A DNA stretch of 64,000 nt, taken from the NCBI GenBank assembly GCA_903821745.1, contig CAIJMI010000005.1, positions 263,802 through 327,801 on the forward strand. The letters are read 5' to 3'. The translations under genes and the position numbers were made by a program. This DNA is from Candidatus Gottesmanbacteria bacterium. Lineage in GTDB: Bacteria > Patescibacteriota > Microgenomatia > UBA10105 > UBA927. The notes beneath the pieces are model-generated. The model had not been told where the DNA came from. It ran no database searches and worked only from the letters and a program-made list of their open reading frames with translations. Numbering within the stretch: position 1 is the first letter of the stretch; every line of letters starts with the position of its first letter. Positions 1 to 64,000 of this stretch are shown in pieces.

Positions 1-176
1 CGAACAAAAGGCATCAACAATTGCTTGCGGAAGATGGGTTTCGACAAGTTCTGTTTTTGTTGCTTCCCATGCGTTTTTCGCAGTGCCAAAATACTGGCAT
101 AAAAGATTAAAACGTACCGGGCCGATACCGGGAAATACACTAAACCCAACCCAATACCAATCTTCATCGGTCATCA

Positions 177-1469
177 TCATACGTGTTTCTTCATATACGC
201 ATGTGCCCATGCAATGCCCGCAAGCATTACATGATCCATATTTCCTTCCTCATATTTCCATGATCCAAATCGGCCCCGGGGAAATATATCATGCGCTTCA
301 AGAATTGGAGTAACCCGCGATAAAATCGCGTCACGATTTTTTGTAGGAACGGGATATGCGAGCGGCGCTTCAATATAAAAACGATCAACGATATCCGCGT
401 CTTTTGGGATATACCCGCACGCCATCGCAGTCGTAATAACTTGTCGAATAACTACATCTTTCTTCACTGGTGTTTTACCGTCATACGAGAGTTCAAAAAG
501 CAGTGACCACGCGCCTGATGGTGCATTGTGTGTTCCATAATTGGAATACACACTCACACGGAAAAAAGGAATCTTTGGATCAGGAACATAGATCCAATGG
601 ACAGTCTTAAGTAGTTCCGGAACGGTTCCTTTGATACCGATCCCAATAGCGATAACTCCCGTTGATGCAAGCGTTGTTGCTTTCGGCAACCGAATACCTT
701 TCGTCATAATTGTCAGTGATGTCAAAGGAATGGTAGAAAAAAGCACACCATATGAAACAGAAGATCCATCGGAAAATGTAACAATGTGTTTCTTTCCATC
801 AATTGCTACCGCCTGTTTATGATAAGAAATATTTTGCTGCAGTGCTGCTGCCATGGATGAAAAAACCGATCCCATACCGCCAACATTTGGAATAAAAAAC
901 TGTGCATTACTTCCCCACGCGGTCCCTTTCTCTTGTTCTTTGGCCGTTGCAACTTTTTTGCTAGTCCACTCCCATCCCATTTTTTCCAACGGATAGTTCC
1001 ACATTTTTCTGTTGTACGGAAAGAAAAAATATGTTGCCATCCCAAAACCGAATGTCTGCAAAATCCAATCATAAAACGATGTTGGAGATGGTATCTTTTT
1101 GCTCGTTGTTACCCCCTCAATACATGCCTTTTGTAGTGCAGGGGGCAATTGGAAAAGCGCATATTGAAAGGGATAGGAAACAAACGTGTTTTGTATTTGA
1201 ACAAACGCACGGCGCATGTAGGTCGTAAATTTATTTTTTGTAACATAGGAAAACAATGCATCAACCGTTGGATCAGCATTATGAAATACATGACCGCCGA
1301 TGTCCCAGGTGAATCCGTTTGCATCAATAACGGATGAGGAAAGACCACCGGCATGATCTGTTACCTCATACAAATGAAATGACGTACATCCATGATTTTG
1401 AAGATACCACGCTGCAGCTAGACCGCATGGTCCTGCACCTAATAGAACGACATCTTTTTTTTCAGTCAT
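177..1469 (-). CDS. FAD/NAD(P)-binding flavoprotein, UDP-galactopyranose mutase-like (amine-oxidase fold)
   Basis: N-terminal VVLLGAGPCGLAAAWYL dinucleotide-binding motif followed by GGHVFH. C-terminal GRFGSWKYEEGNMDHVMLAG resembles the UGM family C-terminus. 430 aa intact ORF. Confidence 0.5.
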   Translation of the reverse strand: MTEKKDVVLLGAGPCGLAAAWYLQNHGCTSFHLYEVTDHAGGLSSSVIDANGFTWDIGGHVFHNADPTVDALFSYVTKNKFTTYMRRAFVQIQNTFVSYPFQYALFQLPPALQKACIEGVTTSKKIPSPTSFYDWILQTFGFGMATYFFFPYNRKMWNYPLEKMGWEWTSKKVATAKEQEKGTAWGSNAQFFIPNVGGMGSVFSSMAAALQQNISYHKQAVAIDGKKHIVTFSDGSSVSYGVLFSTIPLTSLTIMTKGIRLPKATTLASTGVIAIGIGIKGTVPELLKTVHWIYVPDPKIPFFRVSVYSNYGTHNAPSGAWSLLFELSYDGKTPVKKDVVIRQVITTAMACGYIPKDADIVDRFYIEAPLAYPVPTKNRDAILSRVTPILEAHDIFPRGRFGSWKYEEGNMDHVMLAGIAWAHAYMKKHV

Positions 1470-1481
1470 ATCGCTTTGGAT

Positions 1482-3326
1482 TTACCGCAAAAACCATGCT
1501 TCCAATATTTTCTTTGCAACCGGTGATGCCTGATCACTTCCTTCACCAGCTCCTTCAACAAGGACGGAGATGGCAAGCTCAGGGTCTCCGGAAATAATTG
1601 TTTTCCCACTTTCTTTCAGTGAACTGTTGTACTGTTCCGGAATCGGTGCAAACACCGTAAACCATGCATGGGGCTTCCCTGTGGTATCACCAAACTCTGC
1701 AGTTCCTGTTTTACAGGCAACCGGAATATACGTCATTGCCGCAGACGCCGTTGCCTGCACGTGAAAATCAAACAGCGGCCAACCGGTTCCACCTGTTGCG
1801 CATGCTTCCTGCATGCCTTGAGTTATGAGTGAAATAGTCTCTTTATGGATATCTAAACTTTTACATGTTGGACTTTGATATTTACTATTGGTCACTTTTT
1901 TAATCGTTGGCCTACACTGCACCCCATTATTTGCAATCACATCCGTCCAGGCATTCACTTGTAGTGGGGTCGTCATTAAATATCCTTGCCCAATGGCAAC
2001 GTGATAAGTGTCACCTAAATACCAGTCATTATTCCGGGCTTCCAAATCCTCAGGTGACACAAACCGTTCCTGTTTCCATGCAGGATCCGGCATCAGTCCA
2101 CTTGCCTCGCCAGACAGTTCAATGCCTAGAGGTTTTCCAATCCCTACCTTTCTTGCCCACTGGGAAAGTTTTGTAATCCCAATCATCTCACCCGCTTTAT
2201 AGAAAAAAATATCGTTTGACCGTTGCAGTGCTTTCACAACATCCACAAACCCATCGGTTTTTCCGTATTGCAGAAAAAACCAATTCGGAAATTTATACGG
2301 TCCGATGGTAATCACTCCGGTATCTTCCACAATCGTATCTTTCTGAATCGATTTTTCCTCAAGTCCCGCAAGAGCCGTCACAATTTTAAACGTGGATCCG
2401 GGAGGATACACCCCACCTATGCTGCGGTTAAACATGGGCTGATCCGGATTATTCACCAGTCCATGGTACTGTTCCATGGACATCACGGAGGTGAATAAAT
2501 TTGGATTGTAGGAAGGACTCGAATACAATCCTACTATCTCTCCGGTACTTGGTTTGGTAATAACGACCGCTCCTTTTTGTCCCACAGGAAAGGCAGTCTC
2601 CGCAGTCACGGATAACCCAATATCTAAGGATAACGTAATATATTCTCCCGGAATGGCAGGGTCGGATCCTAACACTCGAAGAATTTTTCCCGATGCGTCC
2701 ACTTCCACGAGTTGCTTGCCATTTTTTCCCCGTAATCGTTCTTCAAACACTTCTTCAGCCCCAACTCTACCAATCCGGTCTCCCGGGCCATATCCCCGAA
2801 GAGCATAATACTCATCCTGAAGTTCATCCTCGGATAATTCATTAATATACCCAACAACATGTGCCGTTGCCTCCGGATACAAATACAACCGCTGATAGTC
2901 AACTTCCAAAAATGACCCCAAAGGTAATCCATTTTTCTGCATGGCATCTCCCTCTTCCTGACTGACACGAGTCGTACATTCTTGCGTTGCGTCGGCCGTT
3001 CCTTCACACGGACGAATAAGCCGATACTGCGGGATATTTGAAACCAATGGTTTCCCAGTTCTGTCAAGAAGTAGCCCACGTGGCGCGTGCTGAATGAGAA
3101 CCCGCGTTCTGTTGCCATCGGCAAGCGAACGATATTCATGACCCTTGACGACCGTCAAATGAAACAACCGGAAAAACAACGCAAACAAAGAAAAAAATAA
3201 GACAGAAGTAAATAATAAAAATCGTCCGGATCCACTCCACCAGGACGCAGACGGTGTTCGAAATAACCGTCGTTCGGTTGCCTTCCCGCCGGTTACACTG
3301 TCTGAAAATGCACTCCCAAACTTCAT
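1482..3326 (-). CDS. mrdA: Penicillin-binding protein 2 / peptidoglycan D,D-transpeptidase (class B PBP)
   Basis: N-terminal TM anchor and dimerisation domain. SxxK active-site motif as STFK, with later SN and KTG-like motifs. ATG at 3324-3326. Lies downstream of mreB in the same orientation. Confidence 0.8.
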   Translation of the reverse strand: MKFGSAFSDSVTGGKATERRLFRTPSASWWSGSGRFLLFTSVLFFSLFALFFRLFHLTVVKGHEYRSLADGNRTRVLIQHAPRGLLLDRTGKPLVSNIPQYRLIRPCEGTADATQECTTRVSQEEGDAMQKNGLPLGSFLEVDYQRLYLYPEATAHVVGYINELSEDELQDEYYALRGYGPGDRIGRVGAEEVFEERLRGKNGKQLVEVDASGKILRVLGSDPAIPGEYITLSLDIGLSVTAETAFPVGQKGAVVITKPSTGEIVGLYSSPSYNPNLFTSVMSMEQYHGLVNNPDQPMFNRSIGGVYPPGSTFKIVTALAGLEEKSIQKDTIVEDTGVITIGPYKFPNWFFLQYGKTDGFVDVVKALQRSNDIFFYKAGEMIGITKLSQWARKVGIGKPLGIELSGEASGLMPDPAWKQERFVSPEDLEARNNDWYLGDTYHVAIGQGYLMTTPLQVNAWTDVIANNGVQCRPTIKKVTNSKYQSPTCKSLDIHKETISLITQGMQEACATGGTGWPLFDFHVQATASAAMTYIPVACKTGTAEFGDTTGKPHAWFTVFAPIPEQYNSSLKESGKTIISGDPELAISVLVEGAGEGSDQASPVAKKILEAWFLR

Positions 3327-3329
3327 ATA

Positions 3330-3884
3330 TTATATAAGATGCAATAGTATCCCAACGCCAACAATGCACGCGCCAAAGATGATTCCGGTAATGACCTGGA
3401 GACGGGTATGCCGTTTCAAAACAACGCGTGACCATGCAAGGACGGGTAAGGCAAACACCAATAGCCAGGTGAATCCTCCAAACCACACAATCAGTGTGCC
3501 AACAAAAAGCGTTGCCATGGTCATGTGACCGGAAATTTTAAACCATAAGGTAATGAGAAAAAACAAGAAATACATGATCGTGATCAATACAAAAAAATTT
3601 GTAACAATCATACGACCAACACATGCAATACCAATTGCACCACAAAGAAGAAACAATAAAAAGATACATAACGCCTTGACCCGTTCTTTCCGATTAGAAA
3701 TGTCCCAATTGGATATTTTTTTTGTACGAAGTGCATAGACTAATAATCCAAACGTTGGAAAAAGGACACCAATAAACACAATACCGGAAACGAGAAGGAC
3801 CTCATAAAAAGTCAATGACGCACGAAGAAGAATCAAAACAAACAATACGGAAAATAACAGGACCGGCTCAAAAATACGCGACAT
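3330..3884 (-). CDS. Polytopic membrane protein in the MreD position of the mreB-pbp2 cluster, with PAP2-like SGH...SRxxxxxH motifs
   Basis: Highly hydrophobic with about 6 TM segments. ISGH and SRVVLKRH motifs fit PAP2 motifs 2 and 3, but motif 1 (KxxxxxxRP) is absent. ATG at 3882-3884; the ORF track extends to a TTG at 3923. Confidence 0.4.
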   Translation of the reverse strand: MSRIFEPVLLFSVLFVLILLRASLTFYEVLLVSGIVFIGVLFPTFGLLVYALRTKKISNWDISNRKERVKALCIFLLFLLCGAIGIACVGRMIVTNFFVLITIMYFLFFLITLWFKISGHMTMATLFVGTLIVWFGGFTWLLVFALPVLAWSRVVLKRHTRLQVITGIIFGACIVGVGILLHLI

Positions 3885-3903
3885 AATTTTGGCAAACACA
3901 ATA

Positions 3904-4959
3904 TTATCCTTTCCGTTGGGCAACTTTTACCCGAGCAAGTAAGCCTGAATCATCAAGAAGAATACCGCACCCCCGAACAACGGCAGTTTGTGGATCTTCC
4001 GTGATCCATACCGGCATTTTGGTTTCCGTTGCGATGAGCTTATCAATGCCCCGAATGAGCGATCCGCCTCCTGCAAGAACGATACCATGTTCCAAAATAT
4101 CTCCAACAAGTTCCGGCGGTGTTTCTTCCATGGTTTCTGCAACTGCTTCAACAATTTGTTGTATCACCGGGGAAAGTGCTTCCCGTACTTCCGATTCACT
4201 CACCCGAATAGACCGGGGCAGTCCGGTTTCAATGTCCCGTCCCCGAACAACTGCCTGCCGGTCGCTTTTTCCGACTGGATATGCACTCCCAACCGCAATT
4301 TTAATGGCTTCTGCGGTTTGATCACCAATGAGCATCCCGTATTTAACACGGACAAATGTTTGAATCGCTTCATCCATTTCATCTCCTGCTACACGAACGC
4401 TGCGATTAACAACAATTCCTCCTAACGAAAGCACGGCAATTTCCGTTGTTCCGCCACCGATATCACAAATAAAACTGCCACTGGAATCCTGAATAGGAAG
4501 TTTTGAACCGATTGCTGCTGCCATAGGTTCCTCAATAAGATAGGCCTCTCGAGCTCCAGCCATGATTGCTGCTTCCTGCACGGCACGGCGTTCAACTTCC
4601 GTCACTCCCGATGGAATGCCGATCACTACTTTTGGCCGGGGAATATTTGGCAGGAGTGTTGTTTTGGGATGTTGGTGCACAATGCCGATGTAATATTTGA
4701 GCATTGCAGCCGTTGCATCAAAATCCGCGATTACGCCGTCTTTTAGGGGTCGCAAGGCTTCAATCGTTCCAGGCGTTTTCCCCAACATTTTTTTTGCTTC
4801 TTTGCCAATGGCCACAATTTGCTTGGAACGTTTTTGCCGAGCAACAACAGAAGGTTCACGAATGAGGATCCCTTTTCCTTTGACGTACACGAGGGTATTG
4901 GCAGTACCTAAATCGATACCTAAATCATGAGAAAGTAGTCCGAAAAAAAAGTCAAACAT
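3904..4959 (-). CDS. mreB: Rod-shape determining protein MreB
   Basis: DLGTANTLVYV N-terminal phosphate-1 motif. Actin/Hsp70 fold motifs run throughout (GGGTTEIAVLSLGGIV, VLAGGGSL). 351 aa. Confidence 0.9.
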   Translation of the reverse strand: MFDFFFGLLSHDLGIDLGTANTLVYVKGKGILIREPSVVARQKRSKQIVAIGKEAKKMLGKTPGTIEALRPLKDGVIADFDATAAMLKYYIGIVHQHPKTTLLPNIPRPKVVIGIPSGVTEVERRAVQEAAIMAGAREAYLIEEPMAAAIGSKLPIQDSSGSFICDIGGGTTEIAVLSLGGIVVNRSVRVAGDEMDEAIQTFVRVKYGMLIGDQTAEAIKIAVGSAYPVGKSDRQAVVRGRDIETGLPRSIRVSESEVREALSPVIQQIVEAVAETMEETPPELVGDILEHGIVLAGGGSLIRGIDKLIATETKMPVWITEDPQTAVVRGCGILLDDSGLLARVKVAQRKG

Positions 4960-5236
4960 CGCTGTTAGGTAATTCTAACACAAATATATGATTGGCTTAA
5001 CATACCATCACATCCGCAGGATAGTGTACAACTTCGAAATCTTGCAACCATTCCAAACAAATAGTTTTGTATCGGCCATCCGACAACAAAACAACTCTGT
5101 AAAAAAGAGTGTTGCAATCGGTAGCGCCCACGCAATGAGCCAGATATGTTCTGCTCCTCGTTTACCTCCAGCAAACCATAGAAAAAGATGTGCATACCAG
5201 TATTCATGCTATAATTACCACAAACCAAAAACACCT

Positions 5237-5725
5237 ATGAAAAATCTTGAACACCGGGTTCCCTTCTTTGCCGATAACGTGGAGAACCAGACAAACAACC
5301 CATATCCAGATGATCTAACCATGCAGGAACCTGATGAAATTTTTCTCACGGAGCTCATCCAAAAAACTGAAGAAGAGGCAAATGCAATACAACAGTCAGT
5401 CATCGGAAAAATACACGGACACATCAGGAATGTGAACAATGTCACCATCAATAAAACACAATTTAAAAAACCAGTGGAAACACAGTTTGCCCTGATAGAA
5501 TCGGGGGGAAGACTGAACATTGCTCGCTTTAATAAGGACGTACATGGTCCATGGAATGATATCCCCGATACAAACCTTACGCCCGTAGAATTCATCAGTT
5601 GGTATAAAAACCAAGAAGAACCGACACCGGGACTCCTGACGGAATTTATCAATACAAGAAAACAACAATCCGCATCGAAGATGCACTGGGAACCTTCCCA
5701 TCACCCAAAACCAAAAACGAAATAA
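5237..5725 (+). CDS. Hypothetical protein
   Basis: Internal ATG at 5237 chosen. The upstream part of the longer ORF overlaps the mreB promoter region and has odd composition. A TATAAT-like element sits at 5210-5215. No recognisable domain. Confidence 0.35.
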   Translation: MKNLEHRVPFFADNVENQTNNPYPDDLTMQEPDEIFLTELIQKTEEEANAIQQSVIGKIHGHIRNVNNVTINKTQFKKPVETQFALIESGGRLNIARFNKDVHGPWNDIPDTNLTPVEFISWYKNQEEPTPGLLTEFINTRKQQSASKMHWEPSHHPKPKTK

Positions 5726-5742
5726 TCAAAGGGGAGATACCA

Positions 5743-6216
5743 TCATTGATCATGAACATCCCGACTGCCCGAGCTGTATCTATCAGGTTCTTTCCTTGTA
5801 CCATGTGTCATCCCGAAACTGTTCGCTACCGAAGAACCGACATATTGCCAACCTTCTGGTCGTTCCGTTGGTGCGGGACTTGCTAATCTCCCGCGTGCCA
5901 CAATAAGTGCATCCAGTGCCAGGCGTAATTCTTCCGACGCCTTCCGTTTATTTCTTTGGATGGGTTCAGCTAAATTTTTACGTATCTTGTCAACAAAATC
6001 CAATGCATCCTCTCCATACACCGTCTTCATATGTGCTGCAAGCACTGCTCCAGGAGTTGTCTTTTCTTCCCCGATAATGCGCAAGACTTCTTTTGCTAAT
6101 GGGACTGCTTTCGCCAATGTCGGACGCCCAGAAAAATCAACCGTTTGAAAAAATGGTTGTGGTGTATCTTGACTTACCATGGGCGTACTGCCGAGAATCC
6201 GTTCTCCTTCTATCAT
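5743..6216 (-). CDS. Hypothetical protein
   Basis: 157 aa intact ORF with helical-looking composition and no recognised motif. Confidence 0.35.
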   Translation of the reverse strand: MIEGERILGSTPMVSQDTPQPFFQTVDFSGRPTLAKAVPLAKEVLRIIGEEKTTPGAVLAAHMKTVYGEDALDFVDKIRKNLAEPIQRNKRKASEELRLALDALIVARGRLASPAPTERPEGWQYVGSSVANSFGMTHGTRKEPDRYSSGSRDVHDQ

Positions 6217-6521
6217 ATATACATAGTATACCGATTATAGACGCATAAAAAAACACCGGAACATTACTACGTTAAACATGATGGGCACATACCCAACATA
6301 CATGTAAAAAATAATAACCCTCCGGTGTCTAAACAAAAGACCAGCTGATATCCGAAAAATCATGAACAAATCCAGATCAACAAATATCACTAGTCATAAA
6401 CAAAGATGCATTGCTCCATCCTTGAAATTTTCAGTGATAGATCCACTTCTCAAACGTGTCCAGAGCTCTCGGGATGCGTTCGATACATGAACCTATACTA
6501 CGCCCTGCGTTCTACGCTATA

Positions 6522-6731
6522 TTATTTGCAATATGTGTCAAAAAATGCCTTGTTCGGTTTCAACACATGACCGGTTGGCCGTTCGTCCCATCGAACAAGA
6601 TGATGTTGAAAAAGTTTTTCATCTATTTCTATCAAAAACGCTTCTTGTTCGCTAATACAAGATTCTAGAACACCTTCCGTTGCATTTTTTAACGCTTCTA
6701 CCAACTCATCAAACGTGCAAATTGTTTTCAT
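6522..6731 (-). CDS. Small hypothetical protein (70 aa)
   Basis: Internal ATG at 6729-6731 is preceded by a GAGGAG RBS (complement of 6734-6739). The longer track ORF has no RBS. Confidence 0.3.
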   Translation of the reverse strand: MKTICTFDELVEALKNATEGVLESCISEQEAFLIEIDEKLFQHHLVRWDERPTGHVLKPNKAFFDTYCK

Positions 6732-6947
6732 ATTCTCCTCGACAATGATGATATGTTTTTGTGTTGCAGGGCGACAAAGCCCTCCTAAGAAGAAAGGCTT
6801 AGTTACCCAGCAACACTTCATAGACGCAGAGCTTGGCAATGTGCTAAAAACTCAAAAACGGGGAAAATCCCGTTCGAGAATAATATCCTATAACAATTAA
6901 CCACTTAAATCAAATTCACTCCTTCCTGTATATGATATACTGACACT

Positions 6948-9086
6948 ATGGAAAAAGTACCATTGTTCTGCGACCGAGTCATCCGCATAGCTTTCGCACT
7001 CCTCGTGCTTTTGGTCCCTCTGCTCTTAACGCCAGTCAATTATGAACTCTTTGAATATAACAAAATGATGGCAGTCTACGGAATAACTGCAGTTATTATC
7101 CTTGCATGGGTGGGTAAAATGATTGTGCAGAAACGCATCTCCATCGCAACCACACCATTTGATATTCATATAGGATTTTTTGTACTTTCACAGCTTATCA
7201 GTGCCCTCTTCTCAATAGACCCGCATATCTCCTGGTTTGGGTATTATTCCCGATTTAATGGAGGTATGATTTCTATTTTTTGTTATACACTCCTCTTTTA
7301 TGCCTTTGTCTCCAATATTTCAAAAGATATGGTAAAAAAATTGACCGTATTGCTTCTGACCACCGGCTCCTTGGTTGCAGTCTATGGAGTTCTTGAACAT
7401 GTTGGAATAGATAAAACGATCTGGGTGCAGGATGTCCAAAGCCGAGTATTCTCAACCCTTGGCCAACCGAATTGGCTTGCTGCATATCTAGTGGCTTTAA
7501 TTCCTATTGCGCTTGCAATTGCATTTGTCAAAAAGACCACATGGACGTTTTCACTCATTCCCGCGGGTGTTACGATATTGTTTTTCCTCACGCTGCTCTA
7601 TACCCGATCCCGATCAGGACTTGTTGCATGGGGCATTGTTGATATTCTTTTTTGGGTGGTTCTGTTTCTCCAAACACCAACAAAACGCACGCTCCGAACC
7701 CCCCTGTTCCTTGCCCATATCGCATTTGCCATCTGCATTTTCTTTACGGGGACACATATTGATCAGATAGATAAATGGATAACATTTGACGGATGGAGGG
7801 AGCAGCTGACCCATGCAAAACAGGAAGCAACACAAAGTGCGTCCGTCCAAACAGAACCAACAATTCCCGCAGGACCGGTATTGGAAACTGGCGGAACAGA
7901 ATCAGGAGTTATCCGAACATATGTCTGGCAAGCTGCATTGAATGCATGGCGCGCAACGCCAAAAAATATGGCAATTGGTACAGGAACGGAAACATTTGCA
8001 TTTGCCTTTTACCAATACAAACCCATCGGACACAACCTGACGAGCGAATGGGATTTCTTGTACAACAAAGCCCATAATGAATATCTGAACTACCTGGCCA
8101 CAACCGGTCTTTTTGGACTGACAACATATCTGGTACTCCTTGTCGTCATCGCGCTCTGGTTTTTCAAAACCATCATCAAAAATAACAAAGGAACCATTAT
8201 TCTCTTAGGCATCTTTTTAGGATGGCTTTCGATTCTCATCACCAATTTCTTTGGATTTTCAGTTGTTGTCATGCAATTATTGCTCTTTTTGCTCCCTGCA
8301 GCAGCATATCTGTTCTACCGGTATGAAAACCCGATAACCGTCACTCAAAAAAAACACGTCAGCACGCTTCCGTCTATTTCCTTTTTTGAACAATCAATTA
8401 CCCTCAACTACAAGGGACAATCTATCGGTATAGGCATCACCATCTGCGCAGCAATCGTTCTCCTTAGTCTCCTGGGCCTAACCTGGTATGCAGACAAAAC
8501 ATTTGCCGCCGGGTATCGCAAAGCGCAGGCAGGACTTTATGCACAGGCATATGCCCCACTGACGAAAAGTATATTGCTCAATCCATCAGAACCGTTCTAC
8601 AAAGATGAATATGCAAACGTACTTTCGTCACTTGCTGTTGCAGCGCTTGATAATCAGGATGCAACCTTGTCTGCAACCTTAGGGGCCTATGCCGTCAATG
8701 AAAACGAAGCAGCACTTGCCATTTCACCGCGAAACGTCAATTTCTGGAAATCTAAAACAAAAATATATTATGCCCTTTCTGCTCTTGATGCATCGTTCCT
8801 TCCCCAAGCAATCACTGCTTTAGAGCATGCACGAACGCTTTCCCCCATGGATCCAAAAATTGTATATAACCTGGCAATTCTCGAAGGAAAAAATGGCGAA
8901 GCAGACAAAGCCATTTTCTATCTTGAATCATCGATAACCCTAAAACCAAATTACCGAGATGCCTACTACGCGCTTTTCGTCTTTTACCAGGAAACAAAGC
9001 AAACAGAAAAGGCAACAGCAACCATTCAAAAATATTTAACCACCGTCAACAGTCAGGATGGGGAATTTAAAAAATTGATAGAATAA
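6948..9086 (+). CDS. O-antigen ligase/polymerase-like polytopic membrane protein with C-terminal TPR repeats
   Basis: Multiple TM helices with an FSTLGQPNWLAAYLVALIP Wzy_C-like segment and a large periplasmic loop. The C-terminal roughly 200 aa show TPR-like A/Y/L periodicity. Confidence 0.6.
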   Translation: MEKVPLFCDRVIRIAFALLVLLVPLLLTPVNYELFEYNKMMAVYGITAVIILAWVGKMIVQKRISIATTPFDIHIGFFVLSQLISALFSIDPHISWFGYYSRFNGGMISIFCYTLLFYAFVSNISKDMVKKLTVLLLTTGSLVAVYGVLEHVGIDKTIWVQDVQSRVFSTLGQPNWLAAYLVALIPIALAIAFVKKTTWTFSLIPAGVTILFFLTLLYTRSRSGLVAWGIVDILFWVVLFLQTPTKRTLRTPLFLAHIAFAICIFFTGTHIDQIDKWITFDGWREQLTHAKQEATQSASVQTEPTIPAGPVLETGGTESGVIRTYVWQAALNAWRATPKNMAIGTGTETFAFAFYQYKPIGHNLTSEWDFLYNKAHNEYLNYLATTGLFGLTTYLVLLVVIALWFFKTIIKNNKGTIILLGIFLGWLSILITNFFGFSVVVMQLLLFLLPAAAYLFYRYENPITVTQKKHVSTLPSISFFEQSITLNYKGQSIGIGITICAAIVLLSLLGLTWYADKTFAAGYRKAQAGLYAQAYAPLTKSILLNPSEPFYKDEYANVLSSLAVAALDNQDATLSATLGAYAVNENEAALAISPRNVNFWKSKTKIYYALSALDASFLPQAITALEHARTLSPMDPKIVYNLAILEGKNGEADKAIFYLESSITLKPNYRDAYYALFVFYQETKQTEKATATIQKYLTTVNSQDGEFKKLIE

Positions 9087-9091
9087 ACACC

Positions 9092-9628
9092 ATGCGACCA
9101 ATCGTTCATATTCCAAAGTCAGTGCTTTCTACACCCGCCCGTCGAGTGATAACGTTTGACAAAAAATTACAGCAGCTCATCGCCGACATGAAAGAAACCC
9201 TGCTTGCTGCCAAGAATCCAAAAGGTGTTGGGCTTGCTGCCCCACAAGTTGGTGCTGCTCTTCAATTGTTTCTTACCAAACCCTCAGCAAAGGATGATAT
9301 CCGGGTATTCATTAATCCGGAAATTATACATATGGAACAAGAAGATCCAAAAGAAAAAAAACTGGAACATCTGGAAGGATGTCTCTCCATTCCTAATATC
9401 TGGGGTGATGTAAAACGCGCACCGACCCTCACTATACACTATCAGGATGAACACGGAGCGGCGCATGAAGAAACAATGACCGGATTCCTGGCAACCATCA
9501 TCCAGCACGAAACCGATCACATTAATGGAATTCTCTTTACCCAGCGGGTCCTCGAACAAAAAAATAAACTCTATCAAAATGCAAAAGACGACAACGGAAA
9601 AGAAATACTGGAAGAGATCGTTATTTAA
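9092..9628 (+). CDS. def: Peptide deformylase
   Basis: All three deformylase motifs are present: GVGLAAPQVG, EGCLS and HETDHINGILF (HExxH). Confidence 0.9.
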   Translation: MRPIVHIPKSVLSTPARRVITFDKKLQQLIADMKETLLAAKNPKGVGLAAPQVGAALQLFLTKPSAKDDIRVFINPEIIHMEQEDPKEKKLEHLEGCLSIPNIWGDVKRAPTLTIHYQDEHGAAHEETMTGFLATIIQHETDHINGILFTQRVLEQKNKLYQNAKDDNGKEILEEIVI

Positions 9629-9631
9629 TCT

Positions 9632-10573
9632 ATGCATATCATTTTTTTTGGCTCCACCAACGATGCTCTTCTGATTGCAAAAGCAATTCATGCAAACTAT
9701 CCCCTTGCTGCCGTTGTCACGCAGCCTGCAAAACCCGTTGGACGGAATAAAACCATCACAAAAACACCGCTCGAACTGTGGGCAACGGAACAAAAAATTC
9801 CCTGCCTCACATTTGCAGCTGATGCAGAACACGGATGGAAATACAACAATGACGCAGCGGTTACCAATAGTCTTGCAACATGGAAACCAGATCTCTTTAT
9901 CACGGCCTGTTACGGACAAAAACTACCAAGTGACGCACTGGCTCTTCCAACCATTGGAGCGCTGAACATTCACCCATCCCTCTTGCCTCGGTGGCGCGGA
10001 GCAGATCCGGTTCCTTGGACCATTATTGCAGGCGATGCGCAAACCGGGGTTACCATTTCGACAATCACGAATACGTTTGACAGTGGAGACATTGTCGCAC
10101 AGAAAAAAAGAGCAGTAACACTGCATGATCAACCGGATGCACTGCGTACCACATTGTTTACCATGGGGGCAGAGCTTCTTCTTGAAATACTTCCTGCATA
10201 TAGCAAAAGAAGCATCAAACCAACACCACAAAAACAAGAAGATGTCGTGATTGCACGAAAACTCACACGGGACGATGGATATATTCCGTATGACCTTGTC
10301 CAAGAAGCGATTGTTGGCCATGACGTAAAACGCGAAAAACGAACTGGTCTTACTGCAGCAATTGACCAACCCCTTCCGGAAACCATTGTTCGACTTGGTC
10401 GTGCACTTTCTCCGTGGCCAGGTATCTGGACAACCGTCACCTATGAAGGGAAAGATATGCGGGTAAAACTCTTCGACCTCACGCTGACCGGCAACACACT
10501 TTCCATTGGAAAAGTGCAACGGGAAGGGAAAAACCCGACAGACTGGAAAACGTTTCAGCAAGCGTATCTGTAA
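9632..10573 (+). CDS. fmt: Methionyl-tRNA formyltransferase
   Basis: Formyltransferase N-domain with the NIHPSLLPRWRGADP motif. Sits 3 nt after def in the classic def-fmt operon arrangement. Confidence 0.9.
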   Translation: MHIIFFGSTNDALLIAKAIHANYPLAAVVTQPAKPVGRNKTITKTPLELWATEQKIPCLTFAADAEHGWKYNNDAAVTNSLATWKPDLFITACYGQKLPSDALALPTIGALNIHPSLLPRWRGADPVPWTIIAGDAQTGVTISTITNTFDSGDIVAQKKRAVTLHDQPDALRTTLFTMGAELLLEILPAYSKRSIKPTPQKQEDVVIARKLTRDDGYIPYDLVQEAIVGHDVKREKRTGLTAAIDQPLPETIVRLGRALSPWPGIWTTVTYEGKDMRVKLFDLTLTGNTLSIGKVQREGKNPTDWKTFQQAYL

Positions 10574-10574
10574 C

Positions 10575-10856
10575 TTACTTCATTTTTGCTTCACAGAAGA
10601 ATGCCAGACACCCATTCGTATCACGTTTGAACGTCCATCCTCCAGCACAATCCTCTGCTCGCGGGGTCGTGAGTTCCGGACACGCAAGTCCTGCTTTACT
10701 TCGAAGATCAAAACTGACTTTGTTCATTTGCGTGAGCACCACAACCAGCAAAATGAACGCAAGCGTCAAAAACAACACAAAGTTCCACGCCGAAAGATCA
10801 AACAGCTTTTTAGGTGCGTTTACGTTTGATACGGTTCGACGGATTTTTTTGGTCAT
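10575..10856 (-). CDS. Small membrane-anchored Cys-containing protein (93 aa)
   Basis: Internal ATG at 10854-10856 with GAGGAGAT immediately upstream on the minus strand. One TM helix, then a C-terminal domain with 4 Cys. Confidence 0.35.
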   Translation of the reverse strand: MTKKIRRTVSNVNAPKKLFDLSAWNFVLFLTLAFILLVVVLTQMNKVSFDLRSKAGLACPELTTPRAEDCAGGWTFKRDTNGCLAFFCEAKMK

Positions 10857-10926
10857 ATAAATCTCCTCTATATGTTCAGAGTACGTGAGTTTTGAAATGC
10901 TGTCAATAAGAAGTTTGAGGTAAAAA

Positions 10927-11172
10927 TTACTTAGCAGAAGCGGCAAGTCGTTGCTTTGCATCAAACCGTGCGCGTTTGATACAGGATGTGCATGCACGGA
11001 CACGGGTCATCACGCCACCAACGGGGATCGTCACGACATGCAAATTTGGTGCAAAGGACCGAAGCGTTGTTTGTGCACGTTTTTTCCACTGTCCTCCAGC
11101 AACACCGGTGTGGTGTGTATGCTGTCGTCCAGCGCGCGTCTTTTTTGAACAAATATCACAGGTATATGCCAT
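10927..11172 (-). CDS. rpmB: 50S ribosomal protein L28
   Basis: Contains the L28 signature F.PNLH....V..GG...V..CTSC.K. 81 aa from an ATG at 11170-11172. The ORF track extends further to a non-ATG start. Confidence 0.7.
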   Translation of the reverse strand: MAYTCDICSKKTRAGRQHTHHTGVAGGQWKKRAQTTLRSFAPNLHVVTIPVGGVMTRVRACTSCIKRARFDAKQRLAASAK

Positions 11173-11224
11173 ATCAGTTTTTTTTGTTTGGACCATTTCC
11201 GAACAATGCGTTATACTATACCAC

Positions 11225-11878
11225 ATGCTGCTATCTCACTTCAATAACCTATATGAGTTCCTTGCTATTATCATCGCATTCGTTATTGCGTTAACACTGC
11301 ACGAATTTGCGCATGCATGGATTGCGGATCGGCTGGGTGACCCGACAGCAAGGCTTTTAGGCAGACTGACCGTACATCCAAAAGCACATCTTGACCCCCT
11401 GGGCACCCTCATGATCTTGTTTGCTTCCTTCGGGTGGGCAAAACCGGTTCCCTTTGATCCGTATAACCTCAAAAGTCCACGTCGCGATACGATGCTTATC
11501 TCTCTTGCAGGCCCTGCAATGAACGTACTCATAGCAGGAATTGCTGCATTGCTTCTACGACTGTTTCTTTTAGTCCCGCTTGCTGCATCGCTTTGGTTTC
11601 TCGTTCCTGTATTCAACCTCCTGGTGACGACGTTTTCTATGCTCGTGATAGTAAATGTAAACTTAGCAATTTTTAATCTCATTCCAATTCATCCCCTGGA
11701 CGGATTTAAAATTGTGGAAGGTATGTTGCCGGAGCGAGCTGCCCGTCAGTGGGCATCCCTCCAAAGTCTTGGCATTATTATGCTCTTCATTTTTGTACTT
11801 CCTTTGTTTGGATCTTCCCCCGTACTCCGATTCATCACTCCCATCATCACTGCCATCACAAACGTTCTTCTTCCATAA
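11225..11878 (+). CDS. Site-2 protease family zinc metalloprotease (peptidase M50)
   Basis: HEFAHAW HExxH motif in the first TM helix, with a later LIPIHPLDG (LDG) motif and polytopic topology. Start chosen at ATG 11225; the longer ORF overlaps rpmB. Confidence 0.75.
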   Translation: MLLSHFNNLYEFLAIIIAFVIALTLHEFAHAWIADRLGDPTARLLGRLTVHPKAHLDPLGTLMILFASFGWAKPVPFDPYNLKSPRRDTMLISLAGPAMNVLIAGIAALLLRLFLLVPLAASLWFLVPVFNLLVTTFSMLVIVNVNLAIFNLIPIHPLDGFKIVEGMLPERAARQWASLQSLGIIMLFIFVLPLFGSSPVLRFITPIITAITNVLLP

Positions 11879-11908
11879 ACCGAATAAACTTGCTACAATG
11901 GGGAAATT

Positions 11909-12541
11909 ATGGAGATACAAACATTTATGACACAACCAACCCCCAAAGAACAATATGCACCTGCAGCATTTTTGATGACCGCAGACAGCACGAAAATCCG
12001 TTGCGTTGATGAACGGGAAGCGAAAGATGTCATCAATAACGGCGTTGCTGTTCCAGGTGGAATTTACGGCGTCATCGATACCATTAAAGTAACAGCTGGC
12101 GTGAGCGAAGAGGCAGCATGGCAGATGGCACAAAACGCAGGGATTCCCATTGGTGGACACATGGATGAACATCATGGACCAAAAGGATGCGGATATGGAA
12201 AACTGGTAGAAACAGAACCTGCAACTGTCGGTGCAACCGAAGCTATTCCCGCAGAGATCCGGAAAAATCGCATCGAGCAAGCGCATGGCGAACTCGTGAC
12301 ACTTCTTGGCGATCATCACCCGACGGAAGCCATCATCAATTCCCGTCAGGGAACGACCATTGATACAAAAAAAGCGTCACAGAGTGGACGCGGTATTTTT
12401 GATTTTGACGTCTGGGCAATGGAAGGCTATGCAGAAAAACTACAGCTTGATCCGGGAACGTTTACGAGTCATATGATTGATGTGTACAAAAAAACCGTCA
12501 CTAAATTAACGGGCATCACAACGTTTACGGAAGTAAAATAA
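11909..12541 (+). CDS. Hypothetical protein with Cys/His cluster
   Basis: 210 aa. Contains KIRCVDER (CxDxR) and GGHMDEHHGPKGCGYG, which could be a metal site. Not confidently assignable; the spacing does not fit a canonical beta-carbonic anhydrase. Confidence 0.45.
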   Translation: MEIQTFMTQPTPKEQYAPAAFLMTADSTKIRCVDEREAKDVINNGVAVPGGIYGVIDTIKVTAGVSEEAAWQMAQNAGIPIGGHMDEHHGPKGCGYGKLVETEPATVGATEAIPAEIRKNRIEQAHGELVTLLGDHHPTEAIINSRQGTTIDTKKASQSGRGIFDFDVWAMEGYAEKLQLDPGTFTSHMIDVYKKTVTKLTGITTFTEVK

Positions 12542-12544
12542 TAT

Positions 12545-13171
12545 ATGCGTGCTTACTTTACCGCATCGATTGTCGGGAAAAAGTATCACCTTACCAACTA
12601 TAAACGGATCATTGAATTTCTGGAAAAACACGGCATCGAAGTAGCTGCCGATCACATCCTCAACACGACAGAAGAACAGATCCATTTTGAAACCCGGGAA
12701 CAACGGGTCAAAATGCAAAAAAAATTCGAGGAATGGGTCAATGAAGCAGACTTTGTCGTAGTAGAAGCCAGCTTCCCCTCCATTTCCGTCGGCTATGAAA
12801 TTGCCCTTGCTGTCCATCGAGGAAAACCAGTCTTGGTCCTCTACAGCGAAGGAGATCCCCCGTCTCTCATCATCAACAACGAAGAGGAAAAGCTCGTGGT
12901 AGAAAAGTACAACAAGGAAACTCTTCCAACACTTATTGATGATTTCGTCAACTACTACAAAGGTGAGGGTGACACCCGATTTACCTTTTTCATTACCTCA
13001 AAAATAGCTGCATTTTTGGCCAAACAGGCCAAAAAGAACAAAGTACCGAAATCCGGTCTACCTTCGCTCGCTCATCATGCAGGACATGAAAACCCGTACA
13101 GCCTAAATATACATAACCGTGATGCAGTGACAGACACCGCATCCCCTGTATACTCGTTCTATGCAGACTAA
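12545..13171 (+). CDS. Nucleoside 2-deoxyribosyltransferase-like (flavodoxin-fold) protein
   Basis: YFTASIVGKK N-terminus and VVVEASFPSISVGYEIALA resemble the nucleoside 2-deoxyribosyltransferase family. Carries a C-terminal basic tail. Confidence 0.45.
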   Translation: MRAYFTASIVGKKYHLTNYKRIIEFLEKHGIEVAADHILNTTEEQIHFETREQRVKMQKKFEEWVNEADFVVVEASFPSISVGYEIALAVHRGKPVLVLYSEGDPPSLIINNEEEKLVVEKYNKETLPTLIDDFVNYYKGEGDTRFTFFITSKIAAFLAKQAKKNKVPKSGLPSLAHHAGHENPYSLNIHNRDAVTDTASPVYSFYAD

Positions 13172-13392
13172 AAATACTATGCTATTGATGTGGAAAAAGA
13201 ACGTCGAGTTCTGGACCAATCTCGTCCCTAAGGCATGGGACCGTCTTCCCTTGGACGGAAAACTTGCATGGATCATGATCATCACCTACACCATTTGTTT
13301 CCTCACCCTCATGGAGGTATTGCTGTTAAAATAACAATGCATACTTCCATTAATGTACGGTTGATAAATCAACCACAATAACATGCAACCCA

Positions 13393-13716
13393 TTATTTCA
13401 ATCGTTTCAGGAGTGTCTGGTGATAGTACGGGGTATCTACAAGCATTCTAGTGAGTTCAAAAAACCCGCGGTCAATCAAATGATAATACACTTCTCTGCC
13501 TTCTGTTCGTTTTCCCACCCATCCGCTCTTCTCAAGTATCTTCATATGATGAGACACTAAATTCTGTGCTTCATCAATATCAATCACAATTTCATGAAGC
13601 GGGAGTTCACCATGGGCCAAGGTATAGAGAATTGCCAAACGAATCCAGTGTGCTGGACCCTGCATCTTTTTTTCAAATAGCCGTGTTTTTTCTTTAAGTC
13701 GAATGCCAGTAAGCAT
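13393..13716 (-). CDS. ArsR/SmtB-family HTH transcriptional regulator
   Basis: RLAILYTL ... LVSHHMKILEKSGWVGKRTEGREVYYHL is a classic ArsR wHTH. Confidence 0.7.
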   Translation of the reverse strand: MLTGIRLKEKTRLFEKKMQGPAHWIRLAILYTLAHGELPLHEIVIDIDEAQNLVSHHMKILEKSGWVGKRTEGREVYYHLIDRGFFELTRMLVDTPYYHQTLLKRLK

Positions 13717-14050
13717 AGATCTATCGTACCACGAAATGGAAAAAACGATATATACAAAAGGAACCTTAGTAAAAAAGAAGAAAAATAATTTCGCTCGAAG
13801 GGTTGTAAAGGTTTTCCCCGTCTAGAACTATTTGGTAGGACTGATCATTTGCCCTCGGGCAAGCGATACTGTCGTCCTGTAGCGTTTGATAAATATAACA
13901 AACGCGAACCTCATTGATGAGAAATTTGTAGAGGAAAAATCGCTTTACAAATATTCCCTTCAGAGCAGATATAAGCGTAGAACAAAAAACAGATGATGTC
14001 AAGAAAATTATGAAAAAAGGTATAATATATCTGTACTCTATATAAAAAGT

Positions 14051-14644
14051 ATGAAAACTATCTATTTTGTTCGCCACGGGGATAAAGTTATTGATATTGG
14101 TAATGTCGGTTTAACCGAAGTAGGAAAAAAACAAGCGGAAAATACAGCTAACTTTTTTAAGAAAAAATCTATTGACTATCTACTTTCAAGCCCTTATAAA
14201 CGTACCGCCGAGACTGCAAACATTATTAGTTCTAATATACACATTCCAGTTATTTTTGATGAACGACTAAAAGAACGGATGTTTTTCGGCGAAATTCCAA
14301 ACATTAATTACCAACAATACATCTCACTTTGTGCAAAATCATCCATTCATAGAGATTATATTTTACCGAATGGAGTTTCGTCATACTTGGTAGGAAAAAG
14401 AGTCACCGAATTAGTTGATGAAATTATTAACTCCAATCATACAAATATAGTTATTGTCTCACATTTAGGCACAATTGCAGATTATATTAGAAATATTTTT
14501 TCTAAGCGCATTCTTAGAGAACAACAACCTGAATTTGTTAAAACGTTTGATTTAAAACTCGCCTCTATTACCGCTATCGCGTATACGAATTTAAACGCTC
14601 GAATATTAACACTAGGCTCAACTCTTCATTTAGATAAATTCTAA
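14051..14644 (+). CDS. Histidine phosphatase family protein (phosphoglycerate-mutase-like)
   Basis: IYFVRHGD (RHG catalytic motif), a later SSPYKRTAETA segment, and VSHLGTI near the C-terminus. Lies in an AT-rich segment. Confidence 0.7.
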   Translation: MKTIYFVRHGDKVIDIGNVGLTEVGKKQAENTANFFKKKSIDYLLSSPYKRTAETANIISSNIHIPVIFDERLKERMFFGEIPNINYQQYISLCAKSSIHRDYILPNGVSSYLVGKRVTELVDEIINSNHTNIVIVSHLGTIADYIRNIFSKRILREQQPEFVKTFDLKLASITAIAYTNLNARILTLGSTLHLDKF

Positions 14645-14684
14645 AAAATTGAATTTAGCTTGTTAAAGCAATATAATCTAGCAT

Positions 14685-15242
14685 ATGTCCGCTGAAGTTA
14701 TTCGGTATTCTGTTCTAGAAAGCTATCAAAATCATCCAATTGAATCACCAATTAATTTGAATGTCTATGAAAAAAATGTATCTGCTTTTTCGAAAAGCAC
14801 CGTGTTCTTCGGCACGGATCAGGACAATAATCATATTGCTTTAAAACTGTCGGCCTATCCTTGGGGTGCACGAAGAGAATGGAAAGGTTTACAAATAGCA
14901 TATTCACACAATATACCCACACCCGAACCATTTGATCTTGTTAAAACAGAAAACGGTGTCTTAGGTATCACAAGTAGAAAATTTGATGGAGTAAATTTAT
15001 ATACAAACTCGGCACCAGAGTTAAAAGCTCTTTTTGGCTCGATTATAAATACTATGCACAATACTGTCCCTGTTGAAGGAACTGAATGGAAAAACTCAGG
15101 TAAAATGGACTTCACATACTTCGATAAGGAAATAGAACGCTGGAATTCCGCAAGATTACCTGAGCTACAAAAGAAAAATAGATCACAAAAACTTTTAGAA
15201 AAATTTTCAAAAGCAGTTCATGATCAGAAAACTAGTTTTTAA
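14685..15242 (+). CDS. Kinase-like (phosphotransferase/APH-like) N-lobe fragment, probably truncated
   Basis: 185 aa resembling only an N-terminal lobe (ALKLS lysine region) with no HxD/DxxE catalytic loop. The 3' end overlaps the convergent YcaO remnant. AT-rich. Confidence 0.3.
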   Translation: MSAEVIRYSVLESYQNHPIESPINLNVYEKNVSAFSKSTVFFGTDQDNNHIALKLSAYPWGARREWKGLQIAYSHNIPTPEPFDLVKTENGVLGITSRKFDGVNLYTNSAPELKALFGSIINTMHNTVPVEGTEWKNSGKMDFTYFDKEIERWNSARLPELQKKNRSQKLLEKFSKAVHDQKTSF

Positions 15243-16055
15243 ACCGCAATGAATTGCCGGACCTATTCCTGTTCTGTCAACTAAAATGGTCACAAAAGTC
15301 GGAACACCAAGATCAGAAGTAATATCCATGATATGTCCTTCAATTCGATACCGATTTAATATACTCAACAAAGTTGTAATTCGCGCATCAGGGATTTTCT
15401 CCAAATCTACTTTATCATTCTCTAATTTATTCAAATAACTGATCATAAAAGCATCTCTTTCAATCACCTCATATATACCTCTCACTAAAGCTGATGCTAA
15501 ACACCCTCCAGCCGCAGCACCAGTACTAATAGGTACTGATAGCATTCCCTCATGTTCTTGAAATCTATAAGAATGATATATTAGATGCGCGGGTATATAC
15601 TTCTCACCATTTTGAGTTAAATTTTTGCACAAAACCCAATTATATCGAGTCGTTTCGTCGCAAGACCCTATATTTTGTTTTTCTAAAAATGAAAGCGGTG
15701 ATAAATCAATAGCTTTCTTCTTGATATCTTTATATGAAGAAAAAACAAACGAATGCTTTCTATAAATAGTACAGGCATATCGTTCTATAGCTTCAGATAT
15801 ACATTTAAGTAAAGCGATATCTTCTGAATATAGTGAAGCACCGTTTGACCGTTTAGAATCTACATCCCAACCATCTGTTTCTTTAGAAAAATCGTTAAGT
15901 TCCGCCGTAAATTAATAAAACTTTGGTTCATCACTAAATTGATGAACTCTAAATACTGATCGAATAAAATTCAGCTCTGGAAATAAAGATAAAAAATCCA
16001 GAAGTGATTGTTGAACACTTTTCTCATTTTGAGAGAATATATTCTCACTTATCAT
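15207..16055 (-). pseudogene. YcaO-domain (RiPP cyclodehydratase-like) gene interrupted by an in-frame TAA and C-terminally short
   Basis: My own translation of the minus strand: ATG at 16055-16053, 47 codons, TAA at 15914-15912, then the same frame continues with ...LKCISEAIERY... (YcaO ExxER motif) and SVPISTGAAAGGCLASALVRGIYEVIERDAF (YcaO nucleotide-binding signature). Total 282 codons against about 400 for intact YcaO proteins. The track ORF 15207-15632 starts at a TTG. Confidence 0.55.
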
Positions 16056-16171
16056 ATGCCAAGACGACTTTCAACCGATTATTATACCAACATACATAAA
16101 AGTCAATAAATTCCAACTTGGACGCATCCAGTATTTACGATATAATGACAACTATCACATTGTCAGGATGG

Positions 16172-16256
16172 CAGAGTGGACAATCGCAACAGTCTGTAAA
16201 ACTGTCGCCTTAACGGGCTACCCAGGTTCGAATCCTGGTCCTGACACAATGACTAT
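16172..16256 (+). tRNA. tRNA-Tyr (anticodon GTA), type II with long variable arm
   Basis: Acceptor GTCAGGA/TCCTGAC, anticodon arm ACAGT-CTGTAAA-ACTGT, long variable arm, T arm CCAGG-TTCGAAT-CCTGG. TATAAT at 16151-16156 upstream. D-arm pairing is imperfect by eye. Confidence 0.7.
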
Positions 16257-16270
16257 TCATGCCGAGATAG

Positions 16271-16345
16271 CTCAGTGGTAGAGCAACTGTTTTGTAAACA
16301 GTAGGTCCGGGGTCCGAATCCCCGCCTCGGCTCCAAATACCTTTT
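16271..16345 (+). tRNA. tRNA-Thr (anticodon TGT), CCA encoded
   Basis: Cloverleaf by eye: GCCGAGA-TA-GCTC-AGTGGTA-GAGC-A-ACTGT-TTTGTAA-ACAGT-AGGTC-CGGGG-TCCGAAT-CCCCG-CCTCGGC-T-CCA. Confidence 0.75.
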
Positions 16346-16347
16346 CT

Positions 16348-17025
16348 TCAAAGAACCCTTCGTTTTTTCAAATGCAGATACGGCGTACGTTCTGCTTCCA
16401 CTACAAAATCATATTTGTCAGTATCAAGGCAAAATGAAAAATCATCCTCAGGAAATTCTGGTTTTTCTGGATCAAAAAACCAAGATGATCTGTACCGTTT
16501 CCGCAGTTGTTTTACAATTCCATTCATGTCTGATTGTTTTCCTTTAAGGAAATCTATCATATAGTCGGCAAACAAATCATCTTCAGTGCCTACTCCTGCA
16601 AGTACAAGAAATGACACTGTTTCTGGTGTTACGTGTTTAATCAAAGAACAAATAGCTCCTGCAGTGACAAATCCACCAAATACCAATGTCGTTGCACGTG
16701 TTGCACGAACCAATCCTTGCGTTCCTTGTGTTGACCGGTGCACTATGGTAATTCCAGTAAGATCAACAGAAGAAATAAGAAAGGGAGAATTCCCATAATC
16801 AAACCCAGGAATTGGTATTCCATGATCCTCACCCATCATGCGCGTATTCGGGTGCAGTGCTTTGAAAGCAAAAGCATCTTCTTTTGTTGTAACAGGAATA
16901 ATTTCTTGTGCCCCCTGAGATAACGCACATGCAGCGGTCGTTGCCGCACGGAAGACGTCAATCATCACGACAAAATCTGTTGCTTCTTTCGCCTGCTCAA
17001 CTCCATAAAACTTTTTGATATGCAT
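16348..17025 (-). CDS. 2-phosphosulfolactate phosphatase (ComB)-like protein
   Basis: VVMIDVFRAATTAA matches the ComB family signature VIDVLRATST. Start at ATG 17023-17025. Confidence 0.55.
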   Translation of the reverse strand: MHIKKFYGVEQAKEATDFVVMIDVFRAATTAACALSQGAQEIIPVTTKEDAFAFKALHPNTRMMGEDHGIPIPGFDYGNSPFLISSVDLTGITIVHRSTQGTQGLVRATRATTLVFGGFVTAGAICSLIKHVTPETVSFLVLAGVGTEDDLFADYMIDFLKGKQSDMNGIVKQLRKRYRSSWFFDPEKPEFPEDDFSFCLDTDKYDFVVEAERTPYLHLKKRRVL

Positions 17026-17073
17026 GATTGACCTCTTGCAAAAATATACTCCTTCTATATATAGTATGTATAT

Positions 17074-17559
17074 ATGGAAAACGAAAAAACAACCCAAGAG
17101 GGGGAAACCTCAAGCGTATACATCATTGGTGCCGTCATCGTGGTTGCCATGATCATTGCGGGTGTGCTGCTTTGGCCAAAACCAAAACCAGTACCAACGA
17201 CAACAACCCCAGTTGTTGAAGAAAAGGCAATGATTTCAAAATTGTCATGTGACAAACAATGGTTCAATCCGATGATCGGATTTTCCAAATACTATCTCTC
17301 TGCGGAAGGAGCAACACTGTTAACCAGCAAAGGGATCATCTGTACATTTACGGTTACCGCAAATGCTGATGGAAAAGTCCTTGCAACCGAGGATGTTCCC
17401 GGTGTGTTAAGTCCAGCAAATGAACGGGGTGGACAAAAATATCAATGCACCAGTAAAGCAATCGAGATTGCAAAAGTCGCTGCAACCATGAAAACGACTG
17501 TCAAAGATGATCAGGGGGCAACTGCCTCCTGTGCAGCAGGAGCAATGAACCTGCAATAA
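17074..17559 (+). CDS. Hypothetical membrane-anchored/secreted protein
   Basis: N-terminal TM (IIGAVIVVAMIIAGVLLW), Pro/Thr linker, then a Cys-containing domain. An intrinsic terminator follows. Confidence 0.45.
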   Translation: MENEKTTQEGETSSVYIIGAVIVVAMIIAGVLLWPKPKPVPTTTTPVVEEKAMISKLSCDKQWFNPMIGFSKYYLSAEGATLLTSKGIICTFTVTANADGKVLATEDVPGVLSPANERGGQKYQCTSKAIEIAKVAATMKTTVKDDQGATASCAAGAMNLQ

Positions 17560-17586
17560 CAGTAACGCAAAAAGTATATAAAAAAT

Positions 17587-17613
17587 ACGGGACGCACTGT
17601 CCCGTATTTTTTT
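17587..17613 (+). terminator. Rho-independent terminator shared by convergent genes
   Basis: Hairpin ACGGGAC-GCACT-GTCCCGT followed by ATTTTTTTG and preceded by AAAAAA, so it can work bidirectionally. Confidence 0.6.
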
Positions 17614-17635
17614 GTATTCTCTTGTCTTTCTAATA

Positions 17636-18847
17636 TTAAATAATCCCCAACTCTTTACCCACTTTTGCAAATGCCGCAATGCCAAAATCCAAATCTTTTT
17701 TCGTATGGCTTGCAGATGGCATGACACGAATACGTGCTTTGCCAAGTGCAACCATTGGGAATTTAATTGGCGTTGCAAAGACATGATGGTCAAAAAGTTT
17801 CATGCTAAATGTTTTTGCAAGATTCTCATCCCCAATCATGACTGGGGTTATTGGCGTTTCAGAAACGCCGGTATTAAACCCGAGTTTTTTAAATTCCTTT
17901 TTCAAATACGCACCATTTGCCCACACCTTCTTCACCAACGCATCAGATTTGGTAAGCATAGATATTGCCTCAATCAGTGCTGCAGTATCAGGAATAGTGA
18001 GACCTGTTGAAAATGCAAATGGTCGGGCTTTTTGCCGATAATATTCAATGAGCTCTTTCTTTCCGGCAATCACACCTCCAACAACACCAAGTGCTTTGGA
18101 AAATGTTCCGACTTCAATATCCACTTGTCCATGTAAATGGAAGTGGTCAACGATGCCTCGTCCAAAATTTCCCAATACTCCTTCTCCATGTGCATCATCT
18201 GTCATGGTGATAGCACCATATTTCTTTGCAAGTTTGACGATCTCAGGAAGTGGTGCAATGTCTCCATCCATAGAAAACACACCATCCGTCACAATAAGAA
18301 CCAACCGTTTACTTCCATCGACCCGTGGTGTTTGTGCGAGTGGTTGGACCTCTTTCAATTTCATCTCCAAATCCTGCATGTTGTTGTGCTTGTATATGAA
18401 CTTGTTTCCAATCTGCGCAATCTTCACCGCATCAATGATAGATGCATGATTGAGCTCATCAGAAATCACGATGTCTTCTTTTCCCATGATGGTTTGAATG
18501 GCAATGATATTTGCGATAAATCCACCCTGCACCACAAGTGCTGCTTCACATTTTTTAAATTTTGCCATTTCTTCTTCGAGCTTCAAGTGGAGTACATTGG
18601 TTCCGGATAACGTTCGCACGGCTCCCGGACCGACACCGTATTTTTTGACCGCTGCAATTGCTGCTTTTCCGACCCTCGGATTGCCGGCAAGCCCTAAATA
18701 ATTATTGGAACAAAAATTCAATACTTTTTTTCCGTTTACCTTCAGCCATGCACCCTGTGGGGATTCCACAGTTCTAATAGTGCTATACAGTCCCTTCTCT
18801 TTCATCGCGGCTATTTGGTCATAAAACGGTTGTAATGGATCAGTCAT
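17636..18847 (-). CDS. kbl: Glycine C-acetyltransferase (2-amino-3-ketobutyrate CoA ligase), PLP-dependent
   Basis: Alpha-oxoamine synthase family with a PLP-lysine region (GTFSKALG). Adjacent to tdh. ATG at 18845-18847 with an AGGAGG RBS. Confidence 0.8.
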
Positions 18848-18858
18848 GGTCCTCCTTT

Positions 18859-19800
18859 TTAGGCAAGAGAAAATTTTTTCTTTAATGCAATAATCATGGT
18901 TTCTGTCATTTTCGGCAACGTGTATTCGTGGTTCCATCCCCAATCTTTCCGGGCAACCGAATCATCAATAGACTGCGGCCAGCTGTCGGCAATGGCCTGA
19001 TGAAAATCCGGTTTGTATGTTACGTCAACTTTCAACTGTTTGTTGATTTCTTTCGCAAGTTCCTCTGCAGTAAAACTAATAGCAGCGAGGTTGTAACTCG
19101 TATGGATGGTAAGTTTTGAAGGGTCTGCTTCCATCAGTTCCATCGTCCCCCGTACCGCATCATCCATATACATCATGGGCAAGGTGGTATCAGGCCGAAC
19201 GAAACATTCGTAGCTTCCTTTTTGTAACCCGTCATAAAAAATGGCAACCGCATAATCTGTTGTTCCGCCACCGGGTGGTGTTTTCCAACTGATGATGCCG
19301 GGATACCGAACCGATCGGATATCCACACCAAATTTTTTGTGGTAATACGCAACCAACAGTTCTCCAGCAACTTTTGTGACCCCATACATCGTGGTCGGTT
19401 CAAGCACTGTTTGTTGTGGTGTGTTGACGCGGGGGGTAGTTGGACCGAATGCAGCAATGGAACTTGGCCAAAACACCTGCAGGTTGTACTTCACCGCAAG
19501 GTCTAAAATAATTTTTAATCCCCCCATGTTAATCTGCCAGGTCAAGGAAGGATCCACTTCTCCTTTTGCAGAAAGAAGCGATACGAGATGATAGACCGTA
19601 TCAATGGAATATTTTTTAATAATTGCTTCCAACTTGTCTCCCTCACCGATCTCCGCTTGCTCAACGATTCCTTGAAAATCTTTTGGAATCGTGTGATGAC
19701 CAATCGCAACCACGTGATCAACCCCAAATTTTTTCTGAAGCGCTGGAACGAGTTCACTGCCAATTTGTCCAAATGCTCCGGTAACCAAAATATTGTTCAT
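18859..19800 (-). CDS. tdh: L-threonine 3-dehydrogenase (NAD-dependent epimerase/dehydratase family)
   Basis: [12 protein letters not shown] Rossmann motif, YxxxK in an SDR-extended fold, and the classic tdh-kbl pairing. Confidence 0.7.
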
Positions 19801-19939
19801 AGACTTTTTCTCCTATATATACTTAGTCGAAAACCAATACAAAATCATGCGGATGAAAACTACATCCATACTGTATCGGTGCAGCAAAAAAAAGTCAACA
19901 ATACAAAGAGAAGAAATATTTGATAAAATGAAAACCATT

Positions 19940-20010
19940 GCCCGATTAGTTTAACGGTAAAACGGAGTCTTGGTAAGACTCAGAAGAAAGTTCGACTCTC
20001 TCATCGGGCT
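19940..20010 (+). tRNA. tRNA-Thr (anticodon GGT)
   Basis: GCCCGAT-TA-GTTT-AACGGTA-AAAC-G-GAGTC-TTGGTAA-GACTC-AGAA-GAAAG-TTCGACT-CTCTC-ATCGGGC-T. A TAAAAT -10-like element sits 7 nt upstream. Confidence 0.7.
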
Positions 20011-20152
20011 CATAATAAAACCGTGACAAAAAATCACGATTTAAAAAATAATATTTTCCTCACTTGACATCCTATACTATTTAATTGAAACTTATAGAGG
20101 AACGTATTTTTTACGTTTTATTTGTATTGAACTATTTTTTTGAAATTATTGT

Positions 20153-20539
20153 ATGCTACATTCACCACGAGAAGAAGACAGCGAACTGTTTGGTCAGGAA
20201 TTAACCCTGAATTTATACGGTTGCAATCTTGCAACCATTTCCTCCCGTACAAAAATCCGAAAATTTGTCATTGAACTTTGTGATCATGTCATTCACATGA
20301 AGCGATACGGGAAAGCATTTATTCCCCATTTCGGTCATGAAAATCCAATCACATCAGGATTCTCTCTGGTCCAACTTATCGAAACCAGCTCCGTCACTGC
20401 CCATTTTTCAGAATACAAAAAAGCCGTGTACATGAATATTTTTTCCTGTGCATGGTTTGACGCAAAAATCACCACCAAGTTCTGCAAAACATATTTTGGT
20501 GCAAAAACGGTCAAAGCAAAACTCACCAAACGCCCCTAA
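20153..20539 (+). CDS. S-adenosylmethionine decarboxylase-like pyruvoyl-dependent decarboxylase (SpeH class)
   Basis: LYGC, LVQLIETSSVTAHFSE (the ES/H cleavage-site region) and VYMNIFSCAWFD fit the small archaeal/bacterial AdoMetDC proenzyme family. Confidence 0.55.
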   Translation: MLHSPREEDSELFGQELTLNLYGCNLATISSRTKIRKFVIELCDHVIHMKRYGKAFIPHFGHENPITSGFSLVQLIETSSVTAHFSEYKKAVYMNIFSCAWFDAKITTKFCKTYFGAKTVKAKLTKRP

Positions 20540-20583
20540 AAAACATAGAAACTCTCCACTAGCGTACATGGAAAGAATTTGCT

Positions 20584-22887
20584 ATGGTAAATATATATCC
20601 TATGAAACAGCAATTGTTTCTCTCTTTTTCCCATGGTATTGTAAAACGCTCATTCAAAACCTGCTGTCGTGTTTTTTTTATCGCGGTAGTAATGATTGCA
20701 CTCTTTTGTTTTCGACCTGTTGCAACCAATGTTTGGGCATGCACATCATGTGGTGAGGTACCTTGTACTAGTAGTCAGAATAAATCTACGACTGGCTGCC
20801 CTTCTGGTACGTGGTGCTGTGTAGCAAAACCGGCAACGAGCACCCCAATACCGGCAACGAGCACCCCGAAACCAGCAACAAGCACCCCGAGGCCCCCATA
20901 TTGTTTATCGGAATACACCTGTGGTACAGCTTGTTGTCCTTGCGGATGTACCCCATCATCAACCGGTGGATCATGTACATCACCGTGCCCAACAAACACA
21001 AAAGCCCCAACCTCAACACCAACTCCAGTATGTGATGTTTGGCACCTCATTAATTGCCTTTGCGGATGTACTGCAAATACATGTAACACGTGCCCAACCG
21101 CTACCCCGATACCATGTTTAGCAACTGGTCAGGCGTGTTCAACGAACAGTCAATGCTGCAGTAATAAATGCAATAATTTAGGTGATGGTTCATATTGTGT
21201 TGTTAACACCTCAACCAATACCCCGACCCCGACAACATCTATTTCACAGTCTTGCTACCCCATTGGCAGTAGTAAATGCGTAGATAGCTTTAATTCCTCT
21301 GAATGCCTATCTAATTATACCTGGAGTGCACCAAATTCATGTCATTTCCCCTGTGTAGGAAGCCCTTCAGTTAACTGCCAAAACGATCAGTGCTGCCCTG
21401 ATCCTGCAGGTGATAACCCATACTGTGTTGGGTATTGTTCTCGATATTGCACTAGTCCACAAAAGCTATTGAATTGTTGGGCAAACTACCAAGCGTATTT
21501 AAACGATAAACTCAAAGACGACAATCTTGGTACGCTTTCTTCAGGGTGTGTAACGACAACAACCGCTTGCTTAGAATGTGTCGTCACCTGGGAGCGGTGC
21601 GGAGGAACCGCAACCTGTCCATCCGGACAGTACCCCTGGTGGAACAGCTGTTCTGATAATTTCTGCAGTACAGCCATGTGTGGAACCCCTGCACCCGGGT
21701 GCACCCCAAATTGCAGTTGCGCAACGGCGCTCTGTTCGACACAAACGTGTTCAGACGGATGCGGCGGTGTATGCCACGGAACCAATCCCTGTTATGGCAC
21801 GATTCAGGCAAAAGCCGTTATTACTGAAAGCTGCAGCACCATTGCCACGGCAGAACCACTCAATGATACGACCATAACCTTAAACAACGCTGACCCAAAA
21901 ACACAGACAAATGGCATCCCCGTCACCTGGACAAACGTACCCATTGGTACATATACGGTCTCTGCTACCAATGCCATTTCCACGCTTGTCCCGAAAATAT
22001 ACTGCATTCCAAATGGAAGCGGGTACGTTGAGGGAAGTTCACAAACGCTTGAAACAAACGGATCCATATCGTTTTTCATAGGATTTGCACCTCCGAACGG
22101 CTGGGTACAAGCAATCGGAGGCGATGTCTATGCAAAAGGCCAACTCACCTCCTCTGTTCCGGCAACTTATTATTTTTCACTGGCCGGAGCTATGGGCGAT
22201 GCGGGAATCGTATCGTATGGAACACTCAATGGCTATGACTTTTCCCTCTCAGATACAGACAAAGGCGAAACACAGGTGTCCCTCCCGCCAGCCTGGCTAG
22301 TCTACAATCCCAACAATCCATCACTTCATCTCTACGAACAGTTTGCAACACAGTTTGATATTCCTGGAAACACACCACTCCTGGCATCTTCACCGTTAAC
22401 CGTAACAAAACCTACGTGTGACACAACGCCATTACCCTGTGTCTTTTATGTAAGTGGCGATCTGGAGACAACTTCGGGAAATCCATGGACCATTGGATCA
22501 ACAGAACAGATGGTTATATTTGTTAGTGGAAGTGCACATATTAACAGCCCCATAACCATCACACCAGGCGGATTTTTTGCCCTTATCGTCAATGGCACTA
22601 TTACTGTCGACTCTACCGTTGGTGGACCAGCAGCAAATACTGTGCCAACGCTTGAGGGCATCTATATCACAAACCAATTTGAAACAGGAACAAGTGACAC
22701 CGTTGGGACAGAACGGCTGAACATCAAAGGGTCTGTCATCGCAGATATGTTTCTTCTAAATCGGTCTCTTGGCATATTCAACGCAACGCTTCCCGCAGAA
22801 CAGTTTACCTTCAACCCACAACTGCTCTTTACGATGCCAGACAAAATGAAAGAAATTCCCTATGTCTGGCAGGAAGTGGCACCCTGA
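20584..22887 (+). CDS. Large cysteine-rich secreted/surface protein with PATSTP tandem repeats
   Basis: Signal-anchor at the N-terminus, about 400 aa with very many Cys in C-x-C/CC patterns, then a roughly 350 aa Thr/Ser-rich beta-type domain. No catalytic motif recognised. Confidence 0.5.
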   Translation: MVNIYPMKQQLFLSFSHGIVKRSFKTCCRVFFIAVVMIALFCFRPVATNVWACTSCGEVPCTSSQNKSTTGCPSGTWCCVAKPATSTPIPATSTPKPATSTPRPPYCLSEYTCGTACCPCGCTPSSTGGSCTSPCPTNTKAPTSTPTPVCDVWHLINCLCGCTANTCNTCPTATPIPCLATGQACSTNSQCCSNKCNNLGDGSYCVVNTSTNTPTPTTSISQSCYPIGSSKCVDSFNSSECLSNYTWSAPNSCHFPCVGSPSVNCQNDQCCPDPAGDNPYCVGYCSRYCTSPQKLLNCWANYQAYLNDKLKDDNLGTLSSGCVTTTTACLECVVTWERCGGTATCPSGQYPWWNSCSDNFCSTAMCGTPAPGCTPNCSCATALCSTQTCSDGCGGVCHGTNPCYGTIQAKAVITESCSTIATAEPLNDTTITLNNADPKTQTNGIPVTWTNVPIGTYTVSATNAISTLVPKIYCIPNGSGYVEGSSQTLETNGSISFFIGFAPPNGWVQAIGGDVYAKGQLTSSVPATYYFSLAGAMGDAGIVSYGTLNGYDFSLSDTDKGETQVSLPPAWLVYNPNNPSLHLYEQFATQFDIPGNTPLLASSPLTVTKPTCDTTPLPCVFYVSGDLETTSGNPWTIGSTEQMVIFVSGSAHINSPITITPGGFFALIVNGTITVDSTVGGPAANTVPTLEGIYITNQFETGTSDTVGTERLNIKGSVIADMFLLNRSLGIFNATLPAEQFTFNPQLLFTMPDKMKEIPYVWQEVAP
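20829..20891 (+). repeat. 3 x 21-bp tandem repeat encoding (P)ATSTP(I/K)
   Basis: Direct tandem copies accggcaacgagcaccccaat / accggcaacgagcaccccgaa / accagcaacaagcaccccgag. Confidence 0.6.
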
Positions 22888-22906
22888 TGCATTTCCTTAC
22901 TTAACC

Positions 22907-24382
22907 TTAAAAGTACACTACTCCTAAAGGATAGAGTGTGTGTTCAACTGTATATGACCAATCTGATTCCAAAGGTTTCGGATCAACGGGTATTTCAAAC
23001 CCCATATAATAAAACAATGGAGACCATGGATCGTTAGATGAAAACATTGGTTCATTTAAGTGATCATATGCAGGTAAAATCGCCAGTGTTAATGGCCAAA
23101 GATGAAACCACTCAGGGTGAACCGTACCTGTATACTTGCTTCCTACAAAAATATGATACGCTGAAGAATTCGATTCATGTATATGATCAAAAGCTTGTTC
23201 TTTTGTATAATTTTTTTCAAATATATCTAGTTGAGCGGCGTCAGCAACGGTGATATTCCGCATTCCCACATCATCATACACACCGTGTAGTATGGTAATA
23301 TTTTTATTCCCATCTCCGGCCTTGAATGCAAATCCCAGCAGCATATAGGGATGGTCCTGGAACATAAACTGGGAACAGGAAACGATATGCACAGGTTTAT
23401 TATAAACCCAAAGCTGGTTATAAGGTAAATACTGTTCAGCTTCAGTTCTTCCAGTAGCAGTAATCATGTCACCCATCATATCCGCTGTTATCCCCTGATC
23501 AGCCAACCATTGTTTTTCCACCTTGGTGAGTCTGTCCAGTATATTTGCCATCGCATCAGGATCAAATGTCCCGTCTTTTTTGGTCGGCATGTCTATCTTA
23601 TTACACTCTTCAAATGTCTCAGGGATTCCCGCTTTCAGCTCCACTGTTTTTGTAGGGGTAATGGTTGGTTCTTTGGTTTTTGTGGGGGTAATGGTTGGTT
23701 CTTTGGTTGGGGTACGAGCAACGGATGTGGGGAACGTTTCAACGGGAGCGCCTGGTGTTACCGCAGGATGAGATATATCCGATGCTTTGACTGGACCATT
23801 AGTACACGCGGCAAGGAGTGTTGTTGCCCCAATTAATGCGGTAATAACTTTTTTGCGCTTATCCGCCGGAATGAGTGAACGGACATCTTTTTTTTGCTTT
23901 TCTGTTGTAGGAAGCCATGATTCGGTGGTATCCAAAAGGGATAGCGCAGTGTCTCGTACTGTATTTGATACGTCTCGTATGGTTCCTTGTATCTTCCTAT
24001 CCTGTGGCGCATTGGCAAGTGACCAAATAGATAGTTCAGTAACCGCATGCAGGGTTTGTTGTTCCTCAGGAGAGAGTTTGCTGAAAGCGAAGTATCCATC
24101 ACCAATTTGATCCCATAACGAGGTTGCTTCAGGATGTGTGGGGTGTTCAATCATTGCTTCAGGAAGCGGTTCAAAACAGGAAAGTAATTGGGCAAATGCG
24201 TGTTGGTCTCTGGCGTCTTGATAATTGTGGTGTTCTTGAAGATCCGTTACTGCTTTCTGTATATGACTATTGCCAATGCCATCTTTGATGTGAATTGGAA
24301 ATCTCGATAAAGTCTCGAAAGACTTCGTCGTATCAAATATTCCTTCAACGTGTATGACTTGTTCGCGTTCAGTCATATGCAT
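22907..24382 (-). CDS. Hypothetical bitopic membrane protein with repeat-containing extracellular domain
   Basis: Cytoplasmic roughly 170 aa, then a TM (ITALIGATTLLAACTNG), a PTKEPTITPTK repeat linker and a roughly 270 aa extracellular domain. Confidence 0.5.
   Translation of the reverse strand: MHMTEREQVIHVEGIFDTTKSFETLSRFPIHIKDGIGNSHIQKAVTDLQEHHNYQDARDQHAFAQLLSCFEPLPEAMIEHPTHPEATSLWDQIGDGYFAFSKLSPEEQQTLHAVTELSIWSLANAPQDRKIQGTIRDVSNTVRDTALSLLDTTESWLPTTEKQKKDVRSLIPADKRKKVITALIGATTLLAACTNGPVKASDISHPAVTPGAPVETFPTSVARTPTKEPTITPTKTKEPTITPTKTVELKAGIPETFEECNKIDMPTKKDGTFDPDAMANILDRLTKVEKQWLADQGITADMMGDMITATGRTEAEQYLPYNQLWVYNKPVHIVSCSQFMFQDHPYMLLGFAFKAGDGNKNITILHGVYDDVGMRNITVADAAQLDIFEKNYTKEQAFDHIHESNSSAYHIFVGSKYTGTVHPEWFHLWPLTLAILPAYDHLNEPMFSSNDPWSPLFYYMGFEIPVDPKPLESDWSYTVEHTLYPLGVVYF
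23651..23710 (+). repeat. 2 x 30-bp tandem repeat inside CDS 22907-24382
   Basis: tgtaggggtaatggttggttctttggtttt / tgtgggggtaatggttggttctttggttgg. Confidence 0.6.
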
Positions 24383-24572
24383 AAAATGTACCCTATAGTA
24401 CTATATTTGTTGTTCTTTGTCAAAATACGTATAAAAAAAGACCCCTCTGGGGGTCTTTGATAAACAAAGAGTAAGACACTATATATTGTCCTACGCGCAC
24501 TCTCGTAAAAAAAGGATACATAGATATACGGCAGGTAAACTTACGTAGTAAGTATGGAGGATTTTATACAGC

Positions 24573-25493
24573 GTGTCAAGAAAAGTATACAATTCATGCT
24601 ATCATAAGAAAACGATGCATATGCTGGCATTTTTATCTCTCAGTGCAGTGACTGTCCTCTCACCTATTGCTGTCACAATAACACCTACGCCTACAATAAC
24701 AGGACCTGGTAAACCAGCGATGACATTCGGCCAAATTCTCAATCCTCCCCAGGTGCTTGGACAAACAACCGTTGTATACGGACCGTCACTCCCTCCAAGT
24801 CCTCCCCCGACCCCCGTTAAAAAAACGAAAAAATCTGTTGTCACAGTAGCGCTTCTTGGCGATTCCATGATGGATACCTTAGGACCACAGGCACCGGCAC
24901 TTCAATACGCACTCAAAAGAATATATCCCCATACTGCATTCGTTATCAAAAACTACGGCGTTGGAGGAACAAACATTCAATATGGCATAGAACGGATTAC
25001 CAACGGGTATACGTACCTTGGAACAACCTATACATCACTGATTGCCACAAACCCCGATATCGTTGTTGTTGAATCCTTTGGATACAACCCGTTTGGGAGT
25101 GATGCGGGAACAATCGATTCTCATTGGCTCCTCCTTGCAAAAGCAGTCGATACCATTCGAGCAAATCTTCCCAACGCCAAAATTATCATCGCAGCAACGA
25201 TCGCACCGAATGCTAACTTTTTTGGTGACGGCGCACCGGGACTTGCATTTTCGGTTCTTGATAAATGGGAGCGGGTAACTACCATTAAAAAATATCTGGA
25301 AAACGCAGTACGGTTTGCAAACAGCGAACATTTGCCATTGGCTGATGCATATCATCCGTCACTGTTATCAGACGGCAACGGAAATCTCATTTATATTAAT
25401 AGTGGCGACCATATTCATTATTCGGATAAAGGACGCGCGCTTATGGCTTCCCAAATCGCCGGTGCCATTACAAAAAATAAACTGCTGGAATAG
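24573..25493 (+). CDS. SGNH/GDSL-family hydrolase (lipase/esterase-like), secreted
   Basis: VALLGDSMMDTLG (GDS block I) and DHIHYSD (block V DxxH). The signal peptide follows an alternative start at 24615/24621. Confidence 0.65.
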   Translation: MSRKVYNSCYHKKTMHMLAFLSLSAVTVLSPIAVTITPTPTITGPGKPAMTFGQILNPPQVLGQTTVVYGPSLPPSPPPTPVKKTKKSVVTVALLGDSMMDTLGPQAPALQYALKRIYPHTAFVIKNYGVGGTNIQYGIERITNGYTYLGTTYTSLIATNPDIVVVESFGYNPFGSDAGTIDSHWLLLAKAVDTIRANLPNAKIIIAATIAPNANFFGDGAPGLAFSVLDKWERVTTIKKYLENAVRFANSEHLPLADAYHPSLLSDGNGNLIYINSGDHIHYSDKGRALMASQIAGAITKNKLLE

Positions 25494-25518
25494 CCCCCTT
25501 GGCAAGAGGTCGATACAT

Positions 25519-25531
25519 ACGGTATAATACC
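25519..25531 (+). promoter_or_regulatory. Conserved -10 element ACGGTATAATACC upstream of rpmG
   Basis: Identical 13-mer recurs at 50267-50279 upstream of maf. A TTGGCA -35 sits at 25499-25504. The ATG lies only 10 nt downstream of the hexamer. Confidence 0.45.
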
Positions 25532-25538
25532 TTCTATT

Positions 25539-25712
25539 ATGGCAAAGAAAGATCAACGGTTACTTATAGGACTCGTCTGCACCGTGTGCAAAGCAACCAA
25601 CTACATTACAAAACGAAATAAAATTAATACTCCGGAAAAGTTACATCTTTCCAAGTATTGCCGTCACTGCAAAAAACACACGGAACATAAAGAAACGAGT
25701 CATCTCGACTAA
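25539..25712 (+). CDS. rpmG: 50S ribosomal protein L33 (57 aa; below the ORF-track cutoff)
   Basis: My own translation: MAKKDQRLLIGLVCTVCKATNYITKRNKINTPEKLHLSKYCRHCKKHTEHKETSHLD. The CxxC...CxxC zinc ribbon and overall L33 pattern are present. A TTGGCA-18-TATAAT promoter sits immediately upstream. Confidence 0.75.
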   Translation: MAKKDQRLLIGLVCTVCKATNYITKRNKINTPEKLHLSKYCRHCKKHTEHKETSHLD

Positions 25713-25743
25713 TTTTCTTCAAACTGATAAGCTATCAGTACGT

Positions 25744-26238
25744 ATGCCAAAGAATACATTCATTCTCGTTACTCTGCTTGCAGTCATCGCAGCGCTTCTC
25801 GTTGGGTTCAATCTTGGAAAAAAATTCACCACCTCATCCCAAGTCGTTCCCACGCCATCAATCGTCGTTTCCCCGACACCAAAACCGGTACAAATGACAC
25901 ACTATACAAACGCCTATTGTAAAGTTTCGCTGTCTTACCCTTCAACAATGACCGTCACGGAAGTAGCAACGGGCAGTGCAAAATTTGTATCAAGTACCGA
26001 CGCCGTTATCCTTGCCTGTCAAAAAGATATCCCAGGTATTGCGATACCAAAAGAAAACATCGAAACCATAACTATCGGAAGCATTTCAGCAACCCTGTAT
26101 CACACAACAACACCAAACGATGGAACACCTATCGATGTTCTCATGTTCCTTCACCCAAAAACGAACATGGATATCCTTGTCTCAGGTATGGGAAGTGCCT
26201 TCACAACCATCATCCGGTCTCTATCCCTTACTCCCTAA
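25744..26238 (+). CDS. Hypothetical N-terminally anchored secreted protein
   Basis: N-terminal TM then a beta-rich domain. Architecture similar to ORF 26404-27012. Confidence 0.4.
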   Translation: MPKNTFILVTLLAVIAALLVGFNLGKKFTTSSQVVPTPSIVVSPTPKPVQMTHYTNAYCKVSLSYPSTMTVTEVATGSAKFVSSTDAVILACQKDIPGIAIPKENIETITIGSISATLYHTTTPNDGTPIDVLMFLHPKTNMDILVSGMGSAFTTIIRSLSLTP

Positions 26239-26243
26239 ATCAA

Positions 26244-26252
26244 TGGTATAAT
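26244..26252 (+). promoter_or_regulatory. Extended -10 (TGGTATAAT) promoter element for tRNA-Trp
   Basis: TGnTATAAT lying 11 nt upstream of the tRNA 5' end. Confidence 0.45.
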
Positions 26253-26263
26253 ACAGTGACTCT

Positions 26264-26334
26264 AGGGCTATAGTTCAATGGTAGAATAGGGGTCTCCAAA
26301 ACCTCTGATCGTGGTCCGAATCCACGTGGCCCTG
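26264..26334 (+). tRNA. tRNA-Trp (anticodon CCA)
   Basis: AGGGCTA-TA-GTTC-AATGGTA-GAAT-A-GGGGT-CTCCAAA-ACCTC-TGAT-CGTGG-TCCGAAT-CCACG-TGGCCCT-G. Extended -10 TGGTATAAT at 26244-26252. Confidence 0.75.
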
Positions 26335-26403
26335 CAAAAACCTACCATTATTTTTATCTTTTTGCCTTTACAATAGAACAGAGAATACATATACTAAAAT
26401 ACA

Positions 26404-27012
26404 ATGGAAAATAATACGTGGTATAAAATCATCGCCACAAACAAAGTGATTGCTGTATTGATCATCTGTTTATCACTCATTCTTCTTACCGGATTTTTTT
26501 ACTTCAAAACACGGACAACACGACAAGACGCACAAAGACCAGTCATTCAAAACGAAGAACCGTCTTCTGGCGCGTCAACGTCATCAAGATTTGGGGAACT
26601 CTCATCAAACGCCGCATGGAAAGTGACAACACAAGACGGCTACACCGTAACGTATCCACAAAATCTTATCATGGAAGTACGTAAATTTGAAAAAAATATC
26701 ACCAGGAGCGGTTGGACTTTTCCAAACAATGATGTTACTTTTCATATCTTGTCGTATCCAGCAACGACTGACATACCAATGGTATTTGATAAAAATGCAG
26801 CATCGGAAACAGTGACTATTGCCGGACAAACAACCAAAAAAATTACCAGCATTGATACGATAACCAACAACCATATGATGGTGCTTATCGGTCCGCTCAT
26901 AACAAAAGAGAGAAAATATATTCTGGCATTACGAAGTCAGGGTCTGTTCATTCCACAAGAACTGCAAAAAACTTTTAACGCCATAATTGCCTCATTTTCT
27001 TTCCTACCATAA
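26404..27012 (+). CDS. Hypothetical N-terminally anchored secreted protein
   Basis: TM (VIAVLIICLSLILLTGFFYF) then a roughly 170 aa domain. Confidence 0.4.
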   Translation: MENNTWYKIIATNKVIAVLIICLSLILLTGFFYFKTRTTRQDAQRPVIQNEEPSSGASTSSRFGELSSNAAWKVTTQDGYTVTYPQNLIMEVRKFEKNITRSGWTFPNNDVTFHILSYPATTDIPMVFDKNAASETVTIAGQTTKKITSIDTITNNHMMVLIGPLITKERKYILALRSQGLFIPQELQKTFNAIIASFSFLP

Positions 27013-27093
27013 CTCGCTTGTAGTAAAATAACTGGAGAGTACAAAGAGTATCCGATAGTAATATTTCACTCTACCAAAACAGGCTAGCGGCGT

Positions 27094-27624
27094 TTACCTT
27101 TTTCTTGAAGTTTTCTTTTGTTTCTTCGTTCCGTTTCCCCACCGTTTCCAATTATCATTCAAATATCCAAGTGTTCGATAATCATCAAAAATATCAAATA
27201 AATAGTGAATCACCATGGCTCCAAGCATCACAATCCACGCATCCCAATTCACCACAAAACAAAGAATCATCAACACGAGGAGAAACACGACAAAATACAC
27301 ATTATGATACGATAAATTCGTATTATACTTATGCCCCTGTTCTATAAATGAAGTGAGCACCCGCCATTCTTTTGCCTTTAAAAATTCCTTCACTTGTTTG
27401 GAATACTCATCACGCCTTCCATTAAAGAAAAAATAAATAAGATGTTCTATATCAGGTAAGAACGATCCAAACAGTGCTAAAAACAAATGACACCAACTAA
27501 ATTCACCCCACATTTCTCGAAGAAACCATGCCCACACAAGTCCCAACAGTGCATGATACAGCATGTGCCGTGCATGCCAAAATATATATCCCAGTCCCTT
27601 TATTTTTGCGAAAGATCGCCGCAT
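27094..27624 (-). CDS. Hypothetical polytopic membrane protein
   Basis: Several TM helices, His-rich segments (HARHMLYH, DIEHLIYFF) and a basic C-terminal tail. Confidence 0.4.
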   Translation of the reverse strand: MRRSFAKIKGLGYIFWHARHMLYHALLGLVWAWFLREMWGEFSWCHLFLALFGSFLPDIEHLIYFFFNGRRDEYSKQVKEFLKAKEWRVLTSFIEQGHKYNTNLSYHNVYFVVFLLVLMILCFVVNWDAWIVMLGAMVIHYLFDIFDDYRTLGYLNDNWKRWGNGTKKQKKTSRKR

Positions 27625-27625
27625 A

Positions 27626-28504
27626 TTATAATTTCAAACCCTTCAAATACTCCCTGAATGCTCCATTGAGATCTTTGTGTTTCAATGCAAACTCCACCAC
27701 GGTTTTCAAATATTCCAATTTATTTCCGGTGTCATAATATTTCCCGTTTTGAATCTCACAGGCATACACCGGCCGCACGTTCATCAGTTCCCGGATTGCA
27801 TCCGTAAGCCATATTTCATTGCTTTTTCCCGGTTTCAAATTAGCAAGCAGCGGGAAAATATCCGGCGTTAACACATAACATCCATGCGCTGCGAGATTTC
27901 CCGGTGCTTCTTCAATGGATGGTTTTTCCACCAATCGTTTAATCTGCCCGATAAATGGTTCTACTTGCGTCACTTCTGCAATACCATAGCGGGATACATC
28001 ATTTTTCGGTACCCGAATTGCACTGATGACCGGATCGCCATATTTTGCAAACACATCAAGACATTGCTTGGTCCGAGGAGGATTCGAATAAATAAACTCA
28101 TCACCCCAGATCACCACAAACGGTTCATCACCAATCACATCTTTTGCACATAAAACCGGTGTCCCGTTTCCATACGGTCCCTTTTGCCGGATATACACGA
28201 AATTAGCAAGTTCTGCGGTCCGTTTCACCTGATCAATCATTTCTTCTTTGCCCTGCTCTTTGAGTGTGTGGATAAGCTCATTGGGGTAATCAAAATGGTC
28301 TTCAATCGCCCGTTTATGCCACCCGGTAACAATAACAATTTCTTTGATTCCGGAATCCACAAGTTCTTCAACCACATATTGAATGATGGGTTTATCGACA
28401 ATCGGAAGCATTTCCTTCGGCATGGCTTTGGTCTGCGGTAAAAATCTTGTCCCAAATCCAGCTGCTGGAATAACGGCCTTACGAATCGGTTTTCTTATTT
28501 CCAT
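27626..28504 (-). CDS. galU: UTP--glucose-1-phosphate uridylyltransferase
   Basis: KAVIPAAGFGTRFLPQTKAMPKEMLPIVDKPIIQY is the GalU N-terminal signature. ATG at 28502-28504; the track ORF extends 12 codons further. Confidence 0.8.
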   Translation of the reverse strand: MEIRKPIRKAVIPAAGFGTRFLPQTKAMPKEMLPIVDKPIIQYVVEELVDSGIKEIVIVTGWHKRAIEDHFDYPNELIHTLKEQGKEEMIDQVKRTAELANFVYIRQKGPYGNGTPVLCAKDVIGDEPFVVIWGDEFIYSNPPRTKQCLDVFAKYGDPVISAIRVPKNDVSRYGIAEVTQVEPFIGQIKRLVEKPSIEEAPGNLAAHGCYVLTPDIFPLLANLKPGKSNEIWLTDAIRELMNVRPVYACEIQNGKYYDTGNKLEYLKTVVEFALKHKDLNGAFREYLKGLKL

Positions 28505-28589
28505 ACGTTTGTCTTCCTCCTTACGCGATCGTTCGATCACTCTTCAATTGTATCTGTCGTGCAAAGCGAATGTCAATTTGTTATGATGA

Positions 28590-30344
28590 ATGCATCGTAT
28601 GAAACGGTTTTTTGTTACCGCTGTTGTTTGTATTTCCCTGCTCATCATGTTCCCAACACGAAGCGTGGTTGCAGCATCCCCAACCCCGACACAACCACCT
28701 ATTCCCGAAGGTCGTGCCATTAATGCGGGTGTTCTCAATACACTGCTTGAAAAAGGCCAATCGATACAAGGCGGGACCGAACCGGTTTCCAGCATCAATT
28801 TTCCCAGTGTCAATCTTGAGGCAAACAATGATTTTGATGTGTCGAATTTACAACCAGTCAGTGATTTGTTTAAGGCAACAGTACCGTTTCTTGACCCGTA
28901 TCTTGCAAAGCAAATCACCAAGGACCAGGATGCAAATCTCTACATTTCCGGAAAAGCAACACATTGTGTCTACGGTTCAGACGGATCATTCCGTCAAGAA
29001 TCAAGTGAGAAACCATACATAACCGAAATCATCCCGGAGCTGTCAGACCTCGACCAATCTTCCAGACAAATTGCATCCCATCTCACCCAATATTCATTTT
29101 CAAAAACCGACGGATCATATAATTTCAAACGATCTCCCCTCGTGCTTGCTGATCCACCAGGATGCGACGAAACAGATATAGGAACCGTACAACAACCAAA
29201 AACAGTCCAGTTGGCCCAGGGAATGAATATCATCCAACTGGTATTAAATTTTCTGAGGACGCTTTTTTCCGGAGACAGCCTCAATATACGGGAAACCTTT
29301 GCATCCAAACAACTGACTCCCTATGCAGAAAGCATGGGGTGTCTGATAAGCGGTTGCCAAGGAGGAACGCTCTCCTATCTTGAGAAGAAAGAACAGGAGC
29401 GCGTCCAAAAAAGCGGAGGCGTTGCAAAAACCTATGCACCAATGATTCATGACGTCACCAAAGGGGAAGTACATGGAGAACAGGAAAATACCTTTGGTGG
29501 AACAGGAGCCATTCAGACACATGTCACGGAATCAAAAGCAATTGAAAACGCAAAAGATTATATCCTCTGTTCCATCCTGCCAAAATCCGAACGCGACAAA
29601 TACGGACTCGCTGGAAAATGCGAACAAGAAACCACATCCTGCGATGTAACATTACCCAAACTTCCTGCGAATCAATCCTGCAAACTCAAAAACAATACAC
29701 TGAAGCTTCCCAAAAATCTGGTTACCGCCATTGAGGCTGCGGCAAGCGCATATAAAGTCCCCGCTTCACTGATCGTTGGTGTCATCTATGGTGAGGGAGG
29801 CTTTAATCCCGGCTCTATCTACCTCAACGAAGCACAGGTTGAAAAATATCTCAAAGGATGCGCTACCCTACCAAACTGTAGCCCAAAAGCGACGATCATC
29901 AAAAACATCGTCGAATTTTATCAGGTAAACTGGAACGATTTATCGAATGCCGTCAACATCATTGATCCCAAAAGAAAACCAAACGCATGCAATTTGTTAG
30001 ACGGGATCTTTGCGCTTGCCAAAGACTTGTCTCAAAATCAATACGGTTCAGCAGCCTTTGCTGGAAAAACCTGTTTTGGCATAAAGCTCAATGCCGGGAG
30101 CGGCGGATCAGCATCATGCAATTGGAGTGATACATCTGCAGAAACGGCAATCCGGGTCTGGGAATTCGGCGTCGAGTGGAACAACGCCACTTTAAGCTGT
30201 GCAACCAAACTCAATAGCTGTCTGATGGGTGGTGGTCTTGACGCGCAATGTCCAACGGGTGGAGATACCTGTGAAACAGGAAGCAATCGCTATACCCAAC
30301 CAAGCCACAACGCATGTATCTGGAACGTATATAAAAGCAACTGA
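28590..30344 (+). CDS. Secreted Cys-containing hypothetical protein, possible glycoside-hydrolase/transglycosylase-like C-terminal region
   Basis: Signal peptide (MKRFFVTAVVCISLLIMFPTRSVVAA). The C-terminal EGGFNPGSIY segment weakly recalls the lytic transglycosylase ES-GFNP motif. A GACCCCGGGAGGGGTC hairpin plus TTTGATT follows the stop. Confidence 0.45.
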   Translation: MHRMKRFFVTAVVCISLLIMFPTRSVVAASPTPTQPPIPEGRAINAGVLNTLLEKGQSIQGGTEPVSSINFPSVNLEANNDFDVSNLQPVSDLFKATVPFLDPYLAKQITKDQDANLYISGKATHCVYGSDGSFRQESSEKPYITEIIPELSDLDQSSRQIASHLTQYSFSKTDGSYNFKRSPLVLADPPGCDETDIGTVQQPKTVQLAQGMNIIQLVLNFLRTLFSGDSLNIRETFASKQLTPYAESMGCLISGCQGGTLSYLEKKEQERVQKSGGVAKTYAPMIHDVTKGEVHGEQENTFGGTGAIQTHVTESKAIENAKDYILCSILPKSERDKYGLAGKCEQETTSCDVTLPKLPANQSCKLKNNTLKLPKNLVTAIEAAASAYKVPASLIVGVIYGEGGFNPGSIYLNEAQVEKYLKGCATLPNCSPKATIIKNIVEFYQVNWNDLSNAVNIIDPKRKPNACNLLDGIFALAKDLSQNQYGSAAFAGKTCFGIKLNAGSGGSASCNWSDTSAETAIRVWEFGVEWNNATLSCATKLNSCLMGGGLDAQCPTGGDTCETGSNRYTQPSHNACIWNVYKSN

Positions 30345-30450
30345 TGAAAGGAAAAACACCCATGGTTTCTCATATCTTTACTTTGTTTCATTCTTTTGAT
30401 ATCATAGCGTACATAACGACCCCGGGAGGGGTCTTTGATTAGGGATTATT

Positions 30451-30660
30451 ATGAACACACCGACAGCAGCAAAAATGACGTCACCAGCACAATTTGTTCG
30501 TGAAGTACTGGGAGAGCTCAAAAAAGTCACGTGGCCAACACGGCAAGACACCCTAAAATTAACTGTCGTTGTTATCGCAATATCAGTCATTGTAGGCATC
30601 TATATCGGCGTCTTGGACACAACATTTTTACGTATAACCGGTCTTTTGTTTAGGAGATAA
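30451..30660 (+). CDS. secE: Preprotein translocase subunit SecE
   Basis: VREVLGELKKVTWPTRQDT followed by a single TM helix. Immediately upstream of nusG. Confidence 0.75.
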   Translation: MNTPTAAKMTSPAQFVREVLGELKKVTWPTRQDTLKLTVVVIAISVIVGIYIGVLDTTFLRITGLLFRR

Positions 30661-30661
30661 T

Positions 30662-31369
30662 ATGGACGATGTAAAAACAAATATTGAAACACCTACAACC
30701 ATGGAACCAACCGTGGAAACCACACCGGTTGCAGCTCCCGCACCTGTTGTGGAAACCCCTGTTGAAACCCCAAAACCAGCCCCAACAAAAAAACTGGATA
30801 TTACCAAAGAGGAACCACACGTTGTCCTTCGAACGGATGTTCCGGAAAACGCAAAATGGTATGTTGTGCATACATATTCTGGCCATGAAAACAAAGTGGC
30901 AACCAACTTAAAACAACGCATCGATACGATGAAACTTCAGAATCAGATTTTTGATATCATCGTTCCGACAAGAAATATCGTAACCGTCAAACACGGAAAA
31001 AAAGAAGAACAAAAAGAAAAGATTTTTCCGGGATACATATTGGTCCGCATGATCTTAAATGACATTTCCTGGCTGGCAGTCCGAACGACACAGGGTGTAA
31101 CGGCATTTGTGGGAACCGGTGATAAACCGACCCCCATCAGTGCTCCTGAAGTTGCAGCCATCATGAAATTCATGGCTCTGGAAGCGCCAAAATACAAGAC
31201 CAGTTTCTCTGTTGGAGAAGCGGTCAAAATTACGGACGGACCGTTTGCGGACTTCTTAGGAACGATCGATTCACTGGATGAAGAAAAAGGAAAAATAAAG
31301 GTTCTTGTTTCCATCTTCGGTCGTGAGACTCCGGTGGAACTTGACTTCTTGCAAGTCGCGAAGCTGTAA
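30662..31369 (+). CDS. nusG: Transcription termination/antitermination factor NusG with N-terminal Pro/Val/Thr-rich extension
   Basis: NGN domain (KWYVVHTYSGHENKV...IFPGYILVRM) and C-terminal KOW (FSVGEAVKITDGPFADFLGTI). A roughly 60 aa low-complexity N-terminal extension precedes them. Confidence 0.85.
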   Translation: MDDVKTNIETPTTMEPTVETTPVAAPAPVVETPVETPKPAPTKKLDITKEEPHVVLRTDVPENAKWYVVHTYSGHENKVATNLKQRIDTMKLQNQIFDIIVPTRNIVTVKHGKKEEQKEKIFPGYILVRMILNDISWLAVRTTQGVTAFVGTGDKPTPISAPEVAAIMKFMALEAPKYKTSFSVGEAVKITDGPFADFLGTIDSLDEEKGKIKVLVSIFGRETPVELDFLQVAKL

Positions 31370-31428
31370 CAAGAATCAACCTCCGCGCCGCCCACCATTC
31401 CAAGGACGACTACAACGAAGGATATATA

Positions 31429-32019
31429 TTGCTTGAAAAAAGAGTGATGAATATGTCATTTATTGAAAGTGGTTTGTCGTTTATAGGATTGAAAGACCGT
31501 CATGTGTCTGTTCCGGTCGTGCCATGTCATAACCCGTCTCTCCCGAAAAAATTTGAGGCAGTGTTCCAACAGGCGCTGCACAACCCATCGCATCTCGATA
31601 TACCCGCACTGGATACACAACAAGCAGTATGGACATCCCCAGAGGCTGTTTCCTTCCTGTTTGCACATCTCCACACTGTTCCGATCAACGAATTAGAAAC
31701 AATATTACGAAAACAACGACCTATTGAAAAAATAAACGGACAAGCACTCCAAGACCCGAAAACGATGGCGACGGTCATCACAACAACAGCACGGTTTGAC
31801 GAAGAATTTGATCGACGATTATCAGCGCGAGATCCAAACCAAAATTGGAGTGCATGTGACAGTAAATATTTCTACACACAGAAGGCTATCCAACGAGTAA
31901 ACGGATTATCACAAGATGCGGCATTCCATCAATTTCTCAACAATTCGGTCGGATTTGATACGCAACCGGTATTTGAACACTTACGGAACAGCTGCCACAA
32001 AGCACATAGCCAGCGGTAA
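31429..32019 (+). CDS. Hypothetical protein
   Basis: 196 aa with no recognised domain. Interrupts the nusG-rplK junction. Confidence 0.4.
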   Translation: MLEKRVMNMSFIESGLSFIGLKDRHVSVPVVPCHNPSLPKKFEAVFQQALHNPSHLDIPALDTQQAVWTSPEAVSFLFAHLHTVPINELETILRKQRPIEKINGQALQDPKTMATVITTTARFDEEFDRRLSARDPNQNWSACDSKYFYTQKAIQRVNGLSQDAAFHQFLNNSVGFDTQPVFEHLRNSCHKAHSQR

Positions 32020-32202
32020 ATTGTTGCTTGCCAGACAGCGTGTTTTTTGTATGAAAGTAACCAACCTCTCACGGCTACCCGTGCTTCACGGATAAAAACA
32101 GAGTTTCAAAGAAAGACGCAATCTGTGGAAGAGGTTCAAAAAATGGTTTCTTTCTTCCGGATACGACACCACGTCATTTCCACAAGAAAGCCAGGTAGAT
32201 GG

Positions 32203-32583
32203 TTACTTATTTTCGGGTTTTCTGGGGGCGGGCATGTTCTTAAAGATAACTCTATCCACTCGACCATGGGTCGGTTGACCGTTTTCGTCCCATTTCGTTG
32301 GCGTTACTTTATAGTTGCCCCCTTCTAGGATTGTATGGAAATCATCTCCACCCAAAGGCAATTCTCCCGATCCCGGGATAACCCAATCGACAAAATCTTT
32401 GTTTTCTGACATACACGTAGTATACCACATCGAGCATTGGCATGCGTTTTTTTTCTTTGTATGATTCATACCATGGCACGATGTATACCCCACACTGATC
32501 AATCCAAACAAGCAACGGGTTGCCTCTCTATTGCCTGCAGCAATGTCACGTTCCCGACACCACAGGGTATCACCGGAACACAT
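32203..32583 (-). CDS. Hypothetical small Cys-rich protein (start uncertain; ATG alternative at 32412 gives 69 aa)
   Basis: ORF-track call with a non-ATG start. The Cys-rich N-terminal part and lack of a clear RBS keep confidence low. Confidence 0.25.
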   Translation of the reverse strand: MCSGDTLWCRERDIAAGNREATRCLFGLISVGYTSCHGMNHTKKKNACQCSMWYTTCMSENKDFVDWVIPGSGELPLGGDDFHTILEGGNYKVTPTKWDENGQPTHGRVDRVIFKNMPAPRKPENK

Positions 32584-32778
32584 CCAGTCTCCAGTATGGT
32601 GTGGGTGGAAAACAGCAGAGACTCCGTCGTATACAAACTACCGCTTTACGGGTCAAACATCTCCTGATATAATGATCGAACTTCTGTACAACACTCCTGT
32701 TTTGTACGGAGGGAGAAACCCAAGAAGGTTTCGAAGAATGCAGCATTCCTCACTCCTTCTTGCAACGCGCACAAACCT

Positions 32779-33207
32779 ATGGCAGCAAAAAAAGTCAAAA
32801 CACAGATTAAACTCAACCTCAAAGCAGGCGAAGCAAACGCAGCGCCTCCTGTTGGACCAGCACTTGGACAACATGGGCTTCCTATTATGGAATTCGTGAA
32901 AGCCTACAACGAACGGACAGCCAAACTCAAAGGCCAGATCATTCCAGCCGTCATTACTGTCTATGAAGACCGAACATTTACCTTCGTTACCAAACTTCCC
33001 CCAGTTGCCGCCATGATTAAACGAACACTTGGAATTGACAAGGCAAGCGGCAAAGCAGGAAAAGAATCCGCAGGAACACTGACAAAAGAACAAGTCAAAC
33101 AAATCGCAACAGACAAATTGCTCGACCTGAATACTAACAATATTGATGCAGCAAGCAAAGTCGTCGCAGGAACAGCCCGCAGTATGGGAATTCACGTGGA
33201 GAAATAA
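32779..33207 (+). CDS. rplK: 50S ribosomal protein L11
   Basis: IKLNLKAGEANAAPPVGPALGQHG and the conserved C-terminal domain. TATAAT at 32666-32671 in the leader. Confidence 0.9.
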   Translation: MAAKKVKTQIKLNLKAGEANAAPPVGPALGQHGLPIMEFVKAYNERTAKLKGQIIPAVITVYEDRTFTFVTKLPPVAAMIKRTLGIDKASGKAGKESAGTLTKEQVKQIATDKLLDLNTNNIDAASKVVAGTARSMGIHVEK

Positions 33208-33208
33208 T

Positions 33209-34063
33209 ATGGGAAAAGTACGAAAAGTCATCCTCGGAGACGAGAAAGCAGAAAAAGAACAAAAACGAAAAGCGGATGCCAGGCGCGAAGGCAAAAAAGC
33301 CAAAAAGGCGCACGTTGAAGGCGTGGGACTAAAAGGTGGCGAACGCACGATCCTCGTCGAAGGTGATGAGTTAAAACCGGAAGTAAAAGAACTGATGGAA
33401 AAAGTCGAAAAAGGAGAAAAAGCAGAAAAAGACAGCAAAAAGAAAAAAGTGAACGGACCGCGCCAACATGGCAAAAAATATCAGGAAGCTGCAAAGCTGG
33501 TTGATAAAAACAAAAGCTATACCCTTCCCGAAGCATTAAAGCTCGTGAAACTCACAAGTATCACCAAATTTGACGGCACCGTCGAACTGCATATCAACAT
33601 CAATCCCCTTACCTTGGGTGAAAAAAAAGATATTCGTGGCACAGTCACACTTCCTCATGGATCTGGAAAACAGGTTCGTGTTGCGGTTGCGGATGACAAA
33701 TTGCTTGAAGAAATAACAGCCGGAAAAATTACCTTTGACCTTTTGGTCGCGCATCCGTCTATGATGCCAAAGCTTGCCAAAGTTGCCCGCGTCTTAGGTC
33801 CAAAAGGCCTGATGCCAAATCCAAAAACAGGAACCGTAACAACGGACGTTGAAAAACGAGTCAAAGAACTGTCCAATGGGCAGGTGAATTTCAAAAGTGA
33901 ACCAGAAAACCCAATCATTCACTTGGCTGTCGGCAAAGTATCCTTTGAAGAAAAACAATTACAAGAGAACATTGAAGCAGTGCTTGCCGCCATGGGGAGA
34001 AACAAGATTCTGAAAATCACTCTGACGACAACCATGGGTCCTGGCATTAAGCTCGTGGTATAA
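33209..34063 (+). CDS. rplA: 50S ribosomal protein L1 with about 90 aa K/E-rich N-terminal extension
   Basis: L1 core begins near KKYQEAAKLVDKNKSYTLPEAL and runs to VLGPKGLMPNPKTGTVT. ATG at 33209 with a GGAG RBS. The extension is lysine/glutamate-rich and predicted unstructured. Confidence 0.85.
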   Translation: MGKVRKVILGDEKAEKEQKRKADARREGKKAKKAHVEGVGLKGGERTILVEGDELKPEVKELMEKVEKGEKAEKDSKKKKVNGPRQHGKKYQEAAKLVDKNKSYTLPEALKLVKLTSITKFDGTVELHININPLTLGEKKDIRGTVTLPHGSGKQVRVAVADDKLLEEITAGKITFDLLVAHPSMMPKLAKVARVLGPKGLMPNPKTGTVTTDVEKRVKELSNGQVNFKSEPENPIIHLAVGKVSFEEKQLQENIEAVLAAMGRNKILKITLTTTMGPGIKLVV

Positions 34064-34360
34064 GCGTCTTCATTGCATGAACCATCCATCCGCTCTCGGC
34101 AAACCAGAAGGAATCTCCTGACCAAGGAAGAAGAGGACAACAACCGAACCACGCTTGAAACACGCACTACAAACGGGAAATCACTCGAACCGTCACCCTT
34201 GTCATTTCCCAGTGGATATGGTATAAATAACCATTGTCCTAAAGACCGTAGGCGAAACGAAAGTTTCATAAATCCTACCGAGGGAAAACCAAGTACTATC
34301 AGGCAGCAACTGATATATGTTTCCCGCTTTAGGCGGGATTTTTTGTTTTAGGAGGCATCT
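34064..34360 (+). promoter_or_regulatory. rplJ leader (candidate L10(L12)4 autoregulatory leader)
   Basis: 297-nt untranslated spacer before rplJ, unusually long for this compact genome. Assigned by position and established L10-leader knowledge; no structure computed. Confidence 0.35.
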
Positions 34361-34876
34361 ATGGCAACACAGAAAAAAATGGAAACAGTGCAGGAATTAA
34401 CCGATAAAATCGCACGGGCAAAATCGCTCATTTTTGCTGATTACGTGGGCTTAAAACACAAGCAGCTGGAAGAACTTCGGAAAAGCATGCGCAAAGTCGA
34501 CGCAGAATTTGTCGTAACCAAAAACAAACTCATGGAACGGGCATTTGGTGATAAAGCAGCAGCGGTCAAACCCATTCTCACCCATGCAACCGCAACGATT
34601 TTCAGCTACAAAGACGAAGTGTCAGGCTTGAAAGAACTCTTGAAATTTTTCAAAGCTGCCAACATCGGTACAACGAAAGCCGGTATGCTGGGTGACGTGA
34701 TTCTTACCAATAATGAGATCACAAAGCTTTCAAAGATTCCTGGTCGGGAAATTCTCTTAGGGCAGCTTGCAGGGCAACTCAAAGCCCCTATTGCCAACCT
34801 TCATCATGCGCTTGCTTGGAATCTCAACAAATTTGTGTGGGCACTCAATAGTATAAAAGCAAAGAAAACAGCATAA
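34361..34876 (+). CDS. rplJ: 50S ribosomal protein L10
   Basis: KIARAKSLIFADYVGLKHKQLEELRK at the N-terminus is typical of L10. Confidence 0.85.
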   Translation: MATQKKMETVQELTDKIARAKSLIFADYVGLKHKQLEELRKSMRKVDAEFVVTKNKLMERAFGDKAAAVKPILTHATATIFSYKDEVSGLKELLKFFKAANIGTTKAGMLGDVILTNNEITKLSKIPGREILLGQLAGQLKAPIANLHHALAWNLNKFVWALNSIKAKKTA

Positions 34877-34912
34877 AGACAATTATTTGTCGAAAGGTGG
34901 TGACAAGATATT

Positions 34913-35299
34913 ATGGCAAAATTAACAAAAGATGAAATCTTGTCGGCAGTTGAAGAAATGACCGTTCTTGAACTTTCCGATTTGGTAAAAGCATTAGAAG
35001 AAAAATTCGGCGTTTCCGCAGCACCTGTCGCAGTCGCAGCAGGGAATGCAGCAGCAGCAGCCGAAGGAGAAGCAAAAGAAGAACAAACAGTGTTTAACGT
35101 CATCATCACAGAAGCTGGTGCCAACAAAATTGGTGCGATTAAAGCAGTTCGTGAACTCGTTCCAACCTTGGGACTTGTGGAAGCAAAAACACTCGTTGAG
35201 TCCGCTCCAAAAGAAGTGTTAACGGGCTTGAACAAAAGCGCAGCGGAAGAAGCAAAGAAAAAGCTTGAGGCAGCTGGAGCAAAAGCAGAACTGAAGTAA
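34913..35299 (+). CDS. rplL: 50S ribosomal protein L7/L12
   Basis: [10 protein letters not shown]...[15 protein letters not shown], an Ala-rich hinge and the conserved CTD ([15 protein letters not shown]). Confidence 0.9.
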
Positions 35300-35328
35300 G
35301 TGGCGCACAAAGAGTATACACAAAAAAA

Positions 35329-35353
35329 GCCCCGCATACCGCGGGGTTTTTTG
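35329..35353 (+). terminator. Rho-independent terminator after rplL
   Basis: GCCCCGC-ATACC-GCGGGG followed by TTTTTTG. Confidence 0.7.
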
Positions 35354-35372
35354 TGGTCCACTCTCTGCCCTG

Positions 35373-37661
35373 TTATTGTCTCTTTCGCTGATGGGGTTTA
35401 ATCCGGTCCCGATGCCCTTCGTACATCTCCGGTGGATACAACTGCTCATACAGGGATGGGATGCACGGTTTTTTGGGATCCCGGACAAACCATCGTTCCG
35501 CAGTATATCGCCCAGTTGCATCGTCAATAATCTTATCCTCAAATCCCATAAATCCACTGCCAACAAGGTTCTTTATACGAGCTACTTGTGCAACGGGATA
35601 CAGATTGACTTCGATGATTTGTTCCGGTTCCCCTGCTTTTTGTATAGAAATGACACATTTTTCTCGAATGATACGATCCCCTTCTGACCCTGGCCGTTTC
35701 CCTTTCCGAATCGATTCACCATATGCTTCACGATCAGGAAAAGATAAGAAAAGATACGACTGCACCCGTTCATAAGAACGAGACGTATGGGTTTCCGGAA
35801 GAATCCGTGCAGTCCAACCAGATCCTGACAGCTCCTGTTCAAGATGCGCAAGCAGTGCAGTGCGGACCTTACCAGTCAGCGCAACACGGTCAGCGAATGA
35901 GGCATCGGGTGCAAAATTTTGATCCGACAAGGCAATATTGATGGTATGCGCATCAAATAAATCAGATGATTGATACATTTTCCGCATAATAGATTCGGTT
36001 GACTTTGCTGGACGCTCATCGATCATTAAATGCACACGCGCACCATCAATACGTTGGTTCATCGTACGCAGCATCACATCATGACGTACCCCATTGCCAA
36101 TATTAATACATTGAATTTTTGGAGGAAACTCCACAAACGTATTCATGGCAGACCGAAATAAGGTATTCTTTACCGAATCTTTTTTGCTCCGCGCATCGAT
36201 GGCGGTAAGCGTTAATACCAATGTTCTAAATGATTCAAATCGTAACATCTCCATACTTGATGATGTCATATCGTTTGGTGAAATCGAAACGTCTGGATGG
36301 AAGCCAAAACCAATAAAAAGCAAATGAATCATCGGCGTATTCGTCACTTCGTTCATTGGACGATACTCCTGAAATTGCGGTCCTAACGCATGCATGTTCT
36401 CTGCAATATAATCCGGATATTTCTGTGCAATACGATATGCCTGTTGCAAAAATACTTTTGGTTTCCCGAGATAAGCAGACAACGCATCCATAAACTGATC
36501 GTCCATCGTCGTTAAAAATTCCACCCGATCAGACAATGGCATCGCCAGTATGCGTGGCCATATGGTCTGTAACGCGGTAAACGTGTCCATGTTGGATGAA
36601 ATGGGTGTTTGCATTACTTTTGCATACATATGTTCCACAACTGGTCGGATGGATTTTCGAAACGCCCGAACACTAGAAAATGCAGGGGCTGTTGGCACGT
36701 TGATGAGCACATCTAACAAATATTGAGGTGGCGTAACGCTCAATATACGTGGAAGTTTCAATAAGTCAGCAGGCTTCGGTGGTATGGAGGCACCATTTCT
36801 ATCACGAAGATGTTCATCATATAACAGGGCGCGCATTTGTGCTGAGATAAACCCTACGATCAATTCCTTTTTTGTACAGTCACCAGGAAGCTCAGCATAC
36901 GGACGCGACTCACCACCAAACACATTATAAAATTTTCGTATACTATTCACTTCACGGAGAATGGCCACTTTCCAGAGCTCATCAATCCGTTCCACCTCAT
37001 GCATAACATCTCGAATCGCAAGATACCGTTTTTCCCGATGAATCGGATCCGAAACAAACGTATGGTCACCCACCGTAAGATGTTCAAGAAGCGGAACAAC
37101 ATCGCCATTCTCCAGTTGTACCATCCCGTTCAAAAATGCATTCCGTAATGCCTGTGGCGGCACACCATAAATATCCTGTTTTCGGTCAGGTCGCTTCGTA
37201 TCTTTTCGAAGCACGTGAGCAGAAAACGATGACGATCGTATTGGAATAACCACGCAGTGCGCTAATCTTTGTTCTTCATCTTCAGGAACACGATGAACAA
37301 ATGGGGCAAGGGGCGGTGCATGAAAAAGAAAATCCCTGGTCAATTCATTTGCATGATGGACCATCGTCGTATCAAACTCCAAACAGTTCAGTGCTTCCTC
37401 ATAAATCGATCTTCCATCAGTAATTTTTCCTCCAAATGGGGTCATCCGATCGGCTGTTATGTCGATAGTATCTGATTGTCGTGCCAAATATGTTCGTACC
37501 AGTGAGGTATCAGATAATGATGGATCAACGTCCAGTGCCAAGGAAAATTCTTCAAGTGATATCGGCGCGACAGGAAAAATACGCACGACAGGAAGAACGT
37601 CACCAAAACGTTCCTGAATTTCAGATGCACGAAAATATGAATGTTCAGGCGTCATATGCAA
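35373..37661 (-). CDS. Large hypothetical protein (762 aa)
   Basis: Intact ORF with no Walker, nuclease or other motif recognised by eye. Sits where rpoB would be expected after rplL, but on the opposite strand. Confidence 0.5.
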   Translation of the reverse strand: MHMTPEHSYFRASEIQERFGDVLPVVRIFPVAPISLEEFSLALDVDPSLSDTSLVRTYLARQSDTIDITADRMTPFGGKITDGRSIYEEALNCLEFDTTMVHHANELTRDFLFHAPPLAPFVHRVPEDEEQRLAHCVVIPIRSSSFSAHVLRKDTKRPDRKQDIYGVPPQALRNAFLNGMVQLENGDVVPLLEHLTVGDHTFVSDPIHREKRYLAIRDVMHEVERIDELWKVAILREVNSIRKFYNVFGGESRPYAELPGDCTKKELIVGFISAQMRALLYDEHLRDRNGASIPPKPADLLKLPRILSVTPPQYLLDVLINVPTAPAFSSVRAFRKSIRPVVEHMYAKVMQTPISSNMDTFTALQTIWPRILAMPLSDRVEFLTTMDDQFMDALSAYLGKPKVFLQQAYRIAQKYPDYIAENMHALGPQFQEYRPMNEVTNTPMIHLLFIGFGFHPDVSISPNDMTSSSMEMLRFESFRTLVLTLTAIDARSKKDSVKNTLFRSAMNTFVEFPPKIQCINIGNGVRHDVMLRTMNQRIDGARVHLMIDERPAKSTESIMRKMYQSSDLFDAHTINIALSDQNFAPDASFADRVALTGKVRTALLAHLEQELSGSGWTARILPETHTSRSYERVQSYLFLSFPDREAYGESIRKGKRPGSEGDRIIREKCVISIQKAGEPEQIIEVNLYPVAQVARIKNLVGSGFMGFEDKIIDDATGRYTAERWFVRDPKKPCIPSLYEQLYPPEMYEGHRDRIKPHQRKRQ

Positions 37662-37877
37662 AGAAAACGTTGTTATTATACTCTAAATCCATCAATATAC
37701 AAACAACGAAACTGGCGGTATTATATGTATCAACGCACGTATAACGTCGCATAATATACAAAAACACAACAACTTATCCACAAAATATTTTCCTCCATTG
37801 ACAATGTCCGACATCACATGATATTGTTTGACTACTAACGATACATTTTTTTTCTTGCCCAAAGAAAAGGAGACCAT

Positions 37878-38078
37878 ATGGCAATGGGCGATGACTGGCC
37901 AGATCTATTAACCGTAAAGGAAGTTGCAAAAATTTTGCGTGTTTCCCCTCTTACGATTAAACGCTGGGGTAAACGAGGGAAACTTCCAGCTATTCGGATT
38001 AACTCACGAGGAGACAGACGCTACAAAAAAGAAGCGGTCATGTGGCTTTTGGGACTCCAACAAAAAGGACAAATCTAA
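37878..38078 (+). CDS. Excisionase/MerR-like HTH DNA-binding protein (HTH_17 type)
   Basis: LLTVKEVAKILRVSPLTIKRWGKRGKLPAIRI...RRYKKEAV. AAAGGAG RBS before the ATG. Confidence 0.6.
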   Translation: MAMGDDWPDLLTVKEVAKILRVSPLTIKRWGKRGKLPAIRINSRGDRRYKKEAVMWLLGLQQKGQI

Positions 38079-38083
38079 ACGCA

Positions 38084-38977
38084 TTACACAGCAACTTTTT
38101 GGAGCTGTTTTGCAGCTTCTGTGGGATCAATAACATTAACGTTCAAACCGGTTCCCAGTTCAAATCCAGCACGGTGAATAGAACGTGGAATAATACGGAT
38201 AAACCAATTTTTCCCGTGATAGATATAGTAATTAAACACAAACGGCTCATTTACCTGTTTAAACAGAAGTTCCGGACTTTTGAGAACAACACTCAACTTC
38301 CGTAAAGTCCGACTGACCACATTTGCAAGCTCCGGTAGTTCCGTGTCCGTCACATCACTGAACTTTTTTCCGTCTGTTTTTGGAGCAATCCACGTTTCAA
38401 ACGGCCATTGGGAAAACTCAGGACAATAGGTCGTAAATAACGGATATTCTTCGACAATATTTTTAAATGGTTCGAGCGTTAACGCATCAAGATTGATTTG
38501 ATTGGGAACCACAACGAGTTGACTATGCGGATGTTTCAAACTAGCCCCAGCTGACAATCCATGATTGCAAAAAATGAGAACTTGCCCATCCATTTCATGT
38601 GCTCGGTACCGGTCGCGGTATACAGAAAAAATCTTTTGTACCTGAAACACTGGCAGCGTGTCCACGTCAGCTGTATCACTCGGAGAATGAATGACCACTT
38701 CATGAATATCGGTAATTGGGTATTTATTGGGTACCACCCGAACGTCCCATCCTGGGGTATTCGGTTCCCCCGCTCCCACTCGATATAGTTCTGGTGGTGT
38801 TTCTTTTTCGTTACCTGCACAAAATGGACAGACATGATATGCCGTTGGTTTTTGTGCAACAGTTGGACGGTCATTACGAACCGGAGATATAATTATCCAC
38901 CGTTGCGTTTTACTATCGGGAACATAACGTGCCATAACGTTAGTATCGAGCATCCAACAGGAAGTATCAAGTCTCAC
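38084..38977 (-). CDS. galT: Galactose-1-phosphate uridylyltransferase (HIT superfamily)
   Basis: Zinc-site CPFCAGNE and the HPHSQ (HxHxQ) catalytic motif. Alternative ATG at 38935. Confidence 0.75.
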   Translation of the reverse strand: MRLDTSCWMLDTNVMARYVPDSKTQRWIIISPVRNDRPTVAQKPTAYHVCPFCAGNEKETPPELYRVGAGEPNTPGWDVRVVPNKYPITDIHEVVIHSPSDTADVDTLPVFQVQKIFSVYRDRYRAHEMDGQVLIFCNHGLSAGASLKHPHSQLVVVPNQINLDALTLEPFKNIVEEYPLFTTYCPEFSQWPFETWIAPKTDGKKFSDVTDTELPELANVVSRTLRKLSVVLKSPELLFKQVNEPFVFNYYIYHGKNWFIRIIPRSIHRAGFELGTGLNVNVIDPTEAAKQLQKVAV

Positions 38978-39034
38978 TTACTTCTATTGACAAGGGACAC
39001 ATTACGATACGGTACATGTATCGAGGTAGTATGT

Positions 39035-39334
39035 ATGAAACAATTTTTATCGGTATTCCTAGATGTTTCTCTTGCTCTTGTTCTCTGTATCGCTGCGTCT
39101 TTTTTCATTCCTTAGGGACAAATATCCTGGGGTACACTCTCCTGGCAACCAGCACGAACAATTACCGTTTCAGGGCAAGCAGTAAGTAAAGAAAAGAATC
39201 AGATAGCAACATTTAATGCAGGTGCAAATTCCGTCAAAGACAGCAAACAGGATGCGATCAACGAGGTAAACAGCAAAATACAATCAGTTATTGAAGCTGC
39301 GAAATCAGTCACCGTCATGTTTGAATTACACTAA
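39035..39334 (+). pseudogene. SIMPL/DUF541-like periplasmic protein remnant with in-frame TAG and 3' truncation
   Basis: ATG at 39035 with a GAGGT RBS and TTGACA at 38987. Signal peptide MKQFLSVFLDVSLALVLCIAASFFIP, then TAG at 39113-39115. The same frame continues for 72 codons (TITVSGQAVSKEKNQIATFNAGANSVKDSKQDAINEVNSKIQSVIEAAK), matching a DUF541 N-terminus, then stops at the 3' end of the convergent gene. Confidence 0.4.
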
Positions 39335-39343
39335 GACGATTAT

Positions 39344-40357
39344 TCAATAAAATCGTTTCAATAATATTGCCGCTTTTTCCTTTATCTTATCGGTTACGGC
39401 AACCCGCACCATACCAACGTTTGGTTGTCCGTAATACACAATCGATTTTATAGGTGCGTAAAGAATCACCGGCAACACTAATAAATCCTCTTCTCCATCA
39501 ATAACAAAAACAGATGGAGATTTCTTTTTTGACCATGAAATAATTGCATTTGTTGCATCGCGACTGATATATCCAGGACCGCTTTTGAATTCTTGTTTTG
39601 TCTTCGGCAGCTTGTTCCAATACTCTTTCTCCCACATATACGGAAGCCGTTCCACTTGCATATCGACAATTGCCAACGTGGGAACAAGTCCATTATCCAA
39701 AAGTCGCTTTGTTGTTTTGTCTCCAACGGCAATAACAATTGCATCATGATCACCTCGAATAATGGATTCTGTGTTGCCGTCTTTTAAGACAATTCCAAAC
39801 GGTTCTGCAAGTTCACTCCGCATGCTGTCCGGCATGATGAGTTTTCCTTCCGTATCAATTTCCTGTTTTCGGATGCGTGTTGATGAAATAGGCTGTGTGT
39901 TTTCAGCTTTCACCATCCAAACGGTATGGACCGCCAAAACAGGCAATCTCACTGCTTTTCGTTTTTTGTTAATCATCACCGCTCCCTCTTTTGTATCTGT
40001 TGAAACGACAATGACATCCATGGTATTTTTCCCAACGGTTGGCCCATACATGTCATCAATGGGAACAATATCGGCACGATTTAAAAAATGATGTTCCCGG
40101 AGCCATGTTTCTACTTGTTGTTTTCGAGTGGCAAATGATTGAATCCGAGAGGAAGAAACACAGGGGCATGCAACACCCGAAATGTTCTCATCACACTTGT
40201 ATTGCCGCACATACGCGTCCGTCGTCAATCCGATAGTTACGCGGGATGCAATTGCGAACGCCTCAGTAAGAAGGGCACCGTGTCCGCTATGGAGATGGTC
40301 GAAGGTCCCGCCAAGTACTGCGTGTTTGAACATACGGAGCATTATATACCTTTCCAT
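39344..40357 (-). CDS. Putative bifunctional CoA-biosynthesis protein: archaeal-type HxGH nucleotidyltransferase (phosphopantetheine adenylyltransferase-like) fused to a DUF359-like (archaeal GTP:dephospho-CoA kinase-like) domain
   Basis: N-terminal LGGTFDHLHSGH (the (H/T)xGH cytidylyltransferase-superfamily motif). C-terminal half has AIVIAVGDKTTKRL...LAIVDMQVERLP...VIDGEEDLLVLPVILYAPIKSIVYYGQPNVG, which resembles DUF359. Confidence 0.5.
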   Translation of the reverse strand: MERYIMLRMFKHAVLGGTFDHLHSGHGALLTEAFAIASRVTIGLTTDAYVRQYKCDENISGVACPCVSSSRIQSFATRKQQVETWLREHHFLNRADIVPIDDMYGPTVGKNTMDVIVVSTDTKEGAVMINKKRKAVRLPVLAVHTVWMVKAENTQPISSTRIRKQEIDTEGKLIMPDSMRSELAEPFGIVLKDGNTESIIRGDHDAIVIAVGDKTTKRLLDNGLVPTLAIVDMQVERLPYMWEKEYWNKLPKTKQEFKSGPGYISRDATNAIISWSKKKSPSVFVIDGEEDLLVLPVILYAPIKSIVYYGQPNVGMVRVAVTDKIKEKAAILLKRFY

Positions 40358-40413
40358 TATGTGCTTGAAATAGCGCGTATGAACGTCTTCTCGAACAAGT
40401 TCCTACTGAAGAA

Positions 40414-40803
40414 TTAGATTTTCCCAGCGTGATGCAGACCCCAATACAGTTTCTGTGCTTTCTCAGACAGATCAGTGAATTTTTTCCTGGAAACAGGCGC
40501 GTATTCCACTTTCACTGGACGCCCATCATACTCAGCTTCCCCAACGAGACTCACCATACCGTCCTGAACGATCCGAAGTCCACCGTCAAGCGTCTCTTCC
40601 GTCCTTGTTTGTGCATCTTCTAGCCTAAGCCGTTGTTCTTTGACGTATTCCATGACTTCGTCAAATGGTTTTGGGCCTCTTGATTTAGGTTCTTTTTTCT
40701 TTTTGGGACGGATTTCGTGATCTCCAGCATGCGGGTGCGTATGGAACTCCCCTTCTTTGGAGATAAATACTCCGCGTTGTCGTGCAAATTCAGGATTGTT
40801 CAT
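40414..40803 (-). CDS. Hypothetical protein
   Basis: 129 aa, basic and acidic, no motif recognised. Confidence 0.4.
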   Translation of the reverse strand: MNNPEFARQRGVFISKEGEFHTHPHAGDHEIRPKKKKEPKSRGPKPFDEVMEYVKEQRLRLEDAQTRTEETLDGGLRIVQDGMVSLVGEAEYDGRPVKVEYAPVSRKKFTDLSEKAQKLYWGLHHAGKI

Positions 40804-40841
40804 ATATCCTATATTATATATCTAGTAAGCAATTTTTCCTA

Positions 40842-42689
40842 TCATACTACCGGTTTTACAGCCGCAACAATGGCGTGAGTGTCAATCTGTTCATAAGACA
40901 GCAGTTCTTCCATCGTGCCTGACATCGGCGTTTTTCGAACTGCCAAATGCGTTATATTTTTCATTTCCATCCCTGCCAGAGCTGCAAAAACCGCATCGCC
41001 AAGGCCTCCTTCAGGGTAATGATCTTCAACAATAACAAAATGTGTTGCCGCTTTTGCAGCCTGTCGGATGGTCGTTTCGTCAATCGGTTTAATGCTGTAA
41101 CAATCAATCACTCGCGTTGATATATGTTTTGCTTCCAACAATTTTTGTGCTTTTAATGCTTCATGCACCGTCACCCCGGTTGCAATAATGACAACGAGAT
41201 TGCCGTGCCCCGTTTCTTTATGTATGACACTTCCACCAATCACAATTTTGGTTTTTTCGTCATACAAAATTGGTAATATTGGTCGCGTTGTACGGATATA
41301 GGCAATGCCCTGGTGTCGATTGATCAGTTCTGTCAGTTTCTCGGCAGCTACCGCATCTGCGGGGCTCACAACAAGAGAACCAGGGATAGTTCGAAAGAAC
41401 GCAATGTCCTCAAGTCCCATCTGTGACGGACCATCAGCCCCTGTTGCAACTCCGCCGTGCGATCCGTTCACCATCATGGGTATTCCTGACAACGCGACCA
41501 TTCGGAATTGGTCAGCAGCACGCATCAAAAATGCTCCATACGATGACACAACCGGATACAAACCCTGAATTACACACCCAGCTGCAATTCCAGTCATCAG
41601 TTGTTCTGCAATATGACATGCAAAAAATTGATGCGGGAGCGCTTCATGAAATAAATGGGTATATGTCGATGTTTCGAGGTCTCCATCCAATACCATCATC
41701 TGCTTATCCTGTGCTCCCAAACGAACGAGTGCTTTTCCAAATCCCTCCCGGGTGGTTGTCGGCGCTTCATACAACGACGTCTGTCCTTGAGAAAATGGGT
41801 GCTTTTTTAAAACGGGAGATGTACCACTTGGTTTTTTTATCATTCCTTCAAAAGACGTATCAACGTCTCCCAGTTCTTTCAGTGCTACCTCCAACTGTTG
41901 TTTGTTCAGCACTTTTCCGTGCCATCCCTGTTTATTTTCCAACAAGGAAACACCTTTTCCCTTACTCGTTTTTGCAATAATGACCGTTGGTCCACCACGA
42001 TAATCAAGCGCTTTCTGATACGCTGTATCAAGCATCTTCAAATCATGTCCGTCAACAACAAGTGCCGCCCATCCAAACGATTCAAAACGTTTTCTGTACG
42101 TTTCCGTATCCCACTGTTCCATCGTTGGTCCTGATTGTTCCAATGCATTCAAATCCACCAGTGCGATGAGATTGTTTGTCCGATGGTATCCTGCGGCCAT
42201 CACTGCCTCCCACACGGATCCTTCAGACAATTCTCCATCTCCCAATAACACGAAGACATGGGGAATCTGCGGTGTTGCTTCATAGCGAAACCGATACTGC
42301 ATCGCTAGTGCTTCGCCTAGTCCTATGGCAAGCCCCTGTCCAAGCGATCCCGTCGCAATATCCACCATGGAAAACCGCGGGGTCGGATGTCCTTCTAAAA
42401 TGCTGTCAAACTTCCGGTACGTGGCAAGTTCTTTATCAGAAATAATTCCCGCAACATGAAACAGTGCGTACAAAAGTGGCGAAGCGTGACCTTTGGAAAA
42501 AATAACGCGGTCATTGGTACATTGTTTTGGATTGGTCACATCAAACTGCAGATACTTAAAATACAGCGTCGCCATAAGCTCAACTGCAGAAAGCGATGAT
42601 GTGGGATGCCCGCTGCCAGCTATTGTTGTCATCGACAAAATGTCATATCGACAACGGGTACATAACTTTTTTATGGCAGGAAGAAGCAT
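40842..42689 (-). CDS. tkt: Transketolase (full length)
   Basis: N-terminal SGHPTSSLSAVELMATLYF...GHASPLLYA thiamine-diphosphate-binding region, GDG motif (VLLGDGELSEG), Pyr and C-terminal domains. 615 aa. Confidence 0.85.
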   Translation of the reverse strand: MLLPAIKKLCTRCRYDILSMTTIAGSGHPTSSLSAVELMATLYFKYLQFDVTNPKQCTNDRVIFSKGHASPLLYALFHVAGIISDKELATYRKFDSILEGHPTPRFSMVDIATGSLGQGLAIGLGEALAMQYRFRYEATPQIPHVFVLLGDGELSEGSVWEAVMAAGYHRTNNLIALVDLNALEQSGPTMEQWDTETYRKRFESFGWAALVVDGHDLKMLDTAYQKALDYRGGPTVIIAKTSKGKGVSLLENKQGWHGKVLNKQQLEVALKELGDVDTSFEGMIKKPSGTSPVLKKHPFSQGQTSLYEAPTTTREGFGKALVRLGAQDKQMMVLDGDLETSTYTHLFHEALPHQFFACHIAEQLMTGIAAGCVIQGLYPVVSSYGAFLMRAADQFRMVALSGIPMMVNGSHGGVATGADGPSQMGLEDIAFFRTIPGSLVVSPADAVAAEKLTELINRHQGIAYIRTTRPILPILYDEKTKIVIGGSVIHKETGHGNLVVIIATGVTVHEALKAQKLLEAKHISTRVIDCYSIKPIDETTIRQAAKAATHFVIVEDHYPEGGLGDAVFAALAGMEMKNITHLAVRKTPMSGTMEELLSYEQIDTHAIVAAVKPVV

Positions 42690-42730
42690 ATAAGGTTAGT
42701 ATAGCAAACAACGCGTTTTGCTGATATCGT

Positions 42731-43375
42731 TTATGCGTTTTGAAGGGCCTCAATTGCAGACTCGATTGTGTGTTCAGAATTAAACAGATAGCTGGTTGAA
42801 ACAATCCGTGAAACTCCCGCTTCTTTCACAATTTTTGCCGTTTCCGGTGTCATTCCACCATCTACTTCAATTGGCAAGTCCGGCAAATTGCGGTGAATTG
42901 TTTTAATGGTTTCCAGTGCGTTTTGTTCAAACTCCTGGCCGCTTGCCCCTGCTTCCACCGTCATCACTAATACAAAATCGACTTCCTCAAGAAACGGTTC
43001 GATCATTTCAAAATCAGAATCCACATCAATGGCCATGCCAACTTCCATTTCGTGCGTTCTTGCCTCAGCCAAAAATTCTCTCGGTTCATGGCATTCGACA
43101 TGCGCAATCACCCGGGAAAATCCTGCATCAGCAAGGGGTTTTAAATATGGCATAGGTTTCCCAACCATGAGATGTGCTTCAAACTTCGTTCCTGTCTTTC
43201 TAAACTTTTCAACAATGGGCGCAAGGAGTGCAACATCATGAACGGTGTCACTGGGGATAATGGTATTATCTGCAATATCAATCTGAATAACATCAACATG
43301 CGGTGCAACCAATGTCACTTTCCGTTCCAGTTCTTTAATATCGCCTTCGTTAATGCCGGGGATTATTTCCATCAT
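42731..43375 (-). CDS. rpe: Ribulose-phosphate 3-epimerase
   Basis: IIPGINEGD...HVDVIQIDIADNTIIPSDT...HLMV...VDGG pattern. ATG pair at 43370-43375; the track ORF starts at 43411. Confidence 0.8.
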   Translation of the reverse strand: MMEIIPGINEGDIKELERKVTLVAPHVDVIQIDIADNTIIPSDTVHDVALLAPIVEKFRKTGTKFEAHLMVGKPMPYLKPLADAGFSRVIAHVECHEPREFLAEARTHEMEVGMAIDVDSDFEMIEPFLEEVDFVLVMTVEAGASGQEFEQNALETIKTIHRNLPDLPIEVDGGMTPETAKIVKEAGVSRIVSTSYLFNSEHTIESAIEALQNA

Positions 43376-43421
43376 AGATATAAGTATCAGGGATAGGAGA
43401 GGCGCTTTCAAGAAGGAAAAA

Positions 43422-43871
43422 TTACTTTACCTGTTCTTGCGTCGTAATTTTTCCAATCCTTCGGACAAACCGCTCTTGAGGATCAAACGGCGTTACTAAA
43501 AATTTTTCAGCAATGGCCTTTGCCTGTTCTTCCGTTAAATAATCAGAAGCAAGGGCGATGACATTAATATCATCATCACTTCTTGCATCGGCAACTTGTT
43601 CCGGCGTCACCGCAAGCGATGCCCGGATGCCATCAATTTTGTTCACAGCAATAGATATTCCTGCTCCAGATCCACAGATCACAATACCGCGGTTTTCCGG
43701 CTGCTCCACCACTTTTTTGGCAACGGCAAAGGCAAAATCCGGATAATCATCATGGGGATCAAGAACCGTGTTCCCACAGTCAACAACGGTGTGCCCGTGT
43801 TCTGTCGCCCATTGCTTGAGCGTTTCCTTCAGGAAAAATCCTTTATGGTCAGCTCCGAAGAATATAGTCAT
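43422..43871 (-). CDS. rpiB: Ribose-5-phosphate isomerase B
   Basis: MTIFFGADHKGF...VICGSGAGISIAVNK is the LacAB_rpiB signature. Confidence 0.85.
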   Translation of the reverse strand: MTIFFGADHKGFFLKETLKQWATEHGHTVVDCGNTVLDPHDDYPDFAFAVAKKVVEQPENRGIVICGSGAGISIAVNKIDGIRASLAVTPEQVADARSDDDINVIALASDYLTEEQAKAIAEKFLVTPFDPQERFVRRIGKITTQEQVK

Positions 43872-43892
43872 ATGCTTTCAGTATACCTTGTA

Positions 43893-44237
43893 TTACCGAA
43901 TATTTTGAAGTGCAACGCCCAAGGTGTCATATTTCCCGTCGAGTGTCCGAAAGAGTTCATCATCAACCAATCCTCGTCCCCAGGCAACTGCCAAATGGGT
44001 TCTGACAATAGCAACGAGGCCAATTGCGTCCAGCAAAATCTGTCGTCCAAATCGACGGTCCAATCGTGACAAACCGTCAGCGATTTTTGCAGTAACATCG
44101 GTTGCACTGTCCAAAACCTGTTCGACAATTTCTTCATTGTCTCCGGATTTTTGGCCGTCGAATGCTTCATGGATATCCATGAGTGCAACATACGCGTCCT
44201 GCCACAATTTATGTTCATGAAAAGGTGTGTTGTTCAT
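43893..44237 (-). CDS. Four-helix-bundle protein (23S rRNA intervening-sequence protein family)
   Basis: 114 aa all-helical protein of the type frequently encoded in CPR genomes. Assigned from composition and pattern; medium confidence. Confidence 0.45.
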   Translation of the reverse strand: MNNTPFHEHKLWQDAYVALMDIHEAFDGQKSGDNEEIVEQVLDSATDVTAKIADGLSRLDRRFGRQILLDAIGLVAIVRTHLAVAWGRGLVDDELFRTLDGKYDTLGVALQNIR

Positions 44238-44283
44238 ATGCGTAGTCTGTATTCTATCCTACTTGCCGTCAAAAAACCATTCC

Positions 44284-45831
44284 CTACTGCTGCCCGGACT
44301 CCGTCATGGTATCCTGAACAAACTGAATGCCCCATTGATAAATGTTGTTTTTTGCAAGCACGGTTTTGAGATCATTATTCCGCTTTTCTTTCTCTTTGGA
44401 ATCCAGAGTCAGTGCGTGATAAAGTGCAATTGCTGATCCTTCAATATCGTAAGGGTTAATGAGCATTGCCGATTTCATATCCTTGGCTGCTCCCGTAAAT
44501 TTGGAAAGAAGGAGCATCCCCTTATCGGATTTGTTGCAAATTGCATATTCTTTTGCAACCAAATTCATACCGTCGTCAAGGGAGGTCACCATACAGACAT
44601 CTGCTAAATGATAGTACAAAAAGATCTTTTCCCGAGGAACAATTTTATTCACATATTGAATCGGCAACCACGTGCCTTTCCCGTATTTCCAGTTGATGCG
44701 TTCTACAAGATCATCAATCTCGTGGTTAATCGCCTTATAGGCAGGAATATGCACCCGCGAGGGTGCTCCAATCATAAGATACGTAAATTTGCCAATAAAC
44801 TCCGGGTACTTATCAAAAAACCGTTCAATAATTTTCAAGCGTTCCGGAATACCTTTGGTGTAATCAACCCGATCAACACCAATACCCAACAGGTCATATG
44901 TAAAATTGAAATCTTCCTCAATTAATTTTTTCGTCGGTTGTTTGTTCCCCATTTCTTCCATAATCTCGGTATAGTCAATGCCAGCCGGAACGTTGGCAAC
45001 TTTTGTCACATGGTCTTTATAGGTAATGGACCGAGGTTCTGAATCAACCATGACTTCCAAGTCTCGCCTTGTACATTCCACAAAATTATCAACATGATAC
45101 CCGCGATGAAAACCGATAAAGTCAGCGCCCAAAAGTCCTGCAACAATATCTTTCCGCCACGGACAAATACGATAAATTTCATATGTCGGCCATGGGATAT
45201 GCCAAAACACCCCAATCTTTAGCTTCGGCTTCATTCGCCTGAGCATCGTGGGTAGCAGTGCAAGATGATAATCATTGACCCACACAAATCCTTCATCTCC
45301 GTCAAGCTCTTCAACAATTGCATCGGCAAATTTCTGGTTAACCGCAACATAATCCTGCCACCAGGAGTTATGAAACATGGGTTTTACAAATACCGCATGG
45401 CATAGGGGCCATAAGGTCTGATTGGCAAACCCGTAATAGAATCCTTCCAGTTCCTTTTTCTTAATAAACACCCGTTTTAATGTGTATTTGGGATGTTCTG
45501 GCGGGACCTTTATGCGGTTTTTGCTGTCAACAACTTCCTGGTCTGCATCGCCTGAACCAAGGGCTACCATGACACCACCGGTTGCCTGCAAAATGCCGTC
45601 CAAGAGACTATGTGCACCTCCAGCTGCTTTTTCAACAACAATCCCCTGTGCAGTCTTCATATGGAGATACGCTTCCCGTTGAATCGCAACGATGAATTTT
45701 CTTCCTTCGAGAGATTCTTTGACAAATGAAGTTAAATCTTTTGGCGTTTTTAAGGCAGCCATAGTCGATTTGGAAACGGAATAATATCCATATTGTATCA
45801 CACGCTTGCTGGAAGTCTTCTTAATCGTCAT
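44284..45831 (-). CDS. otsA: Trehalose-6-phosphate synthase-like glycosyltransferase (GT20)
   Basis: GT20 motifs: VNDYHLALLPTMLR, GVFWHIPWPTYEIYRICPW, LWPLCH. 515 aa. Confidence 0.7.
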   Translation of the reverse strand: MTIKKTSSKRVIQYGYYSVSKSTMAALKTPKDLTSFVKESLEGRKFIVAIQREAYLHMKTAQGIVVEKAAGGAHSLLDGILQATGGVMVALGSGDADQEVVDSKNRIKVPPEHPKYTLKRVFIKKKELEGFYYGFANQTLWPLCHAVFVKPMFHNSWWQDYVAVNQKFADAIVEELDGDEGFVWVNDYHLALLPTMLRRMKPKLKIGVFWHIPWPTYEIYRICPWRKDIVAGLLGADFIGFHRGYHVDNFVECTRRDLEVMVDSEPRSITYKDHVTKVANVPAGIDYTEIMEEMGNKQPTKKLIEEDFNFTYDLLGIGVDRVDYTKGIPERLKIIERFFDKYPEFIGKFTYLMIGAPSRVHIPAYKAINHEIDDLVERINWKYGKGTWLPIQYVNKIVPREKIFLYYHLADVCMVTSLDDGMNLVAKEYAICNKSDKGMLLLSKFTGAAKDMKSAMLINPYDIEGSAIALYHALTLDSKEKEKRNNDLKTVLAKNNIYQWGIQFVQDTMTESGQQ

Positions 45832-45848
45832 AGGACAGGTTGATCAAA

Positions 45849-46958
45849 TTATCGAAACTTTTCTTCATATGCTTGTTCTAACCGTTTCACCAGTTCTTCT
45901 TCTCCATTAGACCATTGTAATTCCTGACACTGTTTCATGGTAGCAATAGCAACCTCATCAAATAAATAGGTGTGAATTGATGCCGCTATTTTTGATGTTG
46001 CTGTTGTTTTGGTATGTAAAATACATGCCCCGACATGGGCAAACGGCTTCACTTCCCCAATATGCAGTTCCGGATATTCATCATCCGGGTAAGTGGTCAC
46101 ATTGGCAATTACTGGAACGCGAGCTGACAGCGCCTGCTCCAAAGTGGCAAGTCCCTGATGTTGAAAAACCAAATCACTGGATGCAAGTGCTGCATAAAAT
46201 GCATCCATATTGGTTTTAGGAGGAAGAATGATGTCCGGTCGTTTCAAACTGTCCATATCAATTTTTGTGACATCACCAAAAAGAATGACACGAAGCTTCG
46301 GCTCCTGCAATTCATCAACAGCATGAAGCAAATTATCAAACACCCATGACCTGCTCCCAGCACCAAATCCTGATACGTAACAAAAAATCAATTTCTCATC
46401 ATGAAATAATCCAAATGATTCCCGTATCTTTTTCTTCCCCTCTTTTGAAATCGGTTGATATGCTGGGATACACCCAACGGGTTCCAACCGATCTGCGATA
46501 CCTTTTGGTATATCAAACGTTCCACCGCGTTCAAGAAGTCCTGCTTTAAATACGGAAGGAGGCAAATTAATATAATACCGATCCATCCAGCGGTTATATG
46601 GATACATCGCGGACGTTGGCAAAAATAACCAGTTGGAATCAACGCTCACCACTAATTTATCAGGAAACAAGGAAGATGGTGCATTCCAAAATGCGGGATC
46701 ATCCCGAAATGCTTTTGAGTTACAAAGAATAATCACTTCCGGTTTGTATTCCCCAACATATTGTTTGAAAAGGTCCACCGTTGCACCCATCCGTACGGGA
46801 AATGGTGGTGTACTATCCGCAAAAAACCCTCGGGTAACATCTTTTTTTAAAATCAGGGTAACGGTTTTTCCTAATCCATGAAGATAATTGGCAATAGCGT
46901 AGGCCTGACTCGTCTCGCCAGATGCCATGGCAAACAATAAAAATCGTTGGGCAGTCAT
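45849..46958 (-). CDS. Hypothetical GT-B-like glycosyltransferase-family protein
   Basis: FAMASGETSQAYAIANYL resembles a GT-B N-terminal nucleotide-sugar acceptor-domain start. The rest was not confidently recognised. Confidence 0.35.
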   Translation of the reverse strand: MTAQRFLLFAMASGETSQAYAIANYLHGLGKTVTLILKKDVTRGFFADSTPPFPVRMGATVDLFKQYVGEYKPEVIILCNSKAFRDDPAFWNAPSSLFPDKLVVSVDSNWLFLPTSAMYPYNRWMDRYYINLPPSVFKAGLLERGGTFDIPKGIADRLEPVGCIPAYQPISKEGKKKIRESFGLFHDEKLIFCYVSGFGAGSRSWVFDNLLHAVDELQEPKLRVILFGDVTKIDMDSLKRPDIILPPKTNMDAFYAALASSDLVFQHQGLATLEQALSARVPVIANVTTYPDDEYPELHIGEVKPFAHVGACILHTKTTATSKIAASIHTYLFDEVAIATMKQCQELQWSNGEEELVKRLEQAYEEKFR

Positions 46959-46967
46959 ATACTACGT

Positions 46968-47696
46968 TTATTTTCGAAACAACCGTTCTATACAGACACT
47001 AACCACAAATGCGATAAGTCGGGTTTGTCGTTTCAACCGCCACGGCTCGCGAATCAACCGGTAGAGCCATTCCAGTCCCATATCCTGAATCCACCCTGGC
47101 GCCCGGGGAACATTGCCTGAAATAATATCAAATGATCCCCCAACAGACATCAATACCACATGGTGGCATTTCTTTCGAAGCGACTCAATATATTGTTCCT
47201 GTTTTGGTGCACCGAGACCGACAAATACTATTTTTGTATTGCTGTTTTCAATATGTGTCGCCATCTTTTCAATGCTCATGTCTTCCGGTTCCATCGCCCA
47301 CCCGGATAGCTCTTCATAGGAAGAACGCAAGACCGCAAGAGCTTTTTTTGCAACGCCATTTCGTCCGCCAATACACCCAATCGTCATGTGGTGTTTGTGG
47401 GCAAGATGCACAAAATCCGAGACAAAATCAACACCTGAGATACGATGCACCGTTACCCCATTGACAAACCGCATTGCCCACACAAGCCCTGCTCCGTCAG
47501 GAATGGCAATATTCGCATGATTGAGAATGGTCAAAAACGTACTTTGCTGTCTTGAAAGCATGATCTGTTCCGGATTTGGCGTGACAATAATAAACGGCGT
47601 CTTTGATGATTTTTCCAGGAGATACTGCTCAATAGTGTGAAGAATATCTTCTTTGCTATCAATCGTGATACTGACTCCCAACAACGGTTTTTTCAT
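46968..47696 (-). CDS. WecB/TagA/CpsF-family glycosyltransferase (GT26)
   Basis: IVTPNPEQIMLSRQ...IAIPDGAGLVWA are the family signature blocks. Confidence 0.7.
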   Translation of the reverse strand: MKKPLLGVSITIDSKEDILHTIEQYLLEKSSKTPFIIVTPNPEQIMLSRQQSTFLTILNHANIAIPDGAGLVWAMRFVNGVTVHRISGVDFVSDFVHLAHKHHMTIGCIGGRNGVAKKALAVLRSSYEELSGWAMEPEDMSIEKMATHIENSNTKIVFVGLGAPKQEQYIESLRKKCHHVVLMSVGGSFDIISGNVPRAPGWIQDMGLEWLYRLIREPWRLKRQTRLIAFVVSVCIERLFRK

Positions 47697-47701
47697 ACGC
47701 G

Positions 47702-48712
47702 TTATTTTTTGCTGACACTGCGTTTGTATAGCTCAATATTTTCAAGCGCTACTCCCGTTCCTCGAACAACACATAACAGTGGATCATCGGCAACATGACA
47801 GACAACTCCCGTCATTTGCGTCATCAGTTTATCCAGATTTCGAAGGGTACTGGTGCCACCTGCCATAATGATGCCTTTATCAATAATGTCAGCTGCAAGC
47901 TCCGGTGGGGTTTCTTCCAACACATGCTTCACTGCACCAATAATCTGATGAAGAACCGGCATAATAGCAGTCACACATTCAGCACTGGTTAAGGTAATCA
48001 TCCGCGGCATACCGGACACGGCATCACGGCCCCGTACTTCCATACTCCGCGGTTCTTCTTCAACGGCAGTGGCAATCGTCATTTTAATCGTTTCTGCCAT
48101 GCGTTCCCCGATAATTAAGTTGTAGGTTTTTTTAACATACAGTGCAATTGCCTCATCAATCTTGTTTCCGGCAACCCGTGCACTTTTATGAACCACCACA
48201 CCACCAAGAGAGATAACCGCTGCTTCCGTGGATCCGCCACCGATATCAACAATCATATGTCCTGAGGCCTGGGCAATCGGAATTTTTGCACCAATTGCTG
48301 ATGCAAGCGGTTCTTCAATGATGTAGACCGTTTTTGCACCAGCGGATAATGTGGCGTCCATGACAGCACGGCGTTCGACTTGTGTGCATCCGGTAGGAAC
48401 ACAAATCATGACTTCGGGTTTTGAAAATCGGTTCTTCCCGACCGTCCGGTCGATAAAATAGGCAAGCATAGCCTCGGTAATCCGATAATCCGCAATCACC
48501 CCATCTCGCATTGGGCGGGTGGCAACAATATTTCCAGGGGTTCGCCCCAGCATGTCTTTGGCTTCATTCCCAACAGCAACAACACGGCTGTCATCTGCGG
48601 TTACGGCTACAACGGTAGGCTCGTTGAGGACCACACCCTCACCCGCAAGCCAGACCAAACTATTGGCAGTTCCAAGATCAATCCCGATGCGTTTTGACGT
48701 AAACATTCCCAT
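47702..48712 (-). CDS. MreB-like actin homolog (second paralog)
   Basis: IGIDLGTANSLVWL and the MreB-wide motifs. 336 aa. Confidence 0.85.
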   Translation of the reverse strand: MGMFTSKRIGIDLGTANSLVWLAGEGVVLNEPTVVAVTADDSRVVAVGNEAKDMLGRTPGNIVATRPMRDGVIADYRITEAMLAYFIDRTVGKNRFSKPEVMICVPTGCTQVERRAVMDATLSAGAKTVYIIEEPLASAIGAKIPIAQASGHMIVDIGGGSTEAAVISLGGVVVHKSARVAGNKIDEAIALYVKKTYNLIIGERMAETIKMTIATAVEEEPRSMEVRGRDAVSGMPRMITLTSAECVTAIMPVLHQIIGAVKHVLEETPPELAADIIDKGIIMAGGTSTLRNLDKLMTQMTGVVCHVADDPLLCVVRGTGVALENIELYKRSVSKK

Positions 48713-48806
48713 AACGGTTTTTTACCAAAAATACGCTCTCACGCGCGTATGTTCATTCTACCATACTTTTTGGTGTATAATACGGCCTACAGATACATTT
48801 TTTCCT

Positions 48807-50015
48807 ATGGTTAAAATTCGAAACACGGTAATTTCTATTTTTACGGTTTGTGTTATTTTTCTCGTATCCGGCTTTGTCATTGCCTACGGCCGTGGCTACC
48901 GATTCAATTTCAAACAAAAAACCTTCGGCTCAACGGGACTCATCACCGCTATATCCGAACCCATTGGTGCTTCCATATTTGTCGACAACAAAAAAGTCGG
49001 TGCAACCAATACCACGATAACCGTCAAACCAGGGTGGTATACGATTTCGTTCATGAAAGAAGGGTATCAACCGTGGGAGAAAAAAATCCGCGTGCAGGGA
49101 GAAGTGGTTGCCCAGGCAAACGGCACCCTCTTTCCCACAAACCCTTCCCTTTCCGCAATCACAACAAATGGTGTTGCAAACCCCATTCTCTCACCCGATG
49201 GAGGAAAATTAGCATTTGTTATCCCGGTCATTGATGAAGCAACAGATACCGCGCAACTTGTCCAAAAATCCGGCATTTGGGTGCTCGACCTCATTGATAA
49301 ACCGCTTGGGCTCAACCGTGATGCAAAACAGATATTAAAAAGTGAACCGCTCGATATATCAAAAGCAACGCTTACCTGGTCACCAGACAGCAAACAACTG
49401 CTAGTTGATGTGCCGACGGCCCAAAAAACAACAGCAACCTACCTCATTGATTCGGACAAACTCAACGAGTTTGCCAAACCCGTGTATATCCGTCGTGATG
49501 TCATCAATGATTGGGCACAAATGGAAAAAACGAAAGAAACAGAAAAAATTTCAACCCTCAAACCAGAATTTCTTGCAGTTGCAACAAGCTCAATGAGTAT
49601 TATTGCCTTTTCTCCGGATGAACGGAATATTCTCTATGAAGCAACCGGAGCAGCAACGATTCCGCAAATAATCACACCCGCCCTCATCGGGACCAATCCA
49701 ACCGAAGAGGTCCGGGATATCAAACCATTCAGTATCTACACCTATGATATCAAAGAAGACAAAAACTATCTCATTGGCAAGGCAACAGATCTTACCCTCC
49801 AATGGCTTCCAACATCCCATCATTTGATTACCATTTCCAAAGACAAAATTGAAGTGATGGATTATGACGGAATCAACAGAAAAACCGTCTATGCAGGACC
49901 ATTCTGGGATGCATTTGTCGCGCCATGGACAAGCGCAAACAAACTCGTCATTTTAACCAATCTCATTCCAACTGCCTCAACGCTTCCGAATCTCTACGCA
50001 ATAAACATCAAGTAA
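48807..50015 (+). CDS. PEGA-domain protein with C-terminal beta-propeller-like (TolB/WD40-like) region
   Basis: ATG at 48807 after the mreB2 overlap. TM, then IFVDNKKVGATNTTITVKPGWYTISFMKEGYQPW (PEGA motif), then repeated beta-strand-rich segments. Confidence 0.5.
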   Translation: MVKIRNTVISIFTVCVIFLVSGFVIAYGRGYRFNFKQKTFGSTGLITAISEPIGASIFVDNKKVGATNTTITVKPGWYTISFMKEGYQPWEKKIRVQGEVVAQANGTLFPTNPSLSAITTNGVANPILSPDGGKLAFVIPVIDEATDTAQLVQKSGIWVLDLIDKPLGLNRDAKQILKSEPLDISKATLTWSPDSKQLLVDVPTAQKTTATYLIDSDKLNEFAKPVYIRRDVINDWAQMEKTKETEKISTLKPEFLAVATSSMSIIAFSPDERNILYEATGAATIPQIITPALIGTNPTEEVRDIKPFSIYTYDIKEDKNYLIGKATDLTLQWLPTSHHLITISKDKIEVMDYDGINRKTVYAGPFWDAFVAPWTSANKLVILTNLIPTASTLPNLYAINIK

Positions 50016-50020
50016 AATGC

Positions 50021-50091
50021 GCCCTCGAAGGGAATCGAACCCCTATCTTGCCCTTAGGACGGGCCTGCTCTATCCATTGAGCTACGAAGGC
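50021..50091 (-). tRNA. tRNA-Arg (anticodon CCT)
   Basis: Minus-strand GCCTTCG-TA-GCTC-AATGGATA-GAGC-A-GGCCC-GTCCTAA-GGGCA-AGA-TAGGG-TTCGATT-CCCTT-CGAGGGC-G. One G.A mismatch at 27-43. Confidence 0.7.
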
Positions 50092-50145
50092 TATACCCAG
50101 ATTGTATTCTACCTTCTGCTTTCGTACAATACGAGGTGCATTACA

Positions 50146-50218
50146 CGGGATGTAGCGCAGTTGGTAGCGTGCTTCGTTCGGAACGAAGAGGTCGAGAGTT
50201 CGAGTCTCTCCATCCCGA
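50146..50218 (+). tRNA. tRNA-Pro (anticodon CGG)
   Basis: CGGGATG-TA-GCGC-AGTTGGTA-GCGT-G-CTTCG-TTCGGAA-CGAAG-AGGTC-GAGAG-TTCGAGT-CTCTC-CATCCCG-A. Confidence 0.75.
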
Positions 50219-50266
50219 CTAGGCTCTTTCTCCCCCTTTTTCCCTCCTAGTAAAGAGATTGTTTTT

Positions 50267-50279
50267 ACGGTATAATACC
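50267..50279 (+). promoter_or_regulatory. Conserved -10 element ACGGTATAATACC upstream of maf
   Basis: Identical to 25519-25531. The ATG at 50286 is 9 nt after the TATAAT. Confidence 0.45.
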
Positions 50280-50285
50280 CAAATC

Positions 50286-50936
50286 ATGAACCTCTCATTC
50301 AAGCCACAACACATTCCACTTGAAGAAAAGCCAATTCAGATCATTTTGGCATCCCAATCCCTGGGACGAAAGATGCTTCTTGAAAAACTGGGCATTCCAT
50401 TCCGTACGATCGTTTCCAACGTTAACGAAGACATGATTACGGATCCCGATCCAGTCAAAACGATCAAAAAACGGGCACTTGCAAAAGCCGAGGAAATCGT
50501 CAAAAATCCTCGTATTTTCAATCTCCCAATTGATAGCCGATCACTTATTATTGCTGCTGATTCTATGGCCGTTCTGGGTAAAAAAACATTTGGAAAAACA
50601 AACACACGGGAAGAAGCAAAGGCAATGGTAAAAGAACTGATGGGCAAAACCCATACGTTTACAACGGCCGTCAAAATCATGTACCTTCACGGATTAACCG
50701 TCAAAAAGATGTGGGATACCGTGGAAACAACTAAAGTTACCATGCGAAAAATGACCATGCCGGAACTGGACCAATACACAAACCGGTATGATTTTTCCCG
50801 CTTTGCAGCAGCCTATACGATCAACGAAGCACCGTGGGATCTTGTTACCAAAATCGATGGAAGCTACACCAATGTCATTGGTCTTCCATTTGAATGTATC
50901 CTTCCCATTTTCCGAAAGCTTGAAATTATCAAGTAA
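50286..50936 (+). CDS. maf: Maf-like nucleoside triphosphate pyrophosphatase
   Basis: IILASQSLGRKMLLEKLGIPF at the N-terminus is the Maf signature. ATG at 50286 lies only about 10 nt after a TATAAT, suggesting a near-leaderless mRNA. Confidence 0.75.
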   Translation: MNLSFKPQHIPLEEKPIQIILASQSLGRKMLLEKLGIPFRTIVSNVNEDMITDPDPVKTIKKRALAKAEEIVKNPRIFNLPIDSRSLIIAADSMAVLGKKTFGKTNTREEAKAMVKELMGKTHTFTTAVKIMYLHGLTVKKMWDTVETTKVTMRKMTMPELDQYTNRYDFSRFAAAYTINEAPWDLVTKIDGSYTNVIGLPFECILPIFRKLEIIK

Positions 50937-51154
50937 GAAATAAGAAAAGAGTCCTACCAATTTTTTCCCTCTTGCATGAACGATGTGATATGCGTATTAT
51001 TTCGCTATGACAAATATTGAATACGAACAGAAACCCATTGTACCAAAACCCTGCGAAAAACCAAAATCTCCCCTTCTGCAACCTCCACAAAAAGAACATC
51101 CGGTATTAAAGCAACATAGAGCTCAGGAACAACAAAAAGGAAGATAAACAAAAA

Positions 51155-51367
51155 TCAGGAACCTACATTAATTAGGGGAAGGCCAACAGCGCCACGAAGC
51201 TCATCTTCATCATATGCGTTTACTTCTGTCTCAACAACAAGTGGTTGATGCGTTTGTTGTAGAAGGGTATCCAGTTCCGTATTGATTTTTGGAGGTGCAA
51301 ACGGATCAACAACGGTTTCTGACAACTGGAAGACTGACATTCCTGGTGTTACATCTGGTGATCCCAT
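51155..51367 (-). CDS. Hypothetical small acidic protein (70 aa from the ATG)
   Basis: The ORF-track entry starts at a TTG (51397). The ATG at 51365-51367 was chosen. No RBS; weak call. Confidence 0.2.
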   Translation of the reverse strand: MGSPDVTPGMSVFQLSETVVDPFAPPKINTELDTLLQQTHQPLVVETEVNAYDEDELRGAVGLPLINVGS

Positions 51368-51423
51368 ATATTCAGGATACCCACCAGTATAAATCAATAC
51401 AGGAATTATGCAATAGATATCTG

Positions 51424-51846
51424 TTACAGGACAAAAATCTCTGCCGGTGTAAAGATCAATCCAATTTCTTTTTCGGCAGCGTCCACACTGTCTGACCGGT
51501 GCACCACATTGTGTGGTTTATCGACGCCAAAATCTTTTCGGATTGTGCCGGGAGCAGCTTCTGCTGGATCTGTTGGGCCACAAATACCGAAGACTTTCTC
51601 GACTGCTCCTTCACCGGATAAGACAATAGCAACAACTGGGGTCGACATCATTTGTTCACAAAGCCCTGGGAAAAACGGCTTGTCTTTATGATGGGCATAC
51701 CACACATCAAGAATCGGTTGAGTCAGCTGGACAAATTTTAACCCCACAACAGTAAGTCCTGCGGACTCAAACCGTTTAATAATCTCTCCAGTAATATGTT
51801 GTTTCACTCCATCTGGTTTAATAAGAACAACTGTTTTTTCAATCAT
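51424..51846 (-). CDS. ndk: Nucleoside diphosphate kinase
   Basis: TVVLIKPDGV and the NVVHRSDS active-site His region (N..HGSD-type). Confidence 0.9.
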   Translation of the reverse strand: MIEKTVVLIKPDGVKQHITGEIIKRFESAGLTVVGLKFVQLTQPILDVWYAHHKDKPFFPGLCEQMMSTPVVAIVLSGEGAVEKVFGICGPTDPAEAAPGTIRKDFGVDKPHNVVHRSDSVDAAEKEIGLIFTPAEIFVL

Positions 51847-51864
51847 AAGATTTCCTTTCCTTGT

Positions 51865-53154
51865 TTATATGTTTAATAATTCTACCAGGGATTTGTCTTC
51901 CGGTCTATTCCAAACAACAGCCAAGTTTAATGTTTCCGTTACGAAATATTTCTTAATCAGCATGTTAATATCGTCCTTTGTCACCATTTCAATCCGTTTC
52001 ATGTACTCGGTCAACGACAACATCGGTAAGTGATAGAGTTCTTGTCGTCCATACCATTCCGTTGCAAATTCCGGGTCTTCTGCGCGGAATGCCAGCATGG
52101 TTTTAAGACGTTTGATCGCGATTATTACCTCTTCTTCCGTCACGCCTTCCTGTTTTACTTTTTGTAATTCTTTCATAATTCCCGCAGTTGCCTCTCCGAC
52201 TTTGTCTGTTGCAACCCCTGCGTAAATGGACCAATACCCGACATCGTCGAAGGTATCAGACGATGAACGAATGGTATAACAAAGCCCCTTCTTCTCCCGA
52301 ATCTCTTTAAAAAGCCTCGATGTAAATGACACGCCAAACAAGAGGTTAAACACGTTCCAAGCAAATCGATCTTCTGACGATCGGTTAAAAATTCGAAGTC
52401 CCACATTCATATGTGCCTGCTTTGCATCTTTTTTCGTAACAAACACTACGTTCGGCGTTTTCTGGTCATCTGTCACCTGCTCCATATCGCCGGTCTTTTT
52501 TGGTTGAAGTGTTCCAAACCATGCATCAACAACCTGTTTTGCCTTTGCTTTCACTGCATCATCAATTTTTCCGGCAAGGATAATCACCATACGTTCCGGC
52601 TGATACCAGGTATCATGATAGGTTTGAAGCGTTTGGGCATTACTGTCCCGAAGCGACTGTTCTTCCCCAATAATCTTCATGCCAAGCCTAGTATTGGGAT
52701 ACAACATCTGATGGAATGTCTCTCCAACTTTTGCAGCCGGTTCATCTTCATATTTTTTCATTTCTTCTATAATCACATCCCGTTCCTTATCAACATACTT
52801 TTCCTCAAGCCGCGGATGAAGCGCGAGTTCTTTGTTAATCTCCAGTCCTGCCTGCCAATCTTCTCCCAACACTTTGTTATGATAGCAGGTGACATCAATA
52901 TCGGTATACGCATTTTGCAGTCCCCCTAATCGTTCAATGAAATTCACATCATCCGTGGTCGGATACATTTGGGTGCCCTTAAACACCATGTGTTCCAAAA
53001 AATGGGAGATACCGTTGATCTTTGTTGTTTCATACCTGCTTCCAACCCCGACCATGACAGCTGTTGCCATGCTTTCAACGCCAAGAATTGGCACAAACAG
53101 TAAGCGACAACCATTAGGAAACACAATTTTTTCATATGGATTTGGAGTAGTCAT
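51865..53154 (-). CDS. M16-family (pitrilysin/insulinase-like) zinc peptidase
   Basis: GISHFLEHMVFKGT (the inverted HxxEH zincin motif). ATG at 53152-53154; the track ORF extends 46 codons further. Confidence 0.75.
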   Translation of the reverse strand: MTTPNPYEKIVFPNGCRLLFVPILGVESMATAVMVGVGSRYETTKINGISHFLEHMVFKGTQMYPTTDDVNFIERLGGLQNAYTDIDVTCYHNKVLGEDWQAGLEINKELALHPRLEEKYVDKERDVIIEEMKKYEDEPAAKVGETFHQMLYPNTRLGMKIIGEEQSLRDSNAQTLQTYHDTWYQPERMVIILAGKIDDAVKAKAKQVVDAWFGTLQPKKTGDMEQVTDDQKTPNVVFVTKKDAKQAHMNVGLRIFNRSSEDRFAWNVFNLLFGVSFTSRLFKEIREKKGLCYTIRSSSDTFDDVGYWSIYAGVATDKVGEATAGIMKELQKVKQEGVTEEEVIIAIKRLKTMLAFRAEDPEFATEWYGRQELYHLPMLSLTEYMKRIEMVTKDDINMLIKKYFVTETLNLAVVWNRPEDKSLVELLNI

Positions 53155-53236
53155 AGATAGGCGTAGTATAGACCAAAATAGATGTAGGCAAAAGACTACA
53201 CTTGATACTTCCCTCTTTTTGCCGGATACTAGAACT

Positions 53237-53611
53237 ATGTCCCCAGATGATATCAGAGAACATATTGAACTTGCAGTCGTTGAAATGATCAAAAAGAACG
53301 TGGCTGACGGTACGATGACAGAATCCCGTGCGCAACAAATTTCCCAAATCGTGCTAGAACTTTTAAAACCTGGTATGGGATATATGGAACTCTACAAAGC
53401 AATATTTAAACTCGATGACACCTGCAATGAACTCTCCACAATCGTTCTTCCATATGCACAAAGCTATGAAAACAATATTGCGAACAAAGCAACAGACATG
53501 GTGGCAAATTACATCCGTGTTGGCAACTATGACGCAGCAGTCAAACTTGCGGAAGATGTCGTCCAGGAAAACGTTAAATTAGAATGGCAAGGCAAAGCAC
53601 AAGCAGCTTAA
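53237..53611 (+). CDS. Hypothetical protein (124 aa)
   Basis: Internal ATG at 53237 after the divergent M16 gene. Helical composition. Confidence 0.4.
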   Translation: MSPDDIREHIELAVVEMIKKNVADGTMTESRAQQISQIVLELLKPGMGYMELYKAIFKLDDTCNELSTIVLPYAQSYENNIANKATDMVANYIRVGNYDAAVKLAEDVVQENVKLEWQGKAQAA

Positions 53612-53657
53612 ACCCCCACTCATTGACAAACCTAATTTTCCCCCCCATTATATATAT

Positions 53658-53981
53658 ATGGCACTGCAAACTGCTTCTATATCTCTTGATCAATTTCTTC
53701 TTGATCTCGTCATCGAAAAACACGGAGAACCGATGGAAGAAGATCTCAAAAAACAAATGGTTGAAGAGCTCAAACCAAAACTTGATCAATGGATAACCCT
53801 AAAAACTATGACGGAAATTGCACAGTCATCTCCTACAGATATTGAACTCTTGAAAAAAATGACCGATGAAAACCAACCGGCAGAAGAAATAGAAAAATTC
53901 ATACAATCCAAAATTCCTGACATGCCCGCATTTCTCACAAAAACATTATTGGCATTCCGACAAACATATATCGGCACATAA
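53658..53981 (+). CDS. Hypothetical protein (107 aa)
   Basis: Acidic helical protein immediately upstream of the giant ORF, 3-nt spacing. Confidence 0.4.
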   Translation: MALQTASISLDQFLLDLVIEKHGEPMEEDLKKQMVEELKPKLDQWITLKTMTEIAQSSPTDIELLKKMTDENQPAEEIEKFIQSKIPDMPAFLTKTLLAFRQTYIGT

Positions 53982-53984
53982 TAT

Positions 53985-56900
53985 ATGGCAGAACTACCCA
54001 TCGTACCAAAAGAAATTCCGAATCTTGGACCTGTTCTCGCATTTGGAAACCCTGATCGCGGTATTCAAGGTACTCATTTGTACATCAAACCAGAAGCCAT
54101 AAAGAAATACAAAGAACATGTCTTTGATGGAAAAAAATTGAAAGAATTTTCCCTGTTTGACGCACAAGCTGCAGCAGATACCGGTCTTGATAGTGCACGG
54201 ATCAAAATGCGCGTTTATCCAAACAATAAAGCAGATGGACAAACGGAACTTCGTGCAAACCCAGCAACAGGAGAAACGATCCCCCTCACAAATACATGGG
54301 GTGTTCGCATGATGGATGATCATGCAGAATTTGTTGACATTCCGATTGAAGATCTCACAACGGAAAAACCGCAACCAAAACCACGAAAACCAAAAGAAGG
54401 AGTGATTACCGTAACAACGAAGGCACGGGAAGAATTGGAAAAAATCCGGGTTGGATCAGCAGATGCAACACCGCAGGATAATATCTCTGAATCAGACGAT
54501 GGCGCTACTCCGGGACTTTTACATCTGAATGAGAAAACCACACAAAAAACTACTACTCCAATTGATAGACCGCAGGATAATATCTCTGAATCAGATGATG
54601 GTGTTACACCTGGAATATTCCACGCAGAACCCCCTACGTCTACTTCAACAATAACACCAGAGCCCGAAAAAACTATTCCCTCGGCTCCCTCAGAAGTTAT
54701 ACCAACACCAGGAACAGAACCAACAACGTCAACATCAGAAACAACAACTCCTCCATCCCCACCAGAAGCTACACCAACAGCCACGCCAACACCTGAAGCA
54801 CCGCGGGAGAATGTCGTAACCATCGTTGGTATCCAGGAAGCATTTAAACGGAGGGCAACAGATTTTGCCAAAGAAGCACTGGAAAAAAGCAGGAATATTG
54901 TTAAAAAATTCTTTGGAGAACGGTTTGAAGAACGCTATTATCAACACTTCCGTAAGATGCTCGAGGCGGCACAAAATCCATTTGCCAGAGAAAGTATCGC
55001 AATTGCACAACAACGAGCAAAAACACGATATGACGCTGAAATGAACGGACGAAATGGTCTGTCACGGGCAGCGCGAAAAACCTGGGATCGTATCAAAGAA
55101 TACACGTTTGGCACCACAACACTTGAACGGTATGCGGTCGAAGAAATCAGTGCCATGCAGCAAGCAGGACAAATTAGAGAACAAGCATCCTTTGACCAGG
55201 AAATGCAAGCTTTTGTAGAGCGCTTTGAAAAACCATTTGAAGAATCAGACACCGCAATTCGCCAGCAACTTGGAGAACGGTTGGAAATTCTTAATCCGGA
55301 TAACACAGAGCACAAACCCCTCATTGATGGCATCAAAGGACTCATCAAAGAATACCGTGATGGAACAATTCCTGATGCAAAAGTGTTAAACGAACGGTTA
55401 CATGTACTGTACGAAACAACCATTTCTCCAGGACGACAGGATTTACTCGGTGAAGCTGAAACCTATGCCTCCAGTCTTGCGGTTGTTGCAAAAGACATGA
55501 AGGACAGACTGAATCATGGAGTATCACTGGCAACGCTTGACGGAGAACTGGAAGCGATGCAAGTGCGACTGGGTATCGGACAAATGGGAGAAGCAACGGA
55601 AATAAACGCAACATCCACTCATAAAACGGTTGAATGGATGAAAAAAACCGCTCGTAACCTTGAAAAACGGGGCATCATTCATAATGTAGTGCTCAACGAA
55701 TTTACCGTTGGTTCTGCAGTTTCTGCCGTTCTTGCACTCAAAATGATTCCACAAATGGCGGCATCAGCGAGTGCTCGTATGTGGATTGGTGGAGGTGCAG
55801 GAGCGGTGGTCACCGGGGCAATTTCTACAGGCCGGGAGTTTGGCAAGAGGCAAGGAGAACTTCGTCGCATTGTCGCACAAAAAGAAGCGGGAATCCAAAC
55901 ACCAGATACAGCAAAACAACGCCAGTGGTATGAAACCTTTAATTTTCAACTTAGAACAACCAAGGATCTCATTGATTGCATGCAGTCCCCGATTCTTGAC
56001 GCAGATGGACAAATGAAATCCACAGTGACCATTGATGACCTACGAAAAAGCGCTGCCAACTTAGCGGATGCAAAAGCGCGAAGTGCCATCAGCCAACGGG
56101 AACATAACCGATTTGGTCTTATCAACATTGGAGCTGTTGGCGAACAAGAAAAGAACAGAACCGCCCTTGTCCAGTCCATGATTAAAACAGAAACAAATCT
56201 CAAAACGTATTTAACCGAACATCGTCTCGATCAGGATGTTATTAATTTAATCGGTCCAACACGCACGGTTGAACAATATCTTGATAGCTTAACAACAGCA
56301 CAAACGCAAATTCTTAACGAGGGCAATCAGGTGCTGACCAATTTAAATGACACATATATTCGTACAGCACTGGATCCGCTCAAAGCATACACGCCGGAAG
56401 TTGACGTCATGCGTCGCACGCTTGGTCTGGCCGGAAAAGCAGAGTCCAAAGGCAAAGAAAGCGGTCTGGATGCACTGCTCAAAGAATTTAAAAAACAAGC
56501 AATGGTCGAAAGTGTACGCACCGGAGTGAAAACTGCCAGCATTGGTTTTGCCATAGGAACCATTGGCAACGAAGTGGTAATGGATGTAAAACACGGCTTT
56601 GGAAGCGGTGCCGTCTCCAGTCTCTTTATGCACGGACCAGAAGCAACAGGCGCTACCCCGATTCTTCCAACAACCCATATTGAAACCATCGGATCACAAC
56701 ATATTGTACTAGGTGATAATATGCATATTGATGCAGCAGGAAACTTAGATATCACGGACGGACAAGGGCATATTATTCATGATGCAATCCCGGATTTTCA
56801 ACACCATTATGTCAATGGTGTCCTTGATGATTTTGCACGAAATAAATTACATGATTTAGGGTTAAATCCTTCCATTACGACGCAGGACGTACAACAGATC

Positions 56901-58496
56901 ATTCCTGGCACACCAACAGAAGTACCCGGAGTAACCCAGCACTTCCAAGGTGGAGAAAGTGTTGTTGATGCACAGGGTGTCACCCATACCCCAGATTGGA
57001 CACTTCCACAAGGATCGCACTTAACAGCAGTTGCTGGAGATGCACACACATTCAATCTTGTGGACAGCAATAACGAGATTATTACATCAGGAATTCATAC
57101 CGATGCAACCGGACACATCACCAATCTTTCAGAAGTCCAACAACATCTTCCAAGCAACTGGCACCTGACAGAAACCGCTAGCTCCATTCAAGGAGCACCA
57201 GAAACCGTCATTGATTCAACGACACGAACGGTCCATGTCTACACTGATTGGGATGACCGTGGCGACTGGGGATGGACAGAAAGACAATTGAGCGGACAGG
57301 ACATCACCCACCTCAATCCAGCAGTCAATGCCATTACCACCGTCTGGAGAAGTTATGAAAATCAAATTCAGGGAAGCAATATAACGTTTGATCACACGAT
57401 ACCGGGACTGGAAAATGTGCACCGTGCCATTCCGCTTGTGAACGGAGAGATTTCAGCAAATATCATGCCAAACAATAGTATTCTTGAACTTCCCAATTCC
57501 CTATTCTCTAACGAGAACATGGCACAAATGGCCCATTGGAGTGATGAAGCAATTAAAATGTTTGACGCGGAACAACTCGCACACCCTGACATGAAACCAC
57601 TGCAAATTCTTGCAGATATTCAAAAAACAGATGAGCTCCACGGACTTATACTTCGCATCGGACGATTTTCAATCCATGAACTCGGTCAGGACAAGCTCTC
57701 AGCAGATGAACTACAATTTTTGATGCGAGAACTTGCGGGCAGTCATACAGAAACAGCAACAACATTGCTGCATAACGTCACCTTCACAGAAACCTTTGCA
57801 CAACCAATCACCCAAACAGTCCAAGAACACGTTTTTACAGTAGTAGAACAACTTGCCAATCAACCAGAGGGATTTATTCCCATCCTTCCTTTTGAAGTAC
57901 GAAAAGGATTGGAACCCATTGATATGCCAACAGTCACCCCGCCAATACCACCGACCATAACCCCACCGGTAACGCCTCCAATAACACCCATACCTGAAAA
58001 AGGAGATAATGATGCGGAAAAAGGCGGAACATTTCAAAGTACTGCAAGAGTAGGATCCCCACCGATCAACATGTCGCCTCCTCCACCTCCCAAAATTTCT
58101 GAAGAAGAAGAACGGAACCGAAAGAAAAAGAAAGTTTCTGTTCCAACGTCTGCCGAAGTTGAGGAAGAAACTTCCATACCACCAATCGGTATTGAACCGG
58201 TAATTTCCAAGCCAACACCATCAGAAACCACGGAAAAGACACAAGAAACGCCCGAAACAGAAGAACAACCAATAGAAACCACCATACCGGTGGTAAATCA
58301 AACAACACCTTCAGAAACACCAACAGAAACACCGTCAGAGGAATCTCTTACAGAAACAGTTAGTATCCCAACCGAGAAAGCACCAACAGCGGCACCAGAA
58401 AACCAAGTGGACAAACCACCAGCAGGACATGATGTTGATATTCCCATTGATCAAGATCTTCAACAGCTTATTAATGAATTGAACGGTCAAATCTAA
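53985..58496 (+). CDS. Giant hypothetical protein (1503 aa) with internal TM segment(s), 33-aa tandem repeat and Pro/Thr/Glu-rich tail
   Basis: Uninterrupted 4.5 kb ORF. Repeat PQDNISESDDG(A/V)TPG. Hydrophobic stretches around AVSAVLALKMIP...GGGAGAVVTGAIST. C-terminal TPPIPPTITPPVTPPITP and SETTEKTQETPETEE low-complexity regions. Confidence 0.6.
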   Translation: MAELPIVPKEIPNLGPVLAFGNPDRGIQGTHLYIKPEAIKKYKEHVFDGKKLKEFSLFDAQAAADTGLDSARIKMRVYPNNKADGQTELRANPATGETIPLTNTWGVRMMDDHAEFVDIPIEDLTTEKPQPKPRKPKEGVITVTTKAREELEKIRVGSADATPQDNISESDDGATPGLLHLNEKTTQKTTTPIDRPQDNISESDDGVTPGIFHAEPPTSTSTITPEPEKTIPSAPSEVIPTPGTEPTTSTSETTTPPSPPEATPTATPTPEAPRENVVTIVGIQEAFKRRATDFAKEALEKSRNIVKKFFGERFEERYYQHFRKMLEAAQNPFARESIAIAQQRAKTRYDAEMNGRNGLSRAARKTWDRIKEYTFGTTTLERYAVEEISAMQQAGQIREQASFDQEMQAFVERFEKPFEESDTAIRQQLGERLEILNPDNTEHKPLIDGIKGLIKEYRDGTIPDAKVLNERLHVLYETTISPGRQDLLGEAETYASSLAVVAKDMKDRLNHGVSLATLDGELEAMQVRLGIGQMGEATEINATSTHKTVEWMKKTARNLEKRGIIHNVVLNEFTVGSAVSAVLALKMIPQMAASASARMWIGGGAGAVVTGAISTGREFGKRQGELRRIVAQKEAGIQTPDTAKQRQWYETFNFQLRTTKDLIDCMQSPILDADGQMKSTVTIDDLRKSAANLADAKARSAISQREHNRFGLINIGAVGEQEKNRTALVQSMIKTETNLKTYLTEHRLDQDVINLIGPTRTVEQYLDSLTTAQTQILNEGNQVLTNLNDTYIRTALDPLKAYTPEVDVMRRTLGLAGKAESKGKESGLDALLKEFKKQAMVESVRTGVKTASIGFAIGTIGNEVVMDVKHGFGSGAVSSLFMHGPEATGATPILPTTHIETIGSQHIVLGDNMHIDAAGNLDITDGQGHIIHDAIPDFQHHYVNGVLDDFARNKLHDLGLNPSITTQDVQQIIPGTPTEVPGVTQHFQGGESVVDAQGVTHTPDWTLPQGSHLTAVAGDAHTFNLVDSNNEIITSGIHTDATGHITNLSEVQQHLPSNWHLTETASSIQGAPETVIDSTTRTVHVYTDWDDRGDWGWTERQLSGQDITHLNPAVNAITTVWRSYENQIQGSNITFDHTIPGLENVHRAIPLVNGEISANIMPNNSILELPNSLFSNENMAQMAHWSDEAIKMFDAEQLAHPDMKPLQILADIQKTDELHGLILRIGRFSIHELGQDKLSADELQFLMRELAGSHTETATTLLHNVTFTETFAQPITQTVQEHVFTVVEQLANQPEGFIPILPFEVRKGLEPIDMPTVTPPIPPTITPPVTPPITPIPEKGDNDAEKGGTFQSTARVGSPPINMSPPPPPKISEEEERNRKKKKVSVPTSAEVEEETSIPPIGIEPVISKPTPSETTEKTQETPETEEQPIETTIPVVNQTTPSETPTETPSEESLTETVSIPTEKAPTAAPENQVDKPPAGHDVDIPIDQDLQQLINELNGQI
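54471..54615 (+). repeat. 2 copies of a roughly 45-bp unit at 99-bp (33-aa) period inside the giant ORF
   Basis: ccgcaggataatatctctgaatcagacgatggcgctactccggga versus ccgcaggataatatctctgaatcagatgatggtgttacacctgga. Confidence 0.55.
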
Positions 58497-58510
58497 CAAT
58501 ACGAATCTGT

Positions 58511-61500
58511 ATGGAACAGCAAGTCACGACACCTTCATTTTTAAAACCCATTGCTCCAGAGTTCCAATTGCCAAACAATACTACACTAGATAAACCGACA
58601 CAAACTGCGTTACTCATTCTCACCGCGCGAAATCGAAAATTGAACGCAGTTAAACCAGATTTTCATCTTGCTGAGCAGCCCACCCCAGCAATGATTGACA
58701 CAGCAAAACGGTTAGTAGAATTTCAAAAAACATTAAAACAACAAGCAGGGCCGCAAATTGCAACAGAATTTCTGACTACGCCATACAATATAACCTGGAT
58801 GGAACAAATTCTAGATATTGATCCAAATAAAGTTGCCCTGGTTATGCAAACCAGAGATCGTGTGCATGCCGTCATAACACAAGAACACATTGATCCCCAA
58901 TTTGAACCGGCACTTGCTCTTGGTGCATACACAGGAATCGAACGGTTACACGAACTGAAGATGGATCATGAAACCACCACAACAGCTATAGCAAAAATTC
59001 GATCGCGCAGTAAGGAGATGGGAAGTAAAGACACTATCGATCGCCATTTGATTCACTATCTGGAAGCACTTCCTCAAGACGAACGGCTCCTTATAGGCAG
59101 TAAACGGGATGAACTGCTCACAACGATGATAACCAAAGATATTGCAAACCGACTAGAAATACATTCACGACACGCTGCTATTCTCCAGCAAAGCCAAGGA
59201 GTTGAGGTGGAAGTATTACAACATCTCGAATGGGTACCGACCGAACAGCGAGACACCGCACGAAAACAAGCCCAAATGAGTCGTATAGAACGGTATGGTA
59301 TTCGAGACTGGCTTCCTCGAGGAATTCGACAAGAAGATCATGAGCGCATGGATTGGCATTTAACGCACATGCTTGGCATACCAGAAGACGTCGGGGAGAA
59401 AAAATTTGAGTGGTTTGAGATGTCGACCGCACCAACAGATGGCGGTCCTGCGCAATCAACAATCCTCCATGAATTAACTCTAGCCGGTTTTATTTCACCG
59501 GAACTTCTTTCCAATACCTGGGAAAAATACAGTATGCATGCGTCAACCGTATTTCCGGAACGTATTTGGAACCAAAACGCGCAAGATCAATACGTCCTTC
59601 ATGCACGCGCACTTGCCGGAGCGTTTGCATCTACACAACGCGGCGTCTATGGAGGCTACGTATTTGATGATACCAGAGGCAGAGAAATAGCGGATAAAAC
59701 ATTAGAAGGCCAAAAGAAGTTTGCGGCGGTTGCCGGAAAAGGGAGCGAATCAAAATCAGGAAAAAAATTGGTAGAGATGCGTGTGTTTGATCTCACAGAA
59801 CGAGGGCAGTATGCAATTGAACTTCATAAACCATATCTGGATTTTGCATTCAAATGTTATTGGGAACATGAAAACGGTCAACCGCTCCAAAATATTGCCG
59901 AATACCGTGCGGTGAATGCATGGAACACATACTTTCAAGAGCTTTCCGCACTCTACAAAAGATATGATATTCCAATTAATGCAGACGTGTATCAATGGAG
60001 ATCTGTCGGATGGAAAAAGGCAGAACAACCACAACTGCAGACAGATCTTGCAAAACTCATCCGAAAAACAGCAGGCGAATTACGACATATCGTCAATGAA
60101 GAAATCGCACACCCGGAGTCTTTACCCCCCCAATCAGAAACACCAATTTCACTCCTTGGCAAACGAACCATTACCAGCATTGAAACGCCAGAAACAGCGC
60201 TTCATGATCCACGTATTATCCTTTCTCAACAAGAAGCAAATATACTCCATCTTCAAGATAACCAATTATTCTTTATGCGATTTGGAGAAACAAAAATTCC
60301 TGCGTTCATCCATATTGATACAGCAAGGAATCAAGATACGTCATTCACGATAAATAAACGACTGCAAAAATTGCTGCATATGCCAGAACATGTCGATCTG
60401 TCGCTCCGATTTAACCCAATAGAACAAGAAATCGATTGCGGTCCATTATTAGGAATCCCAGTCCGTGTCGAAGATCCAACACTTCAGGAGCCATTTGGAG
60501 AACAAACGGCGTATCACAAAAATTTAATTCTCACCGCACGAAAACAAGGTGTTGTTGCGTATTCATTTGATGTCTCAAGCAATACCGATAATTTCAATGT
60601 GAACGAGAAAACCATCACGGGTATTACACTCAGTGAAGATGGAACAAAATGGATTGAAACCACGCTTCCCTATCCAGACGTTATATTATCCAGAAATTTT
60701 GGAGAACGCAGCAGAGATAAAATGGGTGCAATTGCCCATATTCCATTTGTAAATCATCCAGATTTTGTCGACTTGATCGCTGATAAAGTCGAACTGCCAA
60801 GAGCCATCTGTGAAAATCCAAGACTGAGACCCTATGTTCCAGAAACAATGGAATTTACCGGACTTTCTGCGCTTGAAGACATGATGAAAAAACATGAAAC
60901 CGTCTATCTGAAACCAACTTGGGGCATGCGATCAGAAGGCGTTGTACGATTTGATAGGCTTCCTGATGGAACTATCCGATATACGCATACTATCCAAGGA
61001 ACAGATCCGTTAGATACATCATATGGTTGGCCAGAACCTGGACAGGATGGGTATGGTGGTAAAATTGTGCCGACGGTTCAAGAGGCGCTTCATGCAACGG
61101 ATGTGTTCCGAAAACAGTTCATATATGACAAATATATTATGCAACAAGGCATTGAAGGTATTCCTGGAAATGAAGGGCGCCCCTTAGAACTTCGATTTCT
61201 TTTCCAACGGGATGAAACAGGCAAACCTGCCATTATTGGATGGGATCAAGGACAAAAAGATTTTTGGATGCCAACGATCAATAAATTATTTGGTGAACAC
61301 AACGCGGAAACGGTAACCACGAATGCAACAACGCTTGCCAAAGCGCTCTCACTACAAATCCAACGACATTTCGGTCCACAATTTGGACAATATTCCATAC
61401 AGATAGCAGTCGATAAAGTCGGAAAAACATGGCTTCTGGAAGCAAATCCCAAACCTGGAGTAACGAACCAGTTCCATGCAATTCAACTAGATAATGTGGT

Positions 61501-62200
61501 TGATTACGCATCTGATCATTTATTGCGCCATATACAAAATATGGCTGGTTTTACACCAAATGCAGAAACGCCACAGCAAATTGAGCGCGTAACACTCCAA
61601 GATGGAACAACGGCTATTGCCAGTGAAGAAACCAATCCCTATGTCATCTATAAATTTGCACAGGAATCCATGAAAGGAAACATTCGCCAAAGAGAAACCA
61701 GTGTCTACAATCTTAAAACCCTGCAACGGATACAGGAAAACATGGCAAATCGAACGCGGTATATTATGCTCCGGGATGAAACAACAAATATCCCCCTTGG
61801 TTGTATTTCGATTTTACGACCAAAATCACAACAATACTATGATCTTGCAAAACCGGATCACCCACTGGAAAATACAAAGAAGCGTTGGGAAATCGGTGGA
61901 GTATTAACTGCGCCAGAGGCCCGAGGAAAAGGTATTGGCCGCAAGTTGTTTGATACGGCGATTTCCGAGATAACCAAATCTCCAATCGAACGAGACACCT
62001 ACAATAATATTAATATCACTGAAATTCTTGTTAATGTTACGGGAACCTACGATGGTAATCGCATTGGTGAATCGAGACCAGATAGTATAGGCATTGAAAA
62101 AATAGTACAAAATATTCCCGGTAGCAGGCCATTACAGGGAGCGGTTCCCGGATCGTTGGGACCGATATACATCATTCCATTCATTCCCAAAACACAATAA
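58511..62200 (+). CDS. Giant hypothetical protein (1229 aa) with C-terminal YheC/YheD-type ATP-grasp domain followed by a GNAT acetyltransferase-like domain
   Basis: ATP-grasp: ETVYLKPTWGMRSEG...ELRFLFQRDETGKPAIIGW...IQIAVDKVGKTWLLEANPKPG. GNAT: RWEIGGVLTAPEARGKGIGRKLFDTAI (R/QxxGxG/A acetyl-CoA-binding motif). Starts 14 nt after the preceding giant ORF. Confidence 0.6.
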   Translation: MEQQVTTPSFLKPIAPEFQLPNNTTLDKPTQTALLILTARNRKLNAVKPDFHLAEQPTPAMIDTAKRLVEFQKTLKQQAGPQIATEFLTTPYNITWMEQILDIDPNKVALVMQTRDRVHAVITQEHIDPQFEPALALGAYTGIERLHELKMDHETTTTAIAKIRSRSKEMGSKDTIDRHLIHYLEALPQDERLLIGSKRDELLTTMITKDIANRLEIHSRHAAILQQSQGVEVEVLQHLEWVPTEQRDTARKQAQMSRIERYGIRDWLPRGIRQEDHERMDWHLTHMLGIPEDVGEKKFEWFEMSTAPTDGGPAQSTILHELTLAGFISPELLSNTWEKYSMHASTVFPERIWNQNAQDQYVLHARALAGAFASTQRGVYGGYVFDDTRGREIADKTLEGQKKFAAVAGKGSESKSGKKLVEMRVFDLTERGQYAIELHKPYLDFAFKCYWEHENGQPLQNIAEYRAVNAWNTYFQELSALYKRYDIPINADVYQWRSVGWKKAEQPQLQTDLAKLIRKTAGELRHIVNEEIAHPESLPPQSETPISLLGKRTITSIETPETALHDPRIILSQQEANILHLQDNQLFFMRFGETKIPAFIHIDTARNQDTSFTINKRLQKLLHMPEHVDLSLRFNPIEQEIDCGPLLGIPVRVEDPTLQEPFGEQTAYHKNLILTARKQGVVAYSFDVSSNTDNFNVNEKTITGITLSEDGTKWIETTLPYPDVILSRNFGERSRDKMGAIAHIPFVNHPDFVDLIADKVELPRAICENPRLRPYVPETMEFTGLSALEDMMKKHETVYLKPTWGMRSEGVVRFDRLPDGTIRYTHTIQGTDPLDTSYGWPEPGQDGYGGKIVPTVQEALHATDVFRKQFIYDKYIMQQGIEGIPGNEGRPLELRFLFQRDETGKPAIIGWDQGQKDFWMPTINKLFGEHNAETVTTNATTLAKALSLQIQRHFGPQFGQYSIQIAVDKVGKTWLLEANPKPGVTNQFHAIQLDNVVDYASDHLLRHIQNMAGFTPNAETPQQIERVTLQDGTTAIASEETNPYVIYKFAQESMKGNIRQRETSVYNLKTLQRIQENMANRTRYIMLRDETTNIPLGCISILRPKSQQYYDLAKPDHPLENTKKRWEIGGVLTAPEARGKGIGRKLFDTAISEITKSPIERDTYNNINITEILVNVTGTYDGNRIGESRPDSIGIEKIVQNIPGSRPLQGAVPGSLGPIYIIPFIPKTQ

Positions 62201-62220
62201 CCTAGTTTTTCCCAAAGAAA

Positions 62221-62284
62221 AAGCCGGTGCGCAAGGTATTTTGGATGAAACATCCAAAAATACACTCCGCCTTCCGGCTTTTCC
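62221..62284 (+). terminator. Structured terminator-like element after the giant-protein operon
   Basis: Outer stem AAGCCGG...CCGGCTT enclosing a perfect inner hairpin TTTTGGATG-AAA-CATCCAAAA (62239-62259), followed by TTTTCC. Confidence 0.4.
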
Positions 62285-62536
62285 CTCAATACTGCTGTTA
62301 TTCATCTTCATTCTCTTTCTCTTGCGCCTGGACGTAGTGAGCATTAATCCACCCGGTTAATCCATTGATACGGACTTTGATGAAGCAGGTGCCTTCACCG
62401 GTAACAGTCCATGTCAATACACGGGCGTAAAATTTCTCACCCTTCGGCAGCAATGCGATATAACAAATTATAGGCTAATTGTTAACCAAAATTTGTAAAT
62501 TATAGGCCTTTGTGCTATACTCCCCATCTTACACCT

Positions 62537-63268
62537 ATGAATGCCTATTCTGCCTATCTGTCATATCAAAACAAAAAGGCCGGGCATGGCCAAGCCAGCT
62601 TCATTCCATGGCAAACTATCGGCCTTGGAATTCTTGCCTTTTCTTTGGGTGGCATCACCCGTCCAATTCTTCCAACAGCCCGACTTGAGCTTTCCTACCA
62701 GATTCCCAAAGTCATTGCTGCACTGCAGGCAACATTCCAGGAGATGAAAAAACCCATGCCCCAGTCTGCTCCGGTGGTCTTTAATCCACTCATCGATGAG
62801 CAGGGTAACATCATTACCCCCGCAAGTGAATCGTTTAGCCTCATTGTACCTAAAATAGGCATCAACGCCCCGGTCATTCCAGCTGTGAATCCGACAAACG
62901 AATCTCAGTATGATGAAGCACTACTTCAGGGGGTTGCTCATGCCTCAACCAGCTTCTTTCCGAATGAAAATGGTGTCGTGTACCTCTTCTCCCACTCAAC
63001 CAACTATGAGTGGTTTGTGAAGGACTTAAACGCCGTCTTTTACCTGCTCAAAAACCTCTCTGAGGGCGATTTGATCGTTCTGGTATATAACGGAACGCGA
63101 TATACCTATCGCCTCACCGAAAAGCGGGTTGTGGCACCCAATGACATATCCTATATAGCGCCAATTGCAGGCAAAAAAATGCTCATTCTCCAGACCTGTT
63201 GGCCGCCAGGCTCAACAACCGAACGGCTCCTTGTTTTTGCAGACTTAATCCAAACTACCAAACCTTGA
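62537..63268 (+). CDS. Sortase-family transpeptidase
   Basis: N-terminal TM, catalytic His region (VYLFSHS) and LILQTCWPPG (TLxTC active-site Cys motif). ATG at 62537. Extended -10 TGCTATACT at 62513-62521. Confidence 0.65.
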   Translation: MNAYSAYLSYQNKKAGHGQASFIPWQTIGLGILAFSLGGITRPILPTARLELSYQIPKVIAALQATFQEMKKPMPQSAPVVFNPLIDEQGNIITPASESFSLIVPKIGINAPVIPAVNPTNESQYDEALLQGVAHASTSFFPNENGVVYLFSHSTNYEWFVKDLNAVFYLLKNLSEGDLIVLVYNGTRYTYRLTEKRVVAPNDISYIAPIAGKKMLILQTCWPPGSTTERLLVFADLIQTTKP

Positions 63269-63337
63269 CATAATCCTATAGTTATGTTATACTGCGCACC
63301 TCGTAGTAACAAAACGGAATTTTTTATAAAAACAATT

Positions 63338-63988
63338 ATGAAACATTTGATTGCCTGTCTTTCACTCGTTGTATTAGTCGCTTCTAGCTTATTTGCTAAA
63401 CAAGCATTTGCCGGATGCACAACCGATTCCTATGGAACCAACTGCAACTACCCTGCAGACCTTACCGTTAATAAAGAAGTAAAGAACCCTATAACAAATT
63501 CTTTTGTCCAAAATCTTGGATCAAATGATCCAACCTTTTCTCCCGGATCTACCGTTACCTTTAAACTCATTATCAAAAATACCAGTGGTGAAACATTTTC
63601 ACCTGTTGAAGTGGTTGATCAATTTCCAGATTACCTCACCTATGTTGGTTCAACCGTTACCGGAACCTATGATGCTGGAAAACGAAGACTCGTCATGAAG
63701 CTTGAAAACCTCATTGCCGGCGAAACACGGGAAATCGAAGTGATAGCAAAAGTTGCTGACAAAAGCGCATTTGCCAATGATAAAAGCTTTTTATGTGCAT
63801 CAAACTACACAAAAGTCACGACTCCAGCACGACCGGATGGAGATGATGATACGGCAGAATTCTGTATGACAACCAATATCAATGGATCCTCAACACTGCC
63901 CGTTGCTGGATTTAATGATTTGTTTACCGTTATCCCCTTCCTGTCACTTGGAGGTATCGGTCTTGCACTTTTGAAGAAAAATAAATAA
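63338..63988 (+). CDS. LPxAG-anchored surface protein with DUF11-like domain (probable sortase substrate)
   Basis: Signal peptide MKHLIACLSLVVLVASSLFAKQAFA. DUF11-like TFKLIIKNTSGETFSPVEVVDQFPDYLTYV. C-terminal LPVAG + hydrophobic segment + KKNK sorting signal. Confidence 0.6.
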   Translation: MKHLIACLSLVVLVASSLFAKQAFAGCTTDSYGTNCNYPADLTVNKEVKNPITNSFVQNLGSNDPTFSPGSTVTFKLIIKNTSGETFSPVEVVDQFPDYLTYVGSTVTGTYDAGKRRLVMKLENLIAGETREIEVIAKVADKSAFANDKSFLCASNYTKVTTPARPDGDDDTAEFCMTTNINGSSTLPVAGFNDLFTVIPFLSLGGIGLALLKKNK

Positions 63989-64000
63989 TACGTAATCAAT

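Follow-up and report, generated by a model that had tools for sequence, protein, structure and literature searches.

In the genome of a Gottesmanbacteria-like member of the candidate phyla, the DNA just upstream of a tRNA-Tyr gene contains a 2.1-kb AT-rich insert, which is all that is left of a defunct five-gene cassette for a thiazole/oxazole-modified peptide. This low-GC islet occupies positions 14013..16133 (no strand assigned) of the 64,000-nucleotide stretch of DNA that was analyzed (hereinafter, the window), its limits being set by breaks in homology with related genomes and by GC content. It is highly probable that the islet is the fossil of a horizontally acquired, ~4 kb cassette for a linear azole-containing peptide (TOMM/LAP type) that was inactivated by a deletion and a nonsense mutation. 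Production of the peptide is impossible in this genome.

The depressed GC content reported in a reading of the sequence alone (hereinafter, the sequence-only reading) is borne out by sliding-window analysis, with values of 0.30-0.35 across 13750-16250 against 0.42-0.48 in the flanks; the GC content is 0.333 at positions 14018-16133 and 0.441 and 0.436 in the remainder of the window, and the three islet genes have GC3 values of 0.21-0.27, the host mean being 0.390 (sd 0.042; z = -3.0 to -4.2). Comparison with three related genomes, L010, L017 and L019 (blastn and alignments), shows that homology stops at 13986-14017 and resumes at 16131-16134 (in the case of L010, at TTTACGATATAATGACA). The three relatives share the order ArsR, conserved element, a spacer, tRNA-Tyr and tRNA-Thr, and no matches to the cassette proteins were found in any of them. 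Because the spacer that they have in place of the islet amounts to only 16-58 bp, the islet is a lineage-specific insertion; it is also compositionally foreign, in agreement with the sequence-only reading, and the polarity of the change follows from the three relatives together with the composition. The alternative, that the cassette was ancestral at this site and was cleanly lost by the related genomes, leaving the islet as a remnant of vertical inheritance, gains something from the fact that the site is intact in only three comparator genomes and from the plasticity of their neighborhoods (IS200/605 transposases adjoin ArsR in L010 and L017). Nevertheless, we consider it quite improbable: the cassette would have to have been lost almost precisely at least two or three times independently, once in L019, which is more distant, and the model is at odds with GC3 values 3-4 sd under those of host genes, the intact phosphatase included, and with the presence of the cassette in unrelated contexts elsewhere, among them a phage-like contig.

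The identity of the insert becomes apparent from comparison with intact loci. Six intact copies of the cassette were identified in other metagenomes, all four of the divergent APH-family contexts that were examined and two more from a YcaO-based scan, and an intact YcaO with partner genes, which the sequence-only reading proposed to look for, thus exists elsewhere. In these loci, genes for a phosphatase and an APH-type kinase are followed, in the opposite orientation, by those for a Gly/Cys/Ser-rich precursor, a SagB dehydrogenase and a SagD-type YcaO. Exactly the convergent layout of the window is seen in L013/14, L015, L016 and L020, where the kinase and YcaO genes flank those for the precursor and SagB, and the genes are co-directional in L011/L012. 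All intact cassettes have the SagB gene. A precursor was recognized in five of the six, L021 being the exception; each combines a Cys/Ser/Gly-rich core with the leader motif ARP[LMVI], which takes the form EARP in four of them. For the L015 pair, the only pair tested, the YcaO scores 257.3 bits with TIGR03604 (SagD; cut-off 219.25) and the dehydrogenase 146 bits with TIGR03605 (SagB; cut-off 78); the former score assigns the ancestor of the window YcaO to the SagD family. No E1-like (SagC/McbB) or Ocin-ThiF partner is annotated in or beside the cassettes of the phosphatase/kinase type, the only YcaO with a ThiF gene alongside being the distant one of L004. One version of the cassette resides on a probable phage, where it neighbors genes for a small terminase and for giant proteins of phage type. 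Because the best or near-best homolog of each window gene sits in this same cassette (42-45% identity for the YcaO, 35-41% for the APH and 32-44% for the phosphatase), the three genes are, as judged by homology, survivors of one conserved five-gene cassette. In the literature covered, which excludes most subscription journals, we found no description of a phosphatase, APH and YcaO cluster, and azole-peptide cassettes of this kinase/phosphatase type, in their intact form, seem not to have been described before.

The SagD-type YcaO pseudogene (15207..16055, minus strand) was delineated using PF02624, TIGR03604 and alignment to L015 and L016. As the sequence-only reading had it, the frame, read from 16055 to 15207, consists of ATG, 47 codons and a TAA (15912..15914, minus strand), after which 234 open codons follow; it contains this single stop compared with 22.5 +/- 4.4 in shuffles, the other two frames containing 25 and 29. 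The match to PF02624 is significant (E = 2.1e-39, 136 bits against a cut-off of 25.7) and covers only profile positions 7-201 of 325, whereas the score with TIGR03604 (141.2 bits; model positions 5-210 of 377) falls below the 219.25 cut-off. The acidic ATP/Mg-binding motifs noticed downstream of the TAA, ExxER and GxxExxERD, are retained, and alignments show conservation of the respective residues (E88, E91, R92, E196, E199, R200 and D201). The domain is not complete: alignment of the remnant with the L015 and L016 proteins spans their residues 1 to about 285 of 451-452; the remnant corresponds to residues 1 to ~276 of an ancestral protein of ~450 aa and ends in a tail (FLIMNCF and the stop) that is antisense APH sequence. 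The C-terminal loss, including the PHPFL end, thus amounts to ~170 residues relative to the closest family (448-452 aa), more than the ~120 estimated at first. Every cassette homolog that aligns at codon 48, now TAA, has Gln at this position (DEPxF[YF]-Q-[FY]), and a single CAA>TAA transition accounts for it. The assemblies L001, L002 and L003 are identical over the whole islet; they stem from different pipelines and accessions although the samples may be related, and L002 represents a distinct genotype that differs 5 kb away. TAA is the main stop codon in the window, terminating 19 of 29 long ORFs; given this usage and the three identical assemblies, the TAA is neither a sequencing error nor a recoded codon. 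The YcaO is therefore, on sequence grounds, a real pseudogene, predicted to be of the azoline/azole RiPP type. Among the activities entertained in the sequence-only reading, azoline formation is retained, whereas thioamide formation and modification of ribosomal protein or MCR are disfavored because the intact homologs pass the SagD and SagB cut-offs and the family lies much nearer the azoline cyclodehydratases (best profile matches MusD, TruD and LynD, ~1e-30) than the McrA YcaO (2e-12).

The kinase-like ORF is a truncated APH-type kinase gene (14685..15242, plus strand), recognized through its PF01636 homologs and a fold model. By itself, the ORF has no Pfam match even at E <= 10, and a word-indexed homology search returned the ORF alone; the family surfaced in an exhaustive HMMER search. 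The homologs are APH proteins of 303-309 aa; of six full-length homologs tested (34-40% identical to the ORF), five score above the PF01636 cut-off and one, P0052, slightly below, the family as a whole being only remotely similar to other APHs. A search of a viral contig collection with P0045 as the query gave no match. Alignment is confined to the first ~181 residues of the homologs and ends just before the PVFNHNDLH catalytic loop, such that the C-lobe catalytic loop (HxDxxxxN) and the DFG-type motif (IDFE in the homologs) are missing. The AlphaFold model, confident for residues 1-110, weakly matches kinase N-lobes (best E = 4.6e-3), and all 50 of the 50 matches listed have the kinase fold. 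The proposal that only an N-lobe is present is thus upheld.

The first gene of the islet tells a different story from the one proposed. The histidine phosphatase (14051..14644, plus strand; PF00300, branch 1), for which decay had also been suspected, matches its profile over the full length (E = 6.4e-26; positions 1-191 of 194) and retains the catalytic residues R8-H9-G10, R51, E75 and H138; it shares 32-44% identity with the phosphatases from the six intact cassettes, and among solved structures CobC and PhoE-type phosphatases are nearest to it. It is, as far as the sequence goes, the only intact cassette gene and could still be active here. The protein departs from the consensus at 6 of the 34 positions that are invariant among the copies from the other cassettes, and in a leave-one-out comparison aimed at relaxed constraint the window phosphatase and YcaO violate the largest shares of otherwise-invariant sites, 18% and 15%, respectively, but by only a small margin over the 0-15% of intact homologs. 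Accordingly, of the view that the islet holds three accessory or decayed genes, decay stands for the kinase and the YcaO only, and the three genes are the survivors of a single cassette.

The convergent overlap of the kinase-like and YcaO ORFs noted in the sequence-only reading is real (36 bp, 15207-15242) and is the scar of a single internal deletion. At the junction (15228..15239, unstranded) is a perfect palindrome of 12 bp, AAAACTAGTTTT, one of only 15 such palindromes in the 64-kb window, through which both ORFs read K-T-S-F. APH homology ends at ~15227 and YcaO homology at ~15231, and beyond the native kinase sequence, which extends to ~15227, the last codons of the kinase-like ORF (KTSF and the stop) are antisense YcaO. 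Measured against three references, the deletion comprises 1916-2042 bp. A single deletion of ~1.9-2.0 kb evidently took the precursor and dehydrogenase genes together with the C-lobe of the kinase and the final ~170 residues of the YcaO: six dehydrogenases, from cassettes or from relatives, produced nothing at E < 0.1 in tblastn searches of the window, and no remnant of a precursor or a ThiF/E1-like gene was found in it. An inversion of the YcaO, raised by the co-directional L011/L012 locus, was considered and dropped; it is unneeded because the convergent layout is natural in L013-L016 and L020, and one deletion is enough.

Two further explanations of the lesions were weighed. We give virtually no credence to the possibility that they are artefacts, either an erroneous TAA or an assembly collapse at the palindrome, and that the true genome carries an intact YcaO or cassette. 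Short-read assemblers may mis-join at repeats and the junction does fall on a palindrome, but 12 bp is much shorter than assembly k-mers (one contig is named k141), the three assemblies from different pipelines and accessions agree throughout the islet even though one is of a different genotype 5 kb off, and both independent lesions would have to be false. It is also extremely unlikely that the fragments have become functional anew, as a YcaO piece of 112 or 141 aa (the lengths annotated by gene callers), a binder made of the kinase N-lobe, or a 282-aa YcaO produced by read-through of the TAA. The clean frames, with one stop against ~22 expected in the YcaO and none in the APH, would fit such a function, but recent inactivation predicts clean frames as well; any product would lack the last ~170 YcaO residues and with them the PHPFL motif conserved at the C-terminus, the kinase has lost its catalytic loop and DFE motif, the genes for the substrate and the dehydrogenase are gone, and TAA is the usual stop codon in the host.

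On its right-hand side, the islet abuts the 5' side of a tRNA-Tyr gene (gta; 16162..16247, plus strand), followed by a tRNA-Thr gene (tgt; 16261..16335, plus strand), which were located with ARAGORN and Rfam where such a pair had been noticed. The boundary lies 28-31 bp upstream of the mature tRNA-Tyr, and the promoter-like site of this gene (16119..16146, plus strand; promoter scan and alignment to L010) has its -10 box (TATAAT) in DNA shared with the relatives and a -35-like hexamer in islet DNA. Another promoter-like site, TTGACT-17-AATAAT, upstream of the YcaO start (16078..16106, minus strand), is a consensus match only, and counts in the promoter and terminator scan of the region were no higher than in shuffles. 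Like tRNA-associated genomic islands, the islet adjoins tRNAs, is of foreign composition and is missing in relatives, and beyond the 3' end of tRNA-Thr there is another lineage-specific gene, ComB-like (16348-17025). Unlike such islands, it sits on the 5' (promoter) side, away from the tRNA 3' end; it lacks any integrase or recombinase gene; and the 9-22 kb interval holds no repeat of either tRNA end, including the 3'-end repeats sought as island borders, even when 5 of 24 positions are allowed to differ. Searches for att sites, terminal inverted repeats and target duplications yielded only short AT-rich matches at chance level, the best repeat candidate (I2, 15/20) overlapping two inward-facing -10-like boxes. 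Because of the 5' location and the lack of an integrase and of tRNA-derived repeats, the islet is not a classic tRNA-att island, and the integration hotspot suggested in the sequence-only reading does not hold in its classic form; delivery by an integrase recombining with the tRNA gene is very unlikely. Two attempts to reach additional host relatives or flanking sequences were unproductive: the ComB-like protein, tried as a route to relatives, led only to L009 (42% identity, non-syntenic, without the tRNAs) and was abandoned, and a 24-mer from the flanking conserved element had no match in the metagenome scan.

Based on these observations, we propose a history in which the cassette came to lie between the tRNA-Tyr promoter and a conserved noncoding element with structure, with no integrase, target duplication or terminal repeats visible as a transfer mechanism. 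Two lesions then inactivated it: the ~1.9-2.0 kb deletion joined mid-kinase to mid-YcaO, with loss of the precursor, the dehydrogenase and the C-terminal third of the YcaO, and the CAA>TAA mutation altered YcaO codon 48. Given that the nearest intact cassettes are only ~40-45% identical, the actual donor is unsampled and its gene order is deduced. In intact copies, by analogy with the known families, the YcaO is expected to use ATP to cyclodehydrate Cys and Ser of the precursor core to azolines, which the SagB enzyme would oxidize to azoles; more speculatively, the most likely task of the kinase and phosphatase is to attach a phosphate to the peptide or its product and take it off again, for tailoring or self-protection. 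With somewhat less than even confidence, we suggest that the intact cassette, with its rare APH-type kinase family and stand-alone YcaO, represents an undescribed azole-peptide subclass with phosphorylation/dephosphorylation in maturation or self-immunity, that it moves among uncultivated bacteria with small genomes and one phage or more, and that the window records how its acquisition recently failed in a CPR organism resembling Gottesmanbacteria.

In itself, the relic is an ordinary pseudogenised islet. Candidate-phyla bacteria have minimal biosynthetic capacity. RiPP clusters in these phyla have been noted only via automated calls (PMC12153355); here, a peptide-antibiotic-type cassette apparently entered such a bacterium and soon died there. 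In the compact, recurrent cassette itself, azole formation is linked with a kinase and a phosphatase of its own but not with the usual E1-like leader-binding partner, and the cassette could reveal a new logic of tailoring or immunity, or leader recognition by a stand-alone YcaO. The locus is also a clean worked case in which apparently overlapping convergent ORFs proved to be the scar of one deletion.

Comparison with known systems relates the cassette to several of them. Antibiotic producers protect themselves by phosphorylation and dephosphorylation, as with the streptomycin-type kinase and activating phosphatase and the viomycin/capreomycin phosphotransferases. By analogy, an APH-family kinase and a phosphatase in an antibiotic-like cluster might play comparable roles; the phosphatase has no evident signal peptide (RHG is at residues 8-10), and a peptide as the substrate is suggested by analogy only. 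Thioamitide and lanthidin clusters contain an APH-like/HopA1-like pair (TsaC/TsaD), the kinase of which has been proposed to phosphorylate peptide Ser/Thr (PMC8153245). The cassette similarly has a PF01636 APH-like kinase in a RiPP cluster beside a YcaO, whereas the constant neighbor of its kinase is a PF00300 phosphatase, not a HopA1 lyase, and the YcaO partner is SagB rather than TfuA. With the TOMM/LAP systems (McbBCD of microcin B17, SagBCD of streptolysin S), the cassette shares the SagD-family YcaO, the SagB-family FMN dehydrogenase and a short Gly/Ser/Cys-rich precursor, the cores of which resemble the Gly/Cys/Ser tracts of microcin B17; it differs from them in having an APH-type kinase and a PF00300 phosphatase and no E1-like/SagC/McbB or Ocin-ThiF protein, and the window differs further in keeping only a truncated, nonsense-bearing YcaO, without dehydrogenase or precursor. 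Finally, the closest solved YcaO domains belong to the cyanobactin/muscoride heterocyclases TruD, LynD and MusD, which carry out ATP-dependent azoline formation; these are proteins of 775-784 aa with a fused N-terminal E1-like/leader-binding half, whereas the cassette YcaOs are of ~450 aa, with an N-terminal extension of only ~75 residues, in which a conserved DEPxF[YF]Q motif is found.

The islet 5' of the tRNA-Tyr/tRNA-Thr pair is clearly distinguished by its composition. GC content, measured in a sliding window, is 0.30-0.35 across 13750-16250, compared with 0.42-0.48 in both flanks; the inserted segment (14018-16133) has a GC content of 0.333, against 0.441 and 0.436 in the remainder of the window. 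The GC3 values of the three islet genes (0.21-0.27) are well below the host mean of 0.390 (sd 0.042; z = -3.0 to -4.2). On the plus strand, ARAGORN detected tRNA-Tyr(gta) (16162-16247) and tRNA-Thr(tgt) (16261-16335). The low-GC islet adjoining this tRNA pair, as described in the sequence-only reading, is thus borne out; the observation of that reading holds as written and its interpretation is partly supported. A second GC dip (0.34-0.38; 19750-20500), around tRNA-Thr(ggt) (19940-20011) and an AdoMet decarboxylase gene, is retained in relatives at 76-79% identity and therefore looks native rather than foreign.

The YcaO frame extends on the minus strand from 16055 down to 15207 and, as originally read, comprises an ATG, 47 codons, a TAA (15912-15914) and 234 more open codons. 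The proposed YcaO assignment agrees with a PF02624 match of the conceptual product (E = 2.1e-39), which is limited to profile positions 7-201 of 325; with the SagD family model TIGR03604, the remnant scores 141 bits, under the 219-bit cut-off. The frame contains a single stop, compared with 22.5 +/- 4.4 in shuffles, which identifies it as a coding sequence that was inactivated recently rather than an ORF open by chance; the remaining two frames hold 25 and 29 stops. The 47 codons preceding the TAA align to the N-termini of the homologs, starting at residue 1, and the TAA itself aligns to Gln in all four YcaOs of intact cassettes compared (DEPxF[YF]-Q-[FY]), so that the lesion is CAA>TAA, a single C>T transition. 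The phosphatase protein of the islet is found on 11 contigs, and the whole islet is identical to that of the window in all three assemblies with readable DNA (an ENA MEGAHIT contig, an ENA scaffold and a Logan contig, under separate accessions). One of these, L002, is identical to the window up to 21038 and departs from 21039 onward, inside the 767-aa ORF (20584-22887), where gene calls differ; it is therefore a separate genotype, structurally different at strain level ~5 kb away from the islet. TAA also terminates 19 of the 29 long ORFs of the window. The stop is neither a sequencing error nor a case of recoding.

The kinase-like ORF (14685-15242, plus strand) was correctly perceived as having an N-lobe only; its homologs form an APH-type family. 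It has no match in Pfam, even at E <= 10, and a word-indexed homology search returned nothing beyond the ORF itself. A small family of 54 proteins at E <= 1e-3, nearly all of 297-323 aa, emerged when 1.84 billion representatives were searched exhaustively with HMMER; five of the six full-length members tested pass the PF01636 (APH) cut-off and the sixth is slightly under it. The ORF aligns to residues ~10-180 only of these proteins, the alignment stopping directly ahead of their PVFNHNDLH catalytic loop and IDFE motif. The AlphaFold model is confident over residues 1-110 (a beta-sheet and one long helix), and a Foldseek search with this model retrieved kinase-fold proteins only (RIO kinases, APHs, ethanolamine kinase, Raf and others), with alignments spanning ~90-130 columns, weak E-values (best 4.6e-3) and a uniform match list.

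Analysis of genomic contexts detected the same gene set around four of four mutually divergent APH-family representatives; the phosphatase, the kinase-like ORF and the YcaO gene of the window belong to one cassette. Two architectures are represented. In L011/L012, all genes are co-directional, in the order His_Phos_1 phosphatase, 85-aa ORF, APH, YcaO, nitroreductase and 80-aa ORF, whereas in L013/L014, L015 and L016 the His_Phos_1 and APH genes converge on an oppositely oriented array of YcaO, nitroreductase and, nearest the kinase, a small ORF. A YcaO-based metagenome scan added the convergent L020 and the co-directional L021. At the more distant YcaO-nitroreductase pairs (L004, L005-7, L008, L022-24), the kinase and phosphatase are absent. 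A small precursor ORF was identified in five of the six cassettes and sought without success in L021; these precursors share an ARP[LMVI] leader motif (EARP in 4 of the 5) and a Cys/Ser/Gly-rich core (e.g., ...DSCSGGCGGSSDGCSCDSSG and ...SCGGGGSCGGGGSCGCDACCSGTCGACTCDSGG). The intact L015 proteins score above the cut-offs of TIGR03604 (YcaO; 257 bits vs 219) and of the SagB peptide dehydrogenase model TIGR03605 (nitroreductase; 146 bits vs 78). The YcaO profile is nearest to the azoline-forming heterocyclases MusD, TruD and LynD (~1e-30) and far more remote from MJ1094, the McrA-thioamidation YcaO (2e-12). The window genes are 42-45% (YcaO), 35-41% (APH) and 32-44% (phosphatase) identical to their cassette counterparts, and the GC content of the islet (0.333) is similar to that of the convergent-type cassettes (0.32-0.38). 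The L011 cassette adjoins a small terminase (phrog_4102, E = 1e-12), an excisionase-like HTH protein and giant phage-type proteins; these neighbors, together with the unrelated contexts of the cassette elsewhere, suggest that it is mobile. Additional genes in or near individual copies encode an 85-aa charged helical protein between the phosphatase and the kinase (L011, 5763-6020) and a 70-aa ORF upstream of the phosphatase (L015, 44-256), both without a Pfam match, and an upstream GIY-YIG nuclease-domain protein (L013, 4889-5155).

The window layout is exactly that of the convergent cassettes with the middle absent. Homology to YcaO extends from residue 1 to ~276 (...GIGPAIHCGLKTS), equivalent to residue ~285 of 448-452, and homology to APH extends to residue ~181 of 303-309; tblastn with all cassette dehydrogenases and precursors, and with the L004 ThiF, yielded nothing within the 64-kb window. 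The distance between the phosphatase and YcaO starts is 2005 bp, compared with ~3.93-3.98 kb in intact cassettes, and the missing segment measures 1916, 2042 and 1931 bp against three references. An inversion model, considered on seeing L011, was dropped once the convergent architecture turned up. The convergent kinase/YcaO overlap described previously is real (36 bp, 15207-15242) and is a product of the deletion junction, because each frame past the junction reads the antisense of the other gene to the first stop. The junction coincides with a perfect 12-bp palindrome, AAAACTAGTTTT (15228-15239), in which both frames read K-T-S-F; given that the window holds only 15 such palindromes, coincidence is unlikely, with the caveat that the palindrome was noticed post hoc. 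The pathway in the window is non-functional, having no precursor and no dehydrogenase, a YcaO that lacks the C-terminal third and carries a premature stop, and a kinase without the catalytic lobe. The phosphatase (14051-14644, plus strand) is a full-length PF00300 protein that retains R8-H9-G10, R51, E75 and H138. Of 34 positions at which the other six cassette phosphatases all agree, it departs at 6, among them LPNG-E-S>V, and the YcaO departs at 9 of the 61 positions invariant among other cassette YcaOs, including AGGSS>SNGAS. In a leave-one-out comparison, these departures are the highest but only marginally above those of intact homologs, which is compatible with, and not proof of, mild relaxed constraint. 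A promoter scan of the islet region found no more sites than in shuffles.

Among related genomes, L010, a contig from a MAG with proteins named Candidatus Gottesmanbacteria by NCBI, shares synteny with the window on either side (72-81% nucleotide identity), and the neighboring 161-aa protein has 73% aa identity in L017 and 60% in the more distant L019. All three share the order ArsR, a conserved noncoding element, 16-58 bp, tRNA-Tyr, tRNA-Thr and a 16x-aa membrane protein, and none contains a match to any cassette protein. Homology to these genomes breaks off within 13986-14017 and picks up again at 16131-16134, where the tRNA-Tyr promoter has its -10 box (TTTACGATATAATGACA). By both parsimony and composition, this 2.1-kb segment was inserted in the lineage of the window, not lost from the relatives. 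The tRNA pair had been taken for an integration hotspot. The insert, however, is located 5' of tRNA-Tyr; there is no integrase, and no second copy of either tRNA end occurs within 9-22 kb, even allowing 5 mismatches in 24. A repeat search returned chance-level AT-rich matches only. Hence the classic tRNA-att island mechanism is not supported.

Directly 3' of tRNA-Thr is a gene of the ComB-like 2-phosphosulfolactate phosphatase family (16348-17025, minus strand; PF04029, E = 1e-36), with the lowest GC3 (0.28) among the genes treated as host. L010, L017 and L019 lack this gene; there, the tRNA is followed by the 16x-aa membrane-protein gene directly or, in L019, past an unrelated 103-aa ORF. The ComB-like gene is a second lineage-specific insertion flanking the tRNA pair. 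An IS200/IS605-type Y1 transposase is located beside the ArsR gene in both L010 and L017 (7282-8070). In L010, it belongs to a ~6.8 kb insertion (6058-12845) between ArsR and a deoxyribosyltransferase gene, which also contains a 964-aa gene whose 3' end matches the end of the 767-aa gene of the window. The ArsR neighborhood is a rearrangement hotspot in this lineage.

The noncoding element between the ArsR-family gene and the islet (~220 nt, 13783-14006; copies in L010, 5087-5313, L017, 8462-8690, and L019, 2100-2325) is conserved at 81-83%, compared with 72-78% in adjacent coding DNA. Its fold is a closed multi-branch structure in which 10 base pairs show compensatory changes among only four sequences (e.g., TTGCCC/GGGCAA, CCCGCC/GGCGGG, GTACCC/GGGTAC), and has no match in Rfam at E <= 1. 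Given an invariant TTGACA on the minus strand at its right-hand end, the element could form a structured leader for the arsR-like gene or an independent small RNA. Farther upstream, a 210-aa protein (11909-12541, plus strand) with a match to PF18484 (CDCA, E = 1e-9), the cadmium carbonic anhydrase repeat family, which is unusual for a CPR genome, is conserved in related Gottesmanbacteria contigs.

From what is known of the respective families, the YcaO of an intact cassette would cyclodehydrate core Cys/Ser with ATP, and SagB would oxidize the resulting azolines to azoles. Because the cassette encodes no E1-like or Ocin-ThiF partner, leader recognition may rest on the ~75-residue N-terminal extension of the YcaO itself, in which the DEPxF[YF]Q motif is conserved; the nonsense mutation falls within this putative leader-recognition region. 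For the kinase/phosphatase pair, a literature search found no counterpart; we favor, as speculation, a role in tailoring or self-protection through reversible phosphorylation of the peptide or its product. As a relic, the islet is ordinary, an accessory cassette recently acquired and recently inactivated. The intact parent cassette, a variant of the TOMM/LAP kind, merits experimental follow-up. The case nearest to its kinase/phosphatase pair is documented in thioamitide clusters, where an APH-like kinase and a HopA1-like lyase, alongside YcaO and TfuA, dehydrate Ser/Thr (PMC8153245); dehydrazoles employ LanM-like enzymes in place of that pair (PMC10676384).

Follow-up and report, generated by a model that had tools for sequence, protein, structure and literature searches.

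In this study, we examined a 64,000-nucleotide stretch of a Candidatus Gottesmanbacteria contig (hereafter the window) and found that one open reading frame (ORF) joins, in a single polypeptide, a phosphopantetheine adenylyltransferase (PPAT) of the archaeal/eukaryotic type and a DUF359 (arCOG04076) domain, the family that contains the archaeal GTP-dependent dephospho-CoA kinase (DPCK). The PPAT-DUF359 fusion is real, its domain content (matches to PF04019 and PF01467) being far above chance level, and the gene very probably encodes a bifunctional 'CoA synthase' made from two archaeal-type enzymes, judging from its sequence. Such fusions are widespread in this group of bacteria, and proteins of this design were already known from archaea.

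The ORF is uninterrupted over exactly the coordinates at which it was first noted (Table 1), and the motifs quoted for it in the first-pass annotation are all present in the translation, namely GGTFDHLHSGH (aa 16-26), VGDKTT (aa 211-216), IVDMQVER (aa 230-237), DGEEDL (aa 287-292) and YGQP (aa 309-312). Translation likely begins at one of two ATG codons, at 40342 (M6, 332 aa) or at 40333 (M9, 329 aa). Since public gene calls for a 100% identical protein begin at M9 (P0001, 329 aa) or M6 (P0121, 332 aa), the maximal ORF probably includes 5-8 leading residues that are not translated. A Shine-Dalgarno-like GGAAAGG lies upstream of the M6 ATG, and a scan for promoters and terminators around the gene returned nothing better than shuffled sequence. 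The protein had been described as an N-terminal third and C-terminal two-thirds; the two parts are closer to equal size (aa ~10-174 and ~175-336). No linker separates the domains, whose junction carries the conserved residues G171, L173 and P176.

Table 1. Position of the fused gene, its two domains and individual residues within the window.
Feature	Coordinates	Strand	Remarks
Maximal ORF, fused PPAT-DPCK gene	39344..40357	minus	337 aa + stop
N-terminal domain, archaeal/eukaryotic-type PPAT, HxGH nucleotidyltransferase fold	39836..40330	minus	aa 10-174
H23-S-G-H26, (T/H)xGH nucleotide-binding signature inside GGTFDHLHSGH	40280..40291	minus	conserved
aa 58-69 (NISGVACPCVSS), part of lineage-variable insert relative to 3do8	40151..40186	minus	pLDDT <50
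N153 (AAC)	39899..39901	minus	Asp in most homologues and in 3do8
I157-S-S-T-R-I-R163, second nucleotidyltransferase motif (ISxTxxR)	39869..39889	minus	aligned with PISSTRIK of 3do8
C-terminal domain, DUF359/arCOG04076, family of GTP-dependent DPCK	39350..39835	minus	aa 175-336
D213 in VGD, equivalent to TK1697 Asp48	39719..39721	minus	alignment and residue count; 266/266 homologues
D232 in IVD, equivalent to TK1697 Asp67	39662..39664	minus	alignment and residue count; 266/266 homologues
D291 in GEEDL, equivalent to TK1697 Asp125	39485..39487	minus	alignment and residue count; 265/266 homologues

Assignment of the N-terminal half to the archaeal-type PPAT family, as first suggested from its (T/H)xGH signature, holds. 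The NCBIfam model NF001985 (PRK00777; COG1019 type) matches aa 10-174 at 145.1 bits (cutoff 104), aligning over positions 4-153 of its 157, and Pfam PF01467 (CTP_transf_like) matches aa 14-164 (E=3.1e-10, 40.8 bits, cutoff 21). The PDB entry 3do8_A from A. fulgidus is found both by sequence (E=1.2e-15, aa 14-173) and by fold, where Foldseek with the AlphaFold model gave E=6e-9 and 2e-8 and TM 0.80 and 0.86 (normalised to target) for chains A and B, followed by bacterial PPATs. 3do8 is annotated as a PPAT, yet the entry comes from structural genomics, bears the title 'protein with unknown function' and has no published activity, so by itself it gives PPAT activity no experimental footing. The Thermococcales CoaD equivalog NF041124 scored 74.4 bits, under its cutoff of 290; as this model is lineage-specific, the failure marks the protein as no orthologue of the Thermococcales enzyme and says nothing against PPAT. 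H23 is kept in 266 of 266 fused homologues and H26 in 265, both columns being invariant in alignments A1/A2, while R161 is kept in 253 and S158 in 224 of the 266. The first-pass annotation also called this half unrelated to bacterial CoaD, which is too strong: bacterial PPAT structures match its fold weakly but significantly (E~1e-5, TM ~0.62-0.66), and archaeal-type PPAT and CoaD are separate families of one HxGH nucleotidyltransferase superfamily.

The C-terminal half is a DUF359 domain, in agreement with the original reading. PF04019 covers aa 215-336 (E=1.3e-29, 102.8 bits against a cutoff of 25; model positions 1-125 of 126), and the T. kodakarensis GTP-dependent DPCK (8jvc_A) aligns by sequence over aa 178-333 (E=2.8e-15), with no overlap with the span of 3do8 and with all three conserved Asp residues in place (Table 1). 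R237, five residues past D232, is also invariant (266/266 fused homologues). In T. kodakarensis, growth is severely impaired by the TK1697 substitutions D48A or D67A, and D125A gives a milder defect (PMC6650551). The Thermococcales DPCK equivalog NF041125, likewise a lineage-specific model, scored 74.1 bits over aa 175-335, below its cutoff of 300; for both Thermococcales models such a shortfall is expected at 26-29% identity, and orthology is uncertified by that standard.

Gene context adds no independent support for a CoA role. Pfam scans of ~50 ORFs found no further CoA genes in the window, neither coaD or coaE nor panK or coaBC, and no CoA-pathway neighbours of the fusion gene were present at the 9 to 11 loci examined. 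Within Microgenomates, the gene keeps pentose-phosphate genes and a GalT/HIT-like gene as its conserved neighbours; a functional link with the always-adjacent GalT-like gene was set aside as lineage-restricted synteny without support. Two other loci, L003 and L004, have no shared neighbours, and at L010 the fusion gene lies inside an NAD-biosynthesis cluster. Elsewhere in the window, the region 58511-62200 encodes a GNAT-domain protein, a likely CoA consumer because GNAT-family enzymes typically use acetyl-CoA. An rpoB/rpoC identity considered for the 1503-aa and 1229-aa ORFs of the window was wrong.

The placement of the L010 copy is one of several points in favour of a role outside the CoA pathway, in which the HxGH domain would be another nucleotidyltransferase (acting, for instance, on FMN, NMN or a sugar/glycerol-phosphate) and DUF359 would (pyro)phosphorylate another substrate. 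A second cytidylyltransferase-like domain is also present in some family members, the HxGH region gives weak matches, all below threshold, to models for FAD synthetase, NMNAT, RfaE and glycerol-3-P cytidylyltransferase, and thiamine pyrophosphokinases are distant DUF359 homologues with two catalytic acidic residues in common (PMC6650551). We consider this reading unlikely. The check for other HxGH enzymes left all of them far under their cutoffs, with FAD synthetase PF06574 at 12.4 bits (cutoff 27), glycerol-3-P cytidylyltransferase TIGR01518 at 17.8 (165.4), NMNAT models at <=17 (112-397) and bacterial CoaD TIGR01510 at 17.9 (103.3) and restricted to aa 13-47. The rival models thus reach 12-31 bits over a ~40-residue HxGH segment only, whereas NF001985 passes over the whole domain, and by these scores FAD synthetase, glycerol-3-P cytidylyltransferase, NMNAT, RfaE and bacterial CoaD were rejected as identities of the N-terminal half. 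Its best match by both sequence and fold is the archaeal PPAT-type 3do8, and then bacterial PPATs. For the C-terminal half, no thiamine pyrophosphokinase family appeared at E<=1 in Pfam or NCBIfam, and the sole characterised DUF359 member is a DPCK (PMC6650551). A domain fused to the enzyme that acts one step earlier is, moreover, a classical Rosetta-stone signal.

The whole-protein model and the conservation of the family bear on whether both halves of the putative CoA synthase work. The AlphaFold model (pLDDT 91.4, pTM 0.75) is of high confidence for both halves, aa 58-69 being its sole low-confidence segment, and the PDB structures closest to it in fold are 8jvc/8jvg/8jvf (E down to 1e-13, TM 0.77-0.86 normalised to target; 8jvc E=1.1e-13, TM 0.80; 8jvf TM 0.86) and 3do8 (TM 0.80-0.86). 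Among 266 fused homologues, the mean identity of the two halves is about equal (41.7% and 39.3%), and their pairwise distances correlate with r=0.67, against a maximum of 0.08 over 300 permutations. It follows that selection acts on both halves and that they are passed on together. Position 153 is where a partial loss could be argued, with the PPAT weakened by D153N, one half alone active in this genome, the other structural or regulatory, and a separate enzyme filling the gap. The Asn is a peculiarity of this genome: Asp occupies the position in 98% of the 120 closest homologues, in 184 of 198 sequences of the wider family (~93%; Asn in 4) and in 3do8. This scenario is nevertheless improbable, slightly more so than a role outside CoA synthesis. 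Asp to Asn is isosteric, Asn and other residues also occur at 153 in otherwise intact family members, and all residues of known or inferred catalytic importance are intact here (H23, H26, S158, T160, R161, D213, D232, R237 and D291). The fused protein is probably active, as far as its residues allow a prediction.

The PPAT-DUF359 fusion is a large family spread through the Patescibacteria/CPR. Grouping the relatives (E<=1e-30) at 50% identity yields 558 clusters, most of them of full-length fusions, and the closest relatives bear the names Gottesmanbacteria or Microgenomates. An additional, second cytidylyltransferase-like domain is seen in some members. The host had been taken for a bacterium, and this stands: both flanks in the 64-kb window carry bacterial genes (L10 leader, MreB, PBP transpeptidase, peptide deformylase and formyltransferase, NusG and sortase), GC content is even across the region, and the order rpiB-rpe-tkt-fusion-GalT-like-HTH-rplL-rplJ is repeated on independent contigs that stem from different studies and measure 0.47-1.07 Mb. 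With such conserved housekeeping synteny on bacterial contigs up to 1.07 Mb the gene is not contamination, so that mis-binning or chimeric assembly of archaeal DNA is a negligible prospect, even though CheckM takes PF04019 for a single-copy marker universal in archaea (PMC8421398, PMC10134863) and the 2019 paper presents the DUF359 family as archaeal (PMC6650551), with archaeal RefSeq ids only in its supplement. We also sought archaeal fused homologues with a chimera query of 3do8 and TK1697 fragments. It returned Thermococcales standalone proteins first and then fused proteins, the named fused members being CPR; of the two contigs inspected, the larger (L010) is clearly bacterial and the other (L011, 7 kb) has no domain-diagnostic genes.

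PPAT-arCOG04076 (DUF359) fusions are known in uncultured archaea, for example AIF21550.1 from a marine group II/III euryarchaeote, and this archaeal fusion was the published clue to the archaeal DPCK and the rationale for testing TK1697 (Shimosaka, Makarova, Koonin and Atomi, 2019; PMC6650551). The present protein has the same two families in one polypeptide and would likewise carry out the final two steps of CoA synthesis; those fusions are archaeal, whereas this protein and several hundred relatives are bacterial (CPR). The earlier suggestion of a notable fusion or transfer event is thus borne out for the fusion and not for a singular event, given a large CPR family and a fusion already published in archaea. 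Compared with the standalone T. kodakarensis DPCK TK1697 (8jvc/8jvf/8jvg) and PPAT TK2128 and with A. fulgidus 3do8, the folds are the same (TM ~0.8) and the equivalents of Asp48/67/125 and the HxGH/ISSTRIK motifs are in common, but identity is only 25-29% and the archaeal enzymes are on separate genes. The PPAT half further differs from standalone archaeal PPAT by a ~20-residue insert (aa ~54-75), opposite which 3do8 is gapped and which is partly disordered in the model. Bacterial CoaD and CoaE catalyse the same reactions and are encoded by separate genes in typical bacteria; CoaD shares the HxGH superfamily fold, and the C-terminal half bears no resemblance to CoaE, a P-loop kinase. Eukaryotic COASY has a PPAT domain of the same archaeal/eukaryotic type, whereas its kinase is P-loop CoaE-type, ATP-using and not homologous to DUF359, so the kinase halves of COASY and PPAT-DUF359 are analogous, not homologous. 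COASY unites the same pair of successive activities as is predicted here (COASY fusion: PMC6650551).

By homology, the N-terminal half (aa ~10-174) would move AMP from ATP onto 4'-phosphopantetheine to give dephospho-CoA and pyrophosphate, with the HxGH and ISSTRIR motifs holding the nucleotide. The DUF359 half (aa ~175-336) would then phosphorylate the 3'-OH of dephospho-CoA to give CoA. D213, D232 and D291 presumably coordinate the metal-nucleotide, as has been proposed for thiamine pyrophosphokinases, which are distant relatives. As in T. kodakarensis, GTP probably serves as phosphate donor, and this is the least secure step. Dephospho-CoA may be channelled between the two domains, and the fusion may replace CoaD and CoaE in CPR.

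It is important to place this finding within what is already established. It does not overturn current understanding, because the enzyme families, the activities and the fusion design are known; it shows a pan-archaeal marker family to be widespread in a major bacterial radiation, a clean addition to the archaeal-type enzymes in CPR. In the literature searched, we found no paper tying CPR/Patescibacteria to DUF359 or an archaeal-type DPCK, which is no proof of absence. The names given to CPR fusions by NCBI and JGI are only 'pantetheine-phosphate adenylyltransferase' or 'cytidyltransferase-like', and CoaE-based reconstructions would therefore wrongly score the last CoA step as missing in CPR. 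We tentatively suggest a wider reading, which is possible and far from assured: that much of CPR relies on the fused PPAT-DUF359 alone (no CoaD/CoaE), GTP-driven, often as the sole CoA gene, fed by neighbours and derived from ancient CPR-archaea exchange or shared heritage. If this holds, PF04019, an archaea-specific marker in CheckM, would also be a core bacterial CPR gene, and it would record an inter-domain exchange or shared heritage absent from the CoA literature. Should the fusion be the only route, it would define the entry point for the CoA precursor in these reduced, host-dependent bacteria, and under the wider reading the episymbionts would depend on 4'-phosphopantetheine or pantetheine from their neighbours.

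The fusion gene is read without interruption in translation, and the protein contains every motif quoted in the first-pass annotation (GGTFDHLHSGH 16-26, VGD 211-213, IVD 230-232, DGEEDL 287-292, YGQP 309-312). That annotation had proposed an archaeal-type phosphopantetheine adenylyltransferase (PPAT) joined to a DUF359 domain of the dephospho-CoA kinase (DPCK) family, and both assignments hold. For the N-terminal half, Pfam CTP_transf_like (PF01467, aa 14-164) scores 40.8 bits against a cutoff of 21, and the more specific NCBIfam model of the archaeal-type PPAT subfamily (NF001985, aa 10-174) 145.1 against 104; the alternative HxGH enzymes that the annotation had itself raised all fall below cutoff. 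Rejected identities for this half were FAD synthetase (12.4 bits against 27), glycerol-3-P cytidylyltransferase (17.8 against 165), bacterial CoaD (17.9 against 103) and NMNAT (models at most 17 bits). For the C-terminal half, DUF359 (PF04019, aa 215-336) reaches 102.8 bits against 25, and over aa ~175-335 the NCBIfam model NF041125, which represents the GTP-dependent DPCK of Thermococcales, scores 54-74 bits together with four related PRK01160 models, short of the lineage-specific equivalog thresholds set for them. The two best PDB sequence matches, 3do8 (annotated PPAT of Archaeoglobus fulgidus; aa 14-173, E=1.2e-15) and 8jvc (GTP-dependent DPCK of Thermococcus kodakarensis; aa 178-333, E=2.8e-15), together tile the protein without overlap. 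Since an identical protein in public collections starts at M9 (P0001, 329 aa) or M6 (P0121, 332 aa), and GGAAAGG lies upstream of the M6 ATG, translation probably begins a few residues inside the maximal ORF.

An AlphaFold2 model built on an alignment of 82 sequences has a mean pLDDT of 91.4 and a pTM of 0.75; its only disordered segment, aa 58-69, is part of an insert absent from 3do8. Foldseek against the PDB returned first the T. kodakarensis DPCK structures 8jvc, 8jvg and 8jvf (E 1e-13 to 8e-11; TM 0.77-0.86, normalised to the target), next 3do8 (E 6e-9, TM 0.80-0.86) and then bacterial CoaD structures (E~1e-5, TM~0.62-0.66). These CoaD matches to the predicted fold indicate that the PPAT half is a distinct family inside the same HxGH nucleotidyltransferase superfamily, so that calling it unrelated to CoaD was an overstatement. 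When residues are counted through the alignment to 8jvc, beginning at chain residue 10, Asp48, Asp67 and Asp125 of TK1697, the T. kodakarensis DPCK aspartates highlighted by Shimosaka et al. (PMC6650551), fall at D213, D232 and D291; in that study the complemented knockout grew much more poorly with D48A or D67A and was less affected by D125A. H23, D213, D232 and R237 are conserved in all 266 full-length fused homologues, and H26 and D291 in 265 of them. Position 153, four residues ahead of the ISSTRIR motif, is the protein's sole oddity here: it is Asn, against Asp in 184 of 198 family members and in 3do8. It is not regarded as disabling, because a few members intact elsewhere carry Asn or another residue there.

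The host is indeed a bacterium, as the bacterial marker genes of the window and relatives from CPR MAGs attest. The window carries an L10 leader (RF00557), bacterial ribosomal protein genes, NusG, two MreB genes, a PBP transpeptidase, a sortase, and peptide deformylase with methionyl-tRNA formyltransferase, and its composition is even throughout. The nearest named relatives of the fusion protein come from MAGs of Candidatus Gottesmanbacteria (70% identity) and the "Microgenomates group" (67%), remoter ones from Parcubacteria, Curtissbacteria, Cerribacteria and unclassified Patescibacteria. The order rpiB-rpe-tkt-(tal)-fusion-GalT/HIT-like-66-aa HTH-...-rplL-rplJ is repeated on independent contigs of 0.47-1.07 Mb, and contamination or chimeric assembly is therefore ruled out.

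In all Microgenomates loci examined, the fusion gene is followed by the GalT/HIT gene, either immediately or after one other gene (locus L008), and this holds in L009 even with the upstream pentose-phosphate cluster replaced. Across these loci the GalT/HIT gene is 61-85% identical, versus 38-70% for the fusion protein, and has no evident functional tie to CoA. The 66-aa HTH gene always comes right after the GalT-like gene, on the opposite strand; at 91-98% identity across Microgenomates loci, where neighbouring proteins reach only 40-85%, it is conserved to a degree unusual among small DNA-binding proteins. Some 366 bp separate the fusion and GalT-like genes here, versus 18-25 bp in L001 and L002, and this gap probably holds the decayed remnant of an inserted gene. 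A PF05635 "23S rRNA intervening sequence protein" gene recurs in or beside the pentose-phosphate cluster of several Microgenomates loci (also L005, L007 and L009).

Elsewhere in the window, rpoB/rpoC, first suggested by the size and position of the 1503-aa and 1229-aa ORFs, was rejected for both. The five ORFs listed without a Pfam family are typical CPR "dark matter". The cadmium carbonic anhydrase family is best known from diatoms. The L1 ORF may have a long N-terminal extension or be an over-extended call.

Features of the window, with loci L001 and L002 holding homologues of the fusion gene
Feature	Coordinates	Strand	Length	Remarks
Cadmium carbonic anhydrase repeat ORF	11909-12541	+	210 aa	PF18484, 38.6 bits, cutoff 29.2
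Long ORF	20584-22887		767 aa	No Pfam family
Long ORF	22907-24382		491 aa	No Pfam family
Long ORF	28590-30344		584 aa	No Pfam family
Ribosomal protein L1 ORF	33143-34063	+	306 aa	Better-scoring of two Pfam L1 stretches covers aa 184-300 only
Long ORF	35373-37661		762 aa	No Pfam family; 72% conserved in L001
HTH_17/MerR-type protein	37878-38078	+	66 aa	BldC/excisionase-like, NF033787 47 bits
GalT/HIT-family gene	38084-38977	-		HPHSQ motif; weak matches to DUF4921, GalP_UDP_transf, Ap4A phosphorylase N
Gap with probable gene remnant	38978-39343	+		Signal-peptide-like start MKQFLSVFLDVSLALVLCIAASFFIP, in-frame TAG 39113-39115, then ~72 codons whose match to Pfam SIMPL/DUF541 is confined to its first 49 positions (22.4 bits, narrowly sub-cutoff)
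Fusion ORF	39344..40357	-	337 aa	
ORF	40414-40803		129 aa	No Pfam family; weakly conserved (37%) in L002
PF05635 gene	43893-44237	-		
Very large ORF	53985-58496	+	1503 aa	No match in Pfam or NCBIfam; adjoins next ORF
ATP-grasp/GNAT ORF	58511-62200	+	1229 aa	YheC/D-type ATP-grasp domain (104 bits), then GNAT acetyltransferase domain

The sequence observation of the first-pass annotation is thus confirmed and its fusion reading supported; the protein belongs to a large CPR-wide family and does not stem from a one-off transfer. A word-indexed search gave 439 clusters at 90% identity, with both Pfam domains in nearly all of the 120 listed, and an exhaustive comparison with 1.84 billion representatives, clustered at 50% identity, gave 4070 matches at E<=1e-3, of which 558 reached E<=1e-30; among the best 150 listed, almost every one spans most of the query as one stretch. 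At ~30% identity, the two-domain protein is kept in Cerribacteria (L003) and Patescibacteria (L004) in unrelated gene contexts. The halves are about equally conserved (mean pairwise identity 41.7% and 39.3%) and their pairwise distances correlate (r=0.67; maximum 0.08 in 300 Mantel permutations). Given this distribution, equal conservation and correlation, we read the family as the product of a single old fusion whose halves have been passed on together, neither activity being lost, and not as a recent event in this genome. Two database proteins (P0320, 523 aa; P0330, 530 aa) carry an extra N-terminal cytidylyltransferase-like domain before PPAT-DUF359 and are possible trifunctional cofactor enzymes; PanK or CoaBC domains occur in no family variant seen.

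From established family knowledge and the experiments on TK1697 and the T. kodakarensis PPAT TK2128 (PMC6650551), the protein most likely acts as PPAT and then DPCK: the N-terminal domain would adenylylate 4'-phosphopantetheine with ATP, and the C-terminal domain would phosphorylate the resulting dephospho-CoA, probably with GTP as donor. The domains abut without a linker (G171, L173 and P176 are conserved), and we infer only that such a junction would permit hand-over of the intermediate. No further CoA-pathway gene was found in the 64-kb window or beside the fusion in the other loci examined. In a distant relative on a bacterial contig (L010, 7765-13504), the fusion gene sits within an NAD-biosynthesis cluster (nadD-like, NAD synthase, NadA, NadB-like), which suggests a cofactor-synthesis island where Microgenomates have a sugar-metabolism setting. 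Acetyl-CoA is the usual substrate of GNAT-family enzymes, and because a GNAT-domain protein is encoded in the window, the organism probably has a use for CoA. Salvage of 4'-phosphopantetheine, as first proposed, is plausible.

A PPAT-DUF359 fusion in uncultured archaea was the stated reason to test TK1697, which turned out to be the missing archaeal DPCK (PMC6650551); that paper presents DUF359 as archaeal and leaves bacteria and CPR unmentioned, and CheckM employs PF04019 as a marker universal to archaea (PMC8421398, PMC10134863). NCBI and JGI name the CPR fusion proteins only PPAT or "cytidyltransferase-like", and our literature search, of incomplete coverage and thus a weak negative, found no paper on a PPAT-DUF359 enzyme in CPR bacteria. 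Eukaryotic COASY is an analogous fusion, but its P-loop kinase is non-homologous to DUF359. The protein is a bacterial example of a fusion kind already known, and it is of use chiefly for annotation, where it fills a gap: CPR genomes encode a predicted DPCK step that goes unlabelled. The finding further raises the evolutionary and physiological question of CoaD/CoaE replacement and of reliance on salvaged precursors.
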